Shown: positions 1 to 64,000 of the stretch, one piece after another
Layout of the letters: each line of letters opens with the position of its first letter
How positions within the stretch are numbered: the first letter of the stretch is position 1
Virus record (IMG/VR): IMGVR_UViG_3300044652_000022
Location: 11,154 to 75,153 of that record
DNA length: 64,000 nucleotides
Strand: one strand, 5' to 3'
Origin: a virus
Lineage: Duplodnaviria > Caudoviricetes
The notes under the pieces: model-generated
What the model was told of the DNA's origin: nothing
Seen by the model: the letters and a program-made list of their open reading frames with translations, nothing else
The model's database searches: none
Translations under genes and position numbers: made by a program

Positions 1-21
1 GACGCCGGCGGAGGTGACGAA

Positions 22-255
22 ATGACCATCATTATCGACCTCGATTATCTGGACGTGGAGCGCTTCGGTCAGGCGCACAATCGTCCTGTCGGACCGCTCG
101 AGGCGATGGCTGGCTTGAAGCAGGCGAGAGAGGCCCTCCAGCCGAGAGTGGACGACGAACTGCGCGACGAAATGCTCAGCAAGGCGCTGGACTTTGCCAG
201 GGCGCGCATGGTGCGGGTGGGCAAGATCCGTCCCGACGAGGAGGCGACGAAATGA
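22..255 (+). CDS. hypothetical protein
   Basis: 77-aa ORF; GGAGG RBS upstream; ATGA overlap with next gene. Confidence 0.6.
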   Translation: MTIIIDLDYLDVERFGQAHNRPVGPLEAMAGLKQAREALQPRVDDELRDEMLSKALDFARARMVRVGKIRPDEEATK

Positions 256-521
256 TCGGACCTTGCCTGTGCGGCGACACCCATTGTCCGTCTTGCGGTC
301 CAGCGCAAGGCAATTGGCGCTGTCCGCTATGTAACGCCTGGGCGGACGACTGCTGCGAACATATCGACGCCGAAACCGGGAAAATCAAGCCCGAGTTCGA
401 AGCGGAGGTGGAGGCTTTGCTGAAGGCGGAGGCCGAAGCCGAAGCGCAGATGGTGGAGGAGTATTTCGAGGACGAGCGCCTCGCCGAGGAATGGGAAAAG
501 GAGCATCCCGATGAGTTTTGA
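252..521 (+). CDS. Cys-rich hypothetical protein (possible Zn-binding)
   Basis: CxC-x3-CxxC...CxxC..CC followed by acidic tail; overlapping start/stop coupling. Confidence 0.6.
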   Translation: MIGPCLCGDTHCPSCGPAQGNWRCPLCNAWADDCCEHIDAETGKIKPEFEAEVEALLKAEAEAEAQMVEEYFEDERLAEEWEKEHPDEF

Positions 522-969
522 AGTCCTACCGCGTTACTCGGGCGGTAGCCCTGCCGCCGTTGACGAACACACCGCGCGACGTGTCGCGGAAGAGGAGCGC
601 CAAAGCTACCTGGCAGCGCTTAAAGGAGCGTACGGCGACGAACGAGCAGCGGACGCGCGCCGCGAAGGGTTGGATGGGATCGTGCTGGAGCGGCACGCCA
701 AAGGCAACCGTGTCTGCTACACCGACGTGATTACCGGGCGCGACTACGACGATATGCCGTACGGCGCTCTGCGCCACCCGAACGAACTCGTTCTCCAGAC
801 GACCAAGCGCTACCACATTGTCTGGTATCGTCGCGATATCCTCATCGCCCAGCCCGATCCGAAAAAAGCGGCGATGCGCTGGTGGTCGGTGGTCAGCGCG
901 CTAGAGGAAAAATACAGGCTGACCTACGACGACGCCAAGGCGCTGTGGGACAAGGTGAGGACGGCATGA
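511..969 (+). CDS. hypothetical protein
   Basis: 152-aa ORF in a coupled gene chain. Confidence 0.65.
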   Translation: MSFEVLPRYSGGSPAAVDEHTARRVAEEERQSYLAALKGAYGDERAADARREGLDGIVLERHAKGNRVCYTDVITGRDYDDMPYGALRHPNELVLQTTKRYHIVWYRRDILIAQPDPKKAAMRWWSVVSALEEKYRLTYDDAKALWDKVRTA

Positions 970-1265
970 CAAGCGCGCGAAAGCTAGCCCAGGAAAGAAT
1001 GCGCCGCGAAACCCAGTCGCTGATGGAAACGAGCGGACTCTCGGAGGAGGTCTGTCACAATCTCCTGTACCCAGATGCGGAGGAGCACACGGTCCGCATT
1101 ATCAAGCAACACCTCCTGACGCCTGACCAGCGCGCCAAACTCGCCGCGCGTTTTATCAGCATCGAGGACTTGCTGAACGGACGGGTGGAGGGCGATCAAG
1201 GCATCTATGACGAAATATTTTCTGTCTGGAATGCCAAGCTGGGCAGACGGATGTTTGGATTCTGA
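966..1265 (+). CDS. hypothetical protein
   Basis: ATG at 966 overlaps upstream stop (ATGA); 99 aa. Confidence 0.6.
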   Translation: MTSARKLAQERMRRETQSLMETSGLSEEVCHNLLYPDAEEHTVRIIKQHLLTPDQRAKLAARFISIEDLLNGRVEGDQGIYDEIFSVWNAKLGRRMFGF

Positions 1266-1267
1266 GG

Positions 1268-1297
1268 TTGACACGTACCTATAGTTTCCCTCATAAT
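1268..1297 (+). promoter_or_regulatory. conserved early promoter P1 (TTGACA-N18-CATAAT with CCTATAGTTT box)
   Basis: TTGACA 1268-1273, CATAAT 1292-1297; ATG 7 nt downstream. Confidence 0.8.
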
Positions 1298-1304
1298 TGA
1301 GCGT

Positions 1305-1664
1305 ATGCGCGAACACGTCTACCAACCCAGCGGCGTCGCCGCCAAGCCTTGCTCGAAATGCAACGGGCAACCAAAAGAGCACCCTTCGGCTATGCTAGTC
1401 GAAAAAATGCTGTCTCTGGGCTTCGAAACGATACACGGCGGAGTGCAGTGGATTATCATTCAGGAAGCGCGGAACCTCGGGTGGGACGGATACTTCGATC
1501 CTATTGCCAGCCTGTCGGTCAAGGACGCGAGAGTCGCAGCGTCGGTGGACGAGGCGGCGGACTTTTTGATCGAAAAGGGCGTCTCATTTTACGGACGCAG
1601 CCGCACCAACCATGCCTGGAAGGCTGGGCGCTACAAAATGAACCCGGTCCGGGAGGACGCATGA
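1305..1664 (+). CDS. hypothetical protein (probably leaderless mRNA)
   Basis: 119 aa, CxxC near N-terminus; no SD, start 7 nt after the -10 box. Confidence 0.65.
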   Translation: MREHVYQPSGVAAKPCSKCNGQPKEHPSAMLVEKMLSLGFETIHGGVQWIIIQEARNLGWDGYFDPIASLSVKDARVAASVDEAADFLIEKGVSFYGRSRTNHAWKAGRYKMNPVREDA

Positions 1665-1909
1665 CGACGATACGCACGGCGACGCTACGCACGGTAGAGG
1701 ATCTTCTATACGCTGTCGCTGCGCGCGCCAAGGTGCTGGCGGAGGACAAGGTAGACAATCTTCGTGCCAGCGTCGAGACGGCCCAGGAGACGCGCGCGGC
1801 GGCGATAGCGGAGAATCGTCACAAGACCAAAGGCGACCTGATCGAGGAAATCCTGATCGAGGAATTCGAGGAAGCCGCCAAAAAATTTGGACGAAAACCT
1901 AACCCCTGA
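1661..1909 (+). CDS. hypothetical protein
   Basis: GGAGG RBS, ATGA overlap; 82 aa helical. Confidence 0.65.
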   Translation: MTTIRTATLRTVEDLLYAVAARAKVLAEDKVDNLRASVETAQETRAAAIAENRHKTKGDLIEEILIEEFEEAAKKFGRKPNP

Positions 1910-2208
1910 ATCCTAAAGGGGATACATCCCCGAATCTAGAAACGGCTTGACGCAGCCCGAGCAGCTTTGACGTATAACCGATCGTTTTCCGTTCTGGATG
2001 CTACCTACCGGAAAATCGTTTCGACGCAGCAGCGCCCGGAGCAGCCCGGCTGCTCGCCGGAATCTTCCGAACGTCGAATCTGACCGAAAATCCCCTCCTC
2101 CGTTTGCATCCCTTATCCGAACCTGTATGATGATTCCGTGCAGACAGAACAAACCCGGAGCGGCGCTGCGCTGCCAGAAAATTTTTGGAAAAAAGTTAGG
2201 TTGGTGGG

Positions 2209-2237
2209 TTGACATTCACCTATAGTTTTCCTAGAAT
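2209..2237 (+). promoter_or_regulatory. conserved early promoter P2
   Basis: TTGACA-N17-TAGAAT with CCTATAGTTT in spacer. Confidence 0.8.
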
Positions 2238-2289
2238 TGTTCATGTGACGGGCAGCGCAAAGCGCCTGAAACAGAGAGGCTATACGACG

Positions 2290-3297
2290 ATGAGCAACGG
2301 AAACGATTTCTTCCTCGATATCGACAACCTGGGCGAAGTGGCGCCCGAATCGAACGACGCGGCGCCGACCAGCGACATTCAGGACCTGGTGCTCGCCAAG
2401 AACAACAAGCCCGAAACCCAGAACCCGCTGAACATTGGCGGTGGGCAGAAGCTCGAGGAGGTGTACGACCGCCTCATGAAGTTGATTTTCCTCTTCGATA
2501 CGTCGGGCTCCATGGGCGATACGATCATCGACGACACCGACTTCTCCCAGTGGGCATGGGACATGAAGGCGATCCGCGCCAAGCTGGTTGCTTGCGACGC
2601 CGAGGTCGCCAACGCGCAGGCGCAGATTGGTCCCGACGCGGACGTGGCGGACGCGGTGGACGAGTTGACCCTCCGCTGCGCCGGGCTGAAAACGGCCACC
2701 GACGACGAGATCAAGGGCTTCATTTTGCGCGAGGATCTCACCCAGTATTTCGGTGTCCTGTCCTTGTCCTCGCAACCGCGCAAGTCGAAGATGGCGGTGG
2801 TTCGTGACCTCGCGTCGTCGGAGATCCGCAAGCGCATCGCGAAGTACAACGAGTCCGACATTCGCGTCATCACCTTCGACCAGAACCCGCACACCAAAGG
2901 CGCCCGCACGCAGTCGGAGCTGGTCGCGGCGGTGTCGTCCATGATGCCGGCTGGCGGGACGGATATCTGCGCAGCGGTGGAAGCGGCGATGCGGCTCTGC
3001 AAAAAGGCGCCGAGCCCGGTCAACCTGCATCACCTCGTCCTGATCTCGGACGGGCTGGATTACGGCGCTGTCCGCGTGAAAAGCCTCATCCCGGAAATGA
3101 AGCGGCTGGGTGTGGTGTTCGACTACATCTATATCAAGGGCACCAGCGAAAACGACGAGGATATCACCTCGGTCCTCAAGCAGGTCTGCGAGGAGACGGG
3201 CGGCGAGTTTGTCGAGGTGCAAAAGGTGAAGGACCTGGCGCAGAAGTTCATCGCCGCCGCCGAGCGAAAGATGCTCCCGCCTCCTGCTAACGTCTAA
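2290..3297 (+). CDS. von Willebrand factor A (vWA) domain protein
   Basis: MIDAS motifs FLFDTSGSM, GGTD, LVLISDG; GAGAGG RBS before ATG 2290. Confidence 0.85.
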   Translation: MSNGNDFFLDIDNLGEVAPESNDAAPTSDIQDLVLAKNNKPETQNPLNIGGGQKLEEVYDRLMKLIFLFDTSGSMGDTIIDDTDFSQWAWDMKAIRAKLVACDAEVANAQAQIGPDADVADAVDELTLRCAGLKTATDDEIKGFILREDLTQYFGVLSLSSQPRKSKMAVVRDLASSEIRKRIAKYNESDIRVITFDQNPHTKGARTQSELVAAVSSMMPAGGTDICAAVEAAMRLCKKAPSPVNLHHLVLISDGLDYGAVRVKSLIPEMKRLGVVFDYIYIKGTSENDEDITSVLKQVCEETGGEFVEVQKVKDLAQKFIAAAERKMLPPPANV

Positions 3298-3314
3298 TCA
3301 TGCGCAACCGACAG

Positions 3315-3341
3315 AGGGCGGCGGTTCGACGCTGCCGCCCT
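3315..3341 (+). terminator. GC-rich hairpin (terminator or processing site)
   Basis: AGGGCGGCGGT / GCTGCCGCCCT stem; no long U-tract. Confidence 0.4.
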
Positions 3342-3356
3342 TCCGAGGGGACGACA

Positions 3357-4049
3357 ATGGTGAAAATCACAGAGGTATCTGACCCGATCCTGCGCGAAAA
3401 ACTGCTGGCGCTGCGCAGCGGCACGCAGATCACCCTTTGCTATTTCCCAGTCACGCTAGAGGCGCGCATTCGGCGGGAACGCGCGACGATTACCCAAGCG
3501 CCTCGTCTGACAGAAAATGGGCGCTGGTCGGTGGAGGTGCAGCCGCCCGCCGGTTCGTTGATTCCAGGTACGGTCTGGGCAGCGATCCGCTTTGATCCCA
3601 ATTCCCAGATTCCCGACGGCATCTGGGTCGAAACGTGGGCGCCGGAAACACGCTGGACGAAGCCGCGCCCAGACGGGAAACCGTATTCGCGGACAGAGCC
3701 CTGCGAGTGCGCCCATTGCGACCACGTGTACTCGGGTTTCGATCAATTGGAAATCATCAGACATTGCCGCGAACACCACCGCGCGTTCTACCGCCATAAA
3801 TGGGAGACGGAATTGGCTAATCGCGCGACCGTGGACCAGAGCTACGCGCCGCTGCCCGAGTTCGAAACGGAGAATCTGGGTAGCGGCTTTCAGCTAGTCT
3901 GGCAGCGGTCGGTGAAAAGCAACCAGGTGCGCGCGGTGATAAAGGACAGCGCCGGGACGATACGCGCGCGGGGCGACGTGATGCCCGAGGAACGCGCGAT
4001 GCTTTCGCGGCAGTCGGCGCTGTATGCGTTCTTTCGCGGAGGTCGATAA
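3357..4049 (+). CDS. hypothetical protein with C2H2-like Zn finger
   Basis: CAHC-x14-HCREH; GAGGGG RBS. Confidence 0.65.
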   Translation: MVKITEVSDPILREKLLALRSGTQITLCYFPVTLEARIRRERATITQAPRLTENGRWSVEVQPPAGSLIPGTVWAAIRFDPNSQIPDGIWVETWAPETRWTKPRPDGKPYSRTEPCECAHCDHVYSGFDQLEIIRHCREHHRAFYRHKWETELANRATVDQSYAPLPEFETENLGSGFQLVWQRSVKSNQVRAVIKDSAGTIRARGDVMPEERAMLSRQSALYAFFRGGR

Positions 4050-4056
4050 CGACAAA

Positions 4057-4665
4057 ATGCCACCCACTCTGTCTCCAACCGAAATCGAAGCGGTACGGGC
4101 TGCGGACAAGATGGAGGAGTTGGTCTACGAAAACGGCGCGCGGGTGGCGGTGGACGGACACAACCGCCGCCTGTTCGCGTCAGGCGGTGAGGCGTCGTTC
4201 CGCAGTCTTTGGGAGCAGGCGCTCCTGATCCGAAAAAAGCCCAGCAAAAACGAACGAAACGGACACGGACACAATATGCCATCCACCGATTGGAAAGAGA
4301 AGGCTCGCCAGCGCCTGCAGGAAAAAGCGGTCGAGGTCGAATCGTCTGAGGAGCAACAACAACCGAAAAAGCCCAAGCCACCTGCTGCGCCAGCCAAGAT
4401 GGCAGCGACGGCTGCAAAAGTCGCGGCGGCGCGGGTGGGGCAATCCGCAGCGAAACTCGCGAATCCCTGCCGTCCTGGGTCCCAGTTGGCGCAAGCGTTC
4501 GATCTTCTGACGGACGGGCGCTTGCACGAATGGGAAGAGTTCCGCGCAATCAATCCCAAGTACCCGAAAGATCCCGCCGCCAACCTCTCCCGCGATCCCG
4601 AAGTCGCCAAGCATTGGACGATCATTCGCGGACCGGAGGGGGCGCAGATGGTAGCCAAAAAATAA
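4057..4665 (+). CDS. Lys/Ala-rich protein with C-terminal wHTH-like domain (paralogue family A)
   Basis: C-terminal RPGS..A..LTD..HEWEE..KYPKD shared with 4733 and 7217 proteins. Confidence 0.65.
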   Translation: MPPTLSPTEIEAVRAADKMEELVYENGARVAVDGHNRRLFASGGEASFRSLWEQALLIRKKPSKNERNGHGHNMPSTDWKEKARQRLQEKAVEVESSEEQQQPKKPKPPAAPAKMAATAAKVAAARVGQSAAKLANPCRPGSQLAQAFDLLTDGRLHEWEEFRAINPKYPKDPAANLSRDPEVAKHWTIIRGPEGAQMVAKK

Positions 4666-4677
4666 TTGGAAGATGGG

Positions 4678-4706
4678 TTGCAATGGCCTATAGTTTCTGT
4701 CATAAT
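4678..4706 (+). promoter_or_regulatory. conserved early promoter P3
   Basis: TTGCAA-N17-CATAAT with CCTATAGTTT. Confidence 0.8.
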
Positions 4707-4732
4707 TTTTCATGTAGGAGGCGTTGACGACG

Positions 4733-5752
4733 ATGGCAGCAAAATTGAAGGCACCCAAGACAGCGGAACTGAAAAAGGCGTTGGAGGGCTTGCTAGCCGC
4801 CTCTCCGACCAATCGCGTGAAGGCGCTCACGGCGGCGGTGCAGTGGTACGACGCAGCCCTGCCGTATTTCATCCAGAACGTGCGCCTCGATCCGTCCAAA
4901 CAAAAATTGTACGATCTGGCTACCAAGACCCGTTCGCAAGCGAACGGAACGAACCTCGTCCACGAGCAGGAAGTGGCGCTGAAGTCTACGGTTCAGTTGC
5001 TCGAAAAAGTCTGGAAGGACGCGGTGCCCAACCTGCCGTCGTCCGTGGACGCATACGCGGAATATCAGAAGCGCCGGGCGGCGCTGGAGGCTCAGGAAGC
5101 GGCGAACAAAGCGAAATACCAAGCCGTCGTCAACCTCCTCAATTTGGCGTTTGGCGGCGCTAACCTGAAGGTTTCGGTAATCGAGAGCCAGCAACCGCGC
5201 GCGATTGATTTCGGTGACGCGGGCGAGGTGAAAATCGTTCTCGGCGACCAGCACGTCGCGGAACTGTCGAAGGTCCTGCAGCGGCAGGGTCCGCTGGACG
5301 TGATTTTCTCGGAGGTGTCGTACGCGGCGCGGGCGATGGGCGTGACCTCGACAAACAACGGGCCGGCGCTCGATCCCAAAGCCGTTGTCGCAAAACTTCC
5401 GACGTTGTTCGCCGGGATGCACACGGCTCTGAAGGGTGCGAAGGCGGCGAAGCCTGCTGTTACGAGGACCGCTGCTGCGCAGCAGCCCGGCGCTGCTGCG
5501 ACGACGCCCACCCGCTCCGCTCCTGCGTCCAGCGGACCGCTCGTTGGCGGACTCTACAAGCCCGGAACAAACAACGCTATCGCGTTCCAGTTCCTCAGCG
5601 ACCAGAAGTATCACACGTGGCAGGAAATCGCGCAGGGCACGGGCGCGAAGTACCCGAAAGACGGCCCGTACTACATCGGGAAGGACGGAGCGAAGAACGG
5701 CAAGTGGACGGTGCGGAAAGATAAGCACGGCGTCCAGCTGATCTTCAACTAG
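4733..5752 (+). CDS. hypothetical protein with C-terminal wHTH-like domain (paralogue family A)
   Basis: 339 aa; GGAGG RBS; C-terminal YKPGT..A..LSD..HTWQEI..KYPKD. Confidence 0.75.
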   Translation: MAAKLKAPKTAELKKALEGLLAASPTNRVKALTAAVQWYDAALPYFIQNVRLDPSKQKLYDLATKTRSQANGTNLVHEQEVALKSTVQLLEKVWKDAVPNLPSSVDAYAEYQKRRAALEAQEAANKAKYQAVVNLLNLAFGGANLKVSVIESQQPRAIDFGDAGEVKIVLGDQHVAELSKVLQRQGPLDVIFSEVSYAARAMGVTSTNNGPALDPKAVVAKLPTLFAGMHTALKGAKAAKPAVTRTAAAQQPGAAATTPTRSAPASSGPLVGGLYKPGTNNAIAFQFLSDQKYHTWQEIAQGTGAKYPKDGPYYIGKDGAKNGKWTVRKDKHGVQLIFN

Positions 5753-5755
5753 GAC

Positions 5756-5783
5756 AGGGGCCGGGCAACCGGCCCTCTTTTTT
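5756..5783 (+). terminator. rho-independent terminator
   Basis: GGGGCCGG-GCAA-CCGGCCCT then T-run. Confidence 0.75.
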
Positions 5784-5795
5784 CAGGAGGCGAAT

Positions 5796-5978
5796 ATGAC
5801 GACGACCACCACCGACGCATTCATTCAGCGGATGCACGACCACGCCCTGAGGATCGCTGCTAGCGACCGTGCTCAGGCAGCGTTTGACGACGTGTGCCAC
5901 GAGGAGGACCTGACGCCCAAGCAAAAATCCGCTTTGCGTCAGGTGCTGCACGTGGTGTACGGGATCCGGGTTCGGTAG
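5796..5978 (+). CDS. hypothetical protein
   Basis: AGGAGG RBS, 60 aa. Confidence 0.65.
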   Translation: MTTTTTDAFIQRMHDHALRIAASDRAQAAFDDVCHEEDLTPKQKSALRQVLHVVYGIRVR

Positions 5979-5989
5979 AGGAGAAAAAC

Positions 5990-6175
5990 ATGTCAGAACC
6001 TGCGATGGAAGTTTACGTATTGCTGGAGATGGAAGGCGGCGTGAACGCCGTTGGCGGCGCGGATGCGCGTTACGAGATCAAGGACGTGGTAGCCAGCCCG
6101 CGCTATGCCGTCGATTGGGTGCAGGCGTCGCCCATCCTGCGCTCGGTGAAGCGCTTCAAGGTGCGAGGAGCATAA
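5990..6175 (+). CDS. hypothetical protein
   Basis: GAGGAG RBS, 61 aa. Confidence 0.6.
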   Translation: MSEPAMEVYVLLEMEGGVNAVGGADARYEIKDVVASPRYAVDWVQASPILRSVKRFKVRGA

Positions 6176-6177
6176 TC

Positions 6178-6378
6178 ATGCGAGCCAAAGACAAAAGACA
6201 GGAATGGTGGGTGGTGTCGAAAAACGGCGCTGTTATCGTGCGCAGCGACCGCACCCTCGACCGCCGCTGCATCAAACTCCACGGGCCCCACGCCACGCGC
6301 GACGAGGCGATTGCCGGCTGGAACGAGGTGCTGTCGCTGGGCGGTCCTCGCCGCCCGCAGGACGAGGTGCGCGGATGA
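6178..6378 (+). CDS. hypothetical protein
   Basis: GAGGAG RBS, 66 aa. Confidence 0.6.
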   Translation: MRAKDKRQEWWVVSKNGAVIVRSDRTLDRRCIKLHGPHATRDEAIAGWNEVLSLGGPRRPQDEVRG

Positions 6379-6569
6379 GGCGCACCTGGGGGCGACGACC
6401 CAAACTCAAGACCTACGAAGTCCGCTACCTGGTGACGGTGAGCGACGATCTCAGCGCCGCGGATCTTCGCGGCGACATTCGAGGGCAGGCGCGCGACTAC
6501 GAAGATCAATATGGGCCCATGCGCGTCAAGCACCTGAAAATCCACCCGCTGCCCAAGGAGAAGAAATGA
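6375..6569 (+). CDS. hypothetical protein
   Basis: GAGG RBS, ATGA overlap, 64 aa. Confidence 0.6.
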   Translation: MRRTWGRRPKLKTYEVRYLVTVSDDLSAADLRGDIRGQARDYEDQYGPMRVKHLKIHPLPKEKK

Positions 6570-6832
6570 TCGACAACGGTAAAGAGACTCCGTCCGTGAA
6601 TGTGCGGGATCTCAGTTTTGACGAACGAAAAGCCTTTGCTAAGAGTTTAGCTGAGGCTCGTGGTCACCGTCTGGGACCTTGGGTGCAGTACTGCGGTCCA
6701 GATCGTCCACATGAGGTTCGGGCTAACTGCGAACGTTGCGGTGGGGCTGCATTTGTTGGCGGCGAACGGTGGAATAAAGATCCGGTTACTGGTGTCCTGG
6801 AACATAACTGTATTCCAGGGACCGAATTGTGA
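6566..6832 (+). CDS. hypothetical protein with CxxC
   Basis: AAGGAG RBS; 88 aa; conspicuously T-ending codon usage. Confidence 0.6.
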   Translation: MIDNGKETPSVNVRDLSFDERKAFAKSLAEARGHRLGPWVQYCGPDRPHEVRANCERCGGAAFVGGERWNKDPVTGVLEHNCIPGTEL

Positions 6833-6840
6833 TTGAGTTT

Positions 6841-6977
6841 CCTCAGGACGCACCGCCAATCCTGAGGGAGAGCGAGGGCAACCGGTGAGTTACGCCTCCG
6901 CCGGCATGGGATCTGGGAGACTCGTCATCTCTCAGGTTCCTGCCCTTCGCTGCGCGGAACGAGAAAATTTCCGTGCG
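6841..6977 (+). ncRNA. candidate structured intergenic RNA
   Basis: four to five mutually compatible stems in a 177-nt gene-free gap. Confidence 0.4.
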
Positions 6978-7009
6978 GAATTCCTTGCAAGTTTACCGGA
7001 GATATCCGT

Positions 7010-7546
7010 ATGCTAATGACCGATGCCGAACGTAGCGTCTGGATGCGGAGAGGTGTCGATGCAACCAGGAAATGCGATCTCGTCGGGTGCGGGCGACCAA
7101 TCACCTTGGTCCGATACAAAGGACGCGACGGCGAGTTCTGCTCGAACCAGTGCCTGGAAAAGAGCCTGGGTATCAGCTATTCGGGATCACAGCCAACGAA
7201 AGAGGAGCTAAACAATATGGCTACAAAAACGAAGTCCGCAAAAAAGCCCGCCAAGGCAAAGGCGGCTGCGGCGTCCGCTAACGGGACTGGCGGTGGAGAA
7301 AAGATCGCCGGGAAGTATCGTCCCGGATCTTCGATGGCGGTTTACCTGGAGCGTCTCTCCGACGAAAAGCCGCACACGATTGAGGAGCTTTCCGAGGGGC
7401 TGGCTATCAAGTACCCGGCCGACCCTCCGTTCTATCTGAAGAAACGCGGCGCGGAGGAAAAACTCTGGAAGATCGAGTACGACCGTGAATCCAAAACCTA
7501 CACCATGACCCTGACCGCGAAGGGCAAAAAGCTGCTTGGCAAATAG
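7010..7546 (+). CDS. TRASH-like Zn ribbon + Lys/Ala-rich + wHTH-like protein (family A); strong internal start at 7217
   Basis: C-x4-C...FCSNQC at N-terminus; GAGGAG RBS before ATG 7217; YRPGS..LSD..HT.EEL..KYPAD. Confidence 0.65.
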   Translation: MLMTDAERSVWMRRGVDATRKCDLVGCGRPITLVRYKGRDGEFCSNQCLEKSLGISYSGSQPTKEELNNMATKTKSAKKPAKAKAAAASANGTGGGEKIAGKYRPGSSMAVYLERLSDEKPHTIEELSEGLAIKYPADPPFYLKKRGAEEKLWKIEYDRESKTYTMTLTAKGKKLLGK

Positions 7547-7685
7547 CGTCCATTCGAGTTGCACCTGGATCGTCGGAATAATGGCCCTAAATACGGCGAC
7601 GAAGCATTCTAGGTGCAGGGCACAGGCAATGGTGGTAGCCCGAAAAGCGGGATGAAAGACTCCGCCCACCTCTGTACAATCAGCC

Positions 7686-8363
7686 ATGAGGAAATACGTC
7701 GTTGTTCACAGTGGAGGCCTTGATTCAACGGTCCTCCTTTACCACCTGCGCGATTTGGGGCACCACGTCCGCGCCTTGTCCGTCAATTATGGGCAGCGGC
7801 ACGCCCACGAACTTCAGCAAGCGGTGAAAATCTGCAAGACTCTCGATATCGAGCACCAGTTTGCAGACCTCACCGGGATTACGCATTTGCTTGGCGGATC
7901 GAGCCAGACCGATCCGTCGATCCCTGTTCCACACGGGCACTACGCAGCAGAGAACATGAAGGTCACCGTCGTTCCCAATCGGAACATGATTATGCTCTCC
8001 GTCGCGATTGGCTGGGCGATCAGCACCAAGTCCGACGCAGTAGCGTACGCAGCCCACGCCGGCGACCATACGATTTACCCAGACTGCCGGCCCGAGTTCG
8101 GCGCGGCGATGAACGTCGCGGCGTATTTGGCAGACTGGCATCAGGTGGAGGTGGTTCGCCCCTTCGTTAATTTCACCAAAGCCGAAATCGTTGCGTTCGG
8201 CGCCAAGCTGAATGTCCCTTTCCAGGATACGTATTCGTGCTATGAAGGGCGTCCGGTGCATTGCGGAAAGTGCGGAACCTGCGTGGAGCGCATCGAAGCC
8301 TTCCATCTTGCTAACGTGCCCGACCCAACCGAGTACGCTAATCCGGCGGCGGCGCTGGCGTGA
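7686..8363 (+). CDS. queC: 7-cyano-7-deazaguanine synthase
   Basis: SGGLDS PP-loop, [21 protein letters not shown]...HCGKCGTC Zn site. Confidence 0.95.
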
Positions 8364-8452
8364 CGGAACTTTTACATTTGCGGGATCGGGCTACCCGATC
8401 CCTATCCTTATCGCCGGCGCAGATGAAAAATACGAAAGATTTCGAGGAACCT

Positions 8453-8481
8453 TTGACAGAATCTATAGTTTACCTAATAAT
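8453..8481 (+). promoter_or_regulatory. conserved early promoter P4
   Basis: TTGACA-N17-AATAAT with CTATAGTTT. Confidence 0.75.
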
Positions 8482-8527
8482 TAAAGCGGAGGGCTGCAAT
8501 CCAGTCCGAAGGAGCGGATAACAGGAC

Positions 8528-8965
8528 ATGGGCACACTACCACAAACCACAGGAGGCTTCGTATTGACGAGGGCGCGCCGCGGTCCACGGATCCCAGAAG
8601 GCACCGTTCGCATATCGAAGTCCGGGGCCGACATTTCCATTCCATTCGAGGTGCTGGGAGAAGCGCTTGAGCAGCCCGACTACAACTTCCACACCGACAC
8701 CAAGGTGACGCTGCGTCCTTTGGTGGACGAAAAGAAAAAGCGGCTGCGGTTCGTCGTCGTCCCAACGGATCAGGCTTCGGACGTGGACGCCTTCAACTGC
8801 CGCCCCTACGTGACCTCCCAGGACTCGCGTTCGGTGGTGGTGACGTGTCGAACGCTGCTGGAAAAAATGGGCAAAGTTCTACCCGGGCGCGACTACCCAG
8901 TCAAGGTGGCGGGTGACGCGCTGACCATTTCGTTTGGTAAGGTGGCGCCCAGAAAAAAGGCGTAG
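8528..8965 (+). CDS. hypothetical beta-rich protein
   Basis: 145 aa downstream of P4. Confidence 0.65.
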   Translation: MGTLPQTTGGFVLTRARRGPRIPEGTVRISKSGADISIPFEVLGEALEQPDYNFHTDTKVTLRPLVDEKKKRLRFVVVPTDQASDVDAFNCRPYVTSQDSRSVVVTCRTLLEKMGKVLPGRDYPVKVAGDALTISFGKVAPRKKA

Positions 8966-8975
8966 GAGGTGGGCT

Positions 8976-9152
8976 GTGCTGATAGGCTTCCTCTTTCGAT
9001 GCGACGACTGCTTTACTCAGGCGAAAATCGGCGGCTCGAATCTGAACGACGCCACCAAAGAACTGTGCCGGCAAGGGTGGACGGTAAAACAGGGCTTGAA
9101 TCGAGCCGTCCACCTCTGCGAAAAATGCAAGCGCAAAGGCGCTGCTGCGTAA
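8976..9152 (+). CDS. Zn-ribbon protein
   Basis: AGGAGG RBS + GTG; CDDC...CEKC. Confidence 0.6.
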   Translation: MLIGFLFRCDDCFTQAKIGGSNLNDATKELCRQGWTVKQGLNRAVHLCEKCKRKGAAA

Positions 9153-9201
9153 CGTAGCGCCTTCCCTCCCTCTTCCCTTCCGTTCTCCTCCTTCCGACGC
9201 A

Positions 9202-9224
9202 GCAGAGCCAGAGCTAACGCGAGC
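9202..9224 (+). repeat. dispersed motif B copy 1 (GCAGAGCCAGAGCWRACGCG)
   Basis: also at 17916, 25592 (reverse) and 49482. Confidence 0.75.
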
Positions 9225-9298
9225 ATTCTGGGTTCAGTCAACTGTCGGGTTGCAATTTCCCCTCGGATCCCGCAGAATGCGAGTAGAGAGGTGCCAAA

Positions 9299-9505
9299 AT
9301 GACGACCGACCTCAAGCAAACGGCCGGCCGAGCCACTTCCGAAAATAATCGCAACCGCGACCGTCGCAAATTCTTCCTTGCAGCCAGCGAACTCTCCATG
9401 AGCCCGGAGGAATACGACCGCGCCTTGCACGCCTACCTAAAAGCCATTCTGCCTCCTGGTTCACCCTGCACCTGCACTCACTGCCTGCTGCGCAGAGCCG
9501 CTTAA
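9299..9505 (+). CDS. hypothetical protein
   Basis: GAGG RBS; C-terminal CxCxxC. Confidence 0.55.
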   Translation: MTTDLKQTAGRATSENNRNRDRRKFFLAASELSMSPEEYDRALHAYLKAILPPGSPCTCTHCLLRRAA

Positions 9506-9560
9506 ACAACCGGGCTGGGATCGCTTGATTCCAGCCCATTATTGCGGCTGAAAATAGCGG

Positions 9561-9589
9561 TTGACAGCGCCTATAGTTTTCCTCATAAT
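9561..9589 (+). promoter_or_regulatory. conserved early promoter P5
   Basis: TTGACA-N17-CATAAT with CCTATAGTTT; 23 bp identical to P7. Confidence 0.85.
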
Positions 9590-9596
9590 AAAGAAC

Positions 9597-9773
9597 ATGC
9601 AGCAACGGAAACCAATCCGACGCGCGAACGCCTCGAGCGTAACGACCGAATGTCCGCAATGCCAGCGTCCCGTCACTGTGGACCTGGAAGAGGACTTCGA
9701 GTTTACGCCGCGCCTTTGCGACGATTGCCAGGAAGCCGCTGACCGGCGCCACGATGACGAGGAGGTCGCATGA
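9597..9773 (+). CDS. Zn-ribbon protein (probably leaderless)
   Basis: CPQC...CDDC; ATG 7 nt after -10. Confidence 0.6.
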   Translation: MQQRKPIRRANASSVTTECPQCQRPVTVDLEEDFEFTPRLCDDCQEAADRRHDDEEVA

Positions 9774-9913
9774 AAAACCTGCGAGTGGTAGACGACGCTG
9801 GGAACGTTATCGAAACGCTTCCTGACCTCAATGCAATGGACGAAGCTGAGTTTCAGGAATGGGCGCTCGAATTTGCGACTCGCTTGAGCCAGGCGCAAGT
9901 GGAGGTCGCATGA
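9770..9913 (+). CDS. hypothetical protein
   Basis: GGAGG RBS, 47 aa, ATGA overlaps at both ends. Confidence 0.55.
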   Translation: MKNLRVVDDAGNVIETLPDLNAMDEAEFQEWALEFATRLSQAQVEVA

Positions 9914-10110
9914 TTCCCGAAAAACTCACCTGGTGGAACGGCGTCAACGAGTCCTACGAACTCTGGCAGACGCCCGAAGTCAAGCCAGGCTTCCATCTGT
10001 ATCATTTCGTTGCCGGCGTCGAAGTCGGGCGGCATGGGTTTTCGTCGGCGCTAGCGGGACGCAAGGAATTCGAACGTCGGGTTACGGAGGCGGTCAATGG
10101 CCGGGCATAG
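9910..10110 (+). CDS. hypothetical protein
   Basis: GGAGG RBS, 66 aa. Confidence 0.6.
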   Translation: MIPEKLTWWNGVNESYELWQTPEVKPGFHLYHFVAGVEVGRHGFSSALAGRKEFERRVTEAVNGRA

Positions 10111-10285
10111 ACAGGTGAAGATTCGGCGCCCTGCTCCGCAGCCTCGGGTGTTTAGCGTCGATACGACGGTCATGTCCTCGATTGACGGGCTGACGGCAGA
10201 GGTTCTGGAGCAGGCGATTCTGACCGCTTTGCAGTCGGCTGGGTTCTCTGTTCCGCATATCGCTTGCCAGGAGGTGGTGGACTAA
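10097..10285 (+). CDS. hypothetical protein
   Basis: GGAGG RBS, 62 aa. Confidence 0.55.
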   Translation: MAGHRQVKIRRPAPQPRVFSVDTTVMSSIDGLTAEVLEQAILTALQSAGFSVPHIACQEVVD

Positions 10286-10515
10286 TGACGATTGACGAAA
10301 GGCTGGAACGTCTGACAGATCGGCACGAAGCCCTTGCCCAATCCCTCGAACTGCTGCGCGACTCGGTGCATGAGATGCGCGAATCGCTCGAAGCGGAACG
10401 CGCCGCGCGTCAGGAGGTAGAGGCTCGCGAGAGGCAGTTGCGGGACGCCTTGCTGCGATCTATCGCCGCTTTCATTCAAGGGCTGGGCGGTTTAGGTGAG
10501 GAAGGAACAGAATAA
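10285..10515 (+). CDS. coiled-coil hypothetical protein
   Basis: MTIDERLERLTDRHEALAQSLEL heptads; AGGAGG RBS; TAATG coupling. Confidence 0.65.
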   Translation: MTIDERLERLTDRHEALAQSLELLRDSVHEMRESLEAERAARQEVEARERQLRDALLRSIAAFIQGLGGLGEEGTE

Positions 10516-10516
10516 T

Positions 10517-10714
10517 ATGGCGTGGAATTTCTTCAAGTCGATTCGGTTGCCGCTGGGCATCCGTTTGAATGTTTCCAAAAAGGGTGTCGGCGTTTCGGCT
10601 GGCATTCGCGGTGCGCGGGTAGGGATTACGGGCGACGGAAAGCGCATCTACCGCAACCTCAGCATCCCAGGCACCGGGCTGTTCAATCGCAAATCATGGA
10701 GGCGGAAGCCGTGA
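10517..10714 (+). CDS. DUF4236-like protein
   Basis: FFKSIRL..GIRLNVSKKGVGVSAG..GAR...SIPGTGL pattern. Confidence 0.8.
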   Translation: MAWNFFKSIRLPLGIRLNVSKKGVGVSAGIRGARVGITGDGKRIYRNLSIPGTGLFNRKSWRRKP

Positions 10715-11103
10715 AGCGCAAACAGGAGTGGCTGGTGGGCTGGCAGAACGGTGCGGGGCGCTCGTTTAAGGTGCTGACTGACGGTCCCACTAAAACTGCA
10801 CTCTACGCAGTCCTTGAGTACTGCGCAAGGATCGCAGCAACTCCTGACGTTATCAGCGTCACAGTCAAGAAGTCGTTATCAGGAGGATCGGACATGAGGC
10901 AGGACGACAAAACGAAAATGCTAGCCCGCGCTGCCAAGCGCTTCATTACCGCGTCGAATCGGCTGGTGAACGCCGAGTTGCGACTTCGACAGGCCCCTGG
11001 CGCGCGCAGCGCCACCAAAGCCCAGATCAACCTCGACCAGCGCGAGGAGGAGTACACAGAAGCCGAGGAAACGCTGCGCGCGTTGATCGAGGAGCTAGGA
11101 TAA
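10711..11103 (+). CDS. hypothetical protein
   Basis: GTG start with GGAGG; possible second start at MRQDD. Confidence 0.55.
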   Translation: MKRKQEWLVGWQNGAGRSFKVLTDGPTKTALYAVLEYCARIAATPDVISVTVKKSLSGGSDMRQDDKTKMLARAAKRFITASNRLVNAELRLRQAPGARSATKAQINLDQREEEYTEAEETLRALIEELG

Positions 11104-11297
11104 TGGCGCAACACACCGAAAACGTGAAATTCCGCTTGTTTCGGATGCCGTGTTGCGGACAGCAACTGTGCTGGGTCAATCCGCGCCTGCCCTCCCACTG
11201 TCCCGAGTGCGGTACGTCGATCTTTTCGCGGCTGCGGTTCGAAAGCGAGCATACGCTCCTGTGCGACGAGCAAGCCCAGTTGAAGTTCCATCAATAG
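11103..11297 (+). CDS. Zn-ribbon protein
   Basis: MPCCG...CPECG. Confidence 0.6.
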   Translation: MAQHTENVKFRLFRMPCCGQQLCWVNPRLPSHCPECGTSIFSRLRFESEHTLLCDEQAQLKFHQ

Positions 11298-11307
11298 GAG
11301 ACCAAAA

Positions 11308-11859
11308 ATGTACGGACCATACATGAAGGTTGGCGACTTGTACATGTTCCGAAAAAAGATCCCGGTCGAGTACTTGGGACGCGAAAACGGAATGCACCGC
11401 TTCCGCCGGCTCGACTGCGATCCGAAAATGGTGGGCGCGATATTCGAGCGCCGAGCCGCGCGCGGGCTGTCAACCCATTACCCCAAATGCAACGTGGAGA
11501 CGGGCTGCGAGTGTCAGGAGCGGCTGGCTCTGAAGAAAAACCGGACCTGGCATTCGCCGCAACCGCAACCGCCTGCCGAAGATCCCTACCCGCAGCACAC
11601 AGCGCTGGCGCAGGTCAAACGTGAGTCCCAGGTGATTGGCGAGTTCATCGACTGGCTCCGAAACGAAAAGAAAATCCAACTGGCGCTGTGGGTCCCGGAA
11701 ACCGACGACATGCACGCGCATCTAGCCTCGATCTTTACGCCCATCAACGAACTCCTGGCCGAGTACTTCGAAATCGACCTCCACGCGCTGGAACTGGAAA
11801 AACTCGCCATGCTGCAAAAACAGCGACAATTGATCTCGGAGAACACGAACAATGGCTGA
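11308..11859 (+). CDS. hypothetical protein
   Basis: AGGAG RBS, 183 aa. Confidence 0.65.
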   Translation: MYGPYMKVGDLYMFRKKIPVEYLGRENGMHRFRRLDCDPKMVGAIFERRAARGLSTHYPKCNVETGCECQERLALKKNRTWHSPQPQPPAEDPYPQHTALAQVKRESQVIGEFIDWLRNEKKIQLALWVPETDDMHAHLASIFTPINELLAEYFEIDLHALELEKLAMLQKQRQLISENTNNG

Positions 11860-12079
11860 AAGAGTTCAATACACGGTGCTCTGTTCCTGCGGCTGGCATG
11901 AGCAGTTTGATTCCTTTGGTGCAGCGGAGCATGGCGCCACGGTGCATTTGTTCACCGAAGGCACCCACGATCAAATGCTATGCCTCCGCCCCTCCAGCCA
12001 CAATCCAAACGCATCAGTGGTGGCGTTCGAGTTTCAGGCGCGGAAGGATAACGTCGCCGCCGAGGTGAAGGGTGAATGA
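11852..12079 (+). CDS. hypothetical protein (CxC..H metal motif)
   Basis: 75 aa, overlap coupling. Confidence 0.55.
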   Translation: MAERVQYTVLCSCGWHEQFDSFGAAEHGATVHLFTEGTHDQMLCLRPSSHNPNASVVAFEFQARKDNVAAEVKGE

Positions 12080-12180
12080 TCGAACGCTGCCCAACCTGTG
12101 ACGCTGGCTTCGGCATTAACCTGATGAGCGGTGCTGCGCGAATCGTGCCTCCTGTCCCAGAACGTCGAAAATCGCGGTAG
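12076..12180 (+). CDS. small CxxC peptide
   Basis: MIERCPTCDAGFG..., 34 aa. Confidence 0.35.
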   Translation: MIERCPTCDAGFGINLMSGAARIVPPVPERRKSR

Positions 12181-12377
12181 AATCGTTTCCTCCACCCGTT
12201 CCGGCTGTATTCCTCCACCTCCGGCTTCGGAAGCGAGCAGAACCAGGCTGCTCGCCCGTAATCGAGAGGTTCTTTAGGTATTTTAGGCAACCCTTTGGCG
12301 GAATTGGGGATATTCCGCCCGGTGGGGGAGGTCTGAAATTCCGCCAAAGATTTTTGGAAGTTTTTTGGTCGGAAGGG

Positions 12378-12406
12378 TTGACACCACCTATAGTTTCCCT
12401 CATAAT
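12378..12406 (+). promoter_or_regulatory. conserved early promoter P6
   Basis: TTGACA-N17-CATAAT with CCTATAGTTT; T-rich upstream element. Confidence 0.85.
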
Positions 12407-12413
12407 TAGAAAC

Positions 12414-12686
12414 GTGAACAGCAAACAACAGCCCGCTGCCAAAAAGACATACGCGCAAATGACGCCTGCCGAGCGCCTTGCAGACCGCATCGCCAAGAAT
12501 CGCGTTATCGACGCAAAGGTGGCGAAAATCGAGTATCGCCGCGAGGTAGCCCAGCGCGTTGCCTCCAACATGCTCTGCAACGCTCTCGAAACGTTCCTGA
12601 AGAATGCGCCGAAACTGTCTGACGAAGAGTTGGCGCAGGGCTTGGGTGCTGCTGCTGACGTTGCGAAGAAAATCAATAACCTGTAA
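12414..12686 (+). CDS. hypothetical helical protein (probably leaderless GTG)
   Basis: GTG 7 nt after -10; 90 aa. Confidence 0.6.
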   Translation: MNSKQQPAAKKTYAQMTPAERLADRIAKNRVIDAKVAKIEYRREVAQRVASNMLCNALETFLKNAPKLSDEELAQGLGAAADVAKKINNL

Positions 12687-12700
12687 AAAGGGAGCCGACC

Positions 12701-13048
12701 ATGAGCATCGAAACTATCCGCCTCAACTCCGCCAGAGAAGCCGAAATCGCCACCGAGTTCAGCGGTGACGGGACGACGTTCAAAGTGGGCGACGTTGCGC
12801 GCCACGACCACATCAAAGGGCGTTTTTACGCCTCGACCTTGATCGAGATCAAGCTGTACATTTGCGACGCCTCCGGGACCGCCAAGCAAACGCGGAATCT
12901 GTGGAGCGGTAGCGACGTAAAGCGCGCCGACGAGGTGTTCTATGCGACGGCTCTGGTCGTAGAGTGCGCAGCAAAAACGAAGGTGCTCCGCGCGGTGTGG
13001 CTGGAAAACAACCGCGCGATCCGCAGCCATTCAAACGTAGAGGCATAA
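12701..13048 (+). CDS. hypothetical protein
   Basis: GGGAG RBS, 115 aa. Confidence 0.65.
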   Translation: MSIETIRLNSAREAEIATEFSGDGTTFKVGDVARHDHIKGRFYASTLIEIKLYICDASGTAKQTRNLWSGSDVKRADEVFYATALVVECAAKTKVLRAVWLENNRAIRSHSNVEA

Positions 13049-13051
13049 ATC

Positions 13052-13345
13052 ATGCGACGACGCCAAACAACGAGAACCAACCCCTTCAGCCAGTTGCTGA
13101 AAGAAAACGGGTGGCTGCTGAAAACCGCCACCGACCCGATCCTGGCCGGGCTGGGCCTGGACGAGTACGTGTACATTCTTCGCGCGGATCGGTTGCTGCA
13201 CCTGCACCTCAGCCCGAGCGATATGACGTGGGAGGCGAAGCGCTACACCCGCGAGCCGTTCGGCGACTACACCGGCGTGTATCAGCCCAAGGGCAGCGGT
13301 CAGGGAATCGAGAGCCTGCGCGCGTTCGTCGCGGAGGTAAAGTAA
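13052..13345 (+). CDS. hypothetical protein
   Basis: GAGG RBS, 97 aa. Confidence 0.6.
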   Translation: MRRRQTTRTNPFSQLLKENGWLLKTATDPILAGLGLDEYVYILRADRLLHLHLSPSDMTWEAKRYTREPFGDYTGVYQPKGSGQGIESLRAFVAEVK

Positions 13346-13582
13346 ATGGCTTACGAGGTGCGCGTCAACGGACGTTTGTTTTTCTTCTACCACCTGTCCA
13401 ACCTCAAGCGCGTATCGCGCAGCCGTTGGACGGTCGAGCGCCACGGCGTCGAGTATCGAATCGAGGGTGGCAAGGCTGCGGGCGGAACGAGCCGCGATTG
13501 GTGGCTAGACGGTCCGGGCTGGGACAAATCTATCGACTGCACGTCGCTGGTGGACGCGCTGAAGTGCTTGGAGGGCATGTGA
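13346..13582 (+). CDS. hypothetical protein
   Basis: GGAGG RBS, 78 aa. Confidence 0.65.
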   Translation: MAYEVRVNGRLFFFYHLSNLKRVSRSRWTVERHGVEYRIEGGKAAGGTSRDWWLDGPGWDKSIDCTSLVDALKCLEGM

Positions 13583-13719
13583 AAATCAACCTGGAAATCG
13601 AGATCCCGGAAGAATGGCTGGAAGAGTTAGGGATTGACGTGAGCGAGGCTCAGGCGATCCTGACCGACTTTATCAACCGGGAAAAGCACGAAATCCTGGC
13701 GGACAACAGCGGGAACTAA
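13579..13719 (+). CDS. acidic hypothetical protein
   Basis: GTGA overlap, 46 aa. Confidence 0.5.
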   Translation: MKINLEIEIPEEWLEELGIDVSEAQAILTDFINREKHEILADNSGN

Positions 13720-13748
13720 ATCTGTACAATGAGGCGAGGATCCAGACG

Positions 13749-14249
13749 ATGAAAAACGTATTGACCGAAACCCCCTTTCTGCGTATGTCGATGGACGCAG
13801 GTGTCTACATTTTCAGCCACAGCACCCAGGACACCCTCTGCGAACTCCAGATCCGCTTTGCGTATCACGGTGACGGGATTTCGAAGGACGGTGCCCACGG
13901 AACGGGCGACGTGGACGAACTAAAAAACTGGCTCAAATACAAGCGCATCGTCCGCAGCGACGGCGGCGAGTACGAACTGGTTTCGGACGCAGAGTGGAAA
14001 GAGCGGATGGAGGCGGTGCTGGAGCACGAAGGCGAGGACGCGGTGAACGAGGTCCAGAACGACGACCGCTACCGCGCCGTGTTCATGGGCGACGAATACT
14101 ACCGCAATTGGCGCGTGTTCGAGGCGCTGATTGAACGCTGGGAGTCGATGTTGCGCCTCCGCCTGTTCCGCCCGACCGTGACGCATAGCGACCGGTGGGA
14201 TTGGCAACCGACGACGTTCCTGCGCCGCGATTCCGCGATTGGCGGTTGA
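13749..14249 (+). CDS. hypothetical protein
   Basis: GAGGA RBS; TCTGTACAAT upstream; 166 aa. Confidence 0.65.
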   Translation: MKNVLTETPFLRMSMDAGVYIFSHSTQDTLCELQIRFAYHGDGISKDGAHGTGDVDELKNWLKYKRIVRSDGGEYELVSDAEWKERMEAVLEHEGEDAVNEVQNDDRYRAVFMGDEYYRNWRVFEALIERWESMLRLRLFRPTVTHSDRWDWQPTTFLRRDSAIGG

Positions 14250-14274
14250 CAGCGCCTATAGTTTCACTCATAAT
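14246..14274 (+). promoter_or_regulatory. conserved early promoter P7
   Basis: TTGACA-N17-CATAAT with CCTATAGTTT. Confidence 0.85.
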
Positions 14275-14291
14275 TGTTTAGAGGCGGAATC

Positions 14292-14468
14292 ATGACGACC
14301 GTTCCAAAAGCGAAAATCGAAATTGTCGTTCTGCGCATCGAACGCGAATTAGCGAAGGTGCGCCAAGAGCTTCAGCGTCCCGCGCCGCGTTCGCTGGTGC
14401 TGGACAAGATTGGAAGCCGTGTTGTGAAGTTGTCCGATCAACTCAGGCCTGGTGCAACATGGGAATAA
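14292..14468 (+). CDS. hypothetical protein
   Basis: GAGG RBS, 58 aa. Confidence 0.55.
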   Translation: MTTVPKAKIEIVVLRIERELAKVRQELQRPAPRSLVLDKIGSRVVKLSDQLRPGATWE

Positions 14469-15310
14469 TCGCACGCAACGAAGCCGCGCACCGCTTGCGC
14501 ATTCTCGCCAGCCAAGCCAATCGCGGCGTGTCGGCCGCGCGCAACGGGGACTGGCGCGAGGCGTTTGACGCTGCGTATGAGATGCGCGAGGCGCTGAACA
14601 AATTGATCCCACACCTCGAAGAGGCAGCGGACGCGGTGGCGGCGGGTGTGATGCCAGAATCGTTCGCCGACGCCGACGCTGCTCCGCCAATCGACTACTC
14701 CGAGCCCAAGCGCACGGGCGGCGGGATGGGGTATCGCGGGGGAGCGGGCAATCGCGTCGGGTACACGACCTATTCCAGTGGTGGGTATGCGCCCATCAAG
14801 CGCGACGAAAGCGGGAACTGGACGCGCGAAACAACGGAAGAGCGTTGCCCGAATTGCAAGCGCTTCCCGAAAGAGGAAGGGCATGAAGGCTGGTGCCCGA
14901 GGGCGCATGAGCCAAAAGCGTTCACCGTCAAAACCAGGCCGCGCTACGATTCGAGCTTCAACGCGCCCTCTCGCGACAAGGTCGAGCGCTCCACCGCCGA
15001 CCCGATCTGGAACCCGCTGTCCGACATGATCGACGATATCAAGCGCATGGCGGCAGAACGCGAGGCTCCCGCCGAACCGCAACCAATCGTCACGCCGCCA
15101 CCTCCAGTCGAGAAAATCTATGCCTTCGACCTGCGACGTATTCCTGGCATGTCGGAGTACGAGCAAGCCTTCGCAACCTCTGGGCCGCTGAACGACGAGG
15201 AACGCGAGGCGGCAGAGGCGTTCAAGCTGCTCGCTCCCGAGATGCGGGATAAAATCATCGCGCGCTACCGTAGCACCTGCGCGCCCGTGAAGGTGAGGGT
15301 CAAAAAATGA
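14459..15310 (+). CDS. hypothetical protein with CxxC..H..C motif
   Basis: 283 aa; CPNC...GHEGWC. Confidence 0.65.
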   Translation: MGIIARNEAAHRLRILASQANRGVSAARNGDWREAFDAAYEMREALNKLIPHLEEAADAVAAGVMPESFADADAAPPIDYSEPKRTGGGMGYRGGAGNRVGYTTYSSGGYAPIKRDESGNWTRETTEERCPNCKRFPKEEGHEGWCPRAHEPKAFTVKTRPRYDSSFNAPSRDKVERSTADPIWNPLSDMIDDIKRMAAEREAPAEPQPIVTPPPPVEKIYAFDLRRIPGMSEYEQAFATSGPLNDEEREAAEAFKLLAPEMRDKIIARYRSTCAPVKVRVKK

Positions 15311-15708
15311 TTCGGTGGGTAAGCGCGACAAAGTGGGTGGTGTCCTCGCTAGCAAATGGAAAGGTTTATTTTCTGGCTTCGCAGGGACGGTGGCTGCGTC
15401 GTCACACCAAAGCCCTCCGATTCGATTCGCAGCAGGACGCAGAGGACGTGGCGGGGCGGGTACAGGGAAAAGCGCTTCCTGTAAAGGTGCGACAGGCGGA
15501 TTCGTTTCCACCAAAGAAAACGCATGACGCCTACCGTGCTGATGCTGTATCGGTGTTTGGGGCAGGGTACACGCCAGACTACTACGACCAGAACTTCGTT
15601 GGGTACATGCGCCGCGCCTATTGCGACGGATACGAGGACGGCAAAAAAGCAGAACGCAACCGCATCCGCAATATGCAGCGACGACAGAAAAAGGTGGCGG
15701 GCAAATGA
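15307..15708 (+). CDS. hypothetical protein
   Basis: 133 aa, ATGA overlap. Confidence 0.6.
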   Translation: MIRWVSATKWVVSSLANGKVYFLASQGRWLRRHTKALRFDSQQDAEDVAGRVQGKALPVKVRQADSFPPKKTHDAYRADAVSVFGAGYTPDYYDQNFVGYMRRAYCDGYEDGKKAERNRIRNMQRRQKKVAGK

Positions 15709-15911
15709 GCCTCGGTCAAGATTACCTTTTGCCTTGCGATCCGCGAACGTTCCGCGATGCAAAAACCGGACGATCTGTCATTGGCCCGCGGCGCTGCATT
15801 TTCGTCCACCAGCCAAAACACGTTCCAGGCAAGGTGTTCGTCTGTCCAGATTGCAAATCCGAGTACAAAGGCGTGTCAAACGGATGGGAGCCCAAAAATG
15901 AGAGTCGCTAG
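15705..15911 (+). CDS. Zn-ribbon-like protein
   Basis: CPDC; 68 aa. Confidence 0.55.
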   Translation: MSLGQDYLLPCDPRTFRDAKTGRSVIGPRRCIFVHQPKHVPGKVFVCPDCKSEYKGVSNGWEPKNESR

Positions 15912-16128
15912 AACGTCCAATTACGGCGAAGAGGATCTCACCTTCCGCGCTGAAACGCCCGAGGAGGAAGGCCACCTTGCGCAATGCTACCAGCGAATGA
16001 TTCAGGAAGGGACGACGCACGTACCAGCCCGCCTGCTCGAATTGCTGGAAGAAAAAGGTTATCGGTTGTCTTTAGTCGAACCCGAGGAGGAAAAATGCCC
16101 CGAACCAAAGAACGAATCAAAATCCTGA
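15898..16128 (+). CDS. hypothetical protein
   Basis: GGGAG RBS, 76 aa. Confidence 0.55.
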   Translation: MRVARTSNYGEEDLTFRAETPEEEGHLAQCYQRMIQEGTTHVPARLLELLEEKGYRLSLVEPEEEKCPEPKNESKS

Positions 16129-16328
16129 ACCGCTTCCAAATGTCCAAGTACTCGCGATCGTTCGATCCGCGGCGCTATGCGGAGGAAACGAAGTTCCCGG
16201 TTACGTTTTCGCTTGTCCACAACGACGGCCCAGACGTTCGCTGCATGGTGGCGATATCGGACACGTCGGAACTGGCGATTACCATGCCGCTAGACGAGTT
16301 CAACGCCCTCCCGGTCGTGGAGGTGTAG
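16095..16328 (+). CDS. hypothetical protein
   Basis: GAGGAGG RBS, 77 aa. Confidence 0.6.
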   Translation: MPRTKERIKILNRFQMSKYSRSFDPRRYAEETKFPVTFSLVHNDGPDVRCMVAISDTSELAITMPLDEFNALPVVEV

Positions 16329-16330
16329 CG

Positions 16331-16693
16331 GTGGCCGTCCTCCAGCCTGAGGTCCATGCCTATTATCTGCGCACGGGCTTCCTCGGGTATCTGTCGCGTC
16401 CGTATCGCCCAGAGGCCGTCGAGATTCGACGCATCCAGCAAGCTGACCTGTCCTGGAAATGGATGGTTAAGGAGCCAGGTATCGAAGGCGGCGCTGTCCT
16501 CAATCGCTTGCTGGAATGGGAATATCAGAGTAGCCCGTCCAACCGCACCACCGACGACTTGCAGCGGACGCGCTATGTATCCATGGAGGAGGCTCTGCAA
16601 TACGTGGGCTGGTGGATTGAGCACGTCGTTTATGGTTGTACGCATCCACCAGCCTGCGAACGCTGCAATTGGTGCGGGTGGAGGAAAACATGA
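16331..16693 (+). CDS. hypothetical protein with C-terminal Cys cluster
   Basis: GGAGG RBS + GTG; CTH..CERCNWC. Confidence 0.6.
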   Translation: MAVLQPEVHAYYLRTGFLGYLSRPYRPEAVEIRRIQQADLSWKWMVKEPGIEGGAVLNRLLEWEYQSSPSNRTTDDLQRTRYVSMEEALQYVGWWIEHVVYGCTHPPACERCNWCGWRKT

Positions 16694-16806
16694 CGGACGC
16701 CTTCTGGAGATTTGTGCTGGTCGTGGTAGCGTTCGCAGGCGGCGTGCTGGTCGGGTGGGCAGTTCGCGATTTTCAGCATTGGTGCGAAAAGGAGCGAGGT
16801 CGATGA
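16690..16806 (+). CDS. small membrane protein
   Basis: 38 aa, one hydrophobic segment; GAGGA RBS. Confidence 0.55.
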   Translation: MTDAFWRFVLVVVAFAGGVLVGWAVRDFQHWCEKERGR

Positions 16807-17036
16807 TCGAAGCGTTGACGATTTCGGTGGCGGCGGTGTCTTGGGCAGTGGTCGTGGTGATTTTTCTGCGCATGGTAAATCGGTGGTCGCGAGGTGTCAA
16901 ATGAAGGTCCGAGTGACGGCAGGCGAGTTGATCAAGGCGCTGGAGGCGGCGGTGGGTACAGAGAAAACTCCTATCACGCTGATTCTTCTGGGCAGTTCGC
17001 GATTTTCAGCATTGGTGCGAAAAGGCGCGAGGTCGA
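16756..17036 (+). repeat. 48-bp direct repeat (16756-16803 and 16989-17036)
   Basis: 47/48 identical. Confidence 0.95.
16803..16904 (+). CDS. small membrane protein
   Basis: 33 aa, hydrophobic core, ATGA overlaps. Confidence 0.5.
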   Translation: MIEALTISVAAVSWAVVVVIFLRMVNRWSRGVK

Positions 17037-17119
17037 AGGAGTTCGCCGAGTTGTTTGCGGAGTTCTTTTTTCACGCTGTCTTGAACGCCGGCGGAAATGA
17101 AAGTCCGCGTAACGGCTAA
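16901..17119 (+). pseudogene. chimeric/degenerate paralogue of 17097 gene
   Basis: first 28 aa resemble 17097 protein, then reads through the second 48-bp repeat copy in another frame. Confidence 0.5.
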
Positions 17120-17306
17120 CGAGCTTACCCAGGCGTTGCGGTTGCTGGGTGTGGAGGACAATCCCATCACGCTGATTGACGAGGATGGGATGGAGTGGAC
17201 GCTGGATCTTGGGAACAGAATGCCAGGTCCGCTTTTTCGAATGGGCTCGGTTTACCTGTCCATTCGACCGTACACGAACATGGACGCGGCGGCGGAGGGC
17301 GAGTAG
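17097..17306 (+). CDS. hypothetical protein
   Basis: 69 aa, MKVRVTANEL...PITLI. Confidence 0.6.
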   Translation: MKVRVTANELTQALRLLGVEDNPITLIDEDGMEWTLDLGNRMPGPLFRMGSVYLSIRPYTNMDAAAEGE

Positions 17307-17374
17307 TTCTGATACGCTTGAAACGAAACCGGCAGAATAGCCGGTCAACCTTAAAACGAAGAACGGGAGAAACG

Positions 17375-17836
17375 ATGGCCCAAAAACAAGACCCAATCTA
17401 CAACCTCATCTCATTGCCAGGTCTGGAACAGGCGTGCGAAAGCCTCATCAGGCAAATGAATGCGATTCGCCGCGCCGTGGGACAACCTGAAACGTACTAC
17501 CTGGGCAGAGACGGACAGAAAAAGCCCAAACTGCTCGCACCTCCCGAAGTCGAGGTGCCTGCCCAGCAGCCTGACAATGCTCAGGTGAAAATCGAAATCG
17601 TCAAGCCCGACTTCGTGCTGCCCGACGCCCCACCGCCTCAAGTCGAGGGACAGGCTTCGGAAACGGAGATTCTGAACTACGCCAAGGAGAACGGCGGACT
17701 GTTCAATAAATTCCACTTCAAGGACAAAAACCCTTCCGCCAAGGTTCAGCGTCTCGGTGCGATGGTGCGTCACGGCTTGCTGAAGAAAACGCGCGACGTG
17801 GGCGTCTATCGTATGACAGCAGCGGCCCGCCGTTAG
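17375..17836 (+). CDS. hypothetical protein with C-terminal wHTH-like region
   Basis: GGGAG RBS; LGAMVRHGLLKKTRDVGVYRMT wing-like ending. Confidence 0.6.
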   Translation: MAQKQDPIYNLISLPGLEQACESLIRQMNAIRRAVGQPETYYLGRDGQKKPKLLAPPEVEVPAQQPDNAQVKIEIVKPDFVLPDAPPPQVEGQASETEILNYAKENGGLFNKFHFKDKNPSAKVQRLGAMVRHGLLKKTRDVGVYRMTAAARR

Positions 17837-17854
17837 AAAAAGAAATCCAGCCCT

Positions 17855-17886
17855 AAAGGTGGGGGAGTTTGTCGAGCCCCCACTTT
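17855..17886. terminator. possibly bidirectional terminator
   Basis: AAAGGTGGGGG...CCCCCACTTT stem with A/T flanks. Confidence 0.65.
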
Positions 17887-17915
17887 CCTACCTCTCCCGT
17901 TTTAGAACGCAATAT

Positions 17916-17934
17916 AGCCAGAGCAGACGCGAGC
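17916..17934 (+). repeat. dispersed motif B copy 2
   Basis: AGCCAGAGCAGACGCGAGC. Confidence 0.7.
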
Positions 17935-17949
17935 AGCGCCCTCTGCAAA

Positions 17950-17978
17950 ACTCTAGCCGAACTATAGGAATGGTTTAA
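17950..17978 (-). promoter_or_regulatory. leftward promoter-like element with CCTATAGTT box
   Basis: minus strand reads TTAAAC-cattCCTATAGTTcggc-TAGAGT, same 4+10+3 geometry as P2. Confidence 0.5.
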
Positions 17979-17988
17979 CGTTCGCGAG

Positions 17989-18016
17989 TTGACAAAGTGC
18001 AGAGTTTCGCTACAAT
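17989..18016 (+). promoter_or_regulatory. sigma70-type promoter (no CTATAG box)
   Basis: TTGACA-N16-TACAAT. Confidence 0.65.
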
Positions 18017-18186
18017 TTTTTGCACACCGAGGGGCTCAATTCCCTGTCAAATTGCCCTGGCAATCGCTCCTCGTTTTCTCCAGGCCCGCTGTTGTCTTGA
18101 GCGGGAAAGCCTCGGCTATTTTTTCACCATTTTGATCCCGGTTCGGAGGCACGACTGGATCGGGCCCATTCGCCTGGGAGGAATTC

Positions 18187-18534
18187 GTGATTTTACCAAA
18201 GGAACGCACGTTACACTACCTGCGGATTCATGGCGCCAAAAACGTAGTAGTTCGGCTCGCCTCGGGCTCCCCTATGCAAGTAAATCCGGACGATCTCGAA
18301 CTGCTGATCCGACAGGATCTTGCCTACGGCGTCGGCAACCGTCGGCGTCTAAGCTACATCAAGCTTCGCTTTGAAAATCGAGTTTCCCACCTGAGGGCCC
18401 TGAAGGTTTACCGACCGTATCATTCATTGCGCGCTGAGGACAGCAAGACCTGGCAACAGGTTGGAACGAGCTTCGAACATCACCACCAGCATTGCGAGGC
18501 GTTTAGTCCCAGCAACCGCACCACCTTCACCTGA
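18187..18534 (+). CDS. hypothetical protein, paralogue B1
   Basis: GGAGG + GTG; end-to-end similar to 18827 protein. Confidence 0.7.
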   Translation: MILPKERTLHYLRIHGAKNVVVRLASGSPMQVNPDDLELLIRQDLAYGVGNRRRLSYIKLRFENRVSHLRALKVYRPYHSLRAEDSKTWQQVGTSFEHHHQHCEAFSPSNRTTFT

Positions 18535-18543
18535 CAACCGCGC

Positions 18544-18577
18544 GGCGCCGTTCAGTTTTGAGCGGCTCCGCTTTTTT
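18544..18577 (+). terminator. rho-independent terminator
   Basis: CCGTTCA/TGAGCGG stem then T6. Confidence 0.55.
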
Positions 18578-18664
18578 CGCGCGACACCCATGGCAGTACA
18601 CGTCGAGGTGCTGTCTGCCGCAAGTCCTTGAAATGTTAGGATTTTGACGGTATGCAAATATTGG

Positions 18665-18694
18665 TTGACAGCACCTCGAAAATGTCCCTAAAAT
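18665..18694 (+). promoter_or_regulatory. sigma70-type promoter (no CTATAG box)
   Basis: TTGACA-N18-TAAAAT. Confidence 0.6.
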
Positions 18695-18826
18695 TCCTGA
18701 TGTAAGCGGCGTCTCTCGAATTTCACTGTCCTGGCTTTGAAATTCCACCTCCTGCTCCCAGGCTGTTGCGAACCGATCCGTCCCGAAGTACACCACAATC
18801 AACAGCCTGAGAGTAGGGCGCGTGGA

Positions 18827-19180
18827 ATGATTCTCCCCAGAGAAAAAACACTTCATTACCTGCGGTACTGGCGCGGCGACAACCCACCAACGGTGCGCAC
18901 GCCAGACGGAAAGCCGATCCCGTTCCCGCAGGATGACCTGCCTGCCTTGATTCAAGAGGGACTGGCGGTGGGGGTAGGCAACGAGCGCAAGCTCTCCTAC
19001 GTCCTGCTGAAGTTCTTCTCCCGCATATCCCACCATCTTTCGCAGCCGCGAAACCGCCCGCTACCTTCCTACTCGTCCGAAGCCAGCCGCACGTGGCTGG
19101 AATGGGCTCCCGGGCAATACGAGCCGCACCCGTACCACTGCGCGGCGTTCTCACCGGAAAATAAAGAAACCTTCGTCTAG
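18827..19180 (+). CDS. hypothetical protein, paralogue B2
   Basis: MILPREKTLHYLR...HCAAFSPENKETF, 117 aa. Confidence 0.7.
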   Translation: MILPREKTLHYLRYWRGDNPPTVRTPDGKPIPFPQDDLPALIQEGLAVGVGNERKLSYVLLKFFSRISHHLSQPRNRPLPSYSSEASRTWLEWAPGQYEPHPYHCAAFSPENKETFV

Positions 19181-19196
19181 GAGCGATCTGGAAAAA

Positions 19197-19514
19197 ATGC
19201 GCAACGTCAACGACCACCAGGGCATCGCCAAGCAGCCGACCGTCACCGTGCTAGACGAACCCGCCGTCGGTGAGACGCTATCGCGCATCTACCAGTTCAA
19301 GCATAGTTCAGGCTCCAGCATTCTTCACTTCGCCGACCGCGACCACGAAGGCGTCACGAACGAATCGGTCCTGGCTGTCCTGATTGACAGGCTCCGCTCG
19401 GCTCAGGCTGGGCCCACAGGCTGTCGCGAGTACGCCATGGCCTTGCTGAAGATGGAAGAGGCGATGATGTGGCTGCACAGAAAATCGGCGCCTGTCGCAG
19501 CCCAAGCAAAATAG
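19197..19514 (+). CDS. Tad1/Acb2-like hairpin protein (putative signalling-nucleotide sponge, divergent)
   Basis: GVTNESVLAVLIDRLRSAQAGP..CREYAMALLKMEEAMMWLHR resembles the Tad1 core as recalled. Confidence 0.7.
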   Translation: MRNVNDHQGIAKQPTVTVLDEPAVGETLSRIYQFKHSSGSSILHFADRDHEGVTNESVLAVLIDRLRSAQAGPTGCREYAMALLKMEEAMMWLHRKSAPVAAQAK

Positions 19515-19545
19515 GAATCTGTATCATTTGGGCAGAGGGACAAGC

Positions 19546-19815
19546 ATGACAACTGCAACGAGCACTGCCAACCTCGTCCGCGAAATCGAGCACAAGCGAA
19601 ACGCGGCGGCGCTGCCACCCGACACCATTCTCCTTTTCAACACGGACATGCGGTACGAGCTATCGCATGACACCGAGCATGTATGGAAGGAGGAGCGCCG
19701 AGGGATCAAGCTCCAGGTCTTTTGCGGGATCCCGTTCGCCTTCGACATTTCGGTCCCTCGAGGCAAGGTGCGCGTGCTGTTTGGTTCCGAAGCCGTCACG
19801 GAGTGGACGTTATGA
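19546..19815 (+). CDS. hypothetical protein
   Basis: GAGGG RBS, 89 aa. Confidence 0.6.
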   Translation: MTTATSTANLVREIEHKRNAAALPPDTILLFNTDMRYELSHDTEHVWKEERRGIKLQVFCGIPFAFDISVPRGKVRVLFGSEAVTEWTL

Positions 19816-20009
19816 CACCAGCCGCCGATCCTAAAGACCACGAAGCGTTGCAAGAGTTGGTAGACGCCCTGGAGCCGATCATGGAGTTGTGGGGCGATTA
19901 TCAGAACCGGCAAGCGGTCGCGGAAAAATCCTGCCCGAAGGCGTGGGCGAAAGCGTTCCAGGCATACTACCGGGCAAAAAACCTGCTGAAGAAAACGGCC
20001 TACACGTAA
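19812..20009 (+). CDS. hypothetical protein
   Basis: ATGA overlap, 65 aa. Confidence 0.55.
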   Translation: MTPAADPKDHEALQELVDALEPIMELWGDYQNRQAVAEKSCPKAWAKAFQAYYRAKNLLKKTAYT

Positions 20010-20020
20010 AAATAAGCGCG

Positions 20021-20203
20021 ATGCCGTTCTGGGTCTATTGGGTGATCCCGGTCACGGTGTTCGGTCTTGGCTTTAGTCTGGGATGCTCGTTTGGGAAACG
20101 GACGATGTTGAACCTGATCGAAAAACACGTTATTCAGGGCGAGAGCGGACGCGACGCCGTAGCCTACGAGCGAGCCATCTTAGAAGGCAGGCGACTGTGG
20201 TAA
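20021..20203 (+). CDS. small membrane protein
   Basis: N-terminal hydrophobic segment, 60 aa. Confidence 0.55.
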   Translation: MPFWVYWVIPVTVFGLGFSLGCSFGKRTMLNLIEKHVIQGESGRDAVAYERAILEGRRLW

Positions 20204-20371
20204 CGAGTTCGGGCGCGCAATCCCAACGGTGCCAGACGGTCGGGGGATCGAATCTGGCACCGGCGAGCCCGGCGTTCCACATAATATACCTGATTAAACG
20301 TTTCTTTCATCATTGGGAACTGGCGAAGTGGCGCCGCGAGCGTTTCATCAGGTGGCACAGGGAGAATTGAA

Positions 20372-20743
20372 ATGGTCAACGCGCTACAGATCCTGAGAAC
20401 GATGCGGGACGAGCTTCGAGAGCTTCGCCAGCCGCTGCCCGTATGCGTCGGTCCAAATTGCGGCTGGTGCGAGGCAGAACAATTCGCCGCCGTGAAGCCT
20501 TTCTCCTTCCACATCCCTTTGGTGATGGCGCAGCGAGAGCAATTGGCGGACAGGATCATTCGCGACGCCGAAACGGTGTCGGTCTTGTCGGTGGAAGAGG
20601 AACGCGAAATCCGAAGGCGCGTCATGCGCGGCGAGTACGATTCGCTTTTAGAAAATCTGGACGGGGAGCGGCATTCAGAAGGGAATCAGCGAGGTGGCGG
20701 CGCTCCCTCAACGATTCCGGCTACAGGTCCCTCACAGCCATGA
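20372..20743 (+). CDS. hypothetical protein with C-x4-C-x2-C motif
   Basis: GGGAG RBS, 123 aa. Confidence 0.55.
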   Translation: MVNALQILRTMRDELRELRQPLPVCVGPNCGWCEAEQFAAVKPFSFHIPLVMAQREQLADRIIRDAETVSVLSVEEEREIRRRVMRGEYDSLLENLDGERHSEGNQRGGGAPSTIPATGPSQP

Positions 20744-20814
20744 GAACCTGAGCTAGTACTCAAAGGGGCCGTCGAGCAGGGACGCGGCAAGCCCTGCATA
20801 AAGGAAAAAACAAA

Positions 20815-21069
20815 ATGGATCTGCAATTTCCGCATTGTGACGCCAAGGTGTTGCATGCTCCAGGAGAGTGCGTTTACTGTGACAGGCGCCCCGAATGGCA
20901 GGAACTGCGCAAGGCGTGGGGTATCGCGTTCACCGGTCAGAAGAACGCGACCCGCAAGGCGTGGGTGGACGGCGAACTAAAAGACGTGCCTGCCTTGACG
21001 TGCCCCTCCGAAATCGACCGTCCGCTTGAAACCATCAACGCATGGCCGGGTAATCGCGCCTCCATATAG
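20815..21069 (+). CDS. hypothetical protein
   Basis: AAGGA RBS; HCD..LHAPGEC.YCD metal motif. Confidence 0.65.
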   Translation: MDLQFPHCDAKVLHAPGECVYCDRRPEWQELRKAWGIAFTGQKNATRKAWVDGELKDVPALTCPSEIDRPLETINAWPGNRASI

Positions 21070-21073
21070 GAAA

Positions 21074-21247
21074 ATGAAACCGCGCCCGAAGCCCACGGAT
21101 CTGTGCAACGAGCCGCGGTACCCAAATCATCGGACGGTGGTGTTCTCCATGCGGCGCCCGGATCTGACGATCCACAGAAAAACGTCCCGCTGTTCTATCG
21201 AATGCCCGCACGCGGTAACGGAGTGCGGCGAGTGGAAAAAGAAATGA
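21074..21247 (+). CDS. hypothetical protein
   Basis: AGGA RBS; 57 aa with Cys/His. Confidence 0.5.
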   Translation: MKPRPKPTDLCNEPRYPNHRTVVFSMRRPDLTIHRKTSRCSIECPHAVTECGEWKKK

Positions 21248-21612
21248 AATTCAATCGCAGAAAATTCTTGTCCGCAGTCGGGCTTGGATGGCTGGCGAAG
21301 GACGCGGTAGCGGCAAAGGAAGAACAACCCGGAGTCCATTCTGCGGAACTGCTAGTCGCTCCGGAACCTGCGCCGTCGTCAAGGGTCGGTCTCTACCTCT
21401 GGGACAAGGATCAGCAGTGGCGCAAGATCGGGGAGGTGGAAGGTCCTCCTCTCCCGCCCGACACGGTAACCCTGAATAAGACGGTCGCCTCTTATTTCGA
21501 GGGTTACAACCTGATCGAGGTGACGACGCACGAGGACACGGTCCCGAAATACATTCGGGTTCGGGATCCGCTTACGTTCGGGATCGAGTTCAAGGACGGC
21601 GGGAAGGTTTAG
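21244..21612 (+). CDS. protein with twin-arginine-like signal peptide
   Basis: MKFNRRKFLSAVGLGWLAKDAVAA. Confidence 0.6.
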   Translation: MKFNRRKFLSAVGLGWLAKDAVAAKEEQPGVHSAELLVAPEPAPSSRVGLYLWDKDQQWRKIGEVEGPPLPPDTVTLNKTVASYFEGYNLIEVTTHEDTVPKYIRVRDPLTFGIEFKDGGKV

Positions 21613-21638
21613 ACTATTAAAAAACAGGTTCAGGTTTT

Positions 21639-21983
21639 ATGCCCCAGGCCCCATACAAGCCGACGAAGGCAGATCGGCAGACGGTAAAAAATTTAGCGAT
21701 CCTCGGATTGAAGGAAGAGGAGATTGCGAAGTGTCTCGGCACTCAAGGGATCTCGGTCCCGACGATGCGGAAATACTACGAGTACGAACTCTACCGCTAC
21801 CCGAAGGAGATGTTCGGGAAGATCGCGCAGACGGCAGCACAGGCGGCAATGTCAGGGGACAAAACGATGATGATCTTCGTCCTCAAGTGTCGGGCTGGCT
21901 GGAAGGAATCGGACTCGGTGCAGTTGAACGGCAAGGTGGAGTTGGTGAAGCGAGTTGTCGGTGTTGACGAAAAGGATATCTGA
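21639..21983 (+). CDS. terS: terminase small subunit (probable)
   Basis: N-terminal HTH, A..GD..MMIFVLKCRAGWKE motif, position at start of morphogenesis genes. Confidence 0.7.
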   Translation: MPQAPYKPTKADRQTVKNLAILGLKEEEIAKCLGTQGISVPTMRKYYEYELYRYPKEMFGKIAQTAAQAAMSGDKTMMIFVLKCRAGWKESDSVQLNGKVELVKRVVGVDEKDI

Positions 21984-21989
21984 AACAGA

Positions 21990-22184
21990 ATGCCTCGCCG
22001 CCAGGACCAGGACCAGGACGACGATCCAACCCGCTATCCGCTGATCTTCAAAACGGAAGCGGAGGAGAGCTTGTGGTGTTCGATCATTACGCGGAATTGC
22101 GACCAGGAGGAGCATATCGTCCACATTATCGAAGCGGCGGACATGGCGGTCCTGGCGTTCCGGAAGCGGAAGAGGGTCAAATAA
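21990..22184 (+). CDS. hypothetical protein
   Basis: 64 aa. Confidence 0.5.
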   Translation: MPRRQDQDQDDDPTRYPLIFKTEAEESLWCSIITRNCDQEEHIVHIIEAADMAVLAFRKRKRVK

Positions 22185-22185
22185 A

Positions 22186-22506
22186 ATGACCATCGCTGCT
22201 CTCCTCGCCGCGGCTCGCAAAATCTGGGGGGCGGAGCGGATGACCTTGCCCGAGATCATCGTTTGTCTGAACGTGATCCTGGGCGATATCGCGCGGCTGC
22301 AACGAGACCGGGATCGGGAGCGGTCGCTTCCTGGAGTTTGGGACCGCGCGCTGAAAAAGGAACTCGGGAATCTGATCTTATCCACGATCCGCTGGTGCGA
22401 CGATTTAGACTTCAACCCCAACGAGTGCATTATCGAAGCGCAAAAGGCTCAGGCGGTGATGGCGGATCGGCTGCGGATCGAGCGGACAGGGAGGATTCAA
22501 GGATGA
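22186..22506 (+). CDS. MazG-like NTP pyrophosphohydrolase fold protein (degenerate)
   Basis: helical EII...GDIAR...KELGNLILSTIRWCDDLDF pattern. Confidence 0.55.
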   Translation: MTIAALLAAARKIWGAERMTLPEIIVCLNVILGDIARLQRDRDRERSLPGVWDRALKKELGNLILSTIRWCDDLDFNPNECIIEAQKAQAVMADRLRIERTGRIQG

Positions 22507-22793
22507 GTCTTTTCACTTCTCTATTGCTGGCGGACGCTTTCGAGAAAGGCGGTCCCGGTTCCGGCCAACTCCCAGGATCCGCATCCGCCGCTGCGGCTCG
22601 GGCTTCGGAACGGGCTATTGACAAGTCCTCGCATAAGCGAGCAGCAAAGCTGCACACCCGCGCCGCCACCGCTCATTTGCAGGCGGCGGTGCATGTTGGC
22701 GGAACACTGTCGGAAAAGGGACGCGAGCACCTTGCTGCGTACGATACCCACCACAATGCGGCGTTAGAGCATTGGCTGCGGGCGGGCAAATAA
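22503..22793 (+). CDS. His/Ala-rich leader-family protein C1
   Basis: MSLFTSLLLADAFEKGGPGSG leader. Confidence 0.75.
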   Translation: MSLFTSLLLADAFEKGGPGSGQLPGSASAAAARASERAIDKSSHKRAAKLHTRAATAHLQAAVHVGGTLSEKGREHLAAYDTHHNAALEHWLRAGK

Positions 22794-23297
22794 ATGATCT
22801 CCGTGACCATTCAGTTTAATTCCGCCGAGGAAATGCTCGAGGCGCTCCTCTCGCTGGCGGAGAACGCAGGAAAGTTTCAGGAACAGCTGGACCGCATCGA
22901 AGGCACCCTTGACAAGATCCTAGAAAACGAAAGGAATATTATGGCCAATGAACAGCAGATGCAGGATGCGTTGAACAAAATCGACCAGGCGACGACGCGC
23001 GCGGGTCAGAACCTCCAGACCCTGTCCACTACCACGCAGAAAATCAGCGACGAGGTGGACCAATTCATTTCGAAACTCCAAGACGCGAACGTTCCGCAGA
23101 ACCTCATCGACCAGGCTACCGGGTTGGCGGATCGTCTCCAGACCGTGTCCGACGGTTTGGACCAGCACGCCACCTTTCTTAGCGCAATCGCTTCGAAAGG
23201 AGCCAGCAATCCAGTCCCTGTCCCAGTCCCTCCCGCTCCCACCGACGGCGGAAGCCTCAGTCCCACTCCCGACACGGGTTCCGCTCCGACGCCGTAG
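22794..23297 (+). CDS. coiled-coil protein with Pro-rich tail (internal start MANEQQ possible)
   Basis: heptads; AAGGA before internal ATG. Confidence 0.7.
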   Translation: MISVTIQFNSAEEMLEALLSLAENAGKFQEQLDRIEGTLDKILENERNIMANEQQMQDALNKIDQATTRAGQNLQTLSTTTQKISDEVDQFISKLQDANVPQNLIDQATGLADRLQTVSDGLDQHATFLSAIASKGASNPVPVPVPPAPTDGGSLSPTPDTGSAPTP

Positions 23298-23314
23298 CGC
23301 GGCGGCGGCTAAAG

Positions 23315-23447
23315 CTCTTCTAGCGTTCCTCCGCAGGCTCCTCGGGCGTTAGAAGGGGAAAGGGCTGCGCGTAGCGGATGCGAGGCCGACAATGGTGCGC
23401 CGGTCTCGACCACTCAACGTCATGAGGTCGTCTGTTACCGCAGCCCT
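23315..23447 (+). ncRNA. candidate three-way-junction RNA
   Basis: 17-bp closing helix plus two branch helices and an upstream hairpin in a gene-free gap. Confidence 0.5.
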
Positions 23448-23463
23448 GACCTAGATTCCGCCA

Positions 23464-23727
23464 ATGTCCTCGCCGGCTCCGCATCCCAGGGTCAAGATTA
23501 CCTTTCATTCCGCTGGCGCCTCGACTGGCGGATATTCGTTTCCTGCGGCGCCCGAATCTGCGCATTTCGATCTTCCCGAGGATCTGACGTTCGAAGGCTT
23601 CTGTTCTAAGATCATGTCGGAAGGATTCCTGTTGTCAGGCGACGGCATCCCGAACCGGTACCGCCACCGTCCGCATATCAAGCGTTACGTTCCGCCGTAC
23701 GCGGTCATCCGCATCGAGGAAGCATGA
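23464..23727 (+). CDS. hypothetical protein
   Basis: 87 aa; no clear RBS. Confidence 0.45.
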   Translation: MSSPAPHPRVKITFHSAGASTGGYSFPAAPESAHFDLPEDLTFEGFCSKIMSEGFLLSGDGIPNRYRHRPHIKRYVPPYAVIRIEEA

Positions 23728-23786
23728 CCGCTTATTATGCCCCCCAAGGTCTTGTGCTGACCCGTCCGCAAGCGGCGAGCGAGGCC

Positions 23787-23805
23787 AAAGGGGGCCACCC
23801 CTTTT
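23787..23805. terminator. short hairpin terminator
   Basis: AAAGGGG-GCCA-CCCCTTTT. Confidence 0.55.
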
Positions 23806-23911
23806 CATGACGCACCCAAGCTGGATCGTTCCGGCCTCGCAGCCGCAGGGACGCATGGTGATTCGTTTTTATCGGACGCCCACCGGGTTCAAACCCATCC
23901 TCGTCCACTCC

Positions 23912-23987
23912 TGGGGCATAGCTCAAGCGGCAGAGCGCCGGACCTTGATTCCGGAGGTTGCAGGTTCGAAGCCTGCTGCCCCAGCCA
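23912..23987 (+). tRNA. tRNA-Gln (UUG)
   Basis: 76-nt cloverleaf, U1-A72 acceptor, GCTC/GAGC D-stem, CCGGA/TCCGG anticodon stem with TTG, TTCGA T-loop, encoded CCA. Confidence 0.93.
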
Positions 23988-24014
23988 GAAAAAAATCCTT
24001 CAGGTAACCCTCCC

Positions 24015-25568
24015 GTGCCCAAGTCCGTCGCCCCTCCGCCTCCCAAAAAGCAAAAGTACATCCCGCGGAAACAGTTCCTCGCGCAAAAACACGCCGGCGT
24101 GATCCCTGGCAGCGTCCAGTTCATCGACTACAAGCCGCGCGGCGCCATCAAGCAAATTTTCAGCCTAAGGATCCCGGAATGGGTGCTGTCGGGACCAGCC
24201 GGGACTGGGAAGTCTCGCGGCTGTCTAGAAAAAGCGCACTGGATGCTGGAGAAGTATCCAAACGCGCGCGGGCTGATGGTGCGCAAGACGCGGAACAGCA
24301 TGAACCAGTCCTGCATCGTCACGTTCGAAAACAAAGTCCTCCCCACCCCAACCTACGTTCCCTTCCACACGACCGATCAGGAATACCGCTATCCCAACGG
24401 CTCGATATTCGCCGTAGCCGGGATCGACGACCCGAAGAAAATCTATTCGTCAGAGTGGGACTTCTGTTACGTCAACCAGGCGGAGGAACTGACCGAGGAC
24501 GATTGGGAGAACATCAAATCCCGGCTCCGCAACTGGAAGATGCCGTATCAATCGTTGTTTGCGGACTGCAACCCGGACGCGCCTTCGCACTGGATTCGGA
24601 CGCGCGCCGCCACCGGGATGCTGCAACTGCTCGAAAGCCGCCACGAGGATAACCCGGAACTGTGGGACGAGGTAAACAAGTGCTGGACGGAGCGAGGGCG
24701 GCAGTACGTTTTAGAGATCCTCGATAAACTTACCGGCGTCCGCTACAAGCGTTTGCGGCTCGGGCAGTGGGCGGCGGCGGAAGGGACGGTGTACGAGGAC
24801 GTCTGGGACCGCGCCGTCCATATTATTGATCGCTTTTATCCCAACGTTCCTTTGGACCGCGATCAAGTCCCACCCGACTGGCCGCGGTACTGGGTGATTG
24901 ATTTTGGCTATACGAATCCGTTCGTCTGGCAGGCTTGGGCGGAGGACCCCGACGGGCGCCTGATCCGCTACAAGGAAATCTACCACACAAAACGATTGGT
25001 CGAGGACCACGCCCGCCAGATCCTCGAGGTCACGAAATACGATCCGAAACCGAAACTGATCGTATGCGACCACGACGCCGAAGACCGAGCGACGTTAGAA
25101 AAGTACCTCGGGATGCCAACCAAGGCGGCGTGGAAGTCTGTGAGCCCTGGCATTCAAGCGGTGGCGGCGAGACTGCGAGTCCAGGACGACGGCAAACCGC
25201 GTTTGATGTACATGCGCGATTCGGTCATCGAACTCGACCAGGAACTCCTCCGCCAGCACCTCCCGACCTCGACCGAGGATGAATACGACGTTTACGCCTG
25301 GGATATCGCGACGGCAGGCAAACCGCGCAAGCGAGGAATCGGCGAGGAGCCAATCAAGAAATACGACCACGGGATGGACGATACGCGGTACATCGTCACG
25401 TACATCGACAAGACCTGGGAGATCAAGCCGCACCTGTTCAAGATGATTTCCGTGACCAAGTCAGGATCCGACACGCCAGACAATCTGCACTCCGGAAGCG
25501 GCTGGCGGATGGGAAACACGAACGCTCCAAGCAAGTTTGGGGGTGGGAGCGGGAGGTTTCGTGAATAA
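24015..25568 (+). CDS. terL: terminase large subunit (PBSX-like)
   Basis: Walker A SGPAGTGKS, NQAEE Walker B, DFGYTNP nuclease motif, DHGMDDTRY; exact start uncertain. Confidence 0.93.
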   Translation: MPKSVAPPPPKKQKYIPRKQFLAQKHAGVIPGSVQFIDYKPRGAIKQIFSLRIPEWVLSGPAGTGKSRGCLEKAHWMLEKYPNARGLMVRKTRNSMNQSCIVTFENKVLPTPTYVPFHTTDQEYRYPNGSIFAVAGIDDPKKIYSSEWDFCYVNQAEELTEDDWENIKSRLRNWKMPYQSLFADCNPDAPSHWIRTRAATGMLQLLESRHEDNPELWDEVNKCWTERGRQYVLEILDKLTGVRYKRLRLGQWAAAEGTVYEDVWDRAVHIIDRFYPNVPLDRDQVPPDWPRYWVIDFGYTNPFVWQAWAEDPDGRLIRYKEIYHTKRLVEDHARQILEVTKYDPKPKLIVCDHDAEDRATLEKYLGMPTKAAWKSVSPGIQAVAARLRVQDDGKPRLMYMRDSVIELDQELLRQHLPTSTEDEYDVYAWDIATAGKPRKRGIGEEPIKKYDHGMDDTRYIVTYIDKTWEIKPHLFKMISVTKSGSDTPDNLHSGSGWRMGNTNAPSKFGGGSGRFRE

Positions 25569-25591
25569 TCTCTGTTTCCGCCGCGAAAATC

Positions 25592-25629
25592 CACCCGCTG
25601 CTCCGCGTTTGCTCTGGTTCTGCTCGATT
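25592..25629 (-). repeat. dispersed motif B copy 3 (inverted)
   Basis: reverse complement matches 49482-49519 at 34 of 38 nt. Confidence 0.85.
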
Positions 25630-25768
25630 CCGACGCCGGAACTGGTGGAATACAGCCGGAACGCCGCTTCCGATCGCTTATAGACCATGCTCTTCCCAGG
25701 GAAATATCGCCACCCGAGGCACTTCGCTATTACCCAGGAGCTAGTGAAAGCAGATTATAAGGTGTGGA

Positions 25769-26038
25769 ATGACCCCAGCCGAACAGCTACCCAATCCGCC
25801 AGCCGAGACCGAGGATCTGGGAACGATCCCAGGAACGCAAGCGCCGCTGAGGCGAGTTCCGCCTCCGCCGCGCCCAGCGTGGTACGAACTCGACAGGTAC
25901 CAGCGCTACCGGGACTTGTTCCTGGCTATTGGTTTTTTGATCCTGCTGTCCGGGATAGCGATGATTTCGAAACCTGCTGCGATCATTTGCGCTGGCGTCG
26001 GGCTGATGATCCTGGCTTATCTAATGTCGGTGAAATAG
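25769..26038 (+). CDS. two-TM membrane protein (holin candidate)
   Basis: two hydrophobic helices, upstream of endolysin. Confidence 0.5.
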   Translation: MTPAEQLPNPPAETEDLGTIPGTQAPLRRVPPPPRPAWYELDRYQRYRDLFLAIGFLILLSGIAMISKPAAIICAGVGLMILAYLMSVK

Positions 26039-26049
26039 AAGAGGAAAAA

Positions 26050-26601
26050 ATGTCCACTGCATCGAAGAGTATTCTATTGGCGCTGCAATACGCCCCGTCC
26101 GTGTCCAACGCCGTGCGGCAGTTGCAGCAAACGCATTCCGATCTTCCAGGTCCCAACCGCAAGGCGGTCATCATGGACAGCATTACGGCGGCGTGTCAGA
26201 TTGGAGAAACGGTGCCTGAAGAACACGTGGCGCTGATCTCTTGCCTGATCGAAACGGCGGTCGGGCTAGTGAAGCGCTGGCAGGCGGAGGGTGCCTTGAA
26301 TAAAGCGGATTCGGGTCCGAAGGCCGACAACCTATCTGGGACTACGATTGCTCAGGCGCGCAACGTTGGCGGAGCCGGAACTGGGCCTCGTCCTGTTACG
26401 GGATTGGGCACCGTGACTACCTCTCCGCCTTTCCCGTCCACGTCCACCACGACTGTCACGCCGCCGCCGCAAGCGCCGCCGGCCCCATCATATCCCACTG
26501 CCGCGGATGCAGCGGAAGGCGGTAGAACGCGCAGCGACGGCGGAACGATTCCGGGTCCGTCATTGACGACTGCTCCCGACCGTCCAGCCGGGAATCCGTG
26601 A
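26050..26601 (+). CDS. hypothetical protein with Pro/Thr-rich tail
   Basis: GAGGA RBS, 183 aa. Confidence 0.65.
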   Translation: MSTASKSILLALQYAPSVSNAVRQLQQTHSDLPGPNRKAVIMDSITAACQIGETVPEEHVALISCLIETAVGLVKRWQAEGALNKADSGPKADNLSGTTIAQARNVGGAGTGPRPVTGLGTVTTSPPFPSTSTTTVTPPPQAPPAPSYPTAADAAEGGRTRSDGGTIPGPSLTTAPDRPAGNP

Positions 26602-26635
26602 AACGCCGAATCAGGCTGGCGAGGTCGCGAAGGCG

Positions 26636-27064
26636 ATGGCGTCGAATGAAGAAATGGTGAGCGAGCACTTCTCTATCCGAGAACTCGCTTGCCATCATTG
26701 CGGGCGGTCAGGGGTCCGGGACGAACTCGTCCGCGCCCTGGAAGCATTCAGGGCCGAGGTGTCGAAGGAACGCGGAGCCGATACGGCTGTGATTGTGGAC
26801 GACGCTTACCGGTGTCCGATTCACAACCGCGCCGTGGGTGGCGTCCAGAACTCCCAGCACCTCCTCGGGTTGGCAGCGGACGTGAAGGTGTCGGGCATGA
26901 CCGCCCGCGAGCTTTACAAAATCGCCCTCCGCGTTCCCGAGATCAAAGGCTTGGGCGTGGACGACCACCACAACTATTTGCATATCGACGTGCGAGCGAC
27001 CCACGCCGTGGTTTCGTGGTGCTACGACCTCGCCGGGAAGCAAACGAAATTCTATGAGGCTTGA
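26636..27064 (+). CDS. peptidase M15A endolysin
   Basis: F..RELAC, YRC..HN..VGG..SQH..GLAAD, LHIDVR Zn motifs. Confidence 0.9.
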   Translation: MASNEEMVSEHFSIRELACHHCGRSGVRDELVRALEAFRAEVSKERGADTAVIVDDAYRCPIHNRAVGGVQNSQHLLGLAADVKVSGMTARELYKIALRVPEIKGLGVDDHHNYLHIDVRATHAVVSWCYDLAGKQTKFYEA

Positions 27065-27112
27065 ATCTCTGGGGTGTTGTCTGCGTACTCTCCCGTTCCG
27101 CTTCTCCCAGAG

Positions 27113-27176
27113 CTGCGGCGGAGGGCCAGGTCATGACTCCGCCTGGGGTGCTCGCATCCTCTGCCGCAGTCTTTTT
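27113..27176 (+). terminator. long stem-loop with U-tract before portal
   Basis: CTGCGGCGGAGG / CCTCTGCCGCAG stem, inner CCAGG/CCTGG, TCTTTTT. Confidence 0.6.
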
Positions 27177-27190
27177 CAGGATCGTGTGAC

Positions 27191-28684
27191 ATGGCGCTAA
27201 TCGACCGCGTGTCCAAACTCATCCCCTCGGCGTCGTCGCGGATGGGCATTTTAGGCAATAGCGCCGCCGTCGCTCTTCCAGGTCGCGGTGGCGTGCCCGA
27301 CATGCCGCGTCCGCGTCCCTTCGACGAACTGGGCGTGTCCGGCTTGAATCGGATGCGCGGCATCGGGACGGTCAATGAAGAATGGCTGATTGACCTGTCC
27401 GGGAATCGGTGGAAGCAAATCTACCGCGAGATGCGCGACAACGATCCCGTTATCGGTGCGATGTTCTTCGCTCTGGAGACCATCCTCCGCAAAGCGGAAT
27501 GGTCCGTCGAACCAGCCAAGGGACCCGACGGCGACAACATCGCCCAGTTCATCCGCGACTGCATGGACGACATGTCGCATACGTGGGAGGACTTTATTGC
27601 CGAGTGCGTCTCCCAGTTCACCTTCGGATTCGCGCTATTCGAGACCGTATACAAGCGCCGCAAGGGGATGAACGGAAAGCACGCCTCCCGGTTTGGCGAC
27701 GGGCTGATTGGCTGGCGCAAATTCGCGCCTCGCGCCCAGGAGTCTATCGTGTACTGGGTTTGGGACGAGGAAGGCGGGTTGCAGGGAGCGCAGCAGCTAG
27801 CTCCGCCCGACTACAAGCTCTGCACTCTCCCAATTGAAAAACTGATGCTCTTCCGCACCACCTCGCTGAAGAACAACCCGGAGGGAAGGTCCATTCTGCG
27901 GAACTGCTATCGCCCGTGGTTCTTCAAGCGCCGCATCGAAGAGGTGGAAGGGATCGGGATCGAGCGAGACCTCTGCGGGTTGCCGGTCCTCTATGCGACC
28001 GAAGAGGCCCTTGGGCAAATGGGTGGTGAGAACGCCGCGCGGACTCTTGTGCGGAACATTCGCGTGGACGACCAAGCTGGCGTCGTTCTCCCTCAGGCCT
28101 TCGACGACAAAGGCAATCCGCTGGTCAAGCTGGAACTTTTAAAAGCTGCCGGAGCCAAACAGACGGACCCGGACAAGACCATCACGCGGTACAATCAGGA
28201 TATTTTGAACACGATGCTCGCCGGGTTCATTCAATTCGGCCAGACACCCACCGGGTCGCGGTCGTTGCACGTTTCCGCCACCGAAATCTTCTCGCTCGCG
28301 ATTACGACGTTCATGGACGGCGTGGCTGCGGTGATGAACCGCTACGCCATCCCGCGCCTGATGGCGCTGAATCAGATGGATCTGGAAAAAGCGCCGCGCC
28401 TGATCCCAGGTGAAATCGGCGTCCGCGATTTAGAAGAGCTTGCGGACTTCGTGCAAAAGCTGTCCCAGGCTGGGTTGACGTTCTGGGATCCGCCAACCGT
28501 CGATTACCTGCGCAAGATGGCGCGGTTGCCCAAGGCGCCGCCCGAGGAAGCCATGCCGCCCGCGGCGCAGAATCCCGAAGGGGAACCGCAGCCTGGACAA
28601 TTGCCTCCAGGACAAGCGCCCGCCGGGTCTGAAGGGCCTCAGGATCAGGCGGAGGCGCAGCGGCAGCTGGAGGGCGTGGCGTGA
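27191..28684 (+). CDS. portal protein (DUF935 / Mu gp29-like)
   Basis: 497 aa; Y.EM..ND..IGA, NPEGRSILR..Y.PW.FK, GIERDL motifs; position after terL. Confidence 0.88.
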   Translation: MALIDRVSKLIPSASSRMGILGNSAAVALPGRGGVPDMPRPRPFDELGVSGLNRMRGIGTVNEEWLIDLSGNRWKQIYREMRDNDPVIGAMFFALETILRKAEWSVEPAKGPDGDNIAQFIRDCMDDMSHTWEDFIAECVSQFTFGFALFETVYKRRKGMNGKHASRFGDGLIGWRKFAPRAQESIVYWVWDEEGGLQGAQQLAPPDYKLCTLPIEKLMLFRTTSLKNNPEGRSILRNCYRPWFFKRRIEEVEGIGIERDLCGLPVLYATEEALGQMGGENAARTLVRNIRVDDQAGVVLPQAFDDKGNPLVKLELLKAAGAKQTDPDKTITRYNQDILNTMLAGFIQFGQTPTGSRSLHVSATEIFSLAITTFMDGVAAVMNRYAIPRLMALNQMDLEKAPRLIPGEIGVRDLEELADFVQKLSQAGLTFWDPPTVDYLRKMARLPKAPPEEAMPPAAQNPEGEPQPGQLPPGQAPAGSEGPQDQAEAQRQLEGVA

Positions 28685-28699
28685 GAGTTTTTTACAACC

Positions 28700-29344
28700 A
28701 TGAGGACGCTGCATTTTCTAGCGGTCTCTCTGGTGCTCCTTTCTCTTGTAGACGCCTTTGGGCAACCTCAGGAAGCGGAACGGTATCAGGACGACCGCAA
28801 ACGCTCCCCGCTCATTGGTCAACCACCCCGGGTTGCGAGCCCAGAGATCGTCCAGCAAATGAAGCAGAGATTAGAAAGGAGCGAATTTGGATCGGGGCTG
28901 ACACCAGCCGAACTGAACGAGATCAAAAAATTACGGGAAGCCGATATTGCGCTACTCAATCGCATTATCGAAACCGACCGCAAGTACAAGGAACTGGTCG
29001 AGTACATCAACGGACTGAACGACACGTTAGACGCCAGGCTCCTGACCCAGGCCATAGACGATATCAAGCAACTGAAGCAGGAACAGCAGGACAGGTTGGA
29101 GACCGAGAAAACCGAGCACGAGCGCAACATGCGCATGGTCGGGTCGATCAAAACCGGAACGATCATGCTGGTAATTGGCATGGTCGTGCATTGGGTCAAA
29201 TGGATGATCTTCGACCCGAAGCGGAGGAAGGCTCTGCTCAACGCCATGCAGCGGCAAACGGAAGAGGTCAAGCACAAGGACTGCACGGAGTTCGAGCGGG
29301 AGTATCGACCTCACTACTACCCCAAAGAGGGGTCGGACGACTGA
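28700..29344 (+). CDS. secreted/membrane coiled-coil protein
   Basis: Sec-type signal, coiled coil, C-proximal TM. Confidence 0.65.
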   Translation: MRTLHFLAVSLVLLSLVDAFGQPQEAERYQDDRKRSPLIGQPPRVASPEIVQQMKQRLERSEFGSGLTPAELNEIKKLREADIALLNRIIETDRKYKELVEYINGLNDTLDARLLTQAIDDIKQLKQEQQDRLETEKTEHERNMRMVGSIKTGTIMLVIGMVVHWVKWMIFDPKRRKALLNAMQRQTEEVKHKDCTEFEREYRPHYYPKEGSDD

Positions 29345-29357
29345 ATCGGCTTTAAAA

Positions 29358-29717
29358 ATGCGCGAATGGTTCCATCGTTTTGCGGAGAAGGCGGAAAGGT
29401 ACGCTGGGTCCCCATCTGCCTTCTTCATTGCCACGGCGATGGTCTTGGTCTGGCTGGCCACGGGACCAGCCATGCGCTTCACCGACACGTGGCAGTTTCT
29501 GATCGACACGCCCACCAACATCATTACCTTCCTGATGGTCTTTGTTCTGCAAACCTCGCAGAACCGGAACCAGAAGGCGCTTCATTTGAAGCTAGACGAA
29601 CTGATCCGCGTTTCGACAGCGCGGAATGCCTTTGTCGGTCTGGAGAAGTTCAGTGAGGACCAGATTGCCGAACTCCAGCGCGAGTTTGATAGGATAGCGA
29701 AGGGAGACGAAAGATGA
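29358..29717 (+). CDS. low-affinity iron permease family protein (Fet4-like domain)
   Basis: F.RFA......GSP.AF...W...GP...F.DTWQ..I.T.T.IITFLMVF..Q..QNR..ALHLKLDELIR. Confidence 0.85.
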   Translation: MREWFHRFAEKAERYAGSPSAFFIATAMVLVWLATGPAMRFTDTWQFLIDTPTNIITFLMVFVLQTSQNRNQKALHLKLDELIRVSTARNAFVGLEKFSEDQIAELQREFDRIAKGDER

Positions 29718-30079
29718 GTTTGTTCACTTCCCTGCTCTTGGCGGATGCGGTGGAGAAAGGCGGACCTGGATCGGGACGCCATCCGGGAGGCGGATCGGAT
29801 CCTCGTTCGCTGGCGATCCATGCCCGCCGTATGACAGAGGCAGCGCAGGACGCGACGAAACGATCCCGTTCAGAAAATTCTGGGTCGGCGCATCGCGAAG
29901 CAGCGGCGGCTCATGAGCGGGCAGAGTACGCCCACCGCGCCGCATCCGACGCCTATCGAGCGGAAGGCAATCGCGAGCGTTCCGCCAACGGACATGCAGA
30001 CCAGGCGCAGCGACACCAGCGCGCCGCAGCGTTTCACAGCAGGATGGCTACCGCCGACACCGTTCGGCGCTGGGAATAG
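29714..30079 (+). CDS. His/Ala-rich leader-family protein C2
   Basis: MSLFTSLLLADAVEKGGPGSGRHPG. Confidence 0.75.
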   Translation: MSLFTSLLLADAVEKGGPGSGRHPGGGSDPRSLAIHARRMTEAAQDATKRSRSENSGSAHREAAAAHERAEYAHRAASDAYRAEGNRERSANGHADQAQRHQRAAAFHSRMATADTVRRWE

Positions 30080-30090
30080 GAGAACAGAAG

Positions 30091-30732
30091 ATGAGTTTGC
30101 TAACGTCGTTGCTGTTGACGGACTCGATTGAAAAAGGCGGACCCGGATCGGGACGCCGCCCTGGCGGTGGGCAAGCTCCTCCGTCCTCGTTATTCGAACA
30201 CGAACGCGCGGCGCGGCAGGCTTCGACGCGCGCCAACTTCACCAACAAGCCCGAACACCACGCCTACGCTGCGAAAATGCACCGCGAGGCTGCGTCGGCG
30301 TTTGGCGCCAAGGGTGACCGAGAAAAGCAACAGAGCCACGAGCGCCTGGCTGCGTTTCACGAACGCAAAGCCGCGAGCGTGGGCAAGGGTGGTCCCGGAT
30401 CCGGCCGACATGCGGAAGGCGGAAGCCAACGCTTCACAATGGCCGGCGGTCGTCATTCAGGAACAGGAATGACGCACCAGGAGTTCGGGCACTTTGCGGC
30501 GAAGGTCGGCATGGCGCTGAACGAAAACCGCGCGAAGGAGAACTCGTTGCGGGCAGCAGGCAACCACGAAGCCGCCAACCGCATTTACGATGAGAACAAG
30601 GGCCGGGTCAAAGGGATCCTGGATGAACACGGCGTAACGCCCCAAGCCTTCGATCACCACATGGGCGTTTACTCCAAAGCATCCGGGTCTCGTCCGCCCA
30701 ACGTGAAGCTGTCCCGCATGTTCATGTCCTAA
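30091..30732 (+). CDS. His/Ala-rich leader-family protein C3 (two GGPGSG units)
   Basis: MSLLTSLLLTDSIEKGGPGSGRRPG and internal SVGKGGPGSGRH. Confidence 0.75.
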   Translation: MSLLTSLLLTDSIEKGGPGSGRRPGGGQAPPSSLFEHERAARQASTRANFTNKPEHHAYAAKMHREAASAFGAKGDREKQQSHERLAAFHERKAASVGKGGPGSGRHAEGGSQRFTMAGGRHSGTGMTHQEFGHFAAKVGMALNENRAKENSLRAAGNHEAANRIYDENKGRVKGILDEHGVTPQAFDHHMGVYSKASGSRPPNVKLSRMFMS

Positions 30733-30809
30733 AAAATGATCGTCCTTCTTCTAGCGGCGAGTCTGTTGCTGCTAGCCCTACTGCTGTCGAATCGCGTCGG
30801 CAAATAAAA

Positions 30810-31139
30810 ATGATTCCGCTCGTTACGCTGTTCTGGCTGCTGGTTGGACATGCGGTTGCCGACTACCCGCTGCAAGGGGACTTCCTTGCCCGAGCCAAGA
30901 ATCACCGCCAGCCGTTGCCTGGTGTGCCGTGGCAAATCTGCCTCGTCGCCCATGCGCTGATTCACGCGGGTGCGGTGATGGCGATTACGCATAACCTGAT
31001 CCTCGCTTTATCCGAACTGTCCTGCCACATCGTTATCGACTTCTGCAAGTCGGAAGGTTGGTACGGGTTCGCCGCCGACCAAGCCTTGCACGTGGTCTGC
31101 AAAATCCTGTGGGTGGCGTTGTTGTTCCTCTTTCGTTAG
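30810..31139 (+). CDS. DUF3307-like membrane protein
   Basis: GHAVADYPLQ, AHALIH, H..ID..K, DQALH. Confidence 0.8.
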   Translation: MIPLVTLFWLLVGHAVADYPLQGDFLARAKNHRQPLPGVPWQICLVAHALIHAGAVMAITHNLILALSELSCHIVIDFCKSEGWYGFAADQALHVVCKILWVALLFLFR

Positions 31140-32108
31140 ATGCCCGTTACCTTCGTCAGGAAGTCGGTGTCCAACCCGATCAACGATGCTGCGGCGAACA
31201 TGGAGCCCAAGCTGAGAAAGGCTTTCTTAGACGCCGTAGCCGCGATGAAAAAGAAAGTCAGCCTCGACAAGCTGGCGAAGGCGGTGGAGCGAGGCAATGT
31301 AAATGAAGCCTTGTCCATTCTGGCGTTAGACAAAGACTTCGCCGACGCCCTGCGCGGCAAAGGACTCCAGGCCCACCTCGATTCGTTCCGCGACGCCATC
31401 AATCAAACGGTCGCGGCTGGAGCCAAGGCGGCTGTGAAAATGCTGCCAACCAGAATCAGCACCGACCTGTCCTTCAACCTCATGTCTCCCGACGCCGTGG
31501 CCTTCGTAGACTCGTATTCGTTTGGACTCATTCACCAGGTCACGCAGGACACCATCGAAGCCATCCGAGATGTCCTGCATCGCGGATTCAGCGAGGGCGG
31601 ACATCCGCTGGAGATGGCGCGCGAGATTCGCGACTTCATTGGGTTGACGACCAACCAGGAACGGGCGGTGGCCAACTACAAACGCGCCTTGTCCGATCCG
31701 TCGAAAATGCGGACGGCTCTGGATCGGGCTCTGCGCGATGGACGCCACGACGCCACCGTCCTCCGCGCCGTCCGCAACAACGCGCCGCTAGACCAGGCGA
31801 TGGTAGACAAAATGGTGGCTCGATACAAGGAACGTTACGTCCAGTACCGAGCCCAAATGATCGCTCGCACCGAATCCATCCGAGCCAGCAATGTCGGTCA
31901 AAAAGAAGTCTGGCGGCAAGCCCAGCGCCAGGGCTTGCTAGATGGAGCGGTGCGGGTATGGATTTCGTCGGGCGACGACCGCGAGTGCGACATTTGCGGA
32001 GACCTCGACGGCGAAACGGCAGGCATGGATGAGGAATTTGCTCCCGGTATCCTGCATCCGCCAACTCATCCGTCCTGCCGCTGTACAACGGCCTTGCAAT
32101 TCAGCTAA
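31140..32108 (+). CDS. head morphogenesis protein (MuF / SPP1 gp7-like)
   Basis: RAQMIARTES, W.S..DDR.C..C..LDG, HP.CRC. Confidence 0.88.
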   Translation: MPVTFVRKSVSNPINDAAANMEPKLRKAFLDAVAAMKKKVSLDKLAKAVERGNVNEALSILALDKDFADALRGKGLQAHLDSFRDAINQTVAAGAKAAVKMLPTRISTDLSFNLMSPDAVAFVDSYSFGLIHQVTQDTIEAIRDVLHRGFSEGGHPLEMAREIRDFIGLTTNQERAVANYKRALSDPSKMRTALDRALRDGRHDATVLRAVRNNAPLDQAMVDKMVARYKERYVQYRAQMIARTESIRASNVGQKEVWRQAQRQGLLDGAVRVWISSGDDRECDICGDLDGETAGMDEEFAPGILHPPTHPSCRCTTALQFS

Positions 32109-32126
32109 CCGAAAGGAGAAATCAAA

Positions 32127-32702
32127 ATGGGAACTACAACGGCACCGCCTCCGGCTCCTCCGCCGACCGATAACCCGGCCCCGTCCGGAATTCGCGGTCC
32201 CGCTCGCCCCGACTTGCTCGCCAACGAGGAGTCGCGGAAGAACGCGGAAACCGACCGAATGCAGCTTGGATTCAACGCCCGCTGCCGCTACCGCATTCCC
32301 GGCAACCCGGATGACGTGAACGTGAGCATGGTTCGCGTCACCGTTTCCGATCCAGCCGCCGTCAGTATTCAGCCCGATCCGCAGCCCGAGGAAGGCACGC
32401 TGGCTTCCGGGACTCTCGTTGCGGTGGGCGGTCACGAATCGCACGGGGTGGCTCTGACCGCTCGCATTCCTTATCGCGATGGCGTCATCCGCACCGCGGA
32501 TACGATCTTCGACGTGGTGGACCATGTTCAGAACGACCTCAAAATCGAACTGAGCGACGTGGAGGAAGGAACCGGGTTCAGCACGCAGACCCAAATGCTG
32601 CATCCGACACCCGAACTCCAAGCCATTCAAGACACCACGGCCAGTTCCAAACCGGTCGCAGCCACCAACCCCATGCCTCCGGGACCGGGCAACGCGATCT
32701 AA
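32127..32702 (+). CDS. Pro-rich hypothetical (virion-associated?) protein
   Basis: AAGGAG RBS, 191 aa. Confidence 0.7.
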   Translation: MGTTTAPPPAPPPTDNPAPSGIRGPARPDLLANEESRKNAETDRMQLGFNARCRYRIPGNPDDVNVSMVRVTVSDPAAVSIQPDPQPEEGTLASGTLVAVGGHESHGVALTARIPYRDGVIRTADTIFDVVDHVQNDLKIELSDVEEGTGFSTQTQMLHPTPELQAIQDTTASSKPVAATNPMPPGPGNAI

Positions 32703-32734
32703 AACAGCCCGCTGTCGCGTCACACTTCAGGGGA

Positions 32735-32826
32735 GCGCTAGCTTGGCGTATAAAGCCTTTTCGCACGTTCGCCGGTGGTAAGCATGGAAACCTCGCTCAG
32801 GATCGCTTATACGCCGAGCTTTGCGC
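32735..32826 (+). ncRNA. candidate long-stem RNA
   Basis: 14-bp stem AGCTTGGCGTATAA / TTATACGCCGAGCT extendable on both sides. Confidence 0.45.
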
Positions 32827-32865
32827 AGCAGCACCGCAGTTTTTCCGCAGGAAAGGAGTAGATCC

Positions 32866-33039
32866 ATGGGTCTCTTTGCTTTTGTCCTCATGCTGGTGGC
32901 GTTTTTCTGTTTCCTCGCCGCCGCATTCGCGATTCCGTCGCGCATCAACCTCACCGCCCTAGGCCTGGCGCTTTGGGTTCTGGCGGTGGCGCTTCTCGGC
33001 TTCCAGTCAGGCTGGGTGACGACGCACGTACGGCCGTGA
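32866..33039 (+). CDS. small two-TM membrane protein
   Basis: AAGGAG RBS, 57 aa hydrophobic. Confidence 0.65.
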   Translation: MGLFAFVLMLVAFFCFLAAAFAIPSRINLTALGLALWVLAVALLGFQSGWVTTHVRP

Positions 33040-33125
33040 CCGACTGGGAGATCATTTTGCTGATCCTAGCCTTCATCGCCGCCATTGTCGTTTTTTCGCT
33101 CCTTCCGCTCCGTCGAAAAAAGTGA
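33036..33125 (+). CDS. small membrane peptide
   Basis: 29 aa, TM plus RRKK; GTGA overlaps at both ends. Confidence 0.45.
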   Translation: MTDWEIILLILAFIAAIVVFSLLPLRRKK

Positions 33126-33325
33126 CCACGCTTTGCACCTGGGTTGGCTGCTCGAAGCTCGCCGCCCATCCTCAGGTTCGAGAAGGTGGACAAGTGTGGG
33201 CGCGGCTCTGCGACGAACATCACCAGGAACTGGAAGAGGCAGTTCAGAAGGGTAGTCCCGGACGCCTTTTATCGTGCTGGGTCAAGGCTAACGGCGGCGC
33301 AAAAAAGCTGTCGGAGAAAATGTGA
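33122..33325 (+). CDS. hypothetical protein with C-x3-C...C..H motif
   Basis: 67 aa. Confidence 0.55.
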   Translation: MTTLCTWVGCSKLAAHPQVREGGQVWARLCDEHHQELEEAVQKGSPGRLLSCWVKANGGAKKLSEKM

Positions 33326-33525
33326 GGATTTGGCACGCCATCCGCCAGGTGTTCTGCCTCCACCGTCGGTTAGAGTTCGTGCGGAACATTTACGGCGACG
33401 AGATCAACTACAGCGGCGGCAATCGCTCGCTTTGGACATGTTTGAACTGCCACGCGCTGATCGGTAAAAAGAACCTGTACTTCGGAGATAGCGACAGTGA
33501 CGACTATCCCTCCCCCAGTGTTTGA
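33322..33525 (+). CDS. hypothetical protein (FC.H...CxxC)
   Basis: 67 aa, GGAG RBS. Confidence 0.55.
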   Translation: MRIWHAIRQVFCLHRRLEFVRNIYGDEINYSGGNRSLWTCLNCHALIGKKNLYFGDSDSDDYPSPSV

Positions 33526-36500
33526 AAAGATCCCGGACCCGAAGGCGCAGTCGCTCTTAAAGCAGTTTGTGGCGCGTCATTTGAACAGCGGAGCTTCGGA
33601 GCTGGTCGCCTACGTGAAGGCGTATCGAGCACTCGAGGAAGCCGGGTACGCGCGCGGCGACGACGGGACCTGGGTCCTGAAGGACTCGCCCACCATCTCC
33701 GACGTGCATGTTCCTGGCATCTTCCGCTTCCGTCTGCCGCGTCGTCGCCGCAAGCCCAAAAAAGACAAGCCAGCAATTCTGAAGCGCATCAGCGGCAACT
33801 CGGATATCGGGTTGAACGCCAAAGGCTCTGAGGACGCCATGCGCCTTGGGGAGCGGTTAGCGGCGCGTGGGGGGCTGGATGTGCTTTACGCAAGTCCAGT
33901 GGCGCGCGCCGCCCAGACCGCTGAAGCCTTGACCGAAGCCGATCCGTCCTTGACGTACCAGCTGAACAGCGCCCTGGCGCCCTGGCACCTGGGAAAGTAC
34001 GAAGGGCGGATGCCCGAAGAGGTTGGGACGAAAATCGACCGCCTGATCCAGAACCCGGACGACCGTCCTCCAGGCAACGGGCAGGATGCGGTGCCAGGTG
34101 AATCTTTCAACGATTTCAAAAAACGGATTATTACCTTCGTGCATGACGCCGGGATCGAATGGTCCAAGCATCCCGATATGCGCCTCGGGATCGTGATGCA
34201 CTCGCGCCCGCTCGATCTGATAATGGACTGGATCGCGGCTGGTGGTCCTCCTCCAGACTCGTCTTTCCGTCTGCGTCATACGCAGGAACACAACGACAAT
34301 TTGCAGCATGGATCGGTCTGGGTCTGGCGCCTCAACGATATCGAGACGCAGCAGGTGGACCTGAACCTCAACGATCCGCTGCCTGGCGGCGTGTACCTGA
34401 TCCTGCATTGTCTGACGGACGACGACCCGGACGACGGGATCGAACTCGACGCTACCGAAAAACGCTACGTCCCTCCTATCGAAGCCATCCGCGATGCCCA
34501 GGCTTCGTTCGAGGCTGGGTTCACGGTTCCTGAAATCACGGAAAAGCTGGCTTCGGGTGAAGGACTGACGCTCGATGAGGTCGAGCGGATATACGAGTTC
34601 TTCGGGACCGCCTCCAACGATATCGAAAAGCGCGCCTGGGGCGGACCCTTCGCCGCCAAGTGGGTGACGCGCGTTATCCGCAAGGCGTACACGGTCGAGG
34701 AGGACTTTGAAAAGGCAGATGGGCAGTGGGTAACTGTTCATGGTGTGCATGTATTCATCGACAAAAATGGTGTTATCCAAAAAGGTCCTCGCACGCTGAT
34801 TGGGCAACACCATACCGCTGTTACCCACAAGGACGTTGACGCTGTTTTCGAGGACAAAACGCCGCCTTCAATTCCCCCTAAAGGTTCTCCTGTAGAGGCT
34901 TACGCAGAGAACCTTCCGCATTTTGCGTCTTTCTACCTAAAGGATCAGGAGGCTGTTAAAACACTTCGGGATGCCTACTTCGCGCAGGAGCATGGTATTG
35001 CACCGCCCACAGAGGCAGAAAGACAGTGGACAGAGCACAACCAAAAGTTTGACCTGAACGATCCTGCCGTAAAAGCCCAGCAGGAGTTCGTGCAGGCGTG
35101 GATGCGGCATTCCTACCCTGATGGAAAGGTCAAGCTGTACAGAGCCCAATTGGGAGAGCCTCCTAGCAATCAGGTTTCTTACGCCCACGACCGAACGTCC
35201 GCCGTCGAGTTCAAGGAAACAGCGCTACAGGGACAGGGCAAGATCGTTTCGCACACGATCAAGGTCTCCGACATTGTGAATGCGTCGCCCTTTATCGGCT
35301 ACCTGGGGCGAGCCGATGAGCGTGAAGTCGTCGTAAACCGTTCGGTAAAGAAAAACGACGCGGTAGAAAAACAAGGCGGCGGGATCATGGTCGCGTTTAC
35401 CGTGTCCCCAGCGCTTGCGGACTTGCTGCGTGTAGACGACGGCGAGGACTCGGACGACATGCACATTACGCTGGCGTACCTGGGCCAGGTAGATGAAGTG
35501 GATCCCGAGCGCCTCGCCTTTCTCGAGGACGCGCTGGAAGGCTTCGGGTTGACGCATGGGCCAATGACCGGCGACATTTCGGGACCTGCTCGATTCGCTG
35601 CAACGAAGCACAGCGACGACAAGGACGTGGCGATAGCGCTGTTCAATTCCCCAACCATCCAGGAGTTCCGGAACGAACTCGTCCAGACGATTGAAGCGCT
35701 GGGACTGGAGGTAAAAAAGAACTTCGGGTACACGCCGCATATCACGCTGGCGTACATCAGCCCGGACGAGGACATGCCCGTCCAGCGCATCGACCCGGTC
35801 AAGGTGACGTTCGATCAAATCACGTTGTACGTTGGCGGCGAGCGAACGGACTTCGATCTGGTGGGATACGCAGAGCCAGTCACCAAGGCTACCGCCGTGG
35901 ACGAAGGCACCTGGGTGACGATCAATGGCCAGCATGTTTTGATCGGTGCGAACGGAGAGATCCTGCGCGGGAATCCCAAGGTACTTGGACAGCCCAAGCA
36001 AGGTGACCTGCCGCTCCAGCCGGCGATGAAGTTGACGCCGGTAAATGAAAAAGCCTTCAACGGGAAGCAAATCGAGGTCCAGCACAAGCTCTCTAAACTC
36101 GAAACCGGCAAGACAGCAGAGGAAGCCGTCCTCGCGCATTTCCACCAGCAAGGGCTGACGGACGCGCGTCCGCTGAACGAAAAGCACACGAACTTCCCTA
36201 TCGACCTCGTCCAGGACCATCAAGCCATCGAGGTCAAAGGCGGGCTGGTGTCGAATAGCAAAGCCGCGCAGCAGTGGCGTGCGACTATCGGACAGCCAGG
36301 CAAGACGGAAACGGCGTGGCTGAAGCAAGCCGGGAAGGAAGAAAAAGCGGCGTGGAATGATCGCAAGTCCCAGGAGATCCTGAAGCGCAAGGCGGACGCT
36401 GTGAAGGAACTCTCCAAGGAGCACGGAGTCAAATTCAAGGGGTACACAATGACCTCGATTATCAACCCCGACACCAAGACCATCGACCTGTATAAATTCG

Positions 36501-36577
36501 AGGGCTTCCACCTCCGCATCCCGTGGAACTCACCGTCCGCGAAAGCCGCGTACGTCGGAACATTCCGGTATCAATAA
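33497..36577 (+). CDS. polyvalent head-associated polyprotein (ChaB-like, His-phosphatase-like, ART-like, 2H phosphoesterase, PD-(D/E)xK nuclease)
   Basis: 1026 aa; recognisable catalytic motifs for each domain; two WVT..G.HV.I repeats; TAATG-coupled to protease. Confidence 0.85.
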   Translation: MTTIPPPVFEKIPDPKAQSLLKQFVARHLNSGASELVAYVKAYRALEEAGYARGDDGTWVLKDSPTISDVHVPGIFRFRLPRRRRKPKKDKPAILKRISGNSDIGLNAKGSEDAMRLGERLAARGGLDVLYASPVARAAQTAEALTEADPSLTYQLNSALAPWHLGKYEGRMPEEVGTKIDRLIQNPDDRPPGNGQDAVPGESFNDFKKRIITFVHDAGIEWSKHPDMRLGIVMHSRPLDLIMDWIAAGGPPPDSSFRLRHTQEHNDNLQHGSVWVWRLNDIETQQVDLNLNDPLPGGVYLILHCLTDDDPDDGIELDATEKRYVPPIEAIRDAQASFEAGFTVPEITEKLASGEGLTLDEVERIYEFFGTASNDIEKRAWGGPFAAKWVTRVIRKAYTVEEDFEKADGQWVTVHGVHVFIDKNGVIQKGPRTLIGQHHTAVTHKDVDAVFEDKTPPSIPPKGSPVEAYAENLPHFASFYLKDQEAVKTLRDAYFAQEHGIAPPTEAERQWTEHNQKFDLNDPAVKAQQEFVQAWMRHSYPDGKVKLYRAQLGEPPSNQVSYAHDRTSAVEFKETALQGQGKIVSHTIKVSDIVNASPFIGYLGRADEREVVVNRSVKKNDAVEKQGGGIMVAFTVSPALADLLRVDDGEDSDDMHITLAYLGQVDEVDPERLAFLEDALEGFGLTHGPMTGDISGPARFAATKHSDDKDVAIALFNSPTIQEFRNELVQTIEALGLEVKKNFGYTPHITLAYISPDEDMPVQRIDPVKVTFDQITLYVGGERTDFDLVGYAEPVTKATAVDEGTWVTINGQHVLIGANGEILRGNPKVLGQPKQGDLPLQPAMKLTPVNEKAFNGKQIEVQHKLSKLETGKTAEEAVLAHFHQQGLTDARPLNEKHTNFPIDLVQDHQAIEVKGGLVSNSKAAQQWRATIGQPGKTETAWLKQAGKEEKAAWNDRKSQEILKRKADAVKELSKEHGVKFKGYTMTSIINPDTKTIDLYKFEGFHLRIPWNSPSAKAAYVGTFRYQ

Positions 36578-37281
36578 TGCCTGTCCCAAAAGAGGTTGAG
36601 CAGGAGTTCCAGGACGCCCTGGACGCCTACATTAAAGACTGGAAGGCGGACCTTCTCGCTCACGCCAAAGAGTATGAGGCGAAAAAGGAGAAGCGCGAAA
36701 AGCCCAAATGTCCGCATTGCGGATCGAGCGACTACGGGCTTCTCCCTGCCGACTTCGAAACGGCTCGCTGCCACAACTGCGGCAAGACATGGGACCACGG
36801 CATTGTTCCCGGCATCAACGATCCATACGAAAAACGCCAGGTCGAAGTTTCTGGGACGATCACGAAATTGGACAAGAGCCGCCACCTGGTGTTTGGATGG
36901 TTCTCGATTGTCAAGGTGGACGGACGTCCGGTCGTGGACAGCCAGCAGGATATCATCACGCCAGAAACCCTCGAGGACTCTGCCTACCAGTTTGTCTTGA
37001 ACGCGCGAGTGGCTGGCGAGATGCACAACAAGGACGGCGACAACACGGTGGTTGGCGTCGGGCGCCTCGTAGAGTCTGTGGTCTTTACGAAAGAAAAGCA
37101 AGCCGCCATCGTGTCTAGCCTAACCGACCAGCACATCTCTGCCGTGATGGATCTTGGGATGGAGGGCTGGTGGGGCGGCTTTCGCATCGAGGACGAAGCC
37201 ACTTGGGCGAAGGTAGTTACCGGAGAACTGCGCGCCTTCTCGATTGGCGGCAAGGGCAAGCGAGAAAAGATTTCGGAATAG
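36577..37281 (+). CDS. XkdF-like prohead serine protease with N-terminal Zn ribbon
   Basis: ITKLD..HLVFGW, D.Q.D, GEMH, GRLVES, GWW.GF, W..V..GEL..FSIGG; CPHC..CHNC. Confidence 0.88.
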   Translation: MPVPKEVEQEFQDALDAYIKDWKADLLAHAKEYEAKKEKREKPKCPHCGSSDYGLLPADFETARCHNCGKTWDHGIVPGINDPYEKRQVEVSGTITKLDKSRHLVFGWFSIVKVDGRPVVDSQQDIITPETLEDSAYQFVLNARVAGEMHNKDGDNTVVGVGRLVESVVFTKEKQAAIVSSLTDQHISAVMDLGMEGWWGGFRIEDEATWAKVVTGELRAFSIGGKGKREKISE

Positions 37282-37290
37282 GAGTGACAG

Positions 37291-37713
37291 ATGGCCAATA
37301 GCTGGTACAACGTGGCGCTGGACAATTTCGCCAAAAAGCAAATCGACTGGATCAACGACACGATCAAAGCCGTCCTGATCGACTCGGGCGCTTACACGTT
37401 CGCAGCCACGCACGCCGACCTGACCTCGATCCCGACTGGGTCGCGCATCGGGACGCCGCAGACGTTGGCTGGGAAAACAGTTTCAGGAGGCGGCATTTTA
37501 GACGCCAACGACATTACCTTCCCGGCTGTGGCGCAGACCAACCCGACGGTCGAGGCGGTGCTGGTTTACGCGGAAGGCGGCGGTACGGACGCGACACGCA
37601 CGCCGCTCCTGTATTTGGACACCTTCGACGTGGGCGCGCTGTCCGTGCAACCCAACGGCGGCGATATCGCCATCACCTGGGACAACGGGACCAACAAGAT
37701 CGCGAAGTTATGA
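37291..37713 (+). CDS. virion structural protein (fibre/appendage base family)
   Basis: D.IKAVL.D...Y...PNGGDI.I.WDNG.NKI.KL pattern. Confidence 0.7.
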   Translation: MANSWYNVALDNFAKKQIDWINDTIKAVLIDSGAYTFAATHADLTSIPTGSRIGTPQTLAGKTVSGGGILDANDITFPAVAQTNPTVEAVLVYAEGGGTDATRTPLLYLDTFDVGALSVQPNGGDIAITWDNGTNKIAKL

Positions 37714-38156
37714 ACACCGACAGCGTGCGGGTTTTGCTGAACTTCAGCCGCGATACGGATGTTGGGACGTATAGCGACTCCATCAACCTGTCGCAGGAAG
37801 AATACGCTGCCATGACCGCCGACCAAATCGAGGCGATGAAACAGGAGCGTGTGAACGCCTGGGTTAATCTGGTAAAGAACCCGCCACCGCCTCCACCACC
37901 CGATCCCACCGTAAGACGGATCGACAAATGGACGTTTCGGCAGCGGTTCACGTTTAACGAGCAGGCTGCTATCGCTGCCGCACCGCTGAACAACGACCTT
38001 CCGATTCAGGTCCGCGGAGCGGTGCGCGCGATCCTCGACAACCTCGACGCAGCACCCGACGTAGGACTAGACGATCCCGACACCCAGGCAATGCTCCAGC
38101 AGCTAGTCACCTTCGGGCTCCTGACAGCCGATCGTGTTCCTTTAATCCTGAGCTAA
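37710..38156 (+). CDS. hypothetical virion-associated protein
   Basis: 148 aa; RI.K..F..RFT..E...I, V.LDDP.T...L..LV..GLL...R pattern. Confidence 0.6.
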   Translation: MNTDSVRVLLNFSRDTDVGTYSDSINLSQEEYAAMTADQIEAMKQERVNAWVNLVKNPPPPPPPDPTVRRIDKWTFRQRFTFNEQAAIAAAPLNNDLPIQVRGAVRAILDNLDAAPDVGLDDPDTQAMLQQLVTFGLLTADRVPLILS

Positions 38157-38157
38157 C

Positions 38158-41031
38158 GTGGCGACGCGGACTATCAGCAACGCGGGCGGCAATTGGAACG
38201 CCACCGGGACCTGGGTGGAAGGTGCGGTCCCGACGGCCTCCGACGACGTGGTAGCAACCGCTACCAGCGGGAATCTGACGATCAACGCCGCGGCTTCGTG
38301 CCGCTCGATTGACCTGACGAACTACACCGGGACCGTGACGCATAACGCGGCGATATCGCTGTCGATTGGGACTACGACGACCAACGCTAGCAACACGGCG
38401 CTGGTGTTCCCGTCAACCGGGTGGACGTACACACTTGGGAACAGCGCCACTTCCGCTCTGGTGTTCGCCAGCACCTCCGCCACGCAGCAAACGATTGACT
38501 TTGGCGGCAAGACAGTAGGTAACGTGACGTTTAACGGTGCTGGATCGAGCTACCTGCTGTCCAGCGCCATGAACTCTAGCGGAACCTTGACGCTGAACGC
38601 CGGAACATTCAACAGCAACGCCAAAAACGTCACCGCCTCCGTTATCAATACGAACACCGGAACCACGACCCGCGTCCTGACCTTGACGAACTCGACCGTG
38701 ACGCTGACGGGCTCTGGCGTAAACGCCTTCGACAGTGGGAACCCTTCGGGATCGAATCTGACGATCAATGCTACGGGCTCCACCGTCAATATGACCGGTG
38801 CCAGCGCCATCTTTAAAAACGGGTACACGTTCGGGACCCTCAATCTCCAGGCGGCGAATCAGCAAATTGGCAATACAGGATCGGGCGCTTCGGGTACGTA
38901 CACCTCCGTCAATTACACGGGCGGCGGCAACATGGCGATGCAGAATGGAACCTTTACCAATCTGACCGTCACCGGGACTGCCGCCAAGACCGACAATATC
39001 CTAATTCGCGCGATCACCGTAACTGGGACCCTGACGATCAATGGGAACTCGGCCTCGAACCGTCTCCTGATTTCCTCCGATATCGTCAACACCCAGCGCG
39101 TCATCACGCTGCAAGGCGCCGGTGCCAATGTCGTCGCGTCCAACGTCGACTTTATGGATGTTGGGTTTGCCCAGGGCACCGGCGGTCCTGCGATGCCGAT
39201 TAACCTGTCCGCCATTTCAGGTGGAGCAGGTGACGCTGGAGGAAATTCCAACATCACGTTTTCTGCATCCCAGACAAACTACTGGGTAGCGGATACCGGG
39301 AACTGGTCCGACAGCACGAAATGGAAACTTTCTGACCATACCACCGCTGGGCGCGTTCCGCTTCCTCAGGATGACGTGCGTTTCGACGCCAGCAGCTTCA
39401 CGGCGACTGGGAAACAGGTCACGACCGACATGCCGCGCGTTGGTCGCAACGTTGACTTTACCGGCGTCACGAATAGCCCGACGCTAGTGCCCAACGGAAC
39501 TGGGTTGCTGTTCATGGGCAGTTTAACGATGGTGTCGGGCATGACCCAGAACACCACCGTATTCACGTCGTATACGTTTGGCGCCCGAAGCACCGCCATT
39601 ACTATCACTAGCGCAGGCAAAACGCTGCCTGGCGGATTGACGCTGAATCTGGTTGGCGGATCGCTGACCTTGCAGGACGCTTTGAACAGCAACGGTGCGA
39701 TCATCCACAACTTCGGGACCTTCGACGCCGTTTCCTACAACGTCACCGGGCAGAACTTCCAGTCCAACAATAGCAACACCCGCAGCATCAAAATGGGGTC
39801 CGGGACCTGGACGCTGTGGGGTGACTTCACGATCTGGAACACCGCCACCCAGACCAACCTGACGTTCAACGCAGGGACCTCGACGCTGGTCATTTCTTCG
39901 ACTTCAGGCAGCGGGCGCACTTTCACTCCTGGCGGCGGATTGACGTTCTACAACCTGACGATTACAGGTGGCGGAACGGGATCGGTGACGATTCAAAGCG
40001 CTAGCACGTTCCACAACTTGGTAATTGGGGCTCCCAAGACCGTCATCTTCCCGTCGTCAACGACGCAGACCATTACCGGAATCTTCGATGCGGTTGGTTC
40101 GAGCGGGAATGTTATCACGATCCAAGCCAGCACGTCTGGGACCGCCGCCACCTTGAGTAAAGCCAGCGGGATTGCGGTAGCCAATTATCTGTCGCTGAAG
40201 GACAGCACGGCTACGGGTGGAGCGACGTGGTACGCAGGCGCCAACTCGACCACCGTGTCCAACGTCACCGGTTGGACGATGACCAACCCGCCGACGCAAA
40301 CCGAAAACATGACGGCGCGGGCTTCGGTCGTCGCATACGGTTCTCCGCACCTGACCAGCAATCGCACCATGACCCTCACCGCAAAGGGCTCGGCGGTCGC
40401 TTACGGTGCCACGCATTTGACCCCGCCTGCGTCGTTGCTCACACTGACCTCCCGCGCCACCGTCGTCGCATTTGGATCACCGACTTTAAAACAGGCGATC
40501 TTGATGAACCCGGTGGCGCGAGGGTCGGTGGTGGCCTTTGGGACCGCGAGTCTTACGCCAGGTGCTGTCACGCTGCATCCACCTGCGTTATCGGCTGGTG
40601 TACTCGGTGCTGCGCATCTGTCCACGCTGCGGACTGTGTTCCCAAACGCTGTACTCAGCGCGCAAGCGGAAGGCGCTCCCCACCTGTTGTCGGTGTTCAA
40701 TACGCATCCGGTGGGCTTGGCTTCGTCGCGAGTGTTTGGGCAGCCGCATCTTTTCTCGCTGTTCACTTTTCATGCGATTGGGAAAGGGTCGTCCGCCGCG
40801 CCAGGGTTAGCGCACCTGCTCGCGCTGTACCGCATGAATCTGGTTGGCGTCGTGGACCCCGCGCAATTGGGTGTCCCGCATTTTATCCTGTCCAAGTTTT
40901 TCGAACCGATTCTCCTCACCGCAGAATGGAACCCGCAAGTGGACCTCGCTGCGGTGTGGGGGTTCGCAGACGGTGAAGGCAATCTAGAGGGGTCGTTCGT
41001 GGCTGACCTTTCGATGCAGGGTGAGATATGA
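38158..41031 (+). CDS. long beta-helix/fibre-like virion protein
   Basis: Thr/Gly/Asn/Ser-rich, repeated GNW..T.W modules, about nine 22-aa G.[AP]H[LF] repeats at C-terminus. Confidence 0.75.
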   Translation: MATRTISNAGGNWNATGTWVEGAVPTASDDVVATATSGNLTINAAASCRSIDLTNYTGTVTHNAAISLSIGTTTTNASNTALVFPSTGWTYTLGNSATSALVFASTSATQQTIDFGGKTVGNVTFNGAGSSYLLSSAMNSSGTLTLNAGTFNSNAKNVTASVINTNTGTTTRVLTLTNSTVTLTGSGVNAFDSGNPSGSNLTINATGSTVNMTGASAIFKNGYTFGTLNLQAANQQIGNTGSGASGTYTSVNYTGGGNMAMQNGTFTNLTVTGTAAKTDNILIRAITVTGTLTINGNSASNRLLISSDIVNTQRVITLQGAGANVVASNVDFMDVGFAQGTGGPAMPINLSAISGGAGDAGGNSNITFSASQTNYWVADTGNWSDSTKWKLSDHTTAGRVPLPQDDVRFDASSFTATGKQVTTDMPRVGRNVDFTGVTNSPTLVPNGTGLLFMGSLTMVSGMTQNTTVFTSYTFGARSTAITITSAGKTLPGGLTLNLVGGSLTLQDALNSNGAIIHNFGTFDAVSYNVTGQNFQSNNSNTRSIKMGSGTWTLWGDFTIWNTATQTNLTFNAGTSTLVISSTSGSGRTFTPGGGLTFYNLTITGGGTGSVTIQSASTFHNLVIGAPKTVIFPSSTTQTITGIFDAVGSSGNVITIQASTSGTAATLSKASGIAVANYLSLKDSTATGGATWYAGANSTTVSNVTGWTMTNPPTQTENMTARASVVAYGSPHLTSNRTMTLTAKGSAVAYGATHLTPPASLLTLTSRATVVAFGSPTLKQAILMNPVARGSVVAFGTASLTPGAVTLHPPALSAGVLGAAHLSTLRTVFPNAVLSAQAEGAPHLLSVFNTHPVGLASSRVFGQPHLFSLFTFHAIGKGSSAAPGLAHLLALYRMNLVGVVDPAQLGVPHFILSKFFEPILLTAEWNPQVDLAAVWGFADGEGNLEGSFVADLSMQGEI

Positions 41032-41399
41032 GCAAGCAGCAGAACATTGACGAGTTGCCCATCGGCTGCTATCGCCGTCTGAAGGTTACGGTCACGGACC
41101 CGGACAACAATAATGCTCCGCTCGACCTGACCAGCGTCCAGGAGATCCGCTGGGTGCTATCTGCCCTGCCGTCGTACGCGGTCAAGGTAAGCAAAACGCT
41201 GGAAGACGGGATCACGATCCTCGACCAGACCGTGACCGAAAACGTCGGACAGTTCCTGGTTGAAATTGCACCGACCGACACCGACGGCTTCAAGCCAGGT
41301 ATCTATTATCACGAGGCGCGCGTCGTGGATTATCTGGGACGCCCGGACGTGGTGGTCTGGGGAAAAGTCACCGTAAAAGCCAGCCCCTCGAATAGCTAA
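41028..41399 (+). CDS. BppU-like adaptor protein
   Basis: P.DLT...W...K...GI.I....G.F.V.I.P.DT...PG.YYHE..V pattern. Confidence 0.6.
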   Translation: MSKQQNIDELPIGCYRRLKVTVTDPDNNNAPLDLTSVQEIRWVLSALPSYAVKVSKTLEDGITILDQTVTENVGQFLVEIAPTDTDGFKPGIYYHEARVVDYLGRPDVVVWGKVTVKASPSNS

Positions 41400-41409
41400 G
41401 GAGGATTCT

Positions 41410-42744
41410 ATGGCGCAGGAATTGAGAGAACTGGAACTCGAGGAGGTTAGCCTCGTGGACCGCCCGGCCTGTTCAGAAAAAGGCATCCCGCGCGCGAGGA
41501 TCGCGCTGACCAAGCGCCACGCGGAGGTGGTGAAGGCCGGGACCAAGGGCGTCAAATTTGTTATCGGATTTCCCAAGGAGGGCGGTGGAGGATCGGAAGT
41601 CCAGTCCGTAATCTTCGATCAAAACGACTGGACGGAGGATGAAGCGCGGCAGTGGTTGAAAGACCACGACTTCTCCTCAGGCAAGATGGACAAGACAGAA
41701 GGGTCCTTGCGGTTTCGTCAGGCGGACCCGGACAAGTTCGGGAGATTCAGGACCATCTCTCCTGGACAGGTGAAAAAGGAAGGAGACCACTCAATGACGT
41801 TGGAGCAAATCGAAAAGAAAGTCGAGGAGCAGGACAAGGTTCTCAAGGGCATCCAGGATGAGAACACGGTCCTGAAAACCGAAAACGAACTCGTTCTGAA
41901 GATGAACTCCGAGGAGCGCAGGCTATACGCGGTGATGCCCGCAGAGCGCCGCCTCGAGTACATCAACGGCGACGTAGCCAAGCGGAAAAAGCTCCTGGAG
42001 GATCAGGAGAAGGAGGAGAAGGAGAAGGCGCTGGTTGGCGGGCTGGACGACACCCGCAAGGCCGAGTATGCGGCAGCGGGTCCCGCGCGCCGCGCGCAGA
42101 TCCTCAAGGAAGCTGAGGAGGCGCTGGAAAAGAAAAAGACCGCGAAAGCCATGTGCCCCGATTGCGACGGCACGGGCGAGGTGGACGGCGAGGACTGCCC
42201 GACCTGCGATGGCACGGGCGAGGTGGACAGCAGCGAAATGGACAAGCACAAAAAGGAACCGAAAAAGACCGAGAAGCGCGACGACGACCCCCGCATCGTG
42301 GAACTCCAGAAGCGGGCGGCCGAAGCCGAGGACAACGTGGCCAAGGTGACCGCCAAACTCAGCGAGATCGAGAAGCGCGAGCGCCTCGAGAACTTCACCA
42401 AGCGCGCCGAGGAAGAGCTGCCCAATACGCCTGGCAGCCCGGCCGAAAAGGGCGAGATGCTGATGAAAATGGCGGACGCCTTCGGCGGTGTCCACAGCGC
42501 CGAATACAAGCGCTATTTCGGGACGCTGAAGGAGGCGGACAAGATTTACGCCTCGCAGTACACCGAGATCGGCAAGATGGGCGGACCGATCCCGGCGGCC
42601 AAGGTCTGGGACGCGAAGGTGGAGGAGATCGCCAAGCGCGACAAACTCGGCATCGGGAAGGCGACGGCGGTGGCGATGAAGGAAGCGCCCGAACTGTACG
42701 TGGAGTACGAACGCGCCCAGCGGCAACTCGTCCGGTCGATCTAA
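41410..42744 (+). CDS. scaffold protein (protease-tail N-terminus, DnaJ-type Zn repeats, coiled coil); internal start at 41794
   Basis: EVSLVDRPA; EVQSVIFD..W..A..WLK.HDF; CPDCDGTG/CPTCDGTG; AAGGAG before MTLEQ. Confidence 0.8.
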   Translation: MAQELRELELEEVSLVDRPACSEKGIPRARIALTKRHAEVVKAGTKGVKFVIGFPKEGGGGSEVQSVIFDQNDWTEDEARQWLKDHDFSSGKMDKTEGSLRFRQADPDKFGRFRTISPGQVKKEGDHSMTLEQIEKKVEEQDKVLKGIQDENTVLKTENELVLKMNSEERRLYAVMPAERRLEYINGDVAKRKKLLEDQEKEEKEKALVGGLDDTRKAEYAAAGPARRAQILKEAEEALEKKKTAKAMCPDCDGTGEVDGEDCPTCDGTGEVDSSEMDKHKKEPKKTEKRDDDPRIVELQKRAAEAEDNVAKVTAKLSEIEKRERLENFTKRAEEELPNTPGSPAEKGEMLMKMADAFGGVHSAEYKRYFGTLKEADKIYASQYTEIGKMGGPIPAAKVWDAKVEEIAKRDKLGIGKATAVAMKEAPELYVEYERAQRQLVRSI

Positions 42745-42794
42745 CGACCGGGCTCTGCGGCCGTCGATAGGTTAACCGAAGCAAGGAGAAGAAA

Positions 42795-43160
42795 ATGGCC
42801 TTTGAAATTCAAAGCTCGAAGTCGATCAATGCAGGTGTGGACCTGCGGACCAAGCAGTACACCTTCGTCCGTCTCGACAACACGGGGCGCCTGGCCTCCG
42901 CGGGTGCGGGCGCGTCGGCGATTGGTGTCCTGCAGGACAAGCCCAACCTGAACGACCCTGGCGCCGTCTGTGGACCCGGCGACATTACCAAGATCGTTTG
43001 CGGTGGCAACATCCCGGCGGGCGCGGATATCATGTCCGACGCCAACGGCGCTGCGGTCGTCGCCACCAGCGGGTCGTACATTTTGGGAGCCAATCTGTAC
43101 GGCGCCGGCGTCGCGGGCGCGGTCATCACCATGCGCTTCCAGCCGCGCGGTCGGATGTAG
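42795..43160 (+). CDS. capsid cement/decoration protein (DUF2190-like)
   Basis: QY.FV...G......AIGVLQ.KP, GG.I.AG..I.SDA.G.AV; directly before capsid gene. Confidence 0.8.
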   Translation: MAFEIQSSKSINAGVDLRTKQYTFVRLDNTGRLASAGAGASAIGVLQDKPNLNDPGAVCGPGDITKIVCGGNIPAGADIMSDANGAAVVATSGSYILGANLYGAGVAGAVITMRFQPRGRM

Positions 43161-43201
43161 GAAGCGGTGTAGGACTTCAGGAGAAAAGGAGAACAGCGTA
43201 A

Positions 43202-44203
43202 ATGCCTCAACCGACCTTAGCAGATATTCACGTAAACCGACCGCTGACGAACCTCACGGTCGGCTACGTCCAGGACGCCTCGGACTTCGCGGCCGGACAG
43301 CTTTTTCCCAGCGTGCCCGTCACGTCTCGATCGGATCTGTACTACGTGTACAACCGCGGCGACTTCTTCCGCAACAACATGCAGAAGCGGGCGCCGGGAA
43401 CTCCCGCGGCTGCTGGCGGCTACAAGCTGACCACGGCGCCGTATACGGCGGACGTTTGGGCGCTCAAGAAAATCATTGACGACCAGATCCGCGCCAACTA
43501 CGAGTCGCCGCTCGACGCTGAACGCGACGCCACGCAGTGGCTCACGCAGCAGGCCCTCATCAATCGCGACGTGAACTTCGTCGCCGCCTATTTTGGCACC
43601 GGCATCTGGGGCACGGACCTGACCGGGCATCCGACCACCGCCGACGCCACGCATTTCATCCAGTGGTCCAACACGGCCTCGACCCCCATCGACGACATCC
43701 TCAACGCCCAGCTTTACATGAAGCGGACGACTGGGATGTGGCCGAACGTGCTGGCTCTGGGCGCGCAGGTCTACATCAAACTCCTGACGCACCCGCAGAT
43801 CATCGACCGCTTGAAATACGGTCAAACGGGACCTGGTCCGGTGGTCGTCAGCACCTCCGACCTCCAGGCTCTGTTCAAAGTGGACAAGGTCGTGGTCATG
43901 TCGGCGATCCAGACGACTTCGCCGGAGAACATGGACCCGACGGGCGCTGGCGACACGTTCGACTTCATCGCCGGGAAACACGCCCTCCTCGCCTACGCCT
44001 CTCCGAATCCCGGGCTCATGCAGCCCTCCGCCGGGTACACGTTCAATTGGACCGGGCTGACGGGCGCCACGGCCGCTGGCATTCGGATCAAGAAATTCCG
44101 CTGGGAAGTCGACGCTGCCGACCACCTGGAAATCGAGCAGGCTTACGCCTTCGGTAAAGTGGCGGCGGAGTTGGGCTACTTCTTCAGCGGCGCCGTGGCG
44201 TAG
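43202..44203 (+). CDS. major capsid protein
   Basis: 333 aa; HV..PLTN..V.Y.Q...F.A..FP.VPV; highly biased codon usage; synteny. Confidence 0.9.
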   Translation: MPQPTLADIHVNRPLTNLTVGYVQDASDFAAGQLFPSVPVTSRSDLYYVYNRGDFFRNNMQKRAPGTPAAAGGYKLTTAPYTADVWALKKIIDDQIRANYESPLDAERDATQWLTQQALINRDVNFVAAYFGTGIWGTDLTGHPTTADATHFIQWSNTASTPIDDILNAQLYMKRTTGMWPNVLALGAQVYIKLLTHPQIIDRLKYGQTGPGPVVVSTSDLQALFKVDKVVVMSAIQTTSPENMDPTGAGDTFDFIAGKHALLAYASPNPGLMQPSAGYTFNWTGLTGATAAGIRIKKFRWEVDAADHLEIEQAYAFGKVAAELGYFFSGAVA

Positions 44204-44235
44204 TTGTAGTAGTTCGCGACGAAAGGAAAAAGGCA

Positions 44236-44694
44236 ATGCGTTTTTGCGACCGTCCACATGAAAACACCATCGACTTCGGAGCCTCGCGGTTCGTGGTCGG
44301 CAAAGGGTGCGGGATCGACGTGGACGGCCAGCACCTGGAATTAGGAGATCCAGTACCCGAGGGGCTCGGCATGGACGTCTTACGACGCATGTACGAGCCT
44401 CCTCTACGTCTCATCGAGGTGGTCGAGTACGCGATGAAGGTCCCTGAACTGCGCGAGGCTTGCGCCCGCAGACAAGGAGAACCTGCCGCCGTGAGTGCGC
44501 CCGCTGCCCAGACGCCGGAACCCAAGACTCCTGCGCCTGACGCTCATCCGCCCAAGCAGCCCAAGTACTCCACCGACTACCTCGATGGGCTCTCCGCAAG
44601 CGAACTCCAGAACCTCTGCCGCAAACATAAACTCGCCACATCCTATGTCAACAAAGCCCAGTTACGGGACCGTCTCCGAACCGTGGTGGTCTAG
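44236..44694 (+). CDS. head-associated protein with C-terminal HeH/SAP-like domain
   Basis: LDGLSASELQNLCRKHKL...KAQLRDRL. Confidence 0.6.
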   Translation: MRFCDRPHENTIDFGASRFVVGKGCGIDVDGQHLELGDPVPEGLGMDVLRRMYEPPLRLIEVVEYAMKVPELREACARRQGEPAAVSAPAAQTPEPKTPAPDAHPPKQPKYSTDYLDGLSASELQNLCRKHKLATSYVNKAQLRDRLRTVVV

Positions 44695-45232
44695 GGTCTG
44701 GCTGATAGCCAACGGTCCCTCGGCTCTCCGGTTCGACTACAGTTTAATGCGCGGTCAGACGGTATGCGCGGTCAACGACGCCGCCATCCGTCTGTATCCG
44801 CTGCGCCAGCAGTTCGCCTCCTTATCCGTGTTCAGTCTGGACAGCGTGTGGGTCAATAAGAACTGCAAGTTTCTGGCGGATTTCGACGGCGAAAAATTCG
44901 TCGCCTTGCCGCTCGACACATTTCCTGAATGCGACGGCATTCCAGGTGTCACGTACCTGCAATGGAGCACGAAGCCTGGCCTCAGCGACGATCCTGGCGT
45001 CATTTGCACAGGCGGCAATTCGGGATACGGAGCGCTGAACCTGGCCTACCTGAAAAAGGCGCGCTACATCAACCTCGTTGGCTACGACATGCACCCTGCC
45101 GACAAGCCGCACTTCCCGATCTGGTCGGCGATGTTTCAGGAGGCCGTTCCCCAGCTTCGCAAAAACGGTGTCCTCGTTCTCAATTTCAATCCCCATAGCA
45201 ATATTCATGCATTCCCGAAGGTGCCTCGATGA
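44645..45232 (+). CDS. DUF115/Maf-like (sialyltransferase-fold) glycosyltransferase-like protein
   Basis: IANGPS, VN.A, NSGYGALNLAY....I.LVGYDM; start uncertain. Confidence 0.7.
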   Translation: MSTKPSYGTVSEPWWSRVWLIANGPSALRFDYSLMRGQTVCAVNDAAIRLYPLRQQFASLSVFSLDSVWVNKNCKFLADFDGEKFVALPLDTFPECDGIPGVTYLQWSTKPGLSDDPGVICTGGNSGYGALNLAYLKKARYINLVGYDMHPADKPHFPIWSAMFQEAVPQLRKNGVLVLNFNPHSNIHAFPKVPR

Positions 45233-45654
45233 GCTGGACCTACTCTGGCGACCCTTCTAATTCCGACCTGGACGAGGTTCGGTTTCTGATTGGCGACACG
45301 AACCCCGACGAAGCCCAACTTCAGGACGAGGAAATTCAGTACCTCGTCAATCTATACGGCTCCGGCCCAGCCGGGAATCTGGTGCCGGCTATCTATGCCA
45401 TCGAGTCGCTGATTGCGCGCTATGCGCGGTCGGTAGACAAGTCGGTGGGCGACCTGCGCATCTCCCATTCCAATCGCGTAAAGCAGTTTCAGGATTTGGC
45501 GACGAGACTGCGCCAGCGCGCGACGTTGAAAGGCGTCCGCACGTTCTTTACCAGCACCGCCGATGGTGAGGTGGTAAGCGGACGTCGGTCCGTGTTCGAC
45601 AGCACCTCCGGGTTGTTCGATTCCGCATCCGGTTCCTTTGACGACGAATTATGA
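45229..45654 (+). CDS. head-tail adaptor
   Basis: WTYSGDP..SDLDEVRFLIGDT...LQDEEI. Confidence 0.8.
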   Translation: MSWTYSGDPSNSDLDEVRFLIGDTNPDEAQLQDEEIQYLVNLYGSGPAGNLVPAIYAIESLIARYARSVDKSVGDLRISHSNRVKQFQDLATRLRQRATLKGVRTFFTSTADGEVVSGRRSVFDSTSGLFDSASGSFDDEL

Positions 45655-48194
45655 AGTCCTTGGCCATTCAGGTTACCGTAGTAGTATCGCTGATCCTCGC
45701 GGCTCTGCTCCTCGCTCAGGTGCAAAACGTTCCCAATACCACCTTCCCCACTGTGCGCTCGCTGCTGAATCAGAATTTTACCTGGCTGAACAACAACAAA
45801 GCTAGGACGGGTGATTGTCCTTCAGGCAAGTTTGCGATGCGACTAGGAGCCGGCGGCGTAACCTGTATTTCCGTTGACTGGTCGATGGTGACGAATAAAC
45901 CCGATATCATGCCGCCCACGTTCTCTACGCATCAAACGAACGGCTGCTATTTCTTCCCGGACAACAGCATTTTCCACGCCGACATGAGCGGCGCACCGCG
46001 CGACGATTGGGCTACGGCGTGGTTTATTGGAAAGCGGTATCCCATCACCGCAGCGACCTGGCTGAATGGCGTGGTCACGGCCACCGTAGCCTCGACGGCT
46101 GGGATTGCGTCAGGCATCAAGGGCTACATCGACGGTGCAAGACCAGCGCGCCTCGCTGCCGGATACACAACCGGCGTCGGTTCTCCGTTTGGATCCGCGA
46201 ACCCGCGCGACACTCGCGTCACCATCACCGTTCCCCCTGTCGATCAATGCCCTAACGGCTTGCCGTGCTTTCAGTATCCTGTCGCGTCAGATCCTGGAGC
46301 GTATCCAGGCAACCTATCGTTTTCGATTGGGCCTTACGGTTCTGCGAATTTCGGGACTACAGGTCCGGCGATGGTTCTGAACACAGCCGACGCCACCACG
46401 CCGCGGTACATGATTCAAACGGGCCCTGGTCCCGATGGGCTAGACGCTGGGACGCCCATGCTGTTAGAGAGTGACGCAGGACCGTATCCGATCCTGCCGT
46501 CATATCAGATTGAAGGCGGCTACACGATCCAGAACGGCGCTCCCGATCCGTTTCAGGACAACCATGTCCTTACGCTCGATACCTCAGCCTGCTACCTGTA
46601 CGAAATCTTTGCCTTCCCGGGACCCGCGAGCGGACCGCCATTCGTCAACGGCGGCGGCGCAGTCTGGAACCTGCGATCCAACGCCATGCGGCGCGACGGA
46701 TGGACGAGCGCAGACGCCGCCGGGTTGCCAATCTGGCCTTTTGTTCTGACGCGCGGTCAGGCGTTTGGCGATGATCCAATCGAGGGGCCAATTCGCGTAA
46801 CCTTCGTATCGACACCTGCCTACTATCGCTTTCCTGCCACCCACTTCGCCGCGTCATATTCCTACAATCAGTGGCCGCCCTTCGGGACTTGGTTCCGTCT
46901 GCGTCGGGACTTCGATATTTCCGGGTTCCCGGTTGGCGGAGACGGCGTGACGCCGAAGATGCAGAAAATCCTCGCCGCGTGGAAAAAATACGGCGTTATC
47001 AACGCTGACAACGGCGGGACAGGGTTCATCACCATCGACCATTCCTTTTCTGCAAACGACGACTCGGCGCTGGTCACGCAACTGCACAATCTTTGGCTGG
47101 AGAGCTTCGAGGTCGTCTGCACCGCCTGCCTGCAAAAGCAAATCGACTCTTACGAAGTCAAGCCCTTTACCCCAGTCAGCGTACCGCGCCTGAATCAGGT
47201 TGTCGTCACGGCTAGCCAAACTGGCTTATACCTGACAGTGGACGGGCAGGGCTGCTACGCGCCTTGCCAGGTGTTCTGGAACTCGAACGACGTACACACT
47301 ATTTCCGCACCGCTGCAAACGAACGGGAATATCCAGTACACGTTTGCATCGTGGAGCGATGGCGGAGCAGGCTCGCATACGACCTCGGTCACGGACGCGG
47401 CTACGATCACCGCGACTTTCACGGCGCAATACACGCAGCCCTCCGCCCCAACCTTCTCCTCGACGCTGAACGCTGTGGCTCCAGGGACCGTGATTACAGC
47501 GAGCACCGTTCCAGCTTCCTGCAACGGGTTCGTGCATATCAGCACCACCAACCCACCCACGTTGACCGACCCAGCCACCTACACCATCAATACGCCTGTG
47601 ACGCTGTACGCCAACGTCCTGGGATGTCCAATAACCATCGCGCCCAACTCGACCGTGTCCTCGGCGTCCTTCTCGATGCTCTTTACCGACACCTTCTCTG
47701 GGACGGGCGTGCTGAACGCGGCTAATTGGACTCGCATTCCAACACTGAGCTACGGGTCAGGGAACACGCTGATCCAGAGTGCAGGGACCGCGATTCCTGC
47801 TGCGATCAATAGCGGCGCCGCGTACATCGTCACCGGGCAGACCTTCACCCGCGCGCAGTTCTCGCAGACGACAGTAAACACGTACGCCTCAGGTGGAGTG
47901 GTCTTGTATGTCTTGATGGACGCGAACGGGAACGGCTACGGGTGGATCGGAACGAACCTCAACCGGTACACCGCCGGCGTCCCGTCGTGGATGCAAAGCT
48001 GCGCCGCGCCGGCTCCTGGAAACACGATCCGCCTCGAGTCCGACGGTGCTGGTGGGATTCGGACGTACATCAATAACGTGTTCTCCTGCCTCGCCACCGA
48101 CCAGACGTATACAACCGGATCGCCTGGCGTGTTCGTCGGCGCTGGCGGAACGATTAACGCTTCGATTTCGAATTACCAAGCTGGGAACCGATAA
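45651..48194 (+). CDS. large secreted-type multidomain protein (signal peptide, conserved WTSADAAGLP domain, InlB-B-repeat-like module)
   Basis: hydrophobic N-terminal signal; GPYPI..IEG..D.HVL.LD..CYLYE, W.L.SNA.R.DGWTSADAAGLPI, KKYG.I.ADNG; TVDG..W...HTI..Q..Y.F.SWSDGG..SH. Confidence 0.75.
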   Translation: MKSLAIQVTVVVSLILAALLLAQVQNVPNTTFPTVRSLLNQNFTWLNNNKARTGDCPSGKFAMRLGAGGVTCISVDWSMVTNKPDIMPPTFSTHQTNGCYFFPDNSIFHADMSGAPRDDWATAWFIGKRYPITAATWLNGVVTATVASTAGIASGIKGYIDGARPARLAAGYTTGVGSPFGSANPRDTRVTITVPPVDQCPNGLPCFQYPVASDPGAYPGNLSFSIGPYGSANFGTTGPAMVLNTADATTPRYMIQTGPGPDGLDAGTPMLLESDAGPYPILPSYQIEGGYTIQNGAPDPFQDNHVLTLDTSACYLYEIFAFPGPASGPPFVNGGGAVWNLRSNAMRRDGWTSADAAGLPIWPFVLTRGQAFGDDPIEGPIRVTFVSTPAYYRFPATHFAASYSYNQWPPFGTWFRLRRDFDISGFPVGGDGVTPKMQKILAAWKKYGVINADNGGTGFITIDHSFSANDDSALVTQLHNLWLESFEVVCTACLQKQIDSYEVKPFTPVSVPRLNQVVVTASQTGLYLTVDGQGCYAPCQVFWNSNDVHTISAPLQTNGNIQYTFASWSDGGAGSHTTSVTDAATITATFTAQYTQPSAPTFSSTLNAVAPGTVITASTVPASCNGFVHISTTNPPTLTDPATYTINTPVTLYANVLGCPITIAPNSTVSSASFSMLFTDTFSGTGVLNAANWTRIPTLSYGSGNTLIQSAGTAIPAAINSGAAYIVTGQTFTRAQFSQTTVNTYASGGVVLYVLMDANGNGYGWIGTNLNRYTAGVPSWMQSCAAPAPGNTIRLESDGAGGIRTYINNVFSCLATDQTYTTGSPGVFVGAGGTINASISNYQAGNR

Positions 48195-48544
48195 TGCCAG
48201 TATCCGATTGGGCAGACCTCGCCAAGCAAACGATTGTCTGGGAACCGGCGACGAGTCGAGATCGCTACGGCAAACCGCAATACGGAGGGATAAAGAAATA
48301 CACGTTTCAGGGACGGCGGGTAAACAAGGTATCGCGTCGTCCAGGCGGAAACAATCAAGGCGTGGACCTGGTTTCGGAATCTACCATCTGGATTCTGGGA
48401 ACGCCCAATATCAAGTACGAGGACCGGGTGTACGTCGAAGGCGACGAACCGCCATACCCGAACATCCTCAGCATTGACCGCTACCCGGATGAAACGGGTC
48501 AGGATCTGTACGTGAAAGTCTCGCTAGGGAGTGCAAAAGGATGA
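48194..48544 (+). CDS. head closure (stopper) protein
   Basis: 116 aa beta-rich, D.YG.P.Y, synteny. Confidence 0.7.
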   Translation: MPVSDWADLAKQTIVWEPATSRDRYGKPQYGGIKKYTFQGRRVNKVSRRPGGNNQGVDLVSESTIWILGTPNIKYEDRVYVEGDEPPYPNILSIDRYPDETGQDLYVKVSLGSAKG

Positions 48545-48789
48545 CAGTAGAGGTCTTTCGTTTGCTATACGGCAAACTCAGCGTGCGGCTGAACAACCGG
48601 GAGGTGGCGCTCATCGACTCACGGCCAGATGAGCGAGCGCTGGCTAGCCTTCTGCGCAAGGTCAGCGAGGAGGTCGAAAAGGAATGCCTCGACTCAGCTT
48701 TGAAGTCGCTATCACAACCCAAAAGAATGTCGGAGCCCGGGCGCGCCAAGCCGCTGCTCGTGCGCTCTACCAGTTCGCCGAGGAGGTGA
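48541..48789 (+). CDS. hypothetical protein (overlaps next gene)
   Basis: 82 aa, ATGA-coupled; 106-nt overlap with 48684 gene. Confidence 0.35.
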   Translation: MTVEVFRLLYGKLSVRLNNREVALIDSRPDERALASLLRKVSEEVEKECLDSALKSLSQPKRMSEPGRAKPLLVRSTSSPRR

Positions 48790-49070
48790 TGGCCGAGTCC
48801 AAGCGCATCGTTCCTGTGGACACAGGTGCGTTGATGAACACGGGTACCGTGATGCCGCCTGTGGACAATGGACGCGAGATCATGGTTGAGATGGGCTACG
48901 GTTCGCAGTCGGTCGATTACGCCGTGTACGTTCACGAAAACATGGCGCCGGTCAAATGGCAGCGTCCCGGATCCGGGCCCAAGTATTTGGAGACGCCCCT
49001 GAAAGAAAAACAGGACAGCTTGCCCGACCGTATCGCCTCGGCCATCGAAGCGGCTTTGAGGAATCCGTAA
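48684..49070 (+). CDS. HK97 gp10-like neck/tail completion protein
   Basis: SK..VPVDTGAL..TG, YA.YVHE, KYLE.PL. Confidence 0.8.
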   Translation: MPRLSFEVAITTQKNVGARARQAAARALYQFAEEVMAESKRIVPVDTGALMNTGTVMPPVDNGREIMVEMGYGSQSVDYAVYVHENMAPVKWQRPGSGPKYLETPLKEKQDSLPDRIASAIEAALRNP

Positions 49071-49450
49071 TGCCCCTTTTGGAAGACATTGCCGACTACC
49101 TGACCACGCACGGGGTGGTGACAGCGCCGTGGACGCTGTATATAGGAACGTTCCCGGACGATCAAGACCAGGTCATTGGCTTGTTTGCGACTGGCGGCGA
49201 GCCGTTCGATACGCTCGGACGCGAGAATGTCCGCCCGACGTTTCAGACGCGCGTCCGCGCCGCGGCGTCGGATTACGGAGTCGGGTACGCCAAGTGGAAG
49301 CAGATTTTTGACACGTTGCAGGACGCAATACCAACCTCCGCCTATGCTTACGTGCAGGCGACAGCAACTGGACCGCTGGCGTTTTCTGACGACAAGGAAC
49401 GGCCCAACTTCACGTCGAATTGGCGGGTTTTAATGTCGCGGAACGGGTAA
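49070..49450 (+). CDS. tail terminator / minor capsid-type protein
   Basis: IADYL...G......P...D....TGG....RP.FQ.RVR...Y; synteny. Confidence 0.75.
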   Translation: MPLLEDIADYLTTHGVVTAPWTLYIGTFPDDQDQVIGLFATGGEPFDTLGRENVRPTFQTRVRAAASDYGVGYAKWKQIFDTLQDAIPTSAYAYVQATATGPLAFSDDKERPNFTSNWRVLMSRNG

Positions 49451-49481
49451 AGCGGTAGGAAACATCCACCCGGCAGCGGAA

Positions 49482-49519
49482 AATCGAGCAGAGCCAGAGC
49501 AAACGCGAAGCTCCGGGTG
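49482..49519 (+). repeat. dispersed motif B copy 4
   Basis: AATCGAGCAGAGCCAGAGCAAACGCGAAGCTCCGGGTG. Confidence 0.85.
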
Positions 49520-49539
49520 TTTAAAAACGGGAGAAAACG

Positions 49540-50208
49540 ATGGAATACAGAGTAGACCCGATCTGGAGAGGAGAAACGTGCGTCATTCTCGGCGGCGGAC
49601 CGTCGCTGCTGAAACAAAGCCTCGATCCGCTGTGGAACACCTCCCCCAAGCCGCGCATTCTGACCATCAACGATTCCTGGCGGTTGGCGCCCGACAACGC
49701 CATCCACTACTTCGCCGATCAGGAATGGTGGGATCGTCAGATCGCGCGGAACTACATCGCGGTTAATCATCTGGGAACGCACTACCGATTCCACAACATG
49801 ATTTATGAGGGGTTTTGGGTTTCGACCGCGCCTGCATTCGCCGCCCATCCGCAAGTCCGCTATTTGAGACTCACGGGAGAGCAAGGACTCGAAACCGATC
49901 CGACCGGGCTGCGACACGGATCCAATTCAGGCTACCAGGCGATTGGGCTGGCGTATCACCTGGGAGTCAAAAAGATCGTGCTTTTGGGTTACGACATGCG
50001 CGTGGACCGCGACCGCACCCACTGGCACGATGAAAGCACCATCCCAGCGCAGGGCTTCGAGATGATGCTGAAAAAGTCTTTTCTACCGCACTTCGACACC
50101 TTAGCCAGACCGCTCGCGGACGCTGGGGTGACGGTGATTAACGCGACCGAAAATTCCGCGTTGCGAGTTTGGCCCTTTCAGCCGCTAGCGACGGCGTTGG
50201 GTCACTAA
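49540..50208 (+). CDS. DUF115/Maf-like glycosyltransferase-like protein, second copy
   Basis: ILGGGPSL, IND, NSGYQAIGLAY.LG.KKIVLLGYDM. Confidence 0.75.
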   Translation: MEYRVDPIWRGETCVILGGGPSLLKQSLDPLWNTSPKPRILTINDSWRLAPDNAIHYFADQEWWDRQIARNYIAVNHLGTHYRFHNMIYEGFWVSTAPAFAAHPQVRYLRLTGEQGLETDPTGLRHGSNSGYQAIGLAYHLGVKKIVLLGYDMRVDRDRTHWHDESTIPAQGFEMMLKKSFLPHFDTLARPLADAGVTVINATENSALRVWPFQPLATALGH

Positions 50209-50229
50209 CCAAATAATAAGGAGGCGAAA

Positions 50230-50484
50230 ATGGCAAGCAATACAGACCGTGATATCGGATATCGGATGTACTTGAAGGGGACTACGCTGGGCGAGCGCAA
50301 TTTTGAACCCAGCGGCACCGTCCAGTACGTGAGCAACCATCCGCACCTGAACTTTGGGACGGGTGTTTATGAACCTGGACAAGCCCTGCCCTTCGACGGT
50401 GCGGGTGGGACGGTGTACGCCCCCACCTCCATCAACACCCTGCGGATGTATTTCGAGCGAGGCTGGATCATCCCGGCGTCGTAA
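50230..50484 (+). CDS. hypothetical virion protein
   Basis: AAGGAGG RBS, 84 aa. Confidence 0.65.
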   Translation: MASNTDRDIGYRMYLKGTTLGERNFEPSGTVQYVSNHPHLNFGTGVYEPGQALPFDGAGGTVYAPTSINTLRMYFERGWIIPAS

Positions 50485-50487
50485 TCA

Positions 50488-51195
50488 ATGCAGGAAAAAG
50501 GAGTCACGATCATTACCGCGACGGGCAACCGTCCCGAGGCGCTTCAGCTCTGCGCCAAGTACGTGTTGCGTCAGGACTGGGAGGGCATTTTGCAGTGGAT
50601 CGTAGTGGACGACGGCGTTCCCGAATCCGTAATCCCTGCCCTTCCAGACCGCGTCCGGCTGCATTACATTTCGGCGCCGAATAAATGGGACGGCAAGACG
50701 GACACCTTGCGCCAGAACATGCTGTTGGCGATCAAGTCGGTTGAGTTTGACCTGATCTTCATATTCGAGGACGACGACTGGTACTCGCCAACGTACATCC
50801 GCAACCAGATTCGTCGCATGGGGGAGGCGGAACTGGTCGGTGAGGTTCCGTCGTTATATTACCATCTCCCTTCGCGCCAGTATTTGATGCTGAACAACCG
50901 CAGCCACGCCAGCCTGTGCCAGACCGGGTTTCGGCGATCCTTTCTACCAATCTTCAGCGCCGCGTGTCACGGCAACGACAGCTTTATCGACATACGGTTG
51001 TGGACGGCGATGGTATACAAAATCCTGCACGAAAGCCGCCGCGTGATTGGGATGAAGGGATTGCCTGGTCGTCCAGGTATTGGCATCGGACATCGTCCCG
51101 AAAGAGTCACCGGCTGGCTACCCGATCCGGAAATGCAAATGCTGGAGTCGTGGATCGGGCTCGAGGACGCGAACGAATACCGAGGTCTGGTATGA
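50488..51195 (+). CDS. glycosyltransferase family 2 (GT-A)
   Basis: TIIT.T.NR, IVVDDG, FEDDDWY (DxD). Confidence 0.85.
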   Translation: MQEKGVTIITATGNRPEALQLCAKYVLRQDWEGILQWIVVDDGVPESVIPALPDRVRLHYISAPNKWDGKTDTLRQNMLLAIKSVEFDLIFIFEDDDWYSPTYIRNQIRRMGEAELVGEVPSLYYHLPSRQYLMLNNRSHASLCQTGFRRSFLPIFSAACHGNDSFIDIRLWTAMVYKILHESRRVIGMKGLPGRPGIGIGHRPERVTGWLPDPEMQMLESWIGLEDANEYRGLV

Positions 51196-51473
51196 GCGAA
51201 ACCGAGTACGGCTTTGAGATATTTCACTGGCGCGGTCAAAAGCGCTACCGCTGCAACCAGACCTGGGAGTCAGGAACGCCCTGCGAGTTCGACACCTACG
51301 ATTTGGAAGCCATACGCGAACACGCCCGGGAACCGCACACGCGAACCGGAAAACCCGTCGAACCACCGCCAGCCCGAGTCTCACCGATCCTAGACGAATC
51401 AGGGAAGCACATTATCGTTGGTAACGAGAAACCCACACCGCCCGAGTTCTCGGATTTTCGTTTCAAGGAGTGA
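51192..51473 (+). CDS. C2H2-like Zn-finger protein
   Basis: YRC......C.FDT....H...H. Confidence 0.6.
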   Translation: MSETEYGFEIFHWRGQKRYRCNQTWESGTPCEFDTYDLEAIREHAREPHTRTGKPVEPPPARVSPILDESGKHIIVGNEKPTPPEFSDFRFKE

Positions 51474-51476
51474 TCG

Positions 51477-52148
51477 TTGGCGCACCGAACCTCAGCCCCC
51501 GCGCTATCCGCTGCGCGCGTATTGTTCAAGAACTACGACCTTACCGTACGTCCGCCAGAGACCTTGCCTTCAGGACGCATCGCAAACCTGCAGGCGACGG
51601 TTGCCTGCGCAGCCATCCTCATCGACTACGCCACGAACATTTTCGAGGTGACCAACCTCCGTCCCGAGTTCCGCTACTGGCAGGAGCGGCTGCTGATGGG
51701 TAGCGCTACAGCGCCGCAGTTGGGAGCGTTTCTAGCGACCCTGCGCGAGGCGTTCCGCAAGATCCCAGCCGATGGGTCTTACGAAGAACCGGTATACATC
51801 CAATTGCGCGCACCGCACCAGTTCAAGTCCGATTTCACCAACCATCGGTTGTCCAAGCCCGCGCGCGAGGCTTCAAGATTCCTCTTTTACTACTACCTGC
51901 TCAAACCCAAAACGCGAATGTTGGAAGAGGAAATGGATCGTCGCATCGTAGCTGCTCTGGTGGATTCGGCTCTGGGGCTGGAGCGGTCGCTGGAGGCGGT
52001 CCCTTTCATCGACAACTGCATTGCCGGGTTGAAGGCTGGGCGGTTGACGGCTCAGGAGGTGAAGCAGCATTTTCGCTCGATTGGGGTGCGGTTAGAGTAC
52101 TTCCCAGGATACGAAAACCGCGAGGAAGAAAGTTTGCTTTTAGTTTAA
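51477..52148 (+). CDS. hypothetical protein
   Basis: AAGGAG + TTG start, 223 aa. Confidence 0.6.
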   Translation: MAHRTSAPALSAARVLFKNYDLTVRPPETLPSGRIANLQATVACAAILIDYATNIFEVTNLRPEFRYWQERLLMGSATAPQLGAFLATLREAFRKIPADGSYEEPVYIQLRAPHQFKSDFTNHRLSKPAREASRFLFYYYLLKPKTRMLEEEMDRRIVAALVDSALGLERSLEAVPFIDNCIAGLKAGRLTAQEVKQHFRSIGVRLEYFPGYENREEESLLLV

Positions 52149-52166
52149 CCAAAGGAGAAAAAGAGA

Positions 52167-52592
52167 ATGGCAATTACAACCGCGAAGGGAACTGTCCTGA
52201 GAATGTCAGACGTGGCTTCGCCGGCTACCTACAGCAACGTCGGCCAGGTGCGTTCGATCAGCGGTCCGACAGTCAAGCCGTCCATCGTGGATGTGACCAC
52301 GCACGATACGCCCGGGTTCTGGCGGCGAAAAATCGCTGTCCTGAACGACGCTGGCGATATCACCTTTGAGGTCAACTTCGACAAGGCGGACGCCACGCAC
52401 TCGTTCACCACGGGCATGTGGGGGCAACTCATCGGCCTGATCCTGTCTGGGTTCCAGATGGTGTTCCCGAACGCCGCCGGGACCTTGACGTTCAAGGGCT
52501 ACATGTCCTCCCACGAATTTGGAGTCCCGGTCGATAACGTCCTCTCCTCGAAGATGGGCGTGGCGATCACCGACGCTATCGCGGCAGCGTAA
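52167..52592 (+). CDS. major tail tube protein
   Basis: V.SISGP......DVTTHD.....KI..L.DAGDITFE.NF; followed by G/GT and TMP. Confidence 0.88.
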   Translation: MAITTAKGTVLRMSDVASPATYSNVGQVRSISGPTVKPSIVDVTTHDTPGFWRRKIAVLNDAGDITFEVNFDKADATHSFTTGMWGQLIGLILSGFQMVFPNAAGTLTFKGYMSSHEFGVPVDNVLSSKMGVAITDAIAAA

Positions 52593-52594
52593 TC

Positions 52595-53134
52595 ATGACG
52601 CCAATTGCTGAAAAACGGATTCCGCTTACGCTCGACAAGGAGCGGGTGTTGATCTTCAACTGCAACACCATGGTGGCGTATGAGGAGGCGACCGGGAAGT
52701 TTTTTCTCGACACCATCGCCTCCTTGTACGACGCCTTGAAACCGCTCCTTGACGCGCGGTTAGCGGTCAAGGCTGGAAAGACCGACCAGCCGATGGTCAC
52801 AGGCATGGAGGTCGTTCGCCGCGTGCCCATGACGCAGCTCCGGGCTCTGGTCTGGGCGGCGTGCCACGAATACAAAAACGACGAACCTGTCTGGCCGCTC
52901 ACCATCACTCAGGTTGGTCGCTACATTCGCCTCGACAACCTCGTTCAGGTATTTCAGCTTTTCCTTCTGGGTCATTCGAAGAACAGTCCCACTGAAAAAG
53001 AACTGGGGGAATCCCAGCCGTCGTCCGCAAGCCTCGCAGAGCCGGCGGCGGCTCCTCAGACGAATGGTGGGGAGCGTTCTATCGAGTTGCCCGAGGACGC
53101 TTTCGACTCGGTGAACGGGAAATTGGACGGTTGA
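52595..53134 (+). CDS. tail assembly chaperone G
   Basis: between tube and TMP; contains slippery site. Confidence 0.8.
   Translation: MTPIAEKRIPLTLDKERVLIFNCNTMVAYEEATGKFFLDTIASLYDALKPLLDARLAVKAGKTDQPMVTGMEVVRRVPMTQLRALVWAACHEYKNDEPVWPLTITQVGRYIRLDNLVQVFQLFLLGHSKNSPTEKELGESQPSSASLAEPAAAPQTNGGERSIELPEDAFDSVNGKLDG
53005..53011 (+). other. -1 programmed frameshift site G GGG GAA
   Basis: the -1 frame is open from 53005 through the 53131-53379 ORF. Confidence 0.8.
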
Positions 53135-53379
53135 CCTTGCGGAAGTTCTTCCTATTGCTAGCCGAATATTATGACCAGCAATGGGTCGAGGACAACCGAC
53201 TTTTCCAGTTGATCCGCATCCACTTCAAGGAGGCTCCGCCTCCAGGCGCATTCTTTCCTCTACTTGGCGACGGCGGTGCTCGCGTTCCTGCACCAGTCCT
53301 TAACGATGACGACCCCGACATTGACGATCAAATCGCCTTCCAAGCCGTCGCCGCCTCGATCCCAAACCTTCGGCATTGA
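53011..53379 (+). CDS. tail assembly chaperone GT extension
   Basis: W..FY..AR...L.EREI..LTLR.F pattern in -1 frame. Confidence 0.75.
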   Translation: MPAVVRKPRRAGGGSSDEWWGAFYRVARGRFRLGEREIGRLTLRKFFLLLAEYYDQQWVEDNRLFQLIRIHFKEAPPPGAFFPLLGDGGARVPAPVLNDDDPDIDDQIAFQAVAASIPNLRH

Positions 53380-53494
53380 AATCCTGGCGCTGCTGCGTTC
53401 CTTCCTCTTGCTCCGGCTTAGCCTACGGGAGAGCGGAGAGAATCGAGCAGTGCCAGGCTGCTCTGCAAGTTTCGGTGTCACACAGCGCTATTAA

Positions 53495-53677
53495 ATGCGA
53501 AAAACCCGGTCCAAAGCGGAGGAAGAGTGCGGACGCCGTACTCGCTACGAAAGCAAGGCGGAAGCCTCGGCAGCAGGCCTGCGCATACCCGGGAGTGTCA
53601 CGCTGCGCTTTCATTGCGCCCACTGCGGTGGGTGGCACCTGAGGCAAATCAACTTGGGCATTCGTCGCAAGCGCTAA
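53495..53677 (+). CDS. small Zn-finger protein
   Basis: C....Y.S...A...F.CAHCGGWHL. Confidence 0.6.
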   Translation: MRKTRSKAEEECGRRTRYESKAEASAAGLRIPGSVTLRFHCAHCGGWHLRQINLGIRRKR

Positions 53678-53689
53678 AGAGGGATTACA

Positions 53690-56600
53690 TTGGACCTCGC
53701 TGATTTAGTGGTTCGCCTCCGCGCCGACTTCGGAGACGTGGACAAAAAACTCGACTCCGTTACGGAAAGCATGGATTTGTTCGGCGAGTCGGCAGCCGAA
53801 ACGGGCAAGGCTATCGACAGCGAACTGGACGCGAAGATCGAATCTCTGCTCAGTTCGGGCATGTCCCTCGCGGAGGCGTTGCAGCATCTTGCGGATGCGG
53901 CTGCGACCGTCGCTCCGCCAATAGAGGCAGCTGGAGCCGCCGCCGAGCAGGCTGCGGAACAAATGAGCCTCTTTGACGAGGCTGCCCATGTTCCGTACGC
54001 AGACGCCTCGGGACAGTTGAACCTGTTCACCACTGAATTAGAACCTATTCCCGAAGCCGCGGCGGCGGGCGCAGAGGCGGTTAAGAAATTTGGCGAGGCT
54101 GAGGAGGAGGCTGGACACGAAGGAGAGCACGCCGCGCATGGCACCCACGAACTCCTAAAAGAGTTGCTGGAGTTTGCGGGGATCGAACTCACCATTGAGG
54201 CGCTCAAAGAATTTGCCATAGAAGCTGTTCATGTTTACGCCGAAACCGAGCGAGTCTCAATCGCTCTGGGCTTGATGATGGACTCGGCAGAGGAAGCCGA
54301 AGCCACCATCGACAGCCTGAAAGAAACCGCGCAGGAACTGGGGCTGGCATTCGAGCCGCTTTTGGGCATTACGCAGCGGTTCACGGTGCTTGGTGTGAGC
54401 GCCGAAGAAACCCAGCGCGCCCTCCGAGCCGCAGCCGACGACGCCGCCCTCACCGGGAGTAACATCGACCGCGTGTCGAACTCTATCGAGCGCATGGCGC
54501 AGACAGGGATGGCGAGCAATCGTCAGTTGTTCCAGCTGCGCCTTACGACCGCCGACCTGGGCGAGGTGATGGGCGTCTCGGCAGACCAGGTGACGAAGGC
54601 TTTCAGGAGCATGAGCCTGAGCGCCGAAGACCGCGTCGCCATCATTACCGAAGCTATCGAGAAAAAGTTCCCTGGTGCTGCGGAGGCGATGGCCAACTCT
54701 GTCTCCGGGCAAATGAACCGGCTCAAAAACTCCTGGGAGTTTGCGCTGGAGGACATGGGCGCCGCTCTGCGTCCTATGCTAATGGAAGCGCTGCCAGGAT
54801 TAGTACAGGGGATGAAGGTCCTGGTGGACGTGGCGATCACCGTGGCGACAGGTATAAAGCTGGTTACGGACAGCCTTGTCGCTGTGTTCACGGTGTCCCT
54901 GACCGCGGTCAAAGGATTCCTGGACACCTGGTACAACTTGAACACCGGCAAGTTCAAGGAGGCAAAACAGGCAGCGCAGGACACCTGGGACTCGATTAAA
55001 AACGCAGCCAAATTCTCCTGGGACGACATGGTGAAGGACGCCCAGACAGGAGAGGACGCGCTAGAGAAGCTGTGGGCGGAGCGTAAGAAACGCGAGGCGG
55101 GTGAAGGCGAAGGAAAACGAACGCTACCCAAAATTGCGATCCCTTACGCCGAAATGAAAACCGAGATAGACGCGGAGGCCGCGCACCAGCGATCCCTTTT
55201 GGAGCTGGGTCGCATAGGGCTAGAAGCGCGCAAGAAAATGGGTCAGGTGTCTGCCGAGGAGTACCTCGCCCAAACCAAAGCTCTCAATGACCAAGAACTG
55301 GAAATAACGCGGGACGCGATACGGAGAAAACTCGCTGCGCAGAAGGAATCCAACGCATCCCAGATCAATGCGGCGCTGAACAAGGAGCTTCAGGCAGCGG
55401 TGGACAAAAACCACCTCGAGAATGCCAAAGCGGACGCGAAGTACAACGAAGAAAGGAAAAAGGAGGAGGACGAAACCGTCGCGCATATCGCGAAGGAAGA
55501 GGACAAGATCGCTGCCAACACGCGCAAGGTTTACGAGATGCGCGAAAAGTTGGATGAGGAGGAAAAGAACGACCGGGACAAAGCTGCCCGCGACCGCGTC
55601 AATAACGAAATGGCGCATGAGCAGCGCCTTCTCGATAACGAACGCGCCGTCCTCGCCGAGCGAGTGCGTATGCACCTCATTACCAATGAGGAGCGGCTGC
55701 GGCTAGAGGAGAATCTTAACCAGCGCGAGGAAGCCATGCAGATCGAGGCGCTGGAAAAGGAAAAGAAGGCGATCACCGACGCAGTCGAGTACGACATCCA
55801 CCAGGAAACAAAGCTGGCAGCTATCGAGGCGCGTCTCCAGGCTCTGCGCGACAAGCGCGACAACCGGGAGAAGGTGCGCGCGATCCAGATTGAAAACGAC
55901 GCCTGGACTACGCTTGGGATCACCAGCGACTCCGTCCTGAAGAATCAGCTAACGGATATCGACAACGCGATTTTAAAGCTCCTGAAAATGGGGGTCTCGA
56001 CGCGCGAACTCGAAGCTGCCGAACGCAAGCGCCTCGAGACCGTAATCCAGATGCGCGAGGCGACAGGTGAGGACGCCTCGAAAGAGATCATTGCCTTAAC
56101 CAATTTGCAGATCAAGCAGGATGTCCTGAAACATCAGGCGGAAGGACTGGGAGGAGTCTATCGCGATTTCATGAACACCGCCCATCGCGCGTTTCAGCAG
56201 ATTGGGTCAGGACTAGCGGACGCCATCACTAACTCCAAGACCTTCGGTCAAACGATGATGAACGTCCTGCACCAGATCGAAAAGGAACTGCTCAACCTCG
56301 TTTTCCAATTCATCATGGAGCAATTGTGGGGCGCGCTGATGGATCTAACCGGCCTGATGGGCACCTCCTTCGGCAAGCTAGCCCAGCAAGCTGGTGTAAC
56401 GCAAGCCGCTGCCTCCGCCTCCGATGTATCCCAGGTGATTGGTGCAGGAGCGGTTGGCGGTGCGGCTGCGGCTGCGTCTATTGCTGCTATTCCGATTGTC
56501 GGACCTGGCCTTGCTATCGAAGCTGGCGAGGCGATGATGGCGGCGATCATTTCGACCTTTGCTCCGGTTGCTGCATTCGCCCGAGGCGGCGACGTTCCAA

Positions 56601-56857
56601 CCGATATGATCGCGATGGTTCACGGCGGCGAGCATGTGGTCAACGCCGATATCTCTGCCGGGTTGCGCGGGCTGTTGAATGCGCAGGGATCCTTGATGCC
56701 ACCCACCGCGCCTGCCGGAGACAATATCAATTTAGACTTCCGCGGAGCGGTGTTTGGTTCCGGATTGAGCCAGTCCATCGTGGACAACATGATGCAGACC
56801 GCGATTGGGAAGCTGCGCCGTGCAGGTGGGATGCCAACGAAGAAAGGCAGGCTATGA
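53690..56857 (+). CDS. tape measure protein
   Basis: 1055 aa Ala/Glu-rich helical; L.V.L.AD N-terminus; AFARGG.V...A.VHGGE.V C-terminus. Confidence 0.92.
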   Translation: MDLADLVVRLRADFGDVDKKLDSVTESMDLFGESAAETGKAIDSELDAKIESLLSSGMSLAEALQHLADAAATVAPPIEAAGAAAEQAAEQMSLFDEAAHVPYADASGQLNLFTTELEPIPEAAAAGAEAVKKFGEAEEEAGHEGEHAAHGTHELLKELLEFAGIELTIEALKEFAIEAVHVYAETERVSIALGLMMDSAEEAEATIDSLKETAQELGLAFEPLLGITQRFTVLGVSAEETQRALRAAADDAALTGSNIDRVSNSIERMAQTGMASNRQLFQLRLTTADLGEVMGVSADQVTKAFRSMSLSAEDRVAIITEAIEKKFPGAAEAMANSVSGQMNRLKNSWEFALEDMGAALRPMLMEALPGLVQGMKVLVDVAITVATGIKLVTDSLVAVFTVSLTAVKGFLDTWYNLNTGKFKEAKQAAQDTWDSIKNAAKFSWDDMVKDAQTGEDALEKLWAERKKREAGEGEGKRTLPKIAIPYAEMKTEIDAEAAHQRSLLELGRIGLEARKKMGQVSAEEYLAQTKALNDQELEITRDAIRRKLAAQKESNASQINAALNKELQAAVDKNHLENAKADAKYNEERKKEEDETVAHIAKEEDKIAANTRKVYEMREKLDEEEKNDRDKAARDRVNNEMAHEQRLLDNERAVLAERVRMHLITNEERLRLEENLNQREEAMQIEALEKEKKAITDAVEYDIHQETKLAAIEARLQALRDKRDNREKVRAIQIENDAWTTLGITSDSVLKNQLTDIDNAILKLLKMGVSTRELEAAERKRLETVIQMREATGEDASKEIIALTNLQIKQDVLKHQAEGLGGVYRDFMNTAHRAFQQIGSGLADAITNSKTFGQTMMNVLHQIEKELLNLVFQFIMEQLWGALMDLTGLMGTSFGKLAQQAGVTQAAASASDVSQVIGAGAVGGAAAAASIAAIPIVGPGLAIEAGEAMMAAIISTFAPVAAFARGGDVPTDMIAMVHGGEHVVNADISAGLRGLLNAQGSLMPPTAPAGDNINLDFRGAVFGSGLSQSIVDNMMQTAIGKLRRAGGMPTKKGRL

Positions 56858-57117
56858 GACGCTTCCACCTTACCCCGCGCGAGCAGCAGGTCGCCACGAT
56901 GATTAGCTGCGCGCACACGAATAAGGAAATCGCTAAGGAACTAGGGACTACGGTGGGCGCCGTAAAAATAGCCTTGACGCGCCTGTTCCAAAAAGTCCAG
57001 GTGCGCAATCGAGTGGAACTGGCGACGTGGTTTCGCGACAACTACGGTCTTGTGGGGCCGTCAGTGAAGTGCTCCGAGTGTCTGTTGCGCATCGCGCATC
57101 TCATGGGTGAACAATAG
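56854..57117 (+). CDS. stand-alone LuxR/GerE-type HTH protein
   Basis: LTPREQQV......TNKEIA.ELG.T..AVK..L.RLF.K..V.NR.EL. Confidence 0.88.
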   Translation: MRRFHLTPREQQVATMISCAHTNKEIAKELGTTVGAVKIALTRLFQKVQVRNRVELATWFRDNYGLVGPSVKCSECLLRIAHLMGEQ

Positions 57118-57119
57118 CG

Positions 57120-60100
57120 ATGGCGTTTCTTCCGCAAAGCCGAGAAAAAGACATTAGCGTTTTGATCGGTACGGTAGGTCTGGGAACGATCAATGCAGGA
57201 TCCACGTCCTTAGCAGCGACCTGGACCACGCTCCCTGGCTATCCTTCAGCGACGACCTTCTCTGCGTCCGACGTTGGGCGCATCGTCACTGTGATGGGAG
57301 CAGGTCCCAGCGGTACGATGCTGATTACTAAAGTGGCGGCGTTTGTAGACGCCACCCATGTCACGCTTCAGGACGCCGCCTCGACCACAGCAGTTGCGGG
57401 CGTTTCGAACACCACCATTTTCCGACCTGTCTCCTGCGCGCAGGGCACGATCCACTTTAACGAATCGCTGACCAACAACGACGAGGCGGAGTTTACGGTC
57501 GAGGTGCGGCACGGGCAACTGCCGCCGCGCGAAGGACAGCCTGTTCTGATCCAGACCGCCGATTCCGAAACCGCTGTTGGGACGACGTACGGCGTTATAT
57601 TCGGTGGTGAAATCGACACGGTAGAGCACACCAGCTTTGCTGGACCTGCGCAGGAGAGCCAAGCTGCCTGCAAGTGCGTAGCCTATGACGCCATCTTATC
57701 CCGTCGCACCATTTCAGGTAAACAGTATTCCTCCAAGACCATGCGGCAGATTGCCCAGGACCTCATCGACTCTGGGCTGACGGCGGAATACATGAGCCTG
57801 GTGTGGACGCTGTCTGACGACGGGCCCACACCCAACGTTGTCAACGTGGACAACCTGTCGTATGTTGCGGACGGTTTCAATAACCTGATTACCGCTTGCG
57901 ACAGCCCGACGACGAAGTACTATTGGAAAACGGATCCCTGGCGCCGCATCATAATCGCCACCGAAGCTTCGGTTGCTGCACCCTGGGGCATCAACGACGG
58001 CGACCATAGCGATGGAAACATCCTCGTTACGGTAAAAAACACGCGGTCGCGCGAGAAGTACAGCAATCAGGTTTACACGCAAGCGGACAAGGCGCTCGAT
58101 CCGCCCAAAACCGTAAACATTACCAATTCGCTATTTGGGCATCCGCTTCCAGCTTGGCTTGCTGCCGTTTACCTACCGGAACCAGCCGCCGTGCTACCAA
58201 CGCTTTCCGTCAATGGTGTGGCGATGCGGATTTGGACGGCGCCGTACGACCCGCGACAGAGCACCGCCAACGGTACCGCTTTTGATCCGTCCTTAACCAC
58301 TGTTCCTGCGGGCTATGATTGGGCCTGGGCTGTAAACACGAATCTTTTGTGGACAACCCCTGTTGCAGATCCGTTTCACGGACATGCTCCCATGGTCCCG
58401 CCTGGCGGTACGGCTGTCGCAACTTATCAGGTCGGAGGCCCCAACGGAAGCCTATACGGCGACACGACCAGTATCAATACGCGAGCGAACATCGAAGGCG
58501 GATCGGGTTTGCATGAAATGGTCCTGAAAGTGGACAACCCGATTGACAAAACCGAGTTGGCCGCTGAAACAGCCGCGCTAGCGAAGGCGTATAGCGTCGT
58601 CCCAGAATCCATCGAGATCATTTCGTATCGCGGCGGTCTGCGCGCAGGTCAGGCGGTCTTGATCCACCTCACCGATATCCTCGCCTTTGGAACGTACCTG
58701 ATCGAATCGGCGCAGATGGAAACGAGCGAAGGGCTTGTAAAGTGGACACTAAAAGCCACGTTGGGCTCGCTCGTTGGCGACTGGAAAACGGCGCTTGTAG
58801 ACGTGCTTGGCGAAAAGATTTTAGGTGCCGGCGCCGGTGCCGGTATCACGCCAGGAAAAATACCCGCACCTACTCTGACCTCTGTTACACCAGCTTCTGG
58901 CGTGCAAGGCGACACGGTCAATGTGACGCTGAAGGGCACCGGGTTTTTGGCGGGCTTGGCTCTGGTCTACACCGATAATCCAGACATTGCGGTCAGCAAC
59001 CTTTTAGTGCCCTACGACGACACCATCACCGCCACCTTCACGATTGCCAACACCGCAAAAACTGGCGTCGCGAACGTTACGGTTAGCATTGGAAGTCAGT
59101 ACACCGGAGCGGCTAGCTTCGACGTTCTGCCGCTGGGTGCCTCGACCTCGCCTGCTCCGGTTTTAGTGGTCACTTGCGAGGACGCTTCAACCCTTGCTAC
59201 ATCGGATCCCAACTACCGCGCGCGTTGGGTTGAAAAAGGCGGCGCTCTGCATACAGTCCTGTACGCCACGGTCTCGATGGGCGCGGTTACGTACCCGCAG
59301 ACGTTGACGCTGAAGCTGAACGGAGCCAGTGTTCCAGGTACTGGATGGTTGGGCTGGATCACGATCCCCAACGACAACTTCGCGTTTTTTCTGGGTTTGC
59401 GCGATGGGACGACCGAGGTCTTTCCGCCTATCGTTACGGATGAAAATTGGACGCTGTTAGCGGACGCAGGGCGCTTCGATGAAGGCTGGACGCCGACCGT
59501 CAACGCCTTAACCTCTTCACCGTTTATCGTTCCTGCGCCGCCAGCGCCAGGGACTACGGTGGTAACGGGCGCCTACCTCGACACGATTATTATTAACCGC
59601 GCCACCCAAAAATGGGGCTGGAAAAATCTGTACTCCGTTCTGCCCTTTGACCCCAACGCGACGACCAGCGACCTGAACCCGCTCAAGGCGCCCAATAAAT
59701 CCGTGAAGTGGACCATTCAGAATGGTCACTACACGAACCCTGCCGACCCATCCACTTTTGTTCCCGGCGCGCCGAACTCTGCGCAGCATGGCGGAGACGA
59801 AATCGAGTTCAACGACTTCCGAGATGCGCTTCGACAACCAGGTACCGATTTAGTCACCATTCAGAATCCGCTGTTATGGGACATCCCTGACGCCATCCTG
59901 CCTGACGGATCGACAAACCTGGACAATGTTTTTCGGTTCAAGATCAAATTGGGAACGTACCTCGCGCGTTCTAATTCCGACGACACGACCTGGGCCTATC
60001 AAAACGCCTGGTCCACTGGTCCGGGCGACAGCACCGCAGGGACCTACGCTTACCAGGACGTGGTCCTCGACCTGAACCTTGGGAAGCAAACCGCTGCGAA

Positions 60101-61448
60101 TTTAGCTGGCGGCACAAAAATTCCGACGAGCAATATTCCAGTAGACGGAACGTACATCACCGTCGATGATCGCGGAATCACGCCTGTAGTTCCGCTGGCG
60201 GATCTGTTCTCGAAAATCGCCGCTGCCAATTACACGATTCCCAGCGCGGTACTCGCCAATCAAAACTTCCTGGCGTTCAGCGCCGCGCAAGGAGCCTTGA
60301 CGTACGCCTCTGGCGTGATTGCAGCCAATGTGATCGTGGACAAAAACGTCCAAGGCGTCAAGGTCAGCAAACTCCTCGCTGATACTGTGATTTTTTCTGG
60401 CGACGTGTACTTCGCTCGCGGTTCCGGACAGGCAGCGGTGGCAATGAACAATGGCGGTATGTACATGTTCAGCGCCGTGGCGGCGGGTGGCGGCGGAACG
60501 ACGGTCGGTGCTCCCGAAACTGGAGCAGGTGGCAAGCCGAGCTACACGGCAGTTGGTCTGACGGGATCACCCTATGTCGCCGTTCAGTCCAGCGGTGTCT
60601 ATGCGTTTTCTGGCGGCAGCGGACCTTCGGTCGTCATTACCGGATCCGCCATTTCGCTGTACTCCCAGACGACGATTCCGCAGGATATCAACCAGACATA
60701 TAATCCTGCCTTGCAGGTATCCAATTCGCCGTACGTGACCATTACATCGGCGGTCATGTCGATGGTCGCCAAGCCGTTCCAAGTAGACGTGCAGGCGTCC
60801 AGCATCCAGTTTCGGTACCTGAGCGACCTCAGTGTTTTGACCTCCGTCACATCCTGGGGATTTGTGACCCAGAACAGCCACTATTTCGCCTACATCAACG
60901 CTTCTGGGATGATGATTGGGAAGGTTCCAGCAAATCGCACGGTACCGACACCCATCGACATTCCGACGATGCAGTCGTCAACGCAGTACATTCTGATTGG
61001 TGAGCCGACAGCCACGAGCGGATTCGAGGTCGATATCGTCAATGGGACCGCGAAGTTGAGCCTAACAGCCGCAGAATGCCGATTGACTTCGCCTGGAAAT
61101 CAGTTTCTTAGTCTCAAGTCCGGACAGATCCTTCTCCAGTACGACGTCAGCAACACGCTCGCAGTTGCGCCTTTTGGTAACCGAGGACTTGCTTTCACGT
61201 TTACCTCGCAAGGGCTGGGTGCTGTCATTATCAACAATCCTACCTTGGGCGGCGTCGGGTTTGAGGGAGCTTTCGTTCTCGGCGGACAAAGCTGGATGGA
61301 CGTTCTTGGGGTTCACATTGGGATCAACTCGAATCTGTACTTTACCTCCGCCAACGTTGTAGCCCTGTCAGCAGGCGGGGCGACCGGGACGTACTTAACC
61401 ATCTACATCGCAGGCACAACGTATAAACTGGCACTCCTAAGCAATTAA
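57120..61448 (+). CDS. tail tip hub / central fibre protein with IPT/TIG domain
   Basis: 1442 aa; IFGG.I..V..C..YD hub region; PTLTSVTPASG.QG.TV.VTL.G.GF Ig-like module. Confidence 0.8.
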   Translation: MAFLPQSREKDISVLIGTVGLGTINAGSTSLAATWTTLPGYPSATTFSASDVGRIVTVMGAGPSGTMLITKVAAFVDATHVTLQDAASTTAVAGVSNTTIFRPVSCAQGTIHFNESLTNNDEAEFTVEVRHGQLPPREGQPVLIQTADSETAVGTTYGVIFGGEIDTVEHTSFAGPAQESQAACKCVAYDAILSRRTISGKQYSSKTMRQIAQDLIDSGLTAEYMSLVWTLSDDGPTPNVVNVDNLSYVADGFNNLITACDSPTTKYYWKTDPWRRIIIATEASVAAPWGINDGDHSDGNILVTVKNTRSREKYSNQVYTQADKALDPPKTVNITNSLFGHPLPAWLAAVYLPEPAAVLPTLSVNGVAMRIWTAPYDPRQSTANGTAFDPSLTTVPAGYDWAWAVNTNLLWTTPVADPFHGHAPMVPPGGTAVATYQVGGPNGSLYGDTTSINTRANIEGGSGLHEMVLKVDNPIDKTELAAETAALAKAYSVVPESIEIISYRGGLRAGQAVLIHLTDILAFGTYLIESAQMETSEGLVKWTLKATLGSLVGDWKTALVDVLGEKILGAGAGAGITPGKIPAPTLTSVTPASGVQGDTVNVTLKGTGFLAGLALVYTDNPDIAVSNLLVPYDDTITATFTIANTAKTGVANVTVSIGSQYTGAASFDVLPLGASTSPAPVLVVTCEDASTLATSDPNYRARWVEKGGALHTVLYATVSMGAVTYPQTLTLKLNGASVPGTGWLGWITIPNDNFAFFLGLRDGTTEVFPPIVTDENWTLLADAGRFDEGWTPTVNALTSSPFIVPAPPAPGTTVVTGAYLDTIIINRATQKWGWKNLYSVLPFDPNATTSDLNPLKAPNKSVKWTIQNGHYTNPADPSTFVPGAPNSAQHGGDEIEFNDFRDALRQPGTDLVTIQNPLLWDIPDAILPDGSTNLDNVFRFKIKLGTYLARSNSDDTTWAYQNAWSTGPGDSTAGTYAYQDVVLDLNLGKQTAANLAGGTKIPTSNIPVDGTYITVDDRGITPVVPLADLFSKIAAANYTIPSAVLANQNFLAFSAAQGALTYASGVIAANVIVDKNVQGVKVSKLLADTVIFSGDVYFARGSGQAAVAMNNGGMYMFSAVAAGGGGTTVGAPETGAGGKPSYTAVGLTGSPYVAVQSSGVYAFSGGSGPSVVITGSAISLYSQTTIPQDINQTYNPALQVSNSPYVTITSAVMSMVAKPFQVDVQASSIQFRYLSDLSVLTSVTSWGFVTQNSHYFAYINASGMMIGKVPANRTVPTPIDIPTMQSSTQYILIGEPTATSGFEVDIVNGTAKLSLTAAECRLTSPGNQFLSLKSGQILLQYDVSNTLAVAPFGNRGLAFTFTSQGLGAVIINNPTLGGVGFEGAFVLGGQSWMDVLGVHIGINSNLYFTSANVVALSAGGATGTYLTIYIAGTTYKLALLSN

Positions 61449-61454
61449 GGCTCT

Positions 61455-61877
61455 ATGGAAAATCACAAACGAACAATCGAGATCACGCTGGGCGGTGCAG
61501 TGGACGCGCTGATAGGTCTCAATAAAATGCTGACCGGAGAGTTCGAGGCGAAAGACGCCCACCGCATCGCGCGTTCCATCGCCCTCCTCCGAGCCCATCC
61601 CGAAGTCATGGCTACGGCGCAGACGCGCGACAAGCTGATCCAGCGCTACTCTCAAAACGGAAGGGTCACCGACATTGATTCGCTGAACGCGAACTACAGC
61701 CCCATCGCCGGCGAAAAAATCAACCTCGAGATCGTCACGATCCCAATTGCGGTACTCGAATCGGCGCCAAAAATGACCCCATTCGAAATGCTATCGCTGG
61801 AGCAGTTCTGGGAGTATCCAAAAGAGGAAGAAAAGAAGGAATCTGAGGAGCAGAAAGGAGTAGCGCATGGCGCTTAA
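61455..61877 (+). CDS. hypothetical protein (tail chaperone-like)
   Basis: 140 aa helical, follows central fibre. Confidence 0.6.
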   Translation: MENHKRTIEITLGGAVDALIGLNKMLTGEFEAKDAHRIARSIALLRAHPEVMATAQTRDKLIQRYSQNGRVTDIDSLNANYSPIAGEKINLEIVTIPIAVLESAPKMTPFEMLSLEQFWEYPKEEEKKESEEQKGVAHGA

Positions 61878-62280
61878 TACCCAGTTGTCGGACGCCGCAG
61901 CCAATGCCGGTGTCGCCGCCGTAGGCGCGACGGTGAACGGCGGGAGCATCAAACTCTATTCAGGCACCCAGCCAGCCAACGGAAACCTGGGTGCTACAGG
62001 TACGCTCCTTGTCACGCTACCGCTGAACAACCCCGCTTTTGGGGCGGCGGCAGCTGGCGCCATTGCGCTAAACACCGCAGGCGTTTCAGGTGCTGGTGTG
62101 GCGGCGGGTACAGTCGGTTACGCTGTGTTCACGGATTCGGGTGGCAATATCAAGTGGATGTGCTCGGCTGGCGTCTCGGCCTCTGTTCCCAATCTTGTAT
62201 TGAGCACCACGACCATTTCGGTTGGGCTGACCGTTAGCGTCACGTCCTATACGCTTACGCTTCAGGAAGCGGGGTCCTAA
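61867..62280 (+). CDS. virion structural protein
   Basis: G.I..YSG.QPA....A.GTLL..L pattern. Confidence 0.7.
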   Translation: MALNTQLSDAAANAGVAAVGATVNGGSIKLYSGTQPANGNLGATGTLLVTLPLNNPAFGAAAAGAIALNTAGVSGAGVAAGTVGYAVFTDSGGNIKWMCSAGVSASVPNLVLSTTTISVGLTVSVTSYTLTLQEAGS

Positions 62281-62282
62281 AA

Positions 62283-62996
62283 ATGTCCAACCCCAAATTG
62301 CCGATATTCAGCATTTCATCGGCAACCATCGCCACCGACGCGGATCTGCTGGTCGCGAAAAACAACGCGCAAGCTCAGTTGACTGCTGCGATCAATGCCA
62401 CAGACATGTCGCTTTCGGTCAGCGCTTCGGGCGTGTTTGGGACGCCGACCATCATTGCGATCGGAAACGAGTTGATAAAAGTTGCCTCAGATTCTGGCAC
62501 AACGCTGACCGTCGCCACCGGCGGACGTGGATGGCGCGGGACTCTTGCGCAGCCGCACGCCATCGGTGATTGGGTTCTCCAGGAAGTGGACGAGGACTAC
62601 CACAATCAGCTTGCGGCTGAGATCATCGCTATAGAGCAAGCCCTAGTCCCGAACACGACGCCTTTTACCGCAGCCACGCTGCAAAACAATTGGGCTACGT
62701 ACAGTCTTACCGGAGCCTCGCCCGCTGCTTACTACAGAGATATTTTAGGGTGGGTTCACTTGCGCGGACAGATTGCCGGTGGATCTACCGCTATTGCATC
62801 GGTCATCTTGAACCTTCCGTCAGGGTTTCGTCCGCCAAACACAATAGGCTTCCAGTATTTCCAGTGCCTTTCATGGAATGGAAGCATTTACGTACCGGGA
62901 GCCGTTCGCATTGACAACAACGGGAATGTTCTTTACCTCGCCGGTTCCAACTCGTTTTTGTCTCTCGATGGAATCCAGTTCAACACGATGGGTTGA
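62283..62996 (+). CDS. tail fibre/receptor-binding protein 1
   Basis: IGNE.IK..GRG..GT.A.H..G..V...YHNQLAAEI.AIE base plus W..Y..D..G.V.LRG..LP.GFRP head. Confidence 0.75.
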   Translation: MSNPKLPIFSISSATIATDADLLVAKNNAQAQLTAAINATDMSLSVSASGVFGTPTIIAIGNELIKVASDSGTTLTVATGGRGWRGTLAQPHAIGDWVLQEVDEDYHNQLAAEIIAIEQALVPNTTPFTAATLQNNWATYSLTGASPAAYYRDILGWVHLRGQIAGGSTAIASVILNLPSGFRPPNTIGFQYFQCLSWNGSIYVPGAVRIDNNGNVLYLAGSNSFLSLDGIQFNTMG

Positions 62997-63005
62997 GGAA
63001 ATCGA

Positions 63006-64000
63006 ATGCCTGTAGGAAATCCTGCGACGGCTGTTTTTCCTGGTTCTGCGGCTGGCGATATCAATACGCTCGTAGCGCAAGTCAATGTCAGTTTGTCCGT
63101 AACACGAACTGTCGCGGCTGGCGACACGGTCATTTACGTGAACTCCTCTATGGGTCCTTGGCCTGCGGTGATTCGCATTGGAAACGAGTTCATAAAAATC
63201 TCGTCTATTCCTGACACTGTTGTTCCTGGTCAAGTAGATTGGCCGTGGTACGTGGCTCCAGGTGGTCGTGGGTTCGAAGGCTCTACCGCCGCCTCCCATG
63301 CGATCGGCGACGTGGTCAGCGTCATCATTTCTGAGACGTACCACAATCAACTAGCGGCGGAGGTCAAGGCGATTGAGGCGTCGCTTCGCTCGGTCCCGAC
63401 GTTTACTGCACCGACGTTCTCAGGAACCTGGGTCAACTGGACTGCGAACGCCTCCGCCTCGCCAGCCGGATACTACAAAGACCCCCAAGGATGGGTCACG
63501 CTTCGCGGACAGGTAACAAACGGATCGGCGGTTTCTGGCGGCTCTGTGATTTTCGTTCTGCCGTCTACACATCGCCCACCCAACACGGTCGGCTTCCAGT
63601 ATTTCATCGTCGCGTCGTACATAGCTGGTTCATTCGGGTTCGCTGGCATTCGCATCGACAACTCTGGGAATGTGATGTACCTCTGGGGTCTCGGAACCAA
63701 CATGCTGATGAACCCCGGTTTCGAGACAGGGAATCTTTTTCCTTGGAAAATACCGTACGGTCCCTGGATAATCGACACTTCCGGACCGAACTCGGGATCG
63801 TACGCTGTCCGGTGTACTCAAGCCACTTCATATCTTTACCAGGATTTTCTGGCGACGGTTGGGGAGACTTACTCTGCGTCGATTCGGTACAAAAGCGTTT
63901 CTCCGAATGGAAACAATCTCCACATTGCCATCGTTTTTCTGGATGCGACAAACACAGTGATCCTCGCCAATAACGACGTTACCCTGACTGCTTCGGCGGC
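63006..64000 (+). CDS. tail fibre/receptor-binding protein 2 with CBM-like extension (truncated by window end)
   Basis: translated by hand, open to the end; paralogue of 62283 protein plus NMLMNPGFETG module. Confidence 0.75.
   Translation, partial: MPVGNPATAVFPGSAAGDINTLVAQVNVSLSVTRTVAAGDTVIYVNSSMGPWPAVIRIGNEFIKISSIPDTVVPGQVDWPWYVAPGGRGFEGSTAASHAIGDVVSVIISETYHNQLAAEVKAIEASLRSVPTFTAPTFSGTWVNWTANASASPAGYYKDPQGWVTLRGQVTNGSAVSGGSVIFVLPSTHRPPNTVGFQYFIVASYIAGSFGFAGIRIDNSGNVMYLWGLGTNMLMNPGFETGNLFPWKIPYGPWIIDTSGPNSGSYAVRCTQATSYLYQDFLATVGETYSASIRYKSVSPNGNNLHIAIVFLDATNTVILANNDVTLTASA

Follow-up and report, generated by a model that had tools for sequence, protein, structure and literature searches.

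The three leader genes and their surroundings

The DNA studied here (the window, a stretch of 64,000 nucleotides) comes from an uncultured Caudoviricetes phage, IMG/VR record IMGVR_UViG_3300044652_000022, whose genome is 75 kb in size and 79% complete. Three ORFs on the plus strand encode small basic proteins that start with a near-identical leader of 15 residues, M-S-L-[FL]-T-S-L-L-L-[AT]-D-[AS]-[FVI]-E-K. The leader ends in E-K and is followed directly by a glycine-rich joint, G-G-P-G-S-G. In gene 1 (22503..22793, 96 aa) codons 1-15 at 22503-22547 encode the leader and 22548-22565 the GGPGSG; the corresponding positions are 29714-29758 and 29759-29776 in gene 2 (29714..30079, 121 aa) and 30091-30135 and 30136-30153 in gene 3 (30091..30732, 213 aa). 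A Shine-Dalgarno-like GGAG or AGGAG is located 7-12 nt 5' of each gene. The ATG of gene 1 overlaps the stop codon of the preceding gene (ATGA), that of gene 2 the stop of an iron-permease-family gene at 29358-29717.

An earlier note on this DNA had described the common leader of the three ORFs, and both the translations and a leader HMM built from relatives bear this out: the HMM scores the three genes at E = 1e-12 to 6e-10 and has no further match in the genome. Across the six reading frames of the 75-kb genome there are just four copies of GGPGSG, all of them within the leader genes. The fourth copy is internal to gene 3 (V-G-K-GGPGSG-R-H at 30385-30405) and confirms the second unit that the same note had seen there. 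Gene 3 is a two-unit mini-polyprotein consisting of the three-helix unit A (~30190-30384), the second joint with its K at 30385-30387 and GGPGSG at 30388-30405, and the helical unit B (~30475-30684).

The bodies behind the leader had been reported to diverge. In the window they are not unrelated: one homologous His/Ala-rich three-helix unit is common to all three; it is the only helical unit in genes 1 and 2. The predicted mature products are basic and of about 8, 11 and 21 kDa (8.3 kDa and pI 10.3 for gene 1, 11.5 kDa and pI 10.9 for gene 2). Leader codons mostly differ synonymously among the three genes, with pS of 0.52-0.91 vs pN of 0.07-0.11. A dN of about 0.1 alongside saturated synonymous sites indicates strong purifying selection, so the leader represents an old, selected conservation at the protein level. 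Recent duplication or a DNA repeat as the origin of the leader is excluded by the synonymous saturation.

In an AF2 model of the gene 3 product the helical units reach a pLDDT of about 90-95, while leader and both joints are disordered, suggesting that candidate cut sites between the folded units would be accessible. Pfam (E <= 0.01) and PHROGs gave nothing useful for the three proteins and no match to the leader, a profile search against PDB sequences found nothing, Foldseek returned only generic designed helical bundles for the gene 3 model, and ESM Atlas gave no usable match.

Genes 2 and 3 form an island bordered upstream by a Mu-like portal protein gene (27191..28684, plus strand) and downstream by a gene for a MuF / SPP1 gp7-type head morphogenesis protein (31140..32108, plus strand). 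Their immediate neighbours are genes for membrane proteins, not classical head genes, which counts against a role in the head: gene 2 is translationally coupled to the PF04120 iron-permease-family gene, and a DUF3307 gene follows gene 3. Further along the plus strand lie a polyvalent protein of 1026 aa with His phosphatase, 2H phosphoesterase and other modules (33497..36577), an XkdF-type (Peptidase_S78_2) prohead protease translationally coupled to it by TAATG (36577..37281), a scaffold-like protein of 444 aa with a coiled coil and a zinc knuckle (41410..42744) and the lambda gpE-like major capsid protein (43202..44203, phrog_1005), which marks both the head module and the clade.

The glycine-rich joint and the resident protease

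The joint, a hydrophobic residue, any residue and K followed by GGPGSG, is far more widespread than the leader and present in many phages. In head polyproteins the modules are divided by the K-GGPGSG element also present in the three genes; it occurs 2-8 times per large head-module polyvalent protein with ART, kinase-like, InPase and protease domains. It is further placed directly after prohead protease domains or at the N-terminus of scaffolds (L009/L011, P0017, P0089, P0099), a classical position for self-processing. In the scaffold homologues of L009/L011 V-E-K-GGPGSG lies about 50 residues from the N-terminus. The polyvalent protein of the window carries a joint-like D-A-V-E-K followed by Q-G-G-G at 35357-35383, just before the 2H domain. 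The recurrence of DAVEK in the polyprotein, pointed out in the earlier note, is real (35357-35371, four residues before the 2H phosphoesterase domain), and two orthologues retain hydrophobic-x-K at this border; as a match significant on its own it was rejected by the leader HMM. The orthologue in G001 reads E-V-E-K-GGPGSG and is fused to the XkdF protease.

Position P3 of the joint is V, L, I, M or F at 173/194 sites. The residue before GG (P1) is uniform in 38 of the 42 proteins with multiple sites, compared to a mean of 15 after shuffling (p <= 1e-4). It is K or R with XkdF/S78 proteases (window, G001, L032, L009, L013, P0017, P0099), A with Mu-like_Pro (P0110, neighbour of P0075) and N with ClpP (P0089). 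This covariation of P1 with the protease family, seen in about 10 cases from about 8 lineages, is as expected of a cut site. The P' side of the joint, unchanged with three different protease families, counts against a cut site. The XkdF-type enzyme, the candidate for a cut after K, is the sole prohead-protease family found in the genome, with neither S78 nor C39 detected. The major capsid protein is gpE-like without an obvious propeptide, so there is no known substrate from which to deduce what the XkdF protease prefers, and in the literature on XkdF and A511 cleavage specificity we found nothing usable in support of the cut after Lys that the earlier note had attributed to such phages.

Past the proposed cut, conservation continues for 10-12 residues (GGPGSG-[RP]-H-P-G-G-G). 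This is longer than the usual requirement of a protease and may point to an additional role in binding. It also favors an explanation in which the Gly-rich element is never cleaved and acts as a hinge or docking motif, binding portal, shell or a chaperone or forming a flexible front end during ejection; the proteins would remain full length and the leader would be an oligomerisation or docking helix. Retention of the motif alongside XkdF, S78, Mu-like and ClpP proteases would fit as well. From a passive hinge, however, one would expect neither hydrophobicity at P3 and a P1 that is uniform within lineages yet shifts with the protease family, nor the exact placement at protease-scaffold borders, and we consider this explanation unlikely.

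Distribution of the leader among related phages

In public data the leader is present on at least 30 representative clusters (<50% identity), comprising about 10 unrelated small bodies. It is always located at the extreme N-terminus, with the consensus M-x-L-T-T-L-L-L-A-D-A-V-E-K, and all leader clusters with genomic context belong to this one phage clade. The portability claimed in the earlier note is supported for the leader across the relatives, whereas within the window the leader precedes a single family, to which one additional unit is joined. In another phage (L007/P0022) unit B of gene 3 stands by itself with a leader of its own, and the same leader also precedes bodies without His-rich helices. 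One leader-bearing body (P0122) possibly contains a PARP/Tpt1-like domain. Its ART-like nature is possible, judging from a weak PARP match and from local similarity to P0121, a giant protein that contains an ART; an AF2 model of P0122 had a pLDDT of 32 and no usable fold.

Throughout the clade the leader genes lie in or beside head-assembly or late modules. They are found between the polyvalent gene and the ART/XkdF genes (L032), between the capsid gene and the connector gene (L018 and G001) and directly upstream of glycosyl/methyl-transferase genes (L010, L017, L001, G001). The genome of the window lacks the carrier domain present at the N-terminus of the effector proteins of G001 and L032. 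A strict leader pattern had no match in 185,579 reference prokaryote genomes; among JGI metagenome contigs it matched no more than 3 loci. When gene 3 and joint-bearing proteins were compared by tblastn to 50,697 named phages, no motif-bearing cultured phage emerged; the motif is absent from Roseobacter phage RDJL Phi 1 and Brevundimonas phage Polewnik, and a literature search for the motif strings returned unrelated papers only.

Many small homologues carry GGPGSG and the His/Ala unit behind other, non-leader N-termini, as would be the case if the joint were cut but the leader were a pro-segment or a protease-recruiting exosite that holds the protein in an inactive state or labels it as a substrate. 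Entry into the head, if any, would then come about through binding of the basic helical body to DNA or scaffold. The joint and the covariation of P1 with the protease argue for cleavage only and not for targeting. Against a pro-segment, conservation of the leader greatly exceeds that of any body, and unrelated bodies carry it solely in one capsid/scaffold clade, which fits a partner-specific docking element better. We regard a leader that is no address tag, too, as rather improbable.

A function in the infected cell appears still less probable. The proteins would form His-rich, SmbP-like metal-binding helices that act with the membrane proteins of the iron-permease and DUF3307 families, or with glycosyltransferase clusters in the relatives, and the leader would be a membrane-association segment. 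The coupling of gene 2 to the PF04120 gene, the DUF3307 gene after gene 3 and the transferase genes downstream of the leader gene in the four relatives named above are consistent with this, as is a match of one distant relative (P0014) to Pfam SMBP (3e-4, 21 bits), which stays below the cut-off of 29. None of the three window proteins matches SMBP (PF16785), however, bodies without His-rich helices carry the same leader, and the joint is an element of head polyproteins. Read directly, the leader does not resemble a Sec/Tat signal peptide either: no basic residue precedes the hydrophobic run, which comprises about 9 residues, is broken by T/S and is followed by D-A-V-E-K, compared to an expected h-region of 10-20 residues. 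Nor is the run of transmembrane length. Metal binding by the body would be compatible with packaging.

A leader of the double-glycine bacteriocin type, which a C39 peptidase/ABC exporter cuts after G-G, would explain a short N-terminal leader ending in G-G and is very improbable, given that the genome (79% complete) has no Peptidase_C39 (PF03412) match, that the same element is internal in head polyproteins and that the hydrophobic and acidic positions of the leader appear out of register with the double-glycine consensus.

A proposed loading tag and its closest known relatives

Joint and module borders of head polyproteins being one element, the leader is most likely a removable capsid-loading tag. 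With a probability of about one half we propose that the products of the three genes are small, basic, helical proteins of the head interior, which would be made as tagged and cleaved precursors. The leader, its selection and portability, the common joint, the gene context and the covariation of P1 with the protease are established here; docking, the position of cleavage, presence in the virion and ejection we infer. The N-terminal 15 residues, hydrophobic and acidic, would act as a clade-specific capsid-targeting leader that docks the precursor on the core of the assembling prohead, by binding to scaffold, protease or shell interior. A candidate docking partner is the scaffold-like protein; at its N-terminus is the strand found behind the protease domain in fused relatives. 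The leader has no predicted stable helix in a single-sequence model, which counts against the proposal. The joint, with its hydrophobic P3, any residue, K at P1 and GGPGSG, would be the maturation site cut by the XkdF-type prohead protease. This cut would remove the leader and, in gene 3, also part units A and B; the basic proteins of 8, 11 and 21 kDa would stay in the head and be ejected with the DNA. In many phages the same joint may be the site at which head-associated polyvalent proteins, and fusions of protease and scaffold, are split into modules, with P1 tuned to the protease family.

Short N-terminal propeptides common to otherwise divergent small basic proteins are known from the capsid-targeting sequences of T4 (IPI, IPII, IPIII, Alt). 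The statement of the earlier note that T4 internal proteins carry such a sequence and lose it to the prohead protease agrees with the literature: IPI-III are basic, of about 8, 10 and 20 kDa, and their targeting sequences of 10-19 residues are removed by gp21 (PMC9026906). The predicted mature sizes and charge of the window proteins are similar, the end motif likewise combines a hydrophobic P3 with a fixed P1, and the genes appear to be expressed with head genes as in T4. ADP-ribosyltransferase-like cargo may exist in the clade (P0122). A segment common to proteins with unrelated mature parts, as in T4, is found across the at least 30 clusters, whereas the three bodies of the window are related. 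Unlike in T4, the protease is XkdF/S78_2 instead of gp21/S77, the motif has K as putative P1 and an invariant Gly-rich block behind it where T4 has L/I-x-E, and the phage, known here from sequence alone, has a lambda-gpE-like capsid protein and a Mu-like portal. The leader has no sequence similarity to the T4 sequences that would indicate homology. By analogy the leader system may be a variant of the T4-type capsid-targeting sequence, and the 'programmable packaging system' of the earlier note is an extrapolation from T4 (PMC9026906). The leader may suffice as a loading tag.

In phiKZ and SPN3US many head-internal proteins (ejection and inner-body proteins) have N-terminal propeptides which the prohead protease removes at one consensus motif (PMC10052503, PMC7411985). 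The arrangement predicted for the window is alike but differs in protease family and motif (x-E sites there) and in the phage type, giant myoviruses vs a phage of 75 kb; the former cases rest on mass spectrometry, the latter on sequence comparison. By description the leader also resembles encapsulin cargo-loading peptides, which are short and portable and address diverse cargo to the interior of an HK97-fold shell, but these, mostly C-terminal, stay on the cargo and lack an associated protease.

More broadly, and only tentatively, many tailed phages may use a two-part grammar for loading the head: a universal joint, with P1 matched to the resident protease (K/R for XkdF/S78, A for Mu-like, N for ClpP), would cut polyvalent and ejection proteins into effectors, and in this clade a transferable leader of 13-15 residues would in addition turn any small gene into packaged cargo. 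If so, cut sites of polyvalent and ejection proteins, whose processing has so far only been postulated, would be predictable from sequence. Capsid-targeting leaders would exist beyond T4-like and giant phages in the lambda-gpE/Mu-portal/XkdF lineage, and a very short tag plus cut site would be at hand for loading proteins into a different capsid type. Searches for leader or joint would yield a list of candidate injected effectors in metagenomic phages.

With polyvalent proteins, a class to which the neighbouring 1026-aa protein belongs, the three genes share only the K-GGPGSG joint as module separator. Polyvalent proteins combine at least two effector or enzymatic domains in the head module, whereas the products of genes 1 and 2 consist of one helical unit each and that of gene 3 of two, with no recognisable enzymatic domain; they are small, stand alone and have an N-terminal leader in place of a large carrier. 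Iyer et al. 2017 described assemblin-like peptidases at the C-terminus of phage polyvalent proteins, which they probably process, and neither the K-GGPGSG joint nor the leader is described there (PMC5512222). The fusion of the polyvalent protein to the XkdF protease in G001 represents exactly this arrangement.

Three leader-bearing genes in the window

The virus record is a single contig of 75,153 bp, estimated to be 79% complete, with the window spanning 11154-75153. The plus strand carries a head module. It includes a gene resembling the terminase small subunit (21639), the gene of the large subunit (about 23958-25568), an M15 peptidase, a portal of Mu-like type (27191-28684) and a head morphogenesis protein of the MuF type (31140-32108). 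Also part of it are a polyvalent protein of 1026 aa, in which histidine-phosphatase and 2H-phosphoesterase domains are recognised (33497-36577), a protease of the XkdF type (Peptidase_S78_2, 36577-37281), a protein resembling scaffolds (41410-42744), a cement/decoration-like protein and a major capsid protein similar to lambda gpE (43202-44203). The closest named phages are distant: the capsid protein of Roseobacter phage RDJL Phi 1 shows 46% identity. The longest large-terminase ORF begins (TTG at 23958) within a tRNA-Gln (anticodon TTG, 23912-23987), so that translation of the terminase must in fact start further downstream. Four genes at 37291-41399, between protease and scaffold, encode proteins of 140 aa (phrog_644), 148 aa (phrog_25252), 957 aa (no family match) and 123 aa. 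The much shorter gap in the related loci G001 (IMGVR_UViG_3300050014_000073) and L032 suggests that this block was inserted into the head operon.

ORFs 22503, 29714 and 30091 (genes 1, 2 and 3) start with 15 residues of identical type ending in E-K, followed by G-G-P-G-S-G. This hexapeptide has just four copies in the whole genome in all six frames, the fourth being an internal V-G-K-GGPGSG-R-H in gene 3. A Shine-Dalgarno-like sequence precedes each of the three starts; in two cases the start codon and the stop codon of the gene before it overlap (ATGA). Codons of the leader differ mostly synonymously (pS 0.52-0.91, pN 0.07-0.11), so that, judged by its codons, the peptide has long been conserved. 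In the genome, an HMM of the leader derived from related proteins matched exactly genes 1-3 (E 1e-12 to 6e-10). Given the rarity of the hexapeptide, the synonymous divergence and the specificity of the HMM, the shared leader is confirmed far beyond chance. Both the near-identical leaders and the second K-GGPGSG unit of gene 3 described in an earlier note are thus borne out; its statement that the bodies diverge after the leader did not hold, as all three contain one homologous spaced-His/Ala unit. The AlphaFold model of gene 3 comprises a three-helix unit A (residues 34-98, pLDDT about 95) and a helical unit B (residues 129-198), separated by a disordered stretch with the second K-GGPGSG; the leader and both joints (hydrophobic-x-P1 followed by GGPGSG) are disordered. 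The leader is hydrophobic/acidic in composition, and cutting after K15 would yield products of 8.3, 11.5 and 21.2 kDa with pI 10.3-10.9.

The leader in related phages

The profile search for cargo in related phages proposed earlier was run with 7 leader-bearing proteins against 1.84 billion representative proteins and returned 128 matches at E <= 1e-3, about 40 of them small proteins (43-167 aa) with the leader as first residues. Their leaders approximate the consensus M-x-L-T-T-L-L-L-A-D-A-V-[E/D/N]-K, with GGPGSG-P-H-P-G next. Bodies behind it fall into about 10 groups unrelated by BLAST; the proposed diversity of leader-bearing proteins therefore stands across the relatives and fails for the three genes of the window. 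Unit B of gene 3 recurs as a stand-alone protein behind the leader (P0022 in locus L007), and the body of another protein, P0122, scored weakly as PARP-like and aligned locally with the ART region of a giant polyvalent protein.

All leader genes with retrievable context come from the phage clade of the window (G001, L032, L018/L007, L010, L023, L001), whose members share 65-71% identity with it in the capsid protein, 66-67% in the portal and 46-58% in the connector. They belong to head or late modules: P0122 of L032 is flanked by the polyvalent gene on one side and an ADP-ribosyltransferase gene, with the XkdF protease next, on the other, while in L018 and G001 a leader gene lies between capsid and connector genes. 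The leader was absent from 185,579 reference prokaryote genomes (pattern search), and tblastn of gene 3 against named phages gave no match. We regard the leader as almost certainly a selected, portable module.

The joint as a candidate cut site

The K-GGPGSG joint has a much wider distribution than the leader. Scanning IMG/VR with a DNA pattern, together with the profile search, revealed 2-8 joint sites per large protein in proteins of 200-2582 aa, with the consensus hydrophobic (P3)-x-[K/A/N](P1)-G-G-P-G-S-G-[R/P]-[H/K/R/Y]-P-[G/E]-G-[G/S], extended in some (L008, L015, P0102) into a G-N-[FW]-G-H-x-G-R-P-G-x-x-G-G-S block. These proteins contain PARP/ART, PI3/4-kinase-like, InPase and prohead protease domains and are polyvalent proteins as defined by Iyer et al. 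2017. The joint is unmentioned in that paper (PMC5512222), and a literature search with the motif strings found nothing relevant.

P3, two residues upstream of P1, is V/L/I/M/F at 173 of 194 joint sites, and both residues after the proposed bond (P1' and P2') are Gly. A hydrophobic-x-P1 layout is typical of assemblin-fold proteases, with T4 gp21 cutting at L/I-x-E and the herpesvirus protease at V/L/I-x-A. The gp21 layout is partly supported by a published account (PMC9026906). P1 is uniform within 38 of 42 multi-site proteins (shuffle mean 15.2, p <= 1e-4) and tracks the protease family in every typed case, these representing few independent lineages: K or R with XkdF/S78 (window, G001, L032, L009, L013, P0017, P0099), A with Mu-like_Pro (P0110 itself and a gene next to P0075) and N with ClpP (P0089). 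The joint also occupies sites at which a phage protease would be expected to cut itself loose from a scaffold: 23 residues past the ClpP domain in P0089, behind the S78 domain of both P0017 and P0099, and about 50 residues into the L009/L011 scaffold homologue, right after the strand completing the protease fold. The window, G001 and L032 also all retain hydrophobic-x-K at the module border that precedes the 2H domain. In the G001 orthologue of the polyvalent protein E-V-E-K-GGPGSG follows the N-terminal domain and the XkdF protease forms the C-terminal end, an arrangement described for assemblin-like peptidases and read as processing by Iyer et al. 2017 (PMC5512222). Because of the P3/Gly layout, the uniformity of P1, its tracking of the protease and the placement after proteases, we predict from sequence that the joint is probably a protease site. 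An uncleaved hinge or docking motif would account for the long conservation, which runs 10-12 residues beyond the proposed bond, but leaves the P3/P1 pattern unexplained.

In the relative G001 (83 kb), a single 1195-aa ORF (L029 12239-15823) encodes the polyvalent protein together with the XkdF protease and an additional N-terminal carrier domain; in the window and L032 these parts are separate, translationally coupled genes. The protease ORF of the window (36577-37281) ends directly after an F-S-I-G-G motif. In the fused protease-scaffold protein of the cultured Brevundimonas phage Polewnik (L038, 11986-13767) this motif is followed by a strand E-V-S-L-V-D-x-P, which in the window opens the scaffold gene (41410-41480), 4.1 kb downstream of the protease; RDJL Phi 1 shows the same split with adjacent genes. 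This suggests that the N-terminus of the scaffold supplies the missing strand to the protease in trans. The polyvalent protein of the window contains two copies (about 34720-34770 and 35905-35990) of a second recurrent motif, W-V-T-[IV]-x-G-x-H-[VI]-x-I-x-x-x-G, which L032 has as well (about 10730-10810), there after the N-terminal carrier domain of a 400-aa ADP-ribosyltransferase protein. Like the joint, it may be conserved between the modules of polyvalent proteins.

Possible roles of the leader and its gene neighbourhood

T4 internal proteins are basic, of about 8, 10 and 20 kDa and present in roughly 360 copies each; their N-terminal capsid targeting sequences of 10-19 residues bind the scaffolding core, are removed by gp21 and by themselves load foreign proteins (PMC9026906). 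Similarly, the leader is N-terminal and portable, ends at a putative maturation site and heads small basic proteins, and its confinement to one capsid/scaffold clade is as expected of a partner-specific docking peptide. In contrast, there is no sequence relation, and protease family and capsid lineage differ, so the leader system would work like that of T4 without being a member of it. By this analogy a targeting tag is a tentative reading of the leader. Small stand-alone cargo would need the tag, whereas polyvalent modules would ride on the large carrier. To the complete mechanism, targeting by the leader with cleavage at the joint, we assign a probability of about 0.5.

Alternatively, the leader may solely recruit the protease or have another role. 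The order of the genes nearby, with the iron-permease family gene (29358-29717) and DUF3307 (30810-31139), and the His-rich helices suggest a function of the leader proteins in the infected cell, together with the membrane proteins encoded next to them. Against this, the leader does not resemble a signal peptide and also heads bodies lacking these helices. The genome (79% complete) contains no C39 peptidase, which for practical purposes rules out a double-glycine leader of the bacteriocin type.

The island between portal and MuF genes (28700-31139) has a content unusual for a head module: besides genes 2 and 3 it holds a signal-peptide/coiled-coil/TM protein (28700-29344), the low-affinity iron permease family gene (PF04120, E = 3e-43) and the DUF3307 membrane protein. 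In four relatives a leader gene is located directly upstream of a glycosyltransferase/methyltransferase cluster, often overlapping it (L010 3314-4215; L017 1528-2690; L001 4181-6873; L030 (G001) 8300-9208), with MptE-like genes nearby. At this same position the body behind the leader varies from phage to phage.

Follow-up and report, generated by a model that had tools for sequence, protein, structure and literature searches.

How does a phage bring several enzymes into a new host cell, and can one long chain placed beside a prohead protease serve this purpose? The question is raised by a gene in the head-morphogenesis region, with MuF and portal neighbours, of an uncultured phage known from an IMG/VR virus record (IMGVR_UViG_3300044652_000022), of which a window of 64,000 nucleotides (positions 11,154 to 75,153) was analysed. 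The initial annotation of this DNA had read the gene as a polyprotein with module borders at hydrophobic-x-Lys sites, matured by the head protease into anti-defence or host-takeover enzymes that are injected with the DNA. We compared the gene, its domains and the joints between them with those of related phages. All features are listed in the table, in which a slash marks the joint.

Features of the putative cargo locus in the window (all coordinates are window positions)
Feature	Coordinates	Strand	Basis
Third leader-family gene, ...ADAFEK/GGPGSG	22503..22793	+	
Leader-family gene, MSLFTSLLLADAVEK/GGPGSG then helical module	29714..30079	+	HMM matches modules inside relatives' polyproteins
Leader-family gene, two units (leader ...IEK/GGPGSG; internal SVGK/GGPGSG)	30091..30732	+	
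Polyvalent cargo protein gene, 1026 aa	33497..36577	+	ORF, GTG start with Shine-Dalgarno
ChaB-like domain, aa 1-62, ending W-V-L-K62	33497..33682	+	pLDDT about 95; VIA match to ChaB 1sg7
Junction WVLK62/DSPT	33671..33682	+	model confidence drops from residue 64
Junction AILK96/RISGNS (added here)	33773..33784	+	coil in domain model
Histidine-phosphatase-like domain, aa 97-317	33785..34447	+	Pfam His_Phos_1, model, Foldseek
Junction DATEK322/RY	34448..34462	+	interdomain pLDDT minimum
Helical domain, aa 323-402, without match to any named family	34463..34702	+	family-wide conservation
Junction DFEK406/ADGQW	34703..34714	+	low-pLDDT segment 397-406
First WVTxxGxHVxI beta-hairpin linker motif	34715..34786	+	regex match; three short strands at 410-429 (model)
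Module aa 431-620, initially 'ART-like'	34787..35356	+	only loose R/S/ExE-like residues
Junction DAVEK625/QGG	35357..35371	+	same pentapeptide as in leader of gene 29714
2H phosphoesterase domain, aa 626-792	35372..35872	+	Pfam 2_5_RNA_ligase2, E 1e-9
Junction PVTK797/ATAV	35876..35887	+	upstream of second WVT motif; low-pLDDT segment 792-800
Second WVTINGQHVLI beta-hairpin linker motif	35888..35974	+	regex match, model
PD-(D/E)xK nuclease-like C-terminal module, aa 846-1026	36032..36574	+	pLDDT above 90
XkdF-type prohead protease gene	36577..37281	+	Pfam Peptidase_S78_2; TAATG overlap
Scaffold protein	41410..42744	+	V/I-x-K sites conserved (alignment of 9 scaffolds)

The putative cargo gene is coupled to the prohead protease

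The gene is a single modular ORF, as annotated, with a GGAGA Shine-Dalgarno sequence 8 nt upstream of its start codon. Its TAA stop shares bases with the ATG of the protease gene (caaTAATGcc), and the genes follow each other in the order portal, MuF, this polyvalent gene, the XkdF protease, scaffold and capsid. ChaB-like, His_Phos_1, 2H and PD-(D/E)xK domains occur in one chain, which places the protein in the polyvalent class, and its homologues P0004-P0007 match it with E-values of 1e-110 to 1e-118.

The coupling to the protease turned out to be tighter than had been claimed, as the closest relatives are single proteins with the architecture ChaB-Phos-helical-2H-XkdF, and an XkdF fusion is present in at least 18 cluster representatives. 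The window phage differs from these fused relatives in that cargo and protease are separate polypeptides. In related IMG/VR phages (capsid 65-70% identical) the same modules are found in one, two or three genes that are split at the joints. The relatives keep the location between MuF and the protease, and toxin-type modules (ART, Zeta toxin, kinase-like, HAD) are swapped between them. There is thus a lineage in which polyvalent cargo is fused to, or translationally coupled with, an XkdF-type prohead protease.

Five of the six annotated modules are recognised

The N-terminal module superimposes on ChaB 1sg7 with a VIA Z-score of 6.8 (rmsd 2.1 over 61 residues, 26% identity). Pfam ChaB (PF06150) gave no match to the window protein; relatives score 25.7 (P0056), 22.7 and 19.8 bits over the full profile, just below the cutoff of 27. 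For the phosphatase-like domain, Pfam His_Phos_1 matched at aa 96-258 (E 2e-23, 83 bits against a cutoff of 21.7) and the model (pLDDT 87.5) retrieved CobC/PGAM with Foldseek (E 4e-8, TM 0.6). The RHG motif and the N-terminal strand of histidine phosphatases are absent: the alignment with PhoE starts at PhoE residue 16, no RHG was found upstream, and the first strand is also missing from the domain model. Near the C-terminal end of the phosphatase modules a YLILHxLTDDD sequence is invariant, and this element may stand in for the missing N-terminal RHG element. The helical domain is modelled as three helices, and an HMM of this module matches about 30 relatives.

The 2H phosphoesterase holds both HxT motifs (HITL at 656 and 748) and resembles drCPDase (5h7f) with a VIA Z-score of 12.6. 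No Pfam model matched the C-terminal module, but its fold is close to those of Hjc, NhoI and I-Ssp6803I (VIA Z 8.4-8.7, rmsd 2.6-3.1) and it carries the motif D903...E912-V-K914 (IDL903). More than 110 cluster representatives have modules that are 50-60% identical to it. ChaB-like, histidine-phosphatase-like, helical, 2H and nuclease-like modules of the annotated list were thereby retained, whereas the ART-like call found no support. No Pfam, PDB or homologue match was found for aa 431-620, nor any resemblance to the ART domains of relatives, including the ADPrib_exo_Tox domain in P0059; the predicted fold is of low confidence, with loose R/S/ExE-like residues at KLYR549 and EREV611. Genuine ART modules do occur in variable slots of relatives.

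A lysine signature marks the joints

The bare pattern hydrophobic-x-K is fitted by 23 of the 70 lysines of the polyvalent protein and is therefore uninformative alone; placement and conservation carry the signal. Within 6 residues of five of the seven independently defined domain borders such a site is present (binomial p about 6e-4). In a five-sequence alignment Lys is invariant in nine columns; at six of these, P3 is hydrophobic throughout, and five of the six are module borders.

For counts in the family, anchors were defined without reference to Lys. The pattern precedes GGPGSG in 19/19 cases, QPR..G.[FW] in 19/22 (the Lys itself in 22/22) and the WVT motif in 8/8. Over the linker motifs GGPGSG, QPRDxxGRF and WVTINGxHV this amounts to 46/49 in the family versus 5/32 in unrelated phage polyvalent proteins (background 0.12-0.17; Fisher p = 3e-13), where, as for all joint counts, the family members are not independent because they share ancestry. 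V-x-K stands just before the DSPTxxDVHV motif in 12/12 family members, and [VIL]-x-K just before RISG of the phosphatase modules in 33/33 and directly upstream of the first 2H strand in 25/25. A logo of 81 unique sites has D/E at P5/P4, V51 I21 L7 F2 at P3, a variable P2 and K at P1. P3 and P1 are constant across many unrelated contexts in which P2 and the preceding module differ. In the sequences compared, the joints thus bear a family-specific signature, (D/E)-(V/I/L)-x-K.

In the window protein, K62, K322, K406, K625 and K797 were kept from the annotated borders and K96 was added. All six fall between domains with confident folds, in stretches that are modelled as coil or with low confidence, and they look accessible there. 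DATEK322 has Thr instead of a hydrophobic residue at P3; the equivalent in relatives reads GN-x-x-L-E-K. K96-R97 lies right next to the conserved RISG loop in the phosphatase and the 2H site is 3 residues before the first strand, so conservation at these two sites could be structural. Two other proposed sites were discarded: VFEK11 falls within the ChaB fold, in a part modelled with pLDDT above 80, and its Lys is not conserved, and ITK97 of the protease falls within the domain matched by the Pfam XkdF model.

A peptide whose first residue follows a Lys cannot be told from a tryptic one, and trypsin-based MS is therefore blind to the proposed cuts.

Leaders, protease and scaffold

Stand-alone cargo genes open with a 15-aa leader ending in D-[AS]-[VFI]-x-K/G. 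Three are present in the window and four in relatives, and all seven leaders end likewise, in agreement with the annotated claim that the leader family shares the joint signature. The polyvalent genes of L006 and L007 open with the same kind of leader, and stand-alone modules recur inside relatives' polyproteins after L-E-K/GGPGSG. Another N-terminal element is a 95-aa domain, which was always found at residue 1 (11 proteins) and ends in D-(D/E)-V-E-K. Both the 15-aa leader and the 95-aa domain are absent from the N-terminus of the window polyvalent protein, which, like its separation from the protease, weighs against the processing model proposed below.

The protease matched Pfam Peptidase_S78_2/XkdF with an E-value of 1.3e-16 (61.2 bits, cutoff 24). 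Its N-terminal 86 aa form a helix and a zinc ribbon (zinc-ribbon matches), followed by the protease domain at aa 87-234. Across 17 sequences H150 and S222 do not vary. The motifs GEMH and FSIGG correspond to FFNH and MSVGF in HK97 gp4, whose H65 and S114 we take by motif to be the counterparts of His150 and Ser222. Judged by these residues, the protease looks active. The scaffold holds the annotated sites IEK, FTK and IGK, of which IEK and IGK are kept in 9/9 relatives. Its N-terminal 40 aa (ELELEEVSLVDRPA...IALTK/R) resemble the last strands of the HK97 protease gp4, an arrangement that is also seen in phage CRP-6.

Proposed processing of the cargo and alternative explanations

The joint signature is kept whether the relatives are fused or split, and the polyvalent protein is therefore probably capsid-loaded cargo that is cut by the protease. 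We put the probability at about one half that the 1026-residue chain is loaded into the capsid and cut by the head protease into separate enzymes; as part of this explanation, the head-module protein would be a chain of nucleic-acid- and nucleotide-directed enzymes. The polyvalent protein would be made late alongside the protease and enter the procapsid, where the protease would cut after the Lys of the exposed (D/E)-(V/I/L)-x-K joints (K62, K96, K322, K406, K625 and K797). The released modules would begin with GGPGSG, xxQPRDxxGRF or DGxWVTxxGxHVxI, or directly with the first strand, and the pieces would exit with the DNA at infection. Packaging, cleavage, the identity of the cutting protease, ejection and an anti-defence role are steps that we infer. 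The polyprotein interpretation of the initial annotation thus stands as regards the head-module polyvalent protein, its coupling to the protease and a family-specific joint signature; VFEK11 and ITK97 are not borders, and the ART call is unsupported.

Delivery of the chain mostly intact, or only parted from the protease in fused relatives, is possible but rather unlikely. The (V/I)-x-K sequence would then be a lineage-specific part of the linkers that reflects descent, structure or docking and is not cut. N4 vRNAP and ArdC/TraC1 are indeed packaged unprocessed, according to work cited in PMC5512222, linker motifs in other lineages have no upstream Lys, and at two of the sites the Lys adjoins a conserved element of a domain. 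However, an uncut linker does not readily account for the constancy of P3 and P1 next to a variable P2 and changing upstream modules, for the shared ending of 15-aa leaders for which no further role is evident, or for gene splits that coincide with joints. The protein might also be a late cytoplasmic enzyme set for RNA-end healing or degradation of nucleotide signals, plus a nuclease, which is absent from the virion and only incidentally encoded in the head operon. Domains of the 2H and phosphatase types are typical of RNA repair and of the destruction of cyclic-nucleotide signals, Acb1 Pfam matches in relatives are weak but point the same way, and no address tag can be recognised in the window copy. 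The conserved position from MuF to protease and the covalent fusion of relatives to the prohead protease speak against it, as do 2H domains fused to portal, MuF, Mu-I and capsid proteins in other phages, and we regard it as improbable.

Least probable of all, in our view, is that the protease cuts the chain as internal scaffold or core material of only passing use, which is broken down and leaves the head before the DNA is packaged, so that no enzymes reach the host. V/I-x-K sites of the same kind are present in this group's scaffolds, and in HK97- and T4-type maturation fragments of protease and scaffold are normally lost from heads. However, the catalytic motifs (the 2H HxT pair and D...ExK) are intact, and swapping of toxin-type modules suits effectors better than filler.

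If the chain is cut cargo, as we favour, the siphovirus-like lineage might possess a complete and portable grammar for loading and release, an extension that we offer tentatively and consider doubtful as a whole. The 15-aa leader, the 95-aa domain and the ChaB-like domain would be three interchangeable N-terminal address elements, and (D/E)-(V/I)-x-K would be the universal cut site of the XkdF protease. The generic tags GGPGSG, QPRDxxGRF and WVTINGxHV would become the new N-termini of the freed enzymes. The first 40 residues of the scaffold would complete or dock the protease in trans, and protease-linked cargo would be drawn into the procapsid.

Comparison with known systems

As in the polyvalent proteins described by Iyer, Burroughs, Anand, de Souza and Aravind (2017), unrelated conflict-type domains including 2H are combined beside MuF and portal, with packaging and injection proposed (PMC5512222). 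In that work release was proposed mainly via an embedded MPTase peptidase, whereas the XkdF fusion, the Lys-type joint motif, the leader peptides and the phosphatase/ChaB/helical core are not described there (PMC5512222). In actinobacteriophages, too, head-assembly proteins form fusions, with one another or with a toxin or 2H domain, as in the fused head genes MuF-protease, protease-scaffold-capsid and MuF-VIP2 toxin (PMC7302621). The 'head maturation protease / RNA ligase' proteins of Gordonia and Arthrobacter phages share only the 2H domain, at about 30% identity, and neither processing nor a joint motif has been described for any of these fusions. The Dar proteins of phage P1 (DarA/DarB/DdrB) are, as cited in PMC5512222, head-packaged anti-restriction proteins, some of them proteolytically processed, that act at injection; they differ in having separate genes, other domains and another loading hierarchy, and no sequence relationship to the window system was found.

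HK97 gp4 belongs to the same named serine protease group (S78 versus S78_2) and has matching His/Ser motifs. In HK97 the protease cuts 103 residues, the scaffolding domain, off gp5 (PMC10275583); it thus acts on a part of the capsid protein itself and not on enzyme cargo. At this one site the gp5 sequence reads F101-N102-K103/S104, which is hydrophobic-x-Lys, and by this analogy the joint signature fits cutting by a head protease. Our literature search found no experimental report of cleavage, virion content or XkdF specificity.

The internal proteins and Alt of T4, whose capsid-targeting sequences are cut by gp21, and the ejection proteins of phiKZ and SPN3US, cut by the prohead protease, are prohead cargo that is trimmed or cut at a short consensus and loses an N-terminal leader (PMC10052503, PMC5694885). 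Those myoviruses or jumbo phages use S77-type proteases that cut after Glu ((L/I)-x-E or S/A/G-x-E; PMC10052503, PMC5694885), whereas the window phage has an XkdF-type protease, a putative P1 Lys and a siphovirus-like head module. Cargo processed by the head protease is thus already known from T4 and jumbo phages; for the XkdF-linked version with Lys joints, cleavage is predicted.

The polyvalent gene is part of the head module

The window covers bases 11154-75153 of a 75-kb IMG/VR virus record. The genes around the polyvalent ORF form a head module (see the table). Annotated major capsid proteins from cultured phages share 40-47% identity with its capsid protein, with at most 47% identity for Roseobacter and Pseudomonas phages, and the small protein encoded upstream of the capsid protein is presumably DUF2190-like. 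The polyvalent TAA overlaps the ATG of the protease gene at 36577 (caaTAATGcc), and this junction looks like ordinary translational coupling. A programmed frameshift joining the cargo to the protease was also considered and rejected, as the frames overlap by only 54 nt and no slippery heptamer was seen on reading.

Features of the head module, the polyvalent protein and the related loci (window positions unless a locus of a related phage, L, is named; aa, residues of the polyvalent protein)
Feature	Position	aa	Remarks
Leader-family gene	22503-22793		
Large terminase	23958		
Portal	27191		
Small leader-family gene	29714-30079		
Small leader-family gene	30091-30732		
MuF	31140		followed by polyvalent gene and protease
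Polyvalent ORF	33497-36577	1-1026	GTG start; GGAGA ribosome-binding site 8 nt upstream
ChaB-like		1-62	pLDDT about 95; VIA Z 6.8, rmsd 2.1 over 61 residues, 26% identity to ChaB 1sg7
Element after ChaB	33680-33715		
Histidine-phosphatase-like	33785-34447	97-317	Pfam E 2e-23; Foldseek E 4e-8 to CobC/PGAM
Helical module		323-402	no known family; conserved in about 30 relatives
Module of the former ART-like label		431-620	
2H phosphoesterase		626-792	Pfam E 1e-9; both HxT motifs; Z 12.6
PD-(D/E)xK nuclease-like	36032-36574	846-1026	pLDDT above 90; D903...E912-V-K914
XkdF prohead protease (Peptidase_S78_2)	36577-37281		Pfam 61 bits, cutoff 24
Four inserted genes	37291-41399		phrog_644; 148-aa protein; 957-aa Thr/Ser/Gly-rich fibre-like protein; 123-aa protein
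Scaffold	41410		
Scaffold, first 40 residues	41410-41530		
Scaffold, zinc-finger pair	42145-42222		Pfam E 5e-4
Small protein	42795		no Pfam match
Capsid protein	43202		Pfam weakly lambda gpE-like, E 0.048
Tape measure protein	53690		
95-aa N-terminal domain, relatives	L002:5553-7670; L003:1608-3287; L006:5692-6495; L007:5560-6363		also in homologues P0005 and P0006
Variable slot, relatives	L003:1608-3287; L002:5553-7670		also in homologues P0059, P0005 and P0004
Scaffold/protease resemblance, further locus	L015:2192-3696		

Modules of the polyvalent protein

The ChaB-like assignment was accompanied by sub-threshold Pfam ChaB matches in three relatives, each spanning the whole profile. For the phosphatase-like domain, a pLDDT of 87.5 was obtained when the domain was modelled alone; the full-length AlphaFold model was poor in this region (gappy alignment). 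The N-terminal strand and the catalytic RHG motif are both missing: aligned to PhoE, the domain starts only at PhoE residue 16, and the domain model has no first strand. An invariant ...V-Y-L-I-L-H-x-L-T-D-D-D at its C-terminal end looks similar to the absent L-Y-L-x-R-H-G-E-T. The domain may have undergone circular permutation, or may serve as a binder without catalytic activity.

Residues 431-620 had been labelled ART-like in the initial annotation, and we found no support for this. Nothing was returned by Pfam at relaxed thresholds, by a homologue search limited to this region, by a PDB sequence search or by the protein atlas; no confident fold was obtained, and BLASTP against the genuine ADPrib_exo_Tox (ART) domain of a relative gave no similarity. 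The protein atlas was uninformative for both unknown modules. The C-terminal nuclease-like module is matched by no Pfam model; its modelled structure resembles Hjc, NhoI and I-Ssp6803I (Z 8.4-8.7). Among the best 150 representatives, 112 carry the module with 50-60% identity, almost always C-terminally.

Among the contents of the variable slots in relatives are a HAD-like DxDGT module, ARTs of the ADPrib_exo_Tox type, a Zeta toxin and, after the protease, a PI3/PI4-kinase-like domain. The 2H domains of relatives give weak Pfam matches to Acb1 (anti-CBASS).

Conserved lysines mark the module borders

The pattern hydrophobic-x-Lys, with a cut proposed after the Lys (P1; shown below as a slash), fits 23 of the 70 lysines of the polyvalent protein and is therefore weak by itself, so that the evidence lies in placement and conservation. 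Of the Lys columns in a five-sequence alignment, only nine never vary. In six of them P3 is hydrophobic throughout, and all but one of these six coincide with a module border. Seven borders of the window protein were defined independently, and at five of them a site lies no more than 6 residues away (p about 6e-4).

Anchors were then chosen without reference to Lys, and a preceding hydrophobic-x-K was counted in the family and in other phage polyvalent proteins. It was found before GGPGSG (19/19 in the family, 0/3 outside), before QPR..G.[FW] (19/22, with Lys at -5 in 22/22, versus 5/28) and before the WVT motif (8/8 versus 0/1). Combined, these three linker anchors gave 46/49 versus 5/32 (Fisher p 3e-13, to be read with the shared ancestry of family members in mind), the outside rate being near the background of 0.12-0.17. 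Three further anchors, counted in the family alone, were always preceded by the pattern, namely the first strand of 2H (25/25), RISG (33/33) and DSPTxxDVHV (12/12). The logo of 81 unique sites has Asp or Glu at P5/P4, Val (51), Ile (21), Leu (7) or Phe (2) at P3, any residue at P2 and Lys at P1.

The initial annotation had placed module borders at such sites and had proposed that the head protease cuts them. Its borders K62, K406, K625 and K797 were retained; K322 also stands as a border, but has Thr instead of a hydrophobic residue at P3. K96 (AILK/RISGNS) was added. All accepted sites lie in coil or low-confidence segments of the model. VFEK11 was dropped, being helical, within the ChaB fold and not conserved at the Lys. 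ITK97/LD of the protease was dropped as well; it lies within the Pfam XkdF domain, is invariant across the family and is probably the first strand. PYEK86 (VEK, LEK or VTK in relatives), at a variable offset just upstream, is the better candidate border. Semi-specific peptides, suggested earlier as a check, are unable to reveal such cuts if the digestion uses trypsin or Lys-C, whose peptides also start after Lys.

A repeated K-(K/D)-D-D-P-G-T-Q-D-V was seen in linkers of the homologues P0004, P0006 and P0007 and of other relatives. It resembles the K/D-S-P-T-x-x-D-V-H-V element after ChaB and may represent another kind of joint or tag.

Leaders and N-terminal elements

Three window genes share the leader MSL[FL]TSLLL[AT]D[AS][FVI]EK/GGPGSG. 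The same leader occurs in relatives with a variable P2 (...ADAVSK/, ...ADSVKK/, ...KDAVEK/, ...SDAVLK/GSPDQPRDDHGRF), and the polyvalent genes of the related loci L006 and L007 open with it. Modules that stand behind the leader are also embedded in polyproteins of relatives, directly after L-E-K/GGPGSG. This indicates that a module has the same upstream ending whether it stands alone or is embedded.

A second element is a domain of about 95 aa that ends in D-(D/E)-V-E-K/. It opens 11 proteins from cargo or protease genes and was seen at no other position. The domain, with the pattern M-x-x-E-[IL]-x-N...LGQFASNxGYSDL...ITDGT.DDEVEK, is undescribed. A search of all six frames of the window gave no copy.

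Cargo and protease are fused or split in relatives

The closest proteins, P0004-P0007 (E 1e-110 to 1e-118), each combine ChaB, phosphatase, helical domain, variable slot, 2H and XkdF protease in one polypeptide, and the protease is fused to cargo in at least 18 cluster representatives. Gene arrangements were compared in phages with 65-70% identical capsid proteins. The cargo is encoded in one gene in L004 and L009, and in two genes in L002 (ChaB-Phos-helical-WVT plus a small nuclease, then the 95-aa domain, 2H, XkdF and a PI3/4-kinase-like domain) and in L006 and L007 (Phos-helical-2H, then the 95-aa domain with XkdF). In L003 it occupies three genes, with a Zeta-toxin domain at the end of the 2H gene. 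These arrangements indicate that the modules are naturally joined and separated at the joints. Linkage of cargo to protease is an ancestral or recurrent state, and the window holds an uncoupled form with translational coupling instead. No cultured close relative with proteomics was found; of the modules, the 2H domain alone matches cultured phages.

The protease and the scaffold

The XkdF protease has an N-terminal extension of 86 residues that contains a zinc ribbon, and its ORF ends 12 residues after its Ser. The first 40 residues of the scaffold (ELELEEVSLVDRPA...IALTK/R) resemble the strands after the catalytic Ser in HK97 gp4 (ALREISVCTFPANEQAGIAAMK). The same two-gene layout was found in nine of nine relatives and in the cultured Roseobacter phage CRP-6. 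The scaffold may complete the protease, or dock to it, in trans. In the window, 4.1 kb of other genes lie between the two, whereas protease and scaffold genes are nearly adjacent in L002. A DnaJ-type CxxCxGxG zinc-finger pair is inserted in the window scaffold only; relatives have acidic stretches there.

Proposed processing of the cargo, or an intact chain

We propose that the cargo would be made late and co-assemble into the procapsid, that the XkdF protease would cut it at exposed (D/E)-(V/I)-x-K joints, and that the released modules would be ejected with the DNA. This full model of packaging, cutting and ejection has a probability of about 0.5. His150 and Ser222 of the protease are invariant and correspond, by motif, to FFNH and MSVGF in HK97 gp4, which hold its catalytic His and Ser. 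In the literature searched, no published cleavage specificity was found for XkdF. In HK97 the protease removes a 103-residue domain of gp5 (PMC10275583). The sequence at the point of removal is F-N-K103/S104, so that a P1 Lys with a hydrophobic P3 has a precedent in a sister family.

The main rival is that the chain stays intact and that the joint motif reflects linker structure, which we consider rather unlikely. Three points weaken the processing model: the sequences share ancestry, so that the joint counts lack independence; two joint sites adjoin conserved domain elements; and the window copy has neither a recognisable address element nor a covalent protease link. The upstream ending shared by stand-alone and embedded modules is as expected of a processing site, possibly also of an address tag, and would be hard to explain otherwise.

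Relation to known systems and implications

Polyvalent proteins are widespread in phages. To our knowledge, few studies have tested how they enter capsids, or if a single chain or several separate enzymes do the work. Release by embedded MPTase domains has been proposed for them (PMC5512222). Protease-trimmed head cargo is found in T4, phiKZ and SPN3US, where it is cut after Glu (PMC10052503, PMC5694885), and fused head genes are found in actinobacteriophages (PMC7302621). All three kinds are already known. New here are a family linked to XkdF, a joint grammar of Lys type that goes with generic linker motifs, two N-terminal elements (the leader and the 95-aa domain) and a series of forms that are fused or split in nature.

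The family supplies a falsifiable rule, namely that a small, expressible protease should cut behind the Lys in (D/E)-(V/I)-x-K; as natural controls it offers the same modules in fused, split and leader-tagged form. If true, the rule would explain the ubiquitous, unexplained linker motifs of polyvalent proteins, make mature effector boundaries predictable in metagenomic phages, and provide a tag-and-cut system to load foreign proteins into phage heads.
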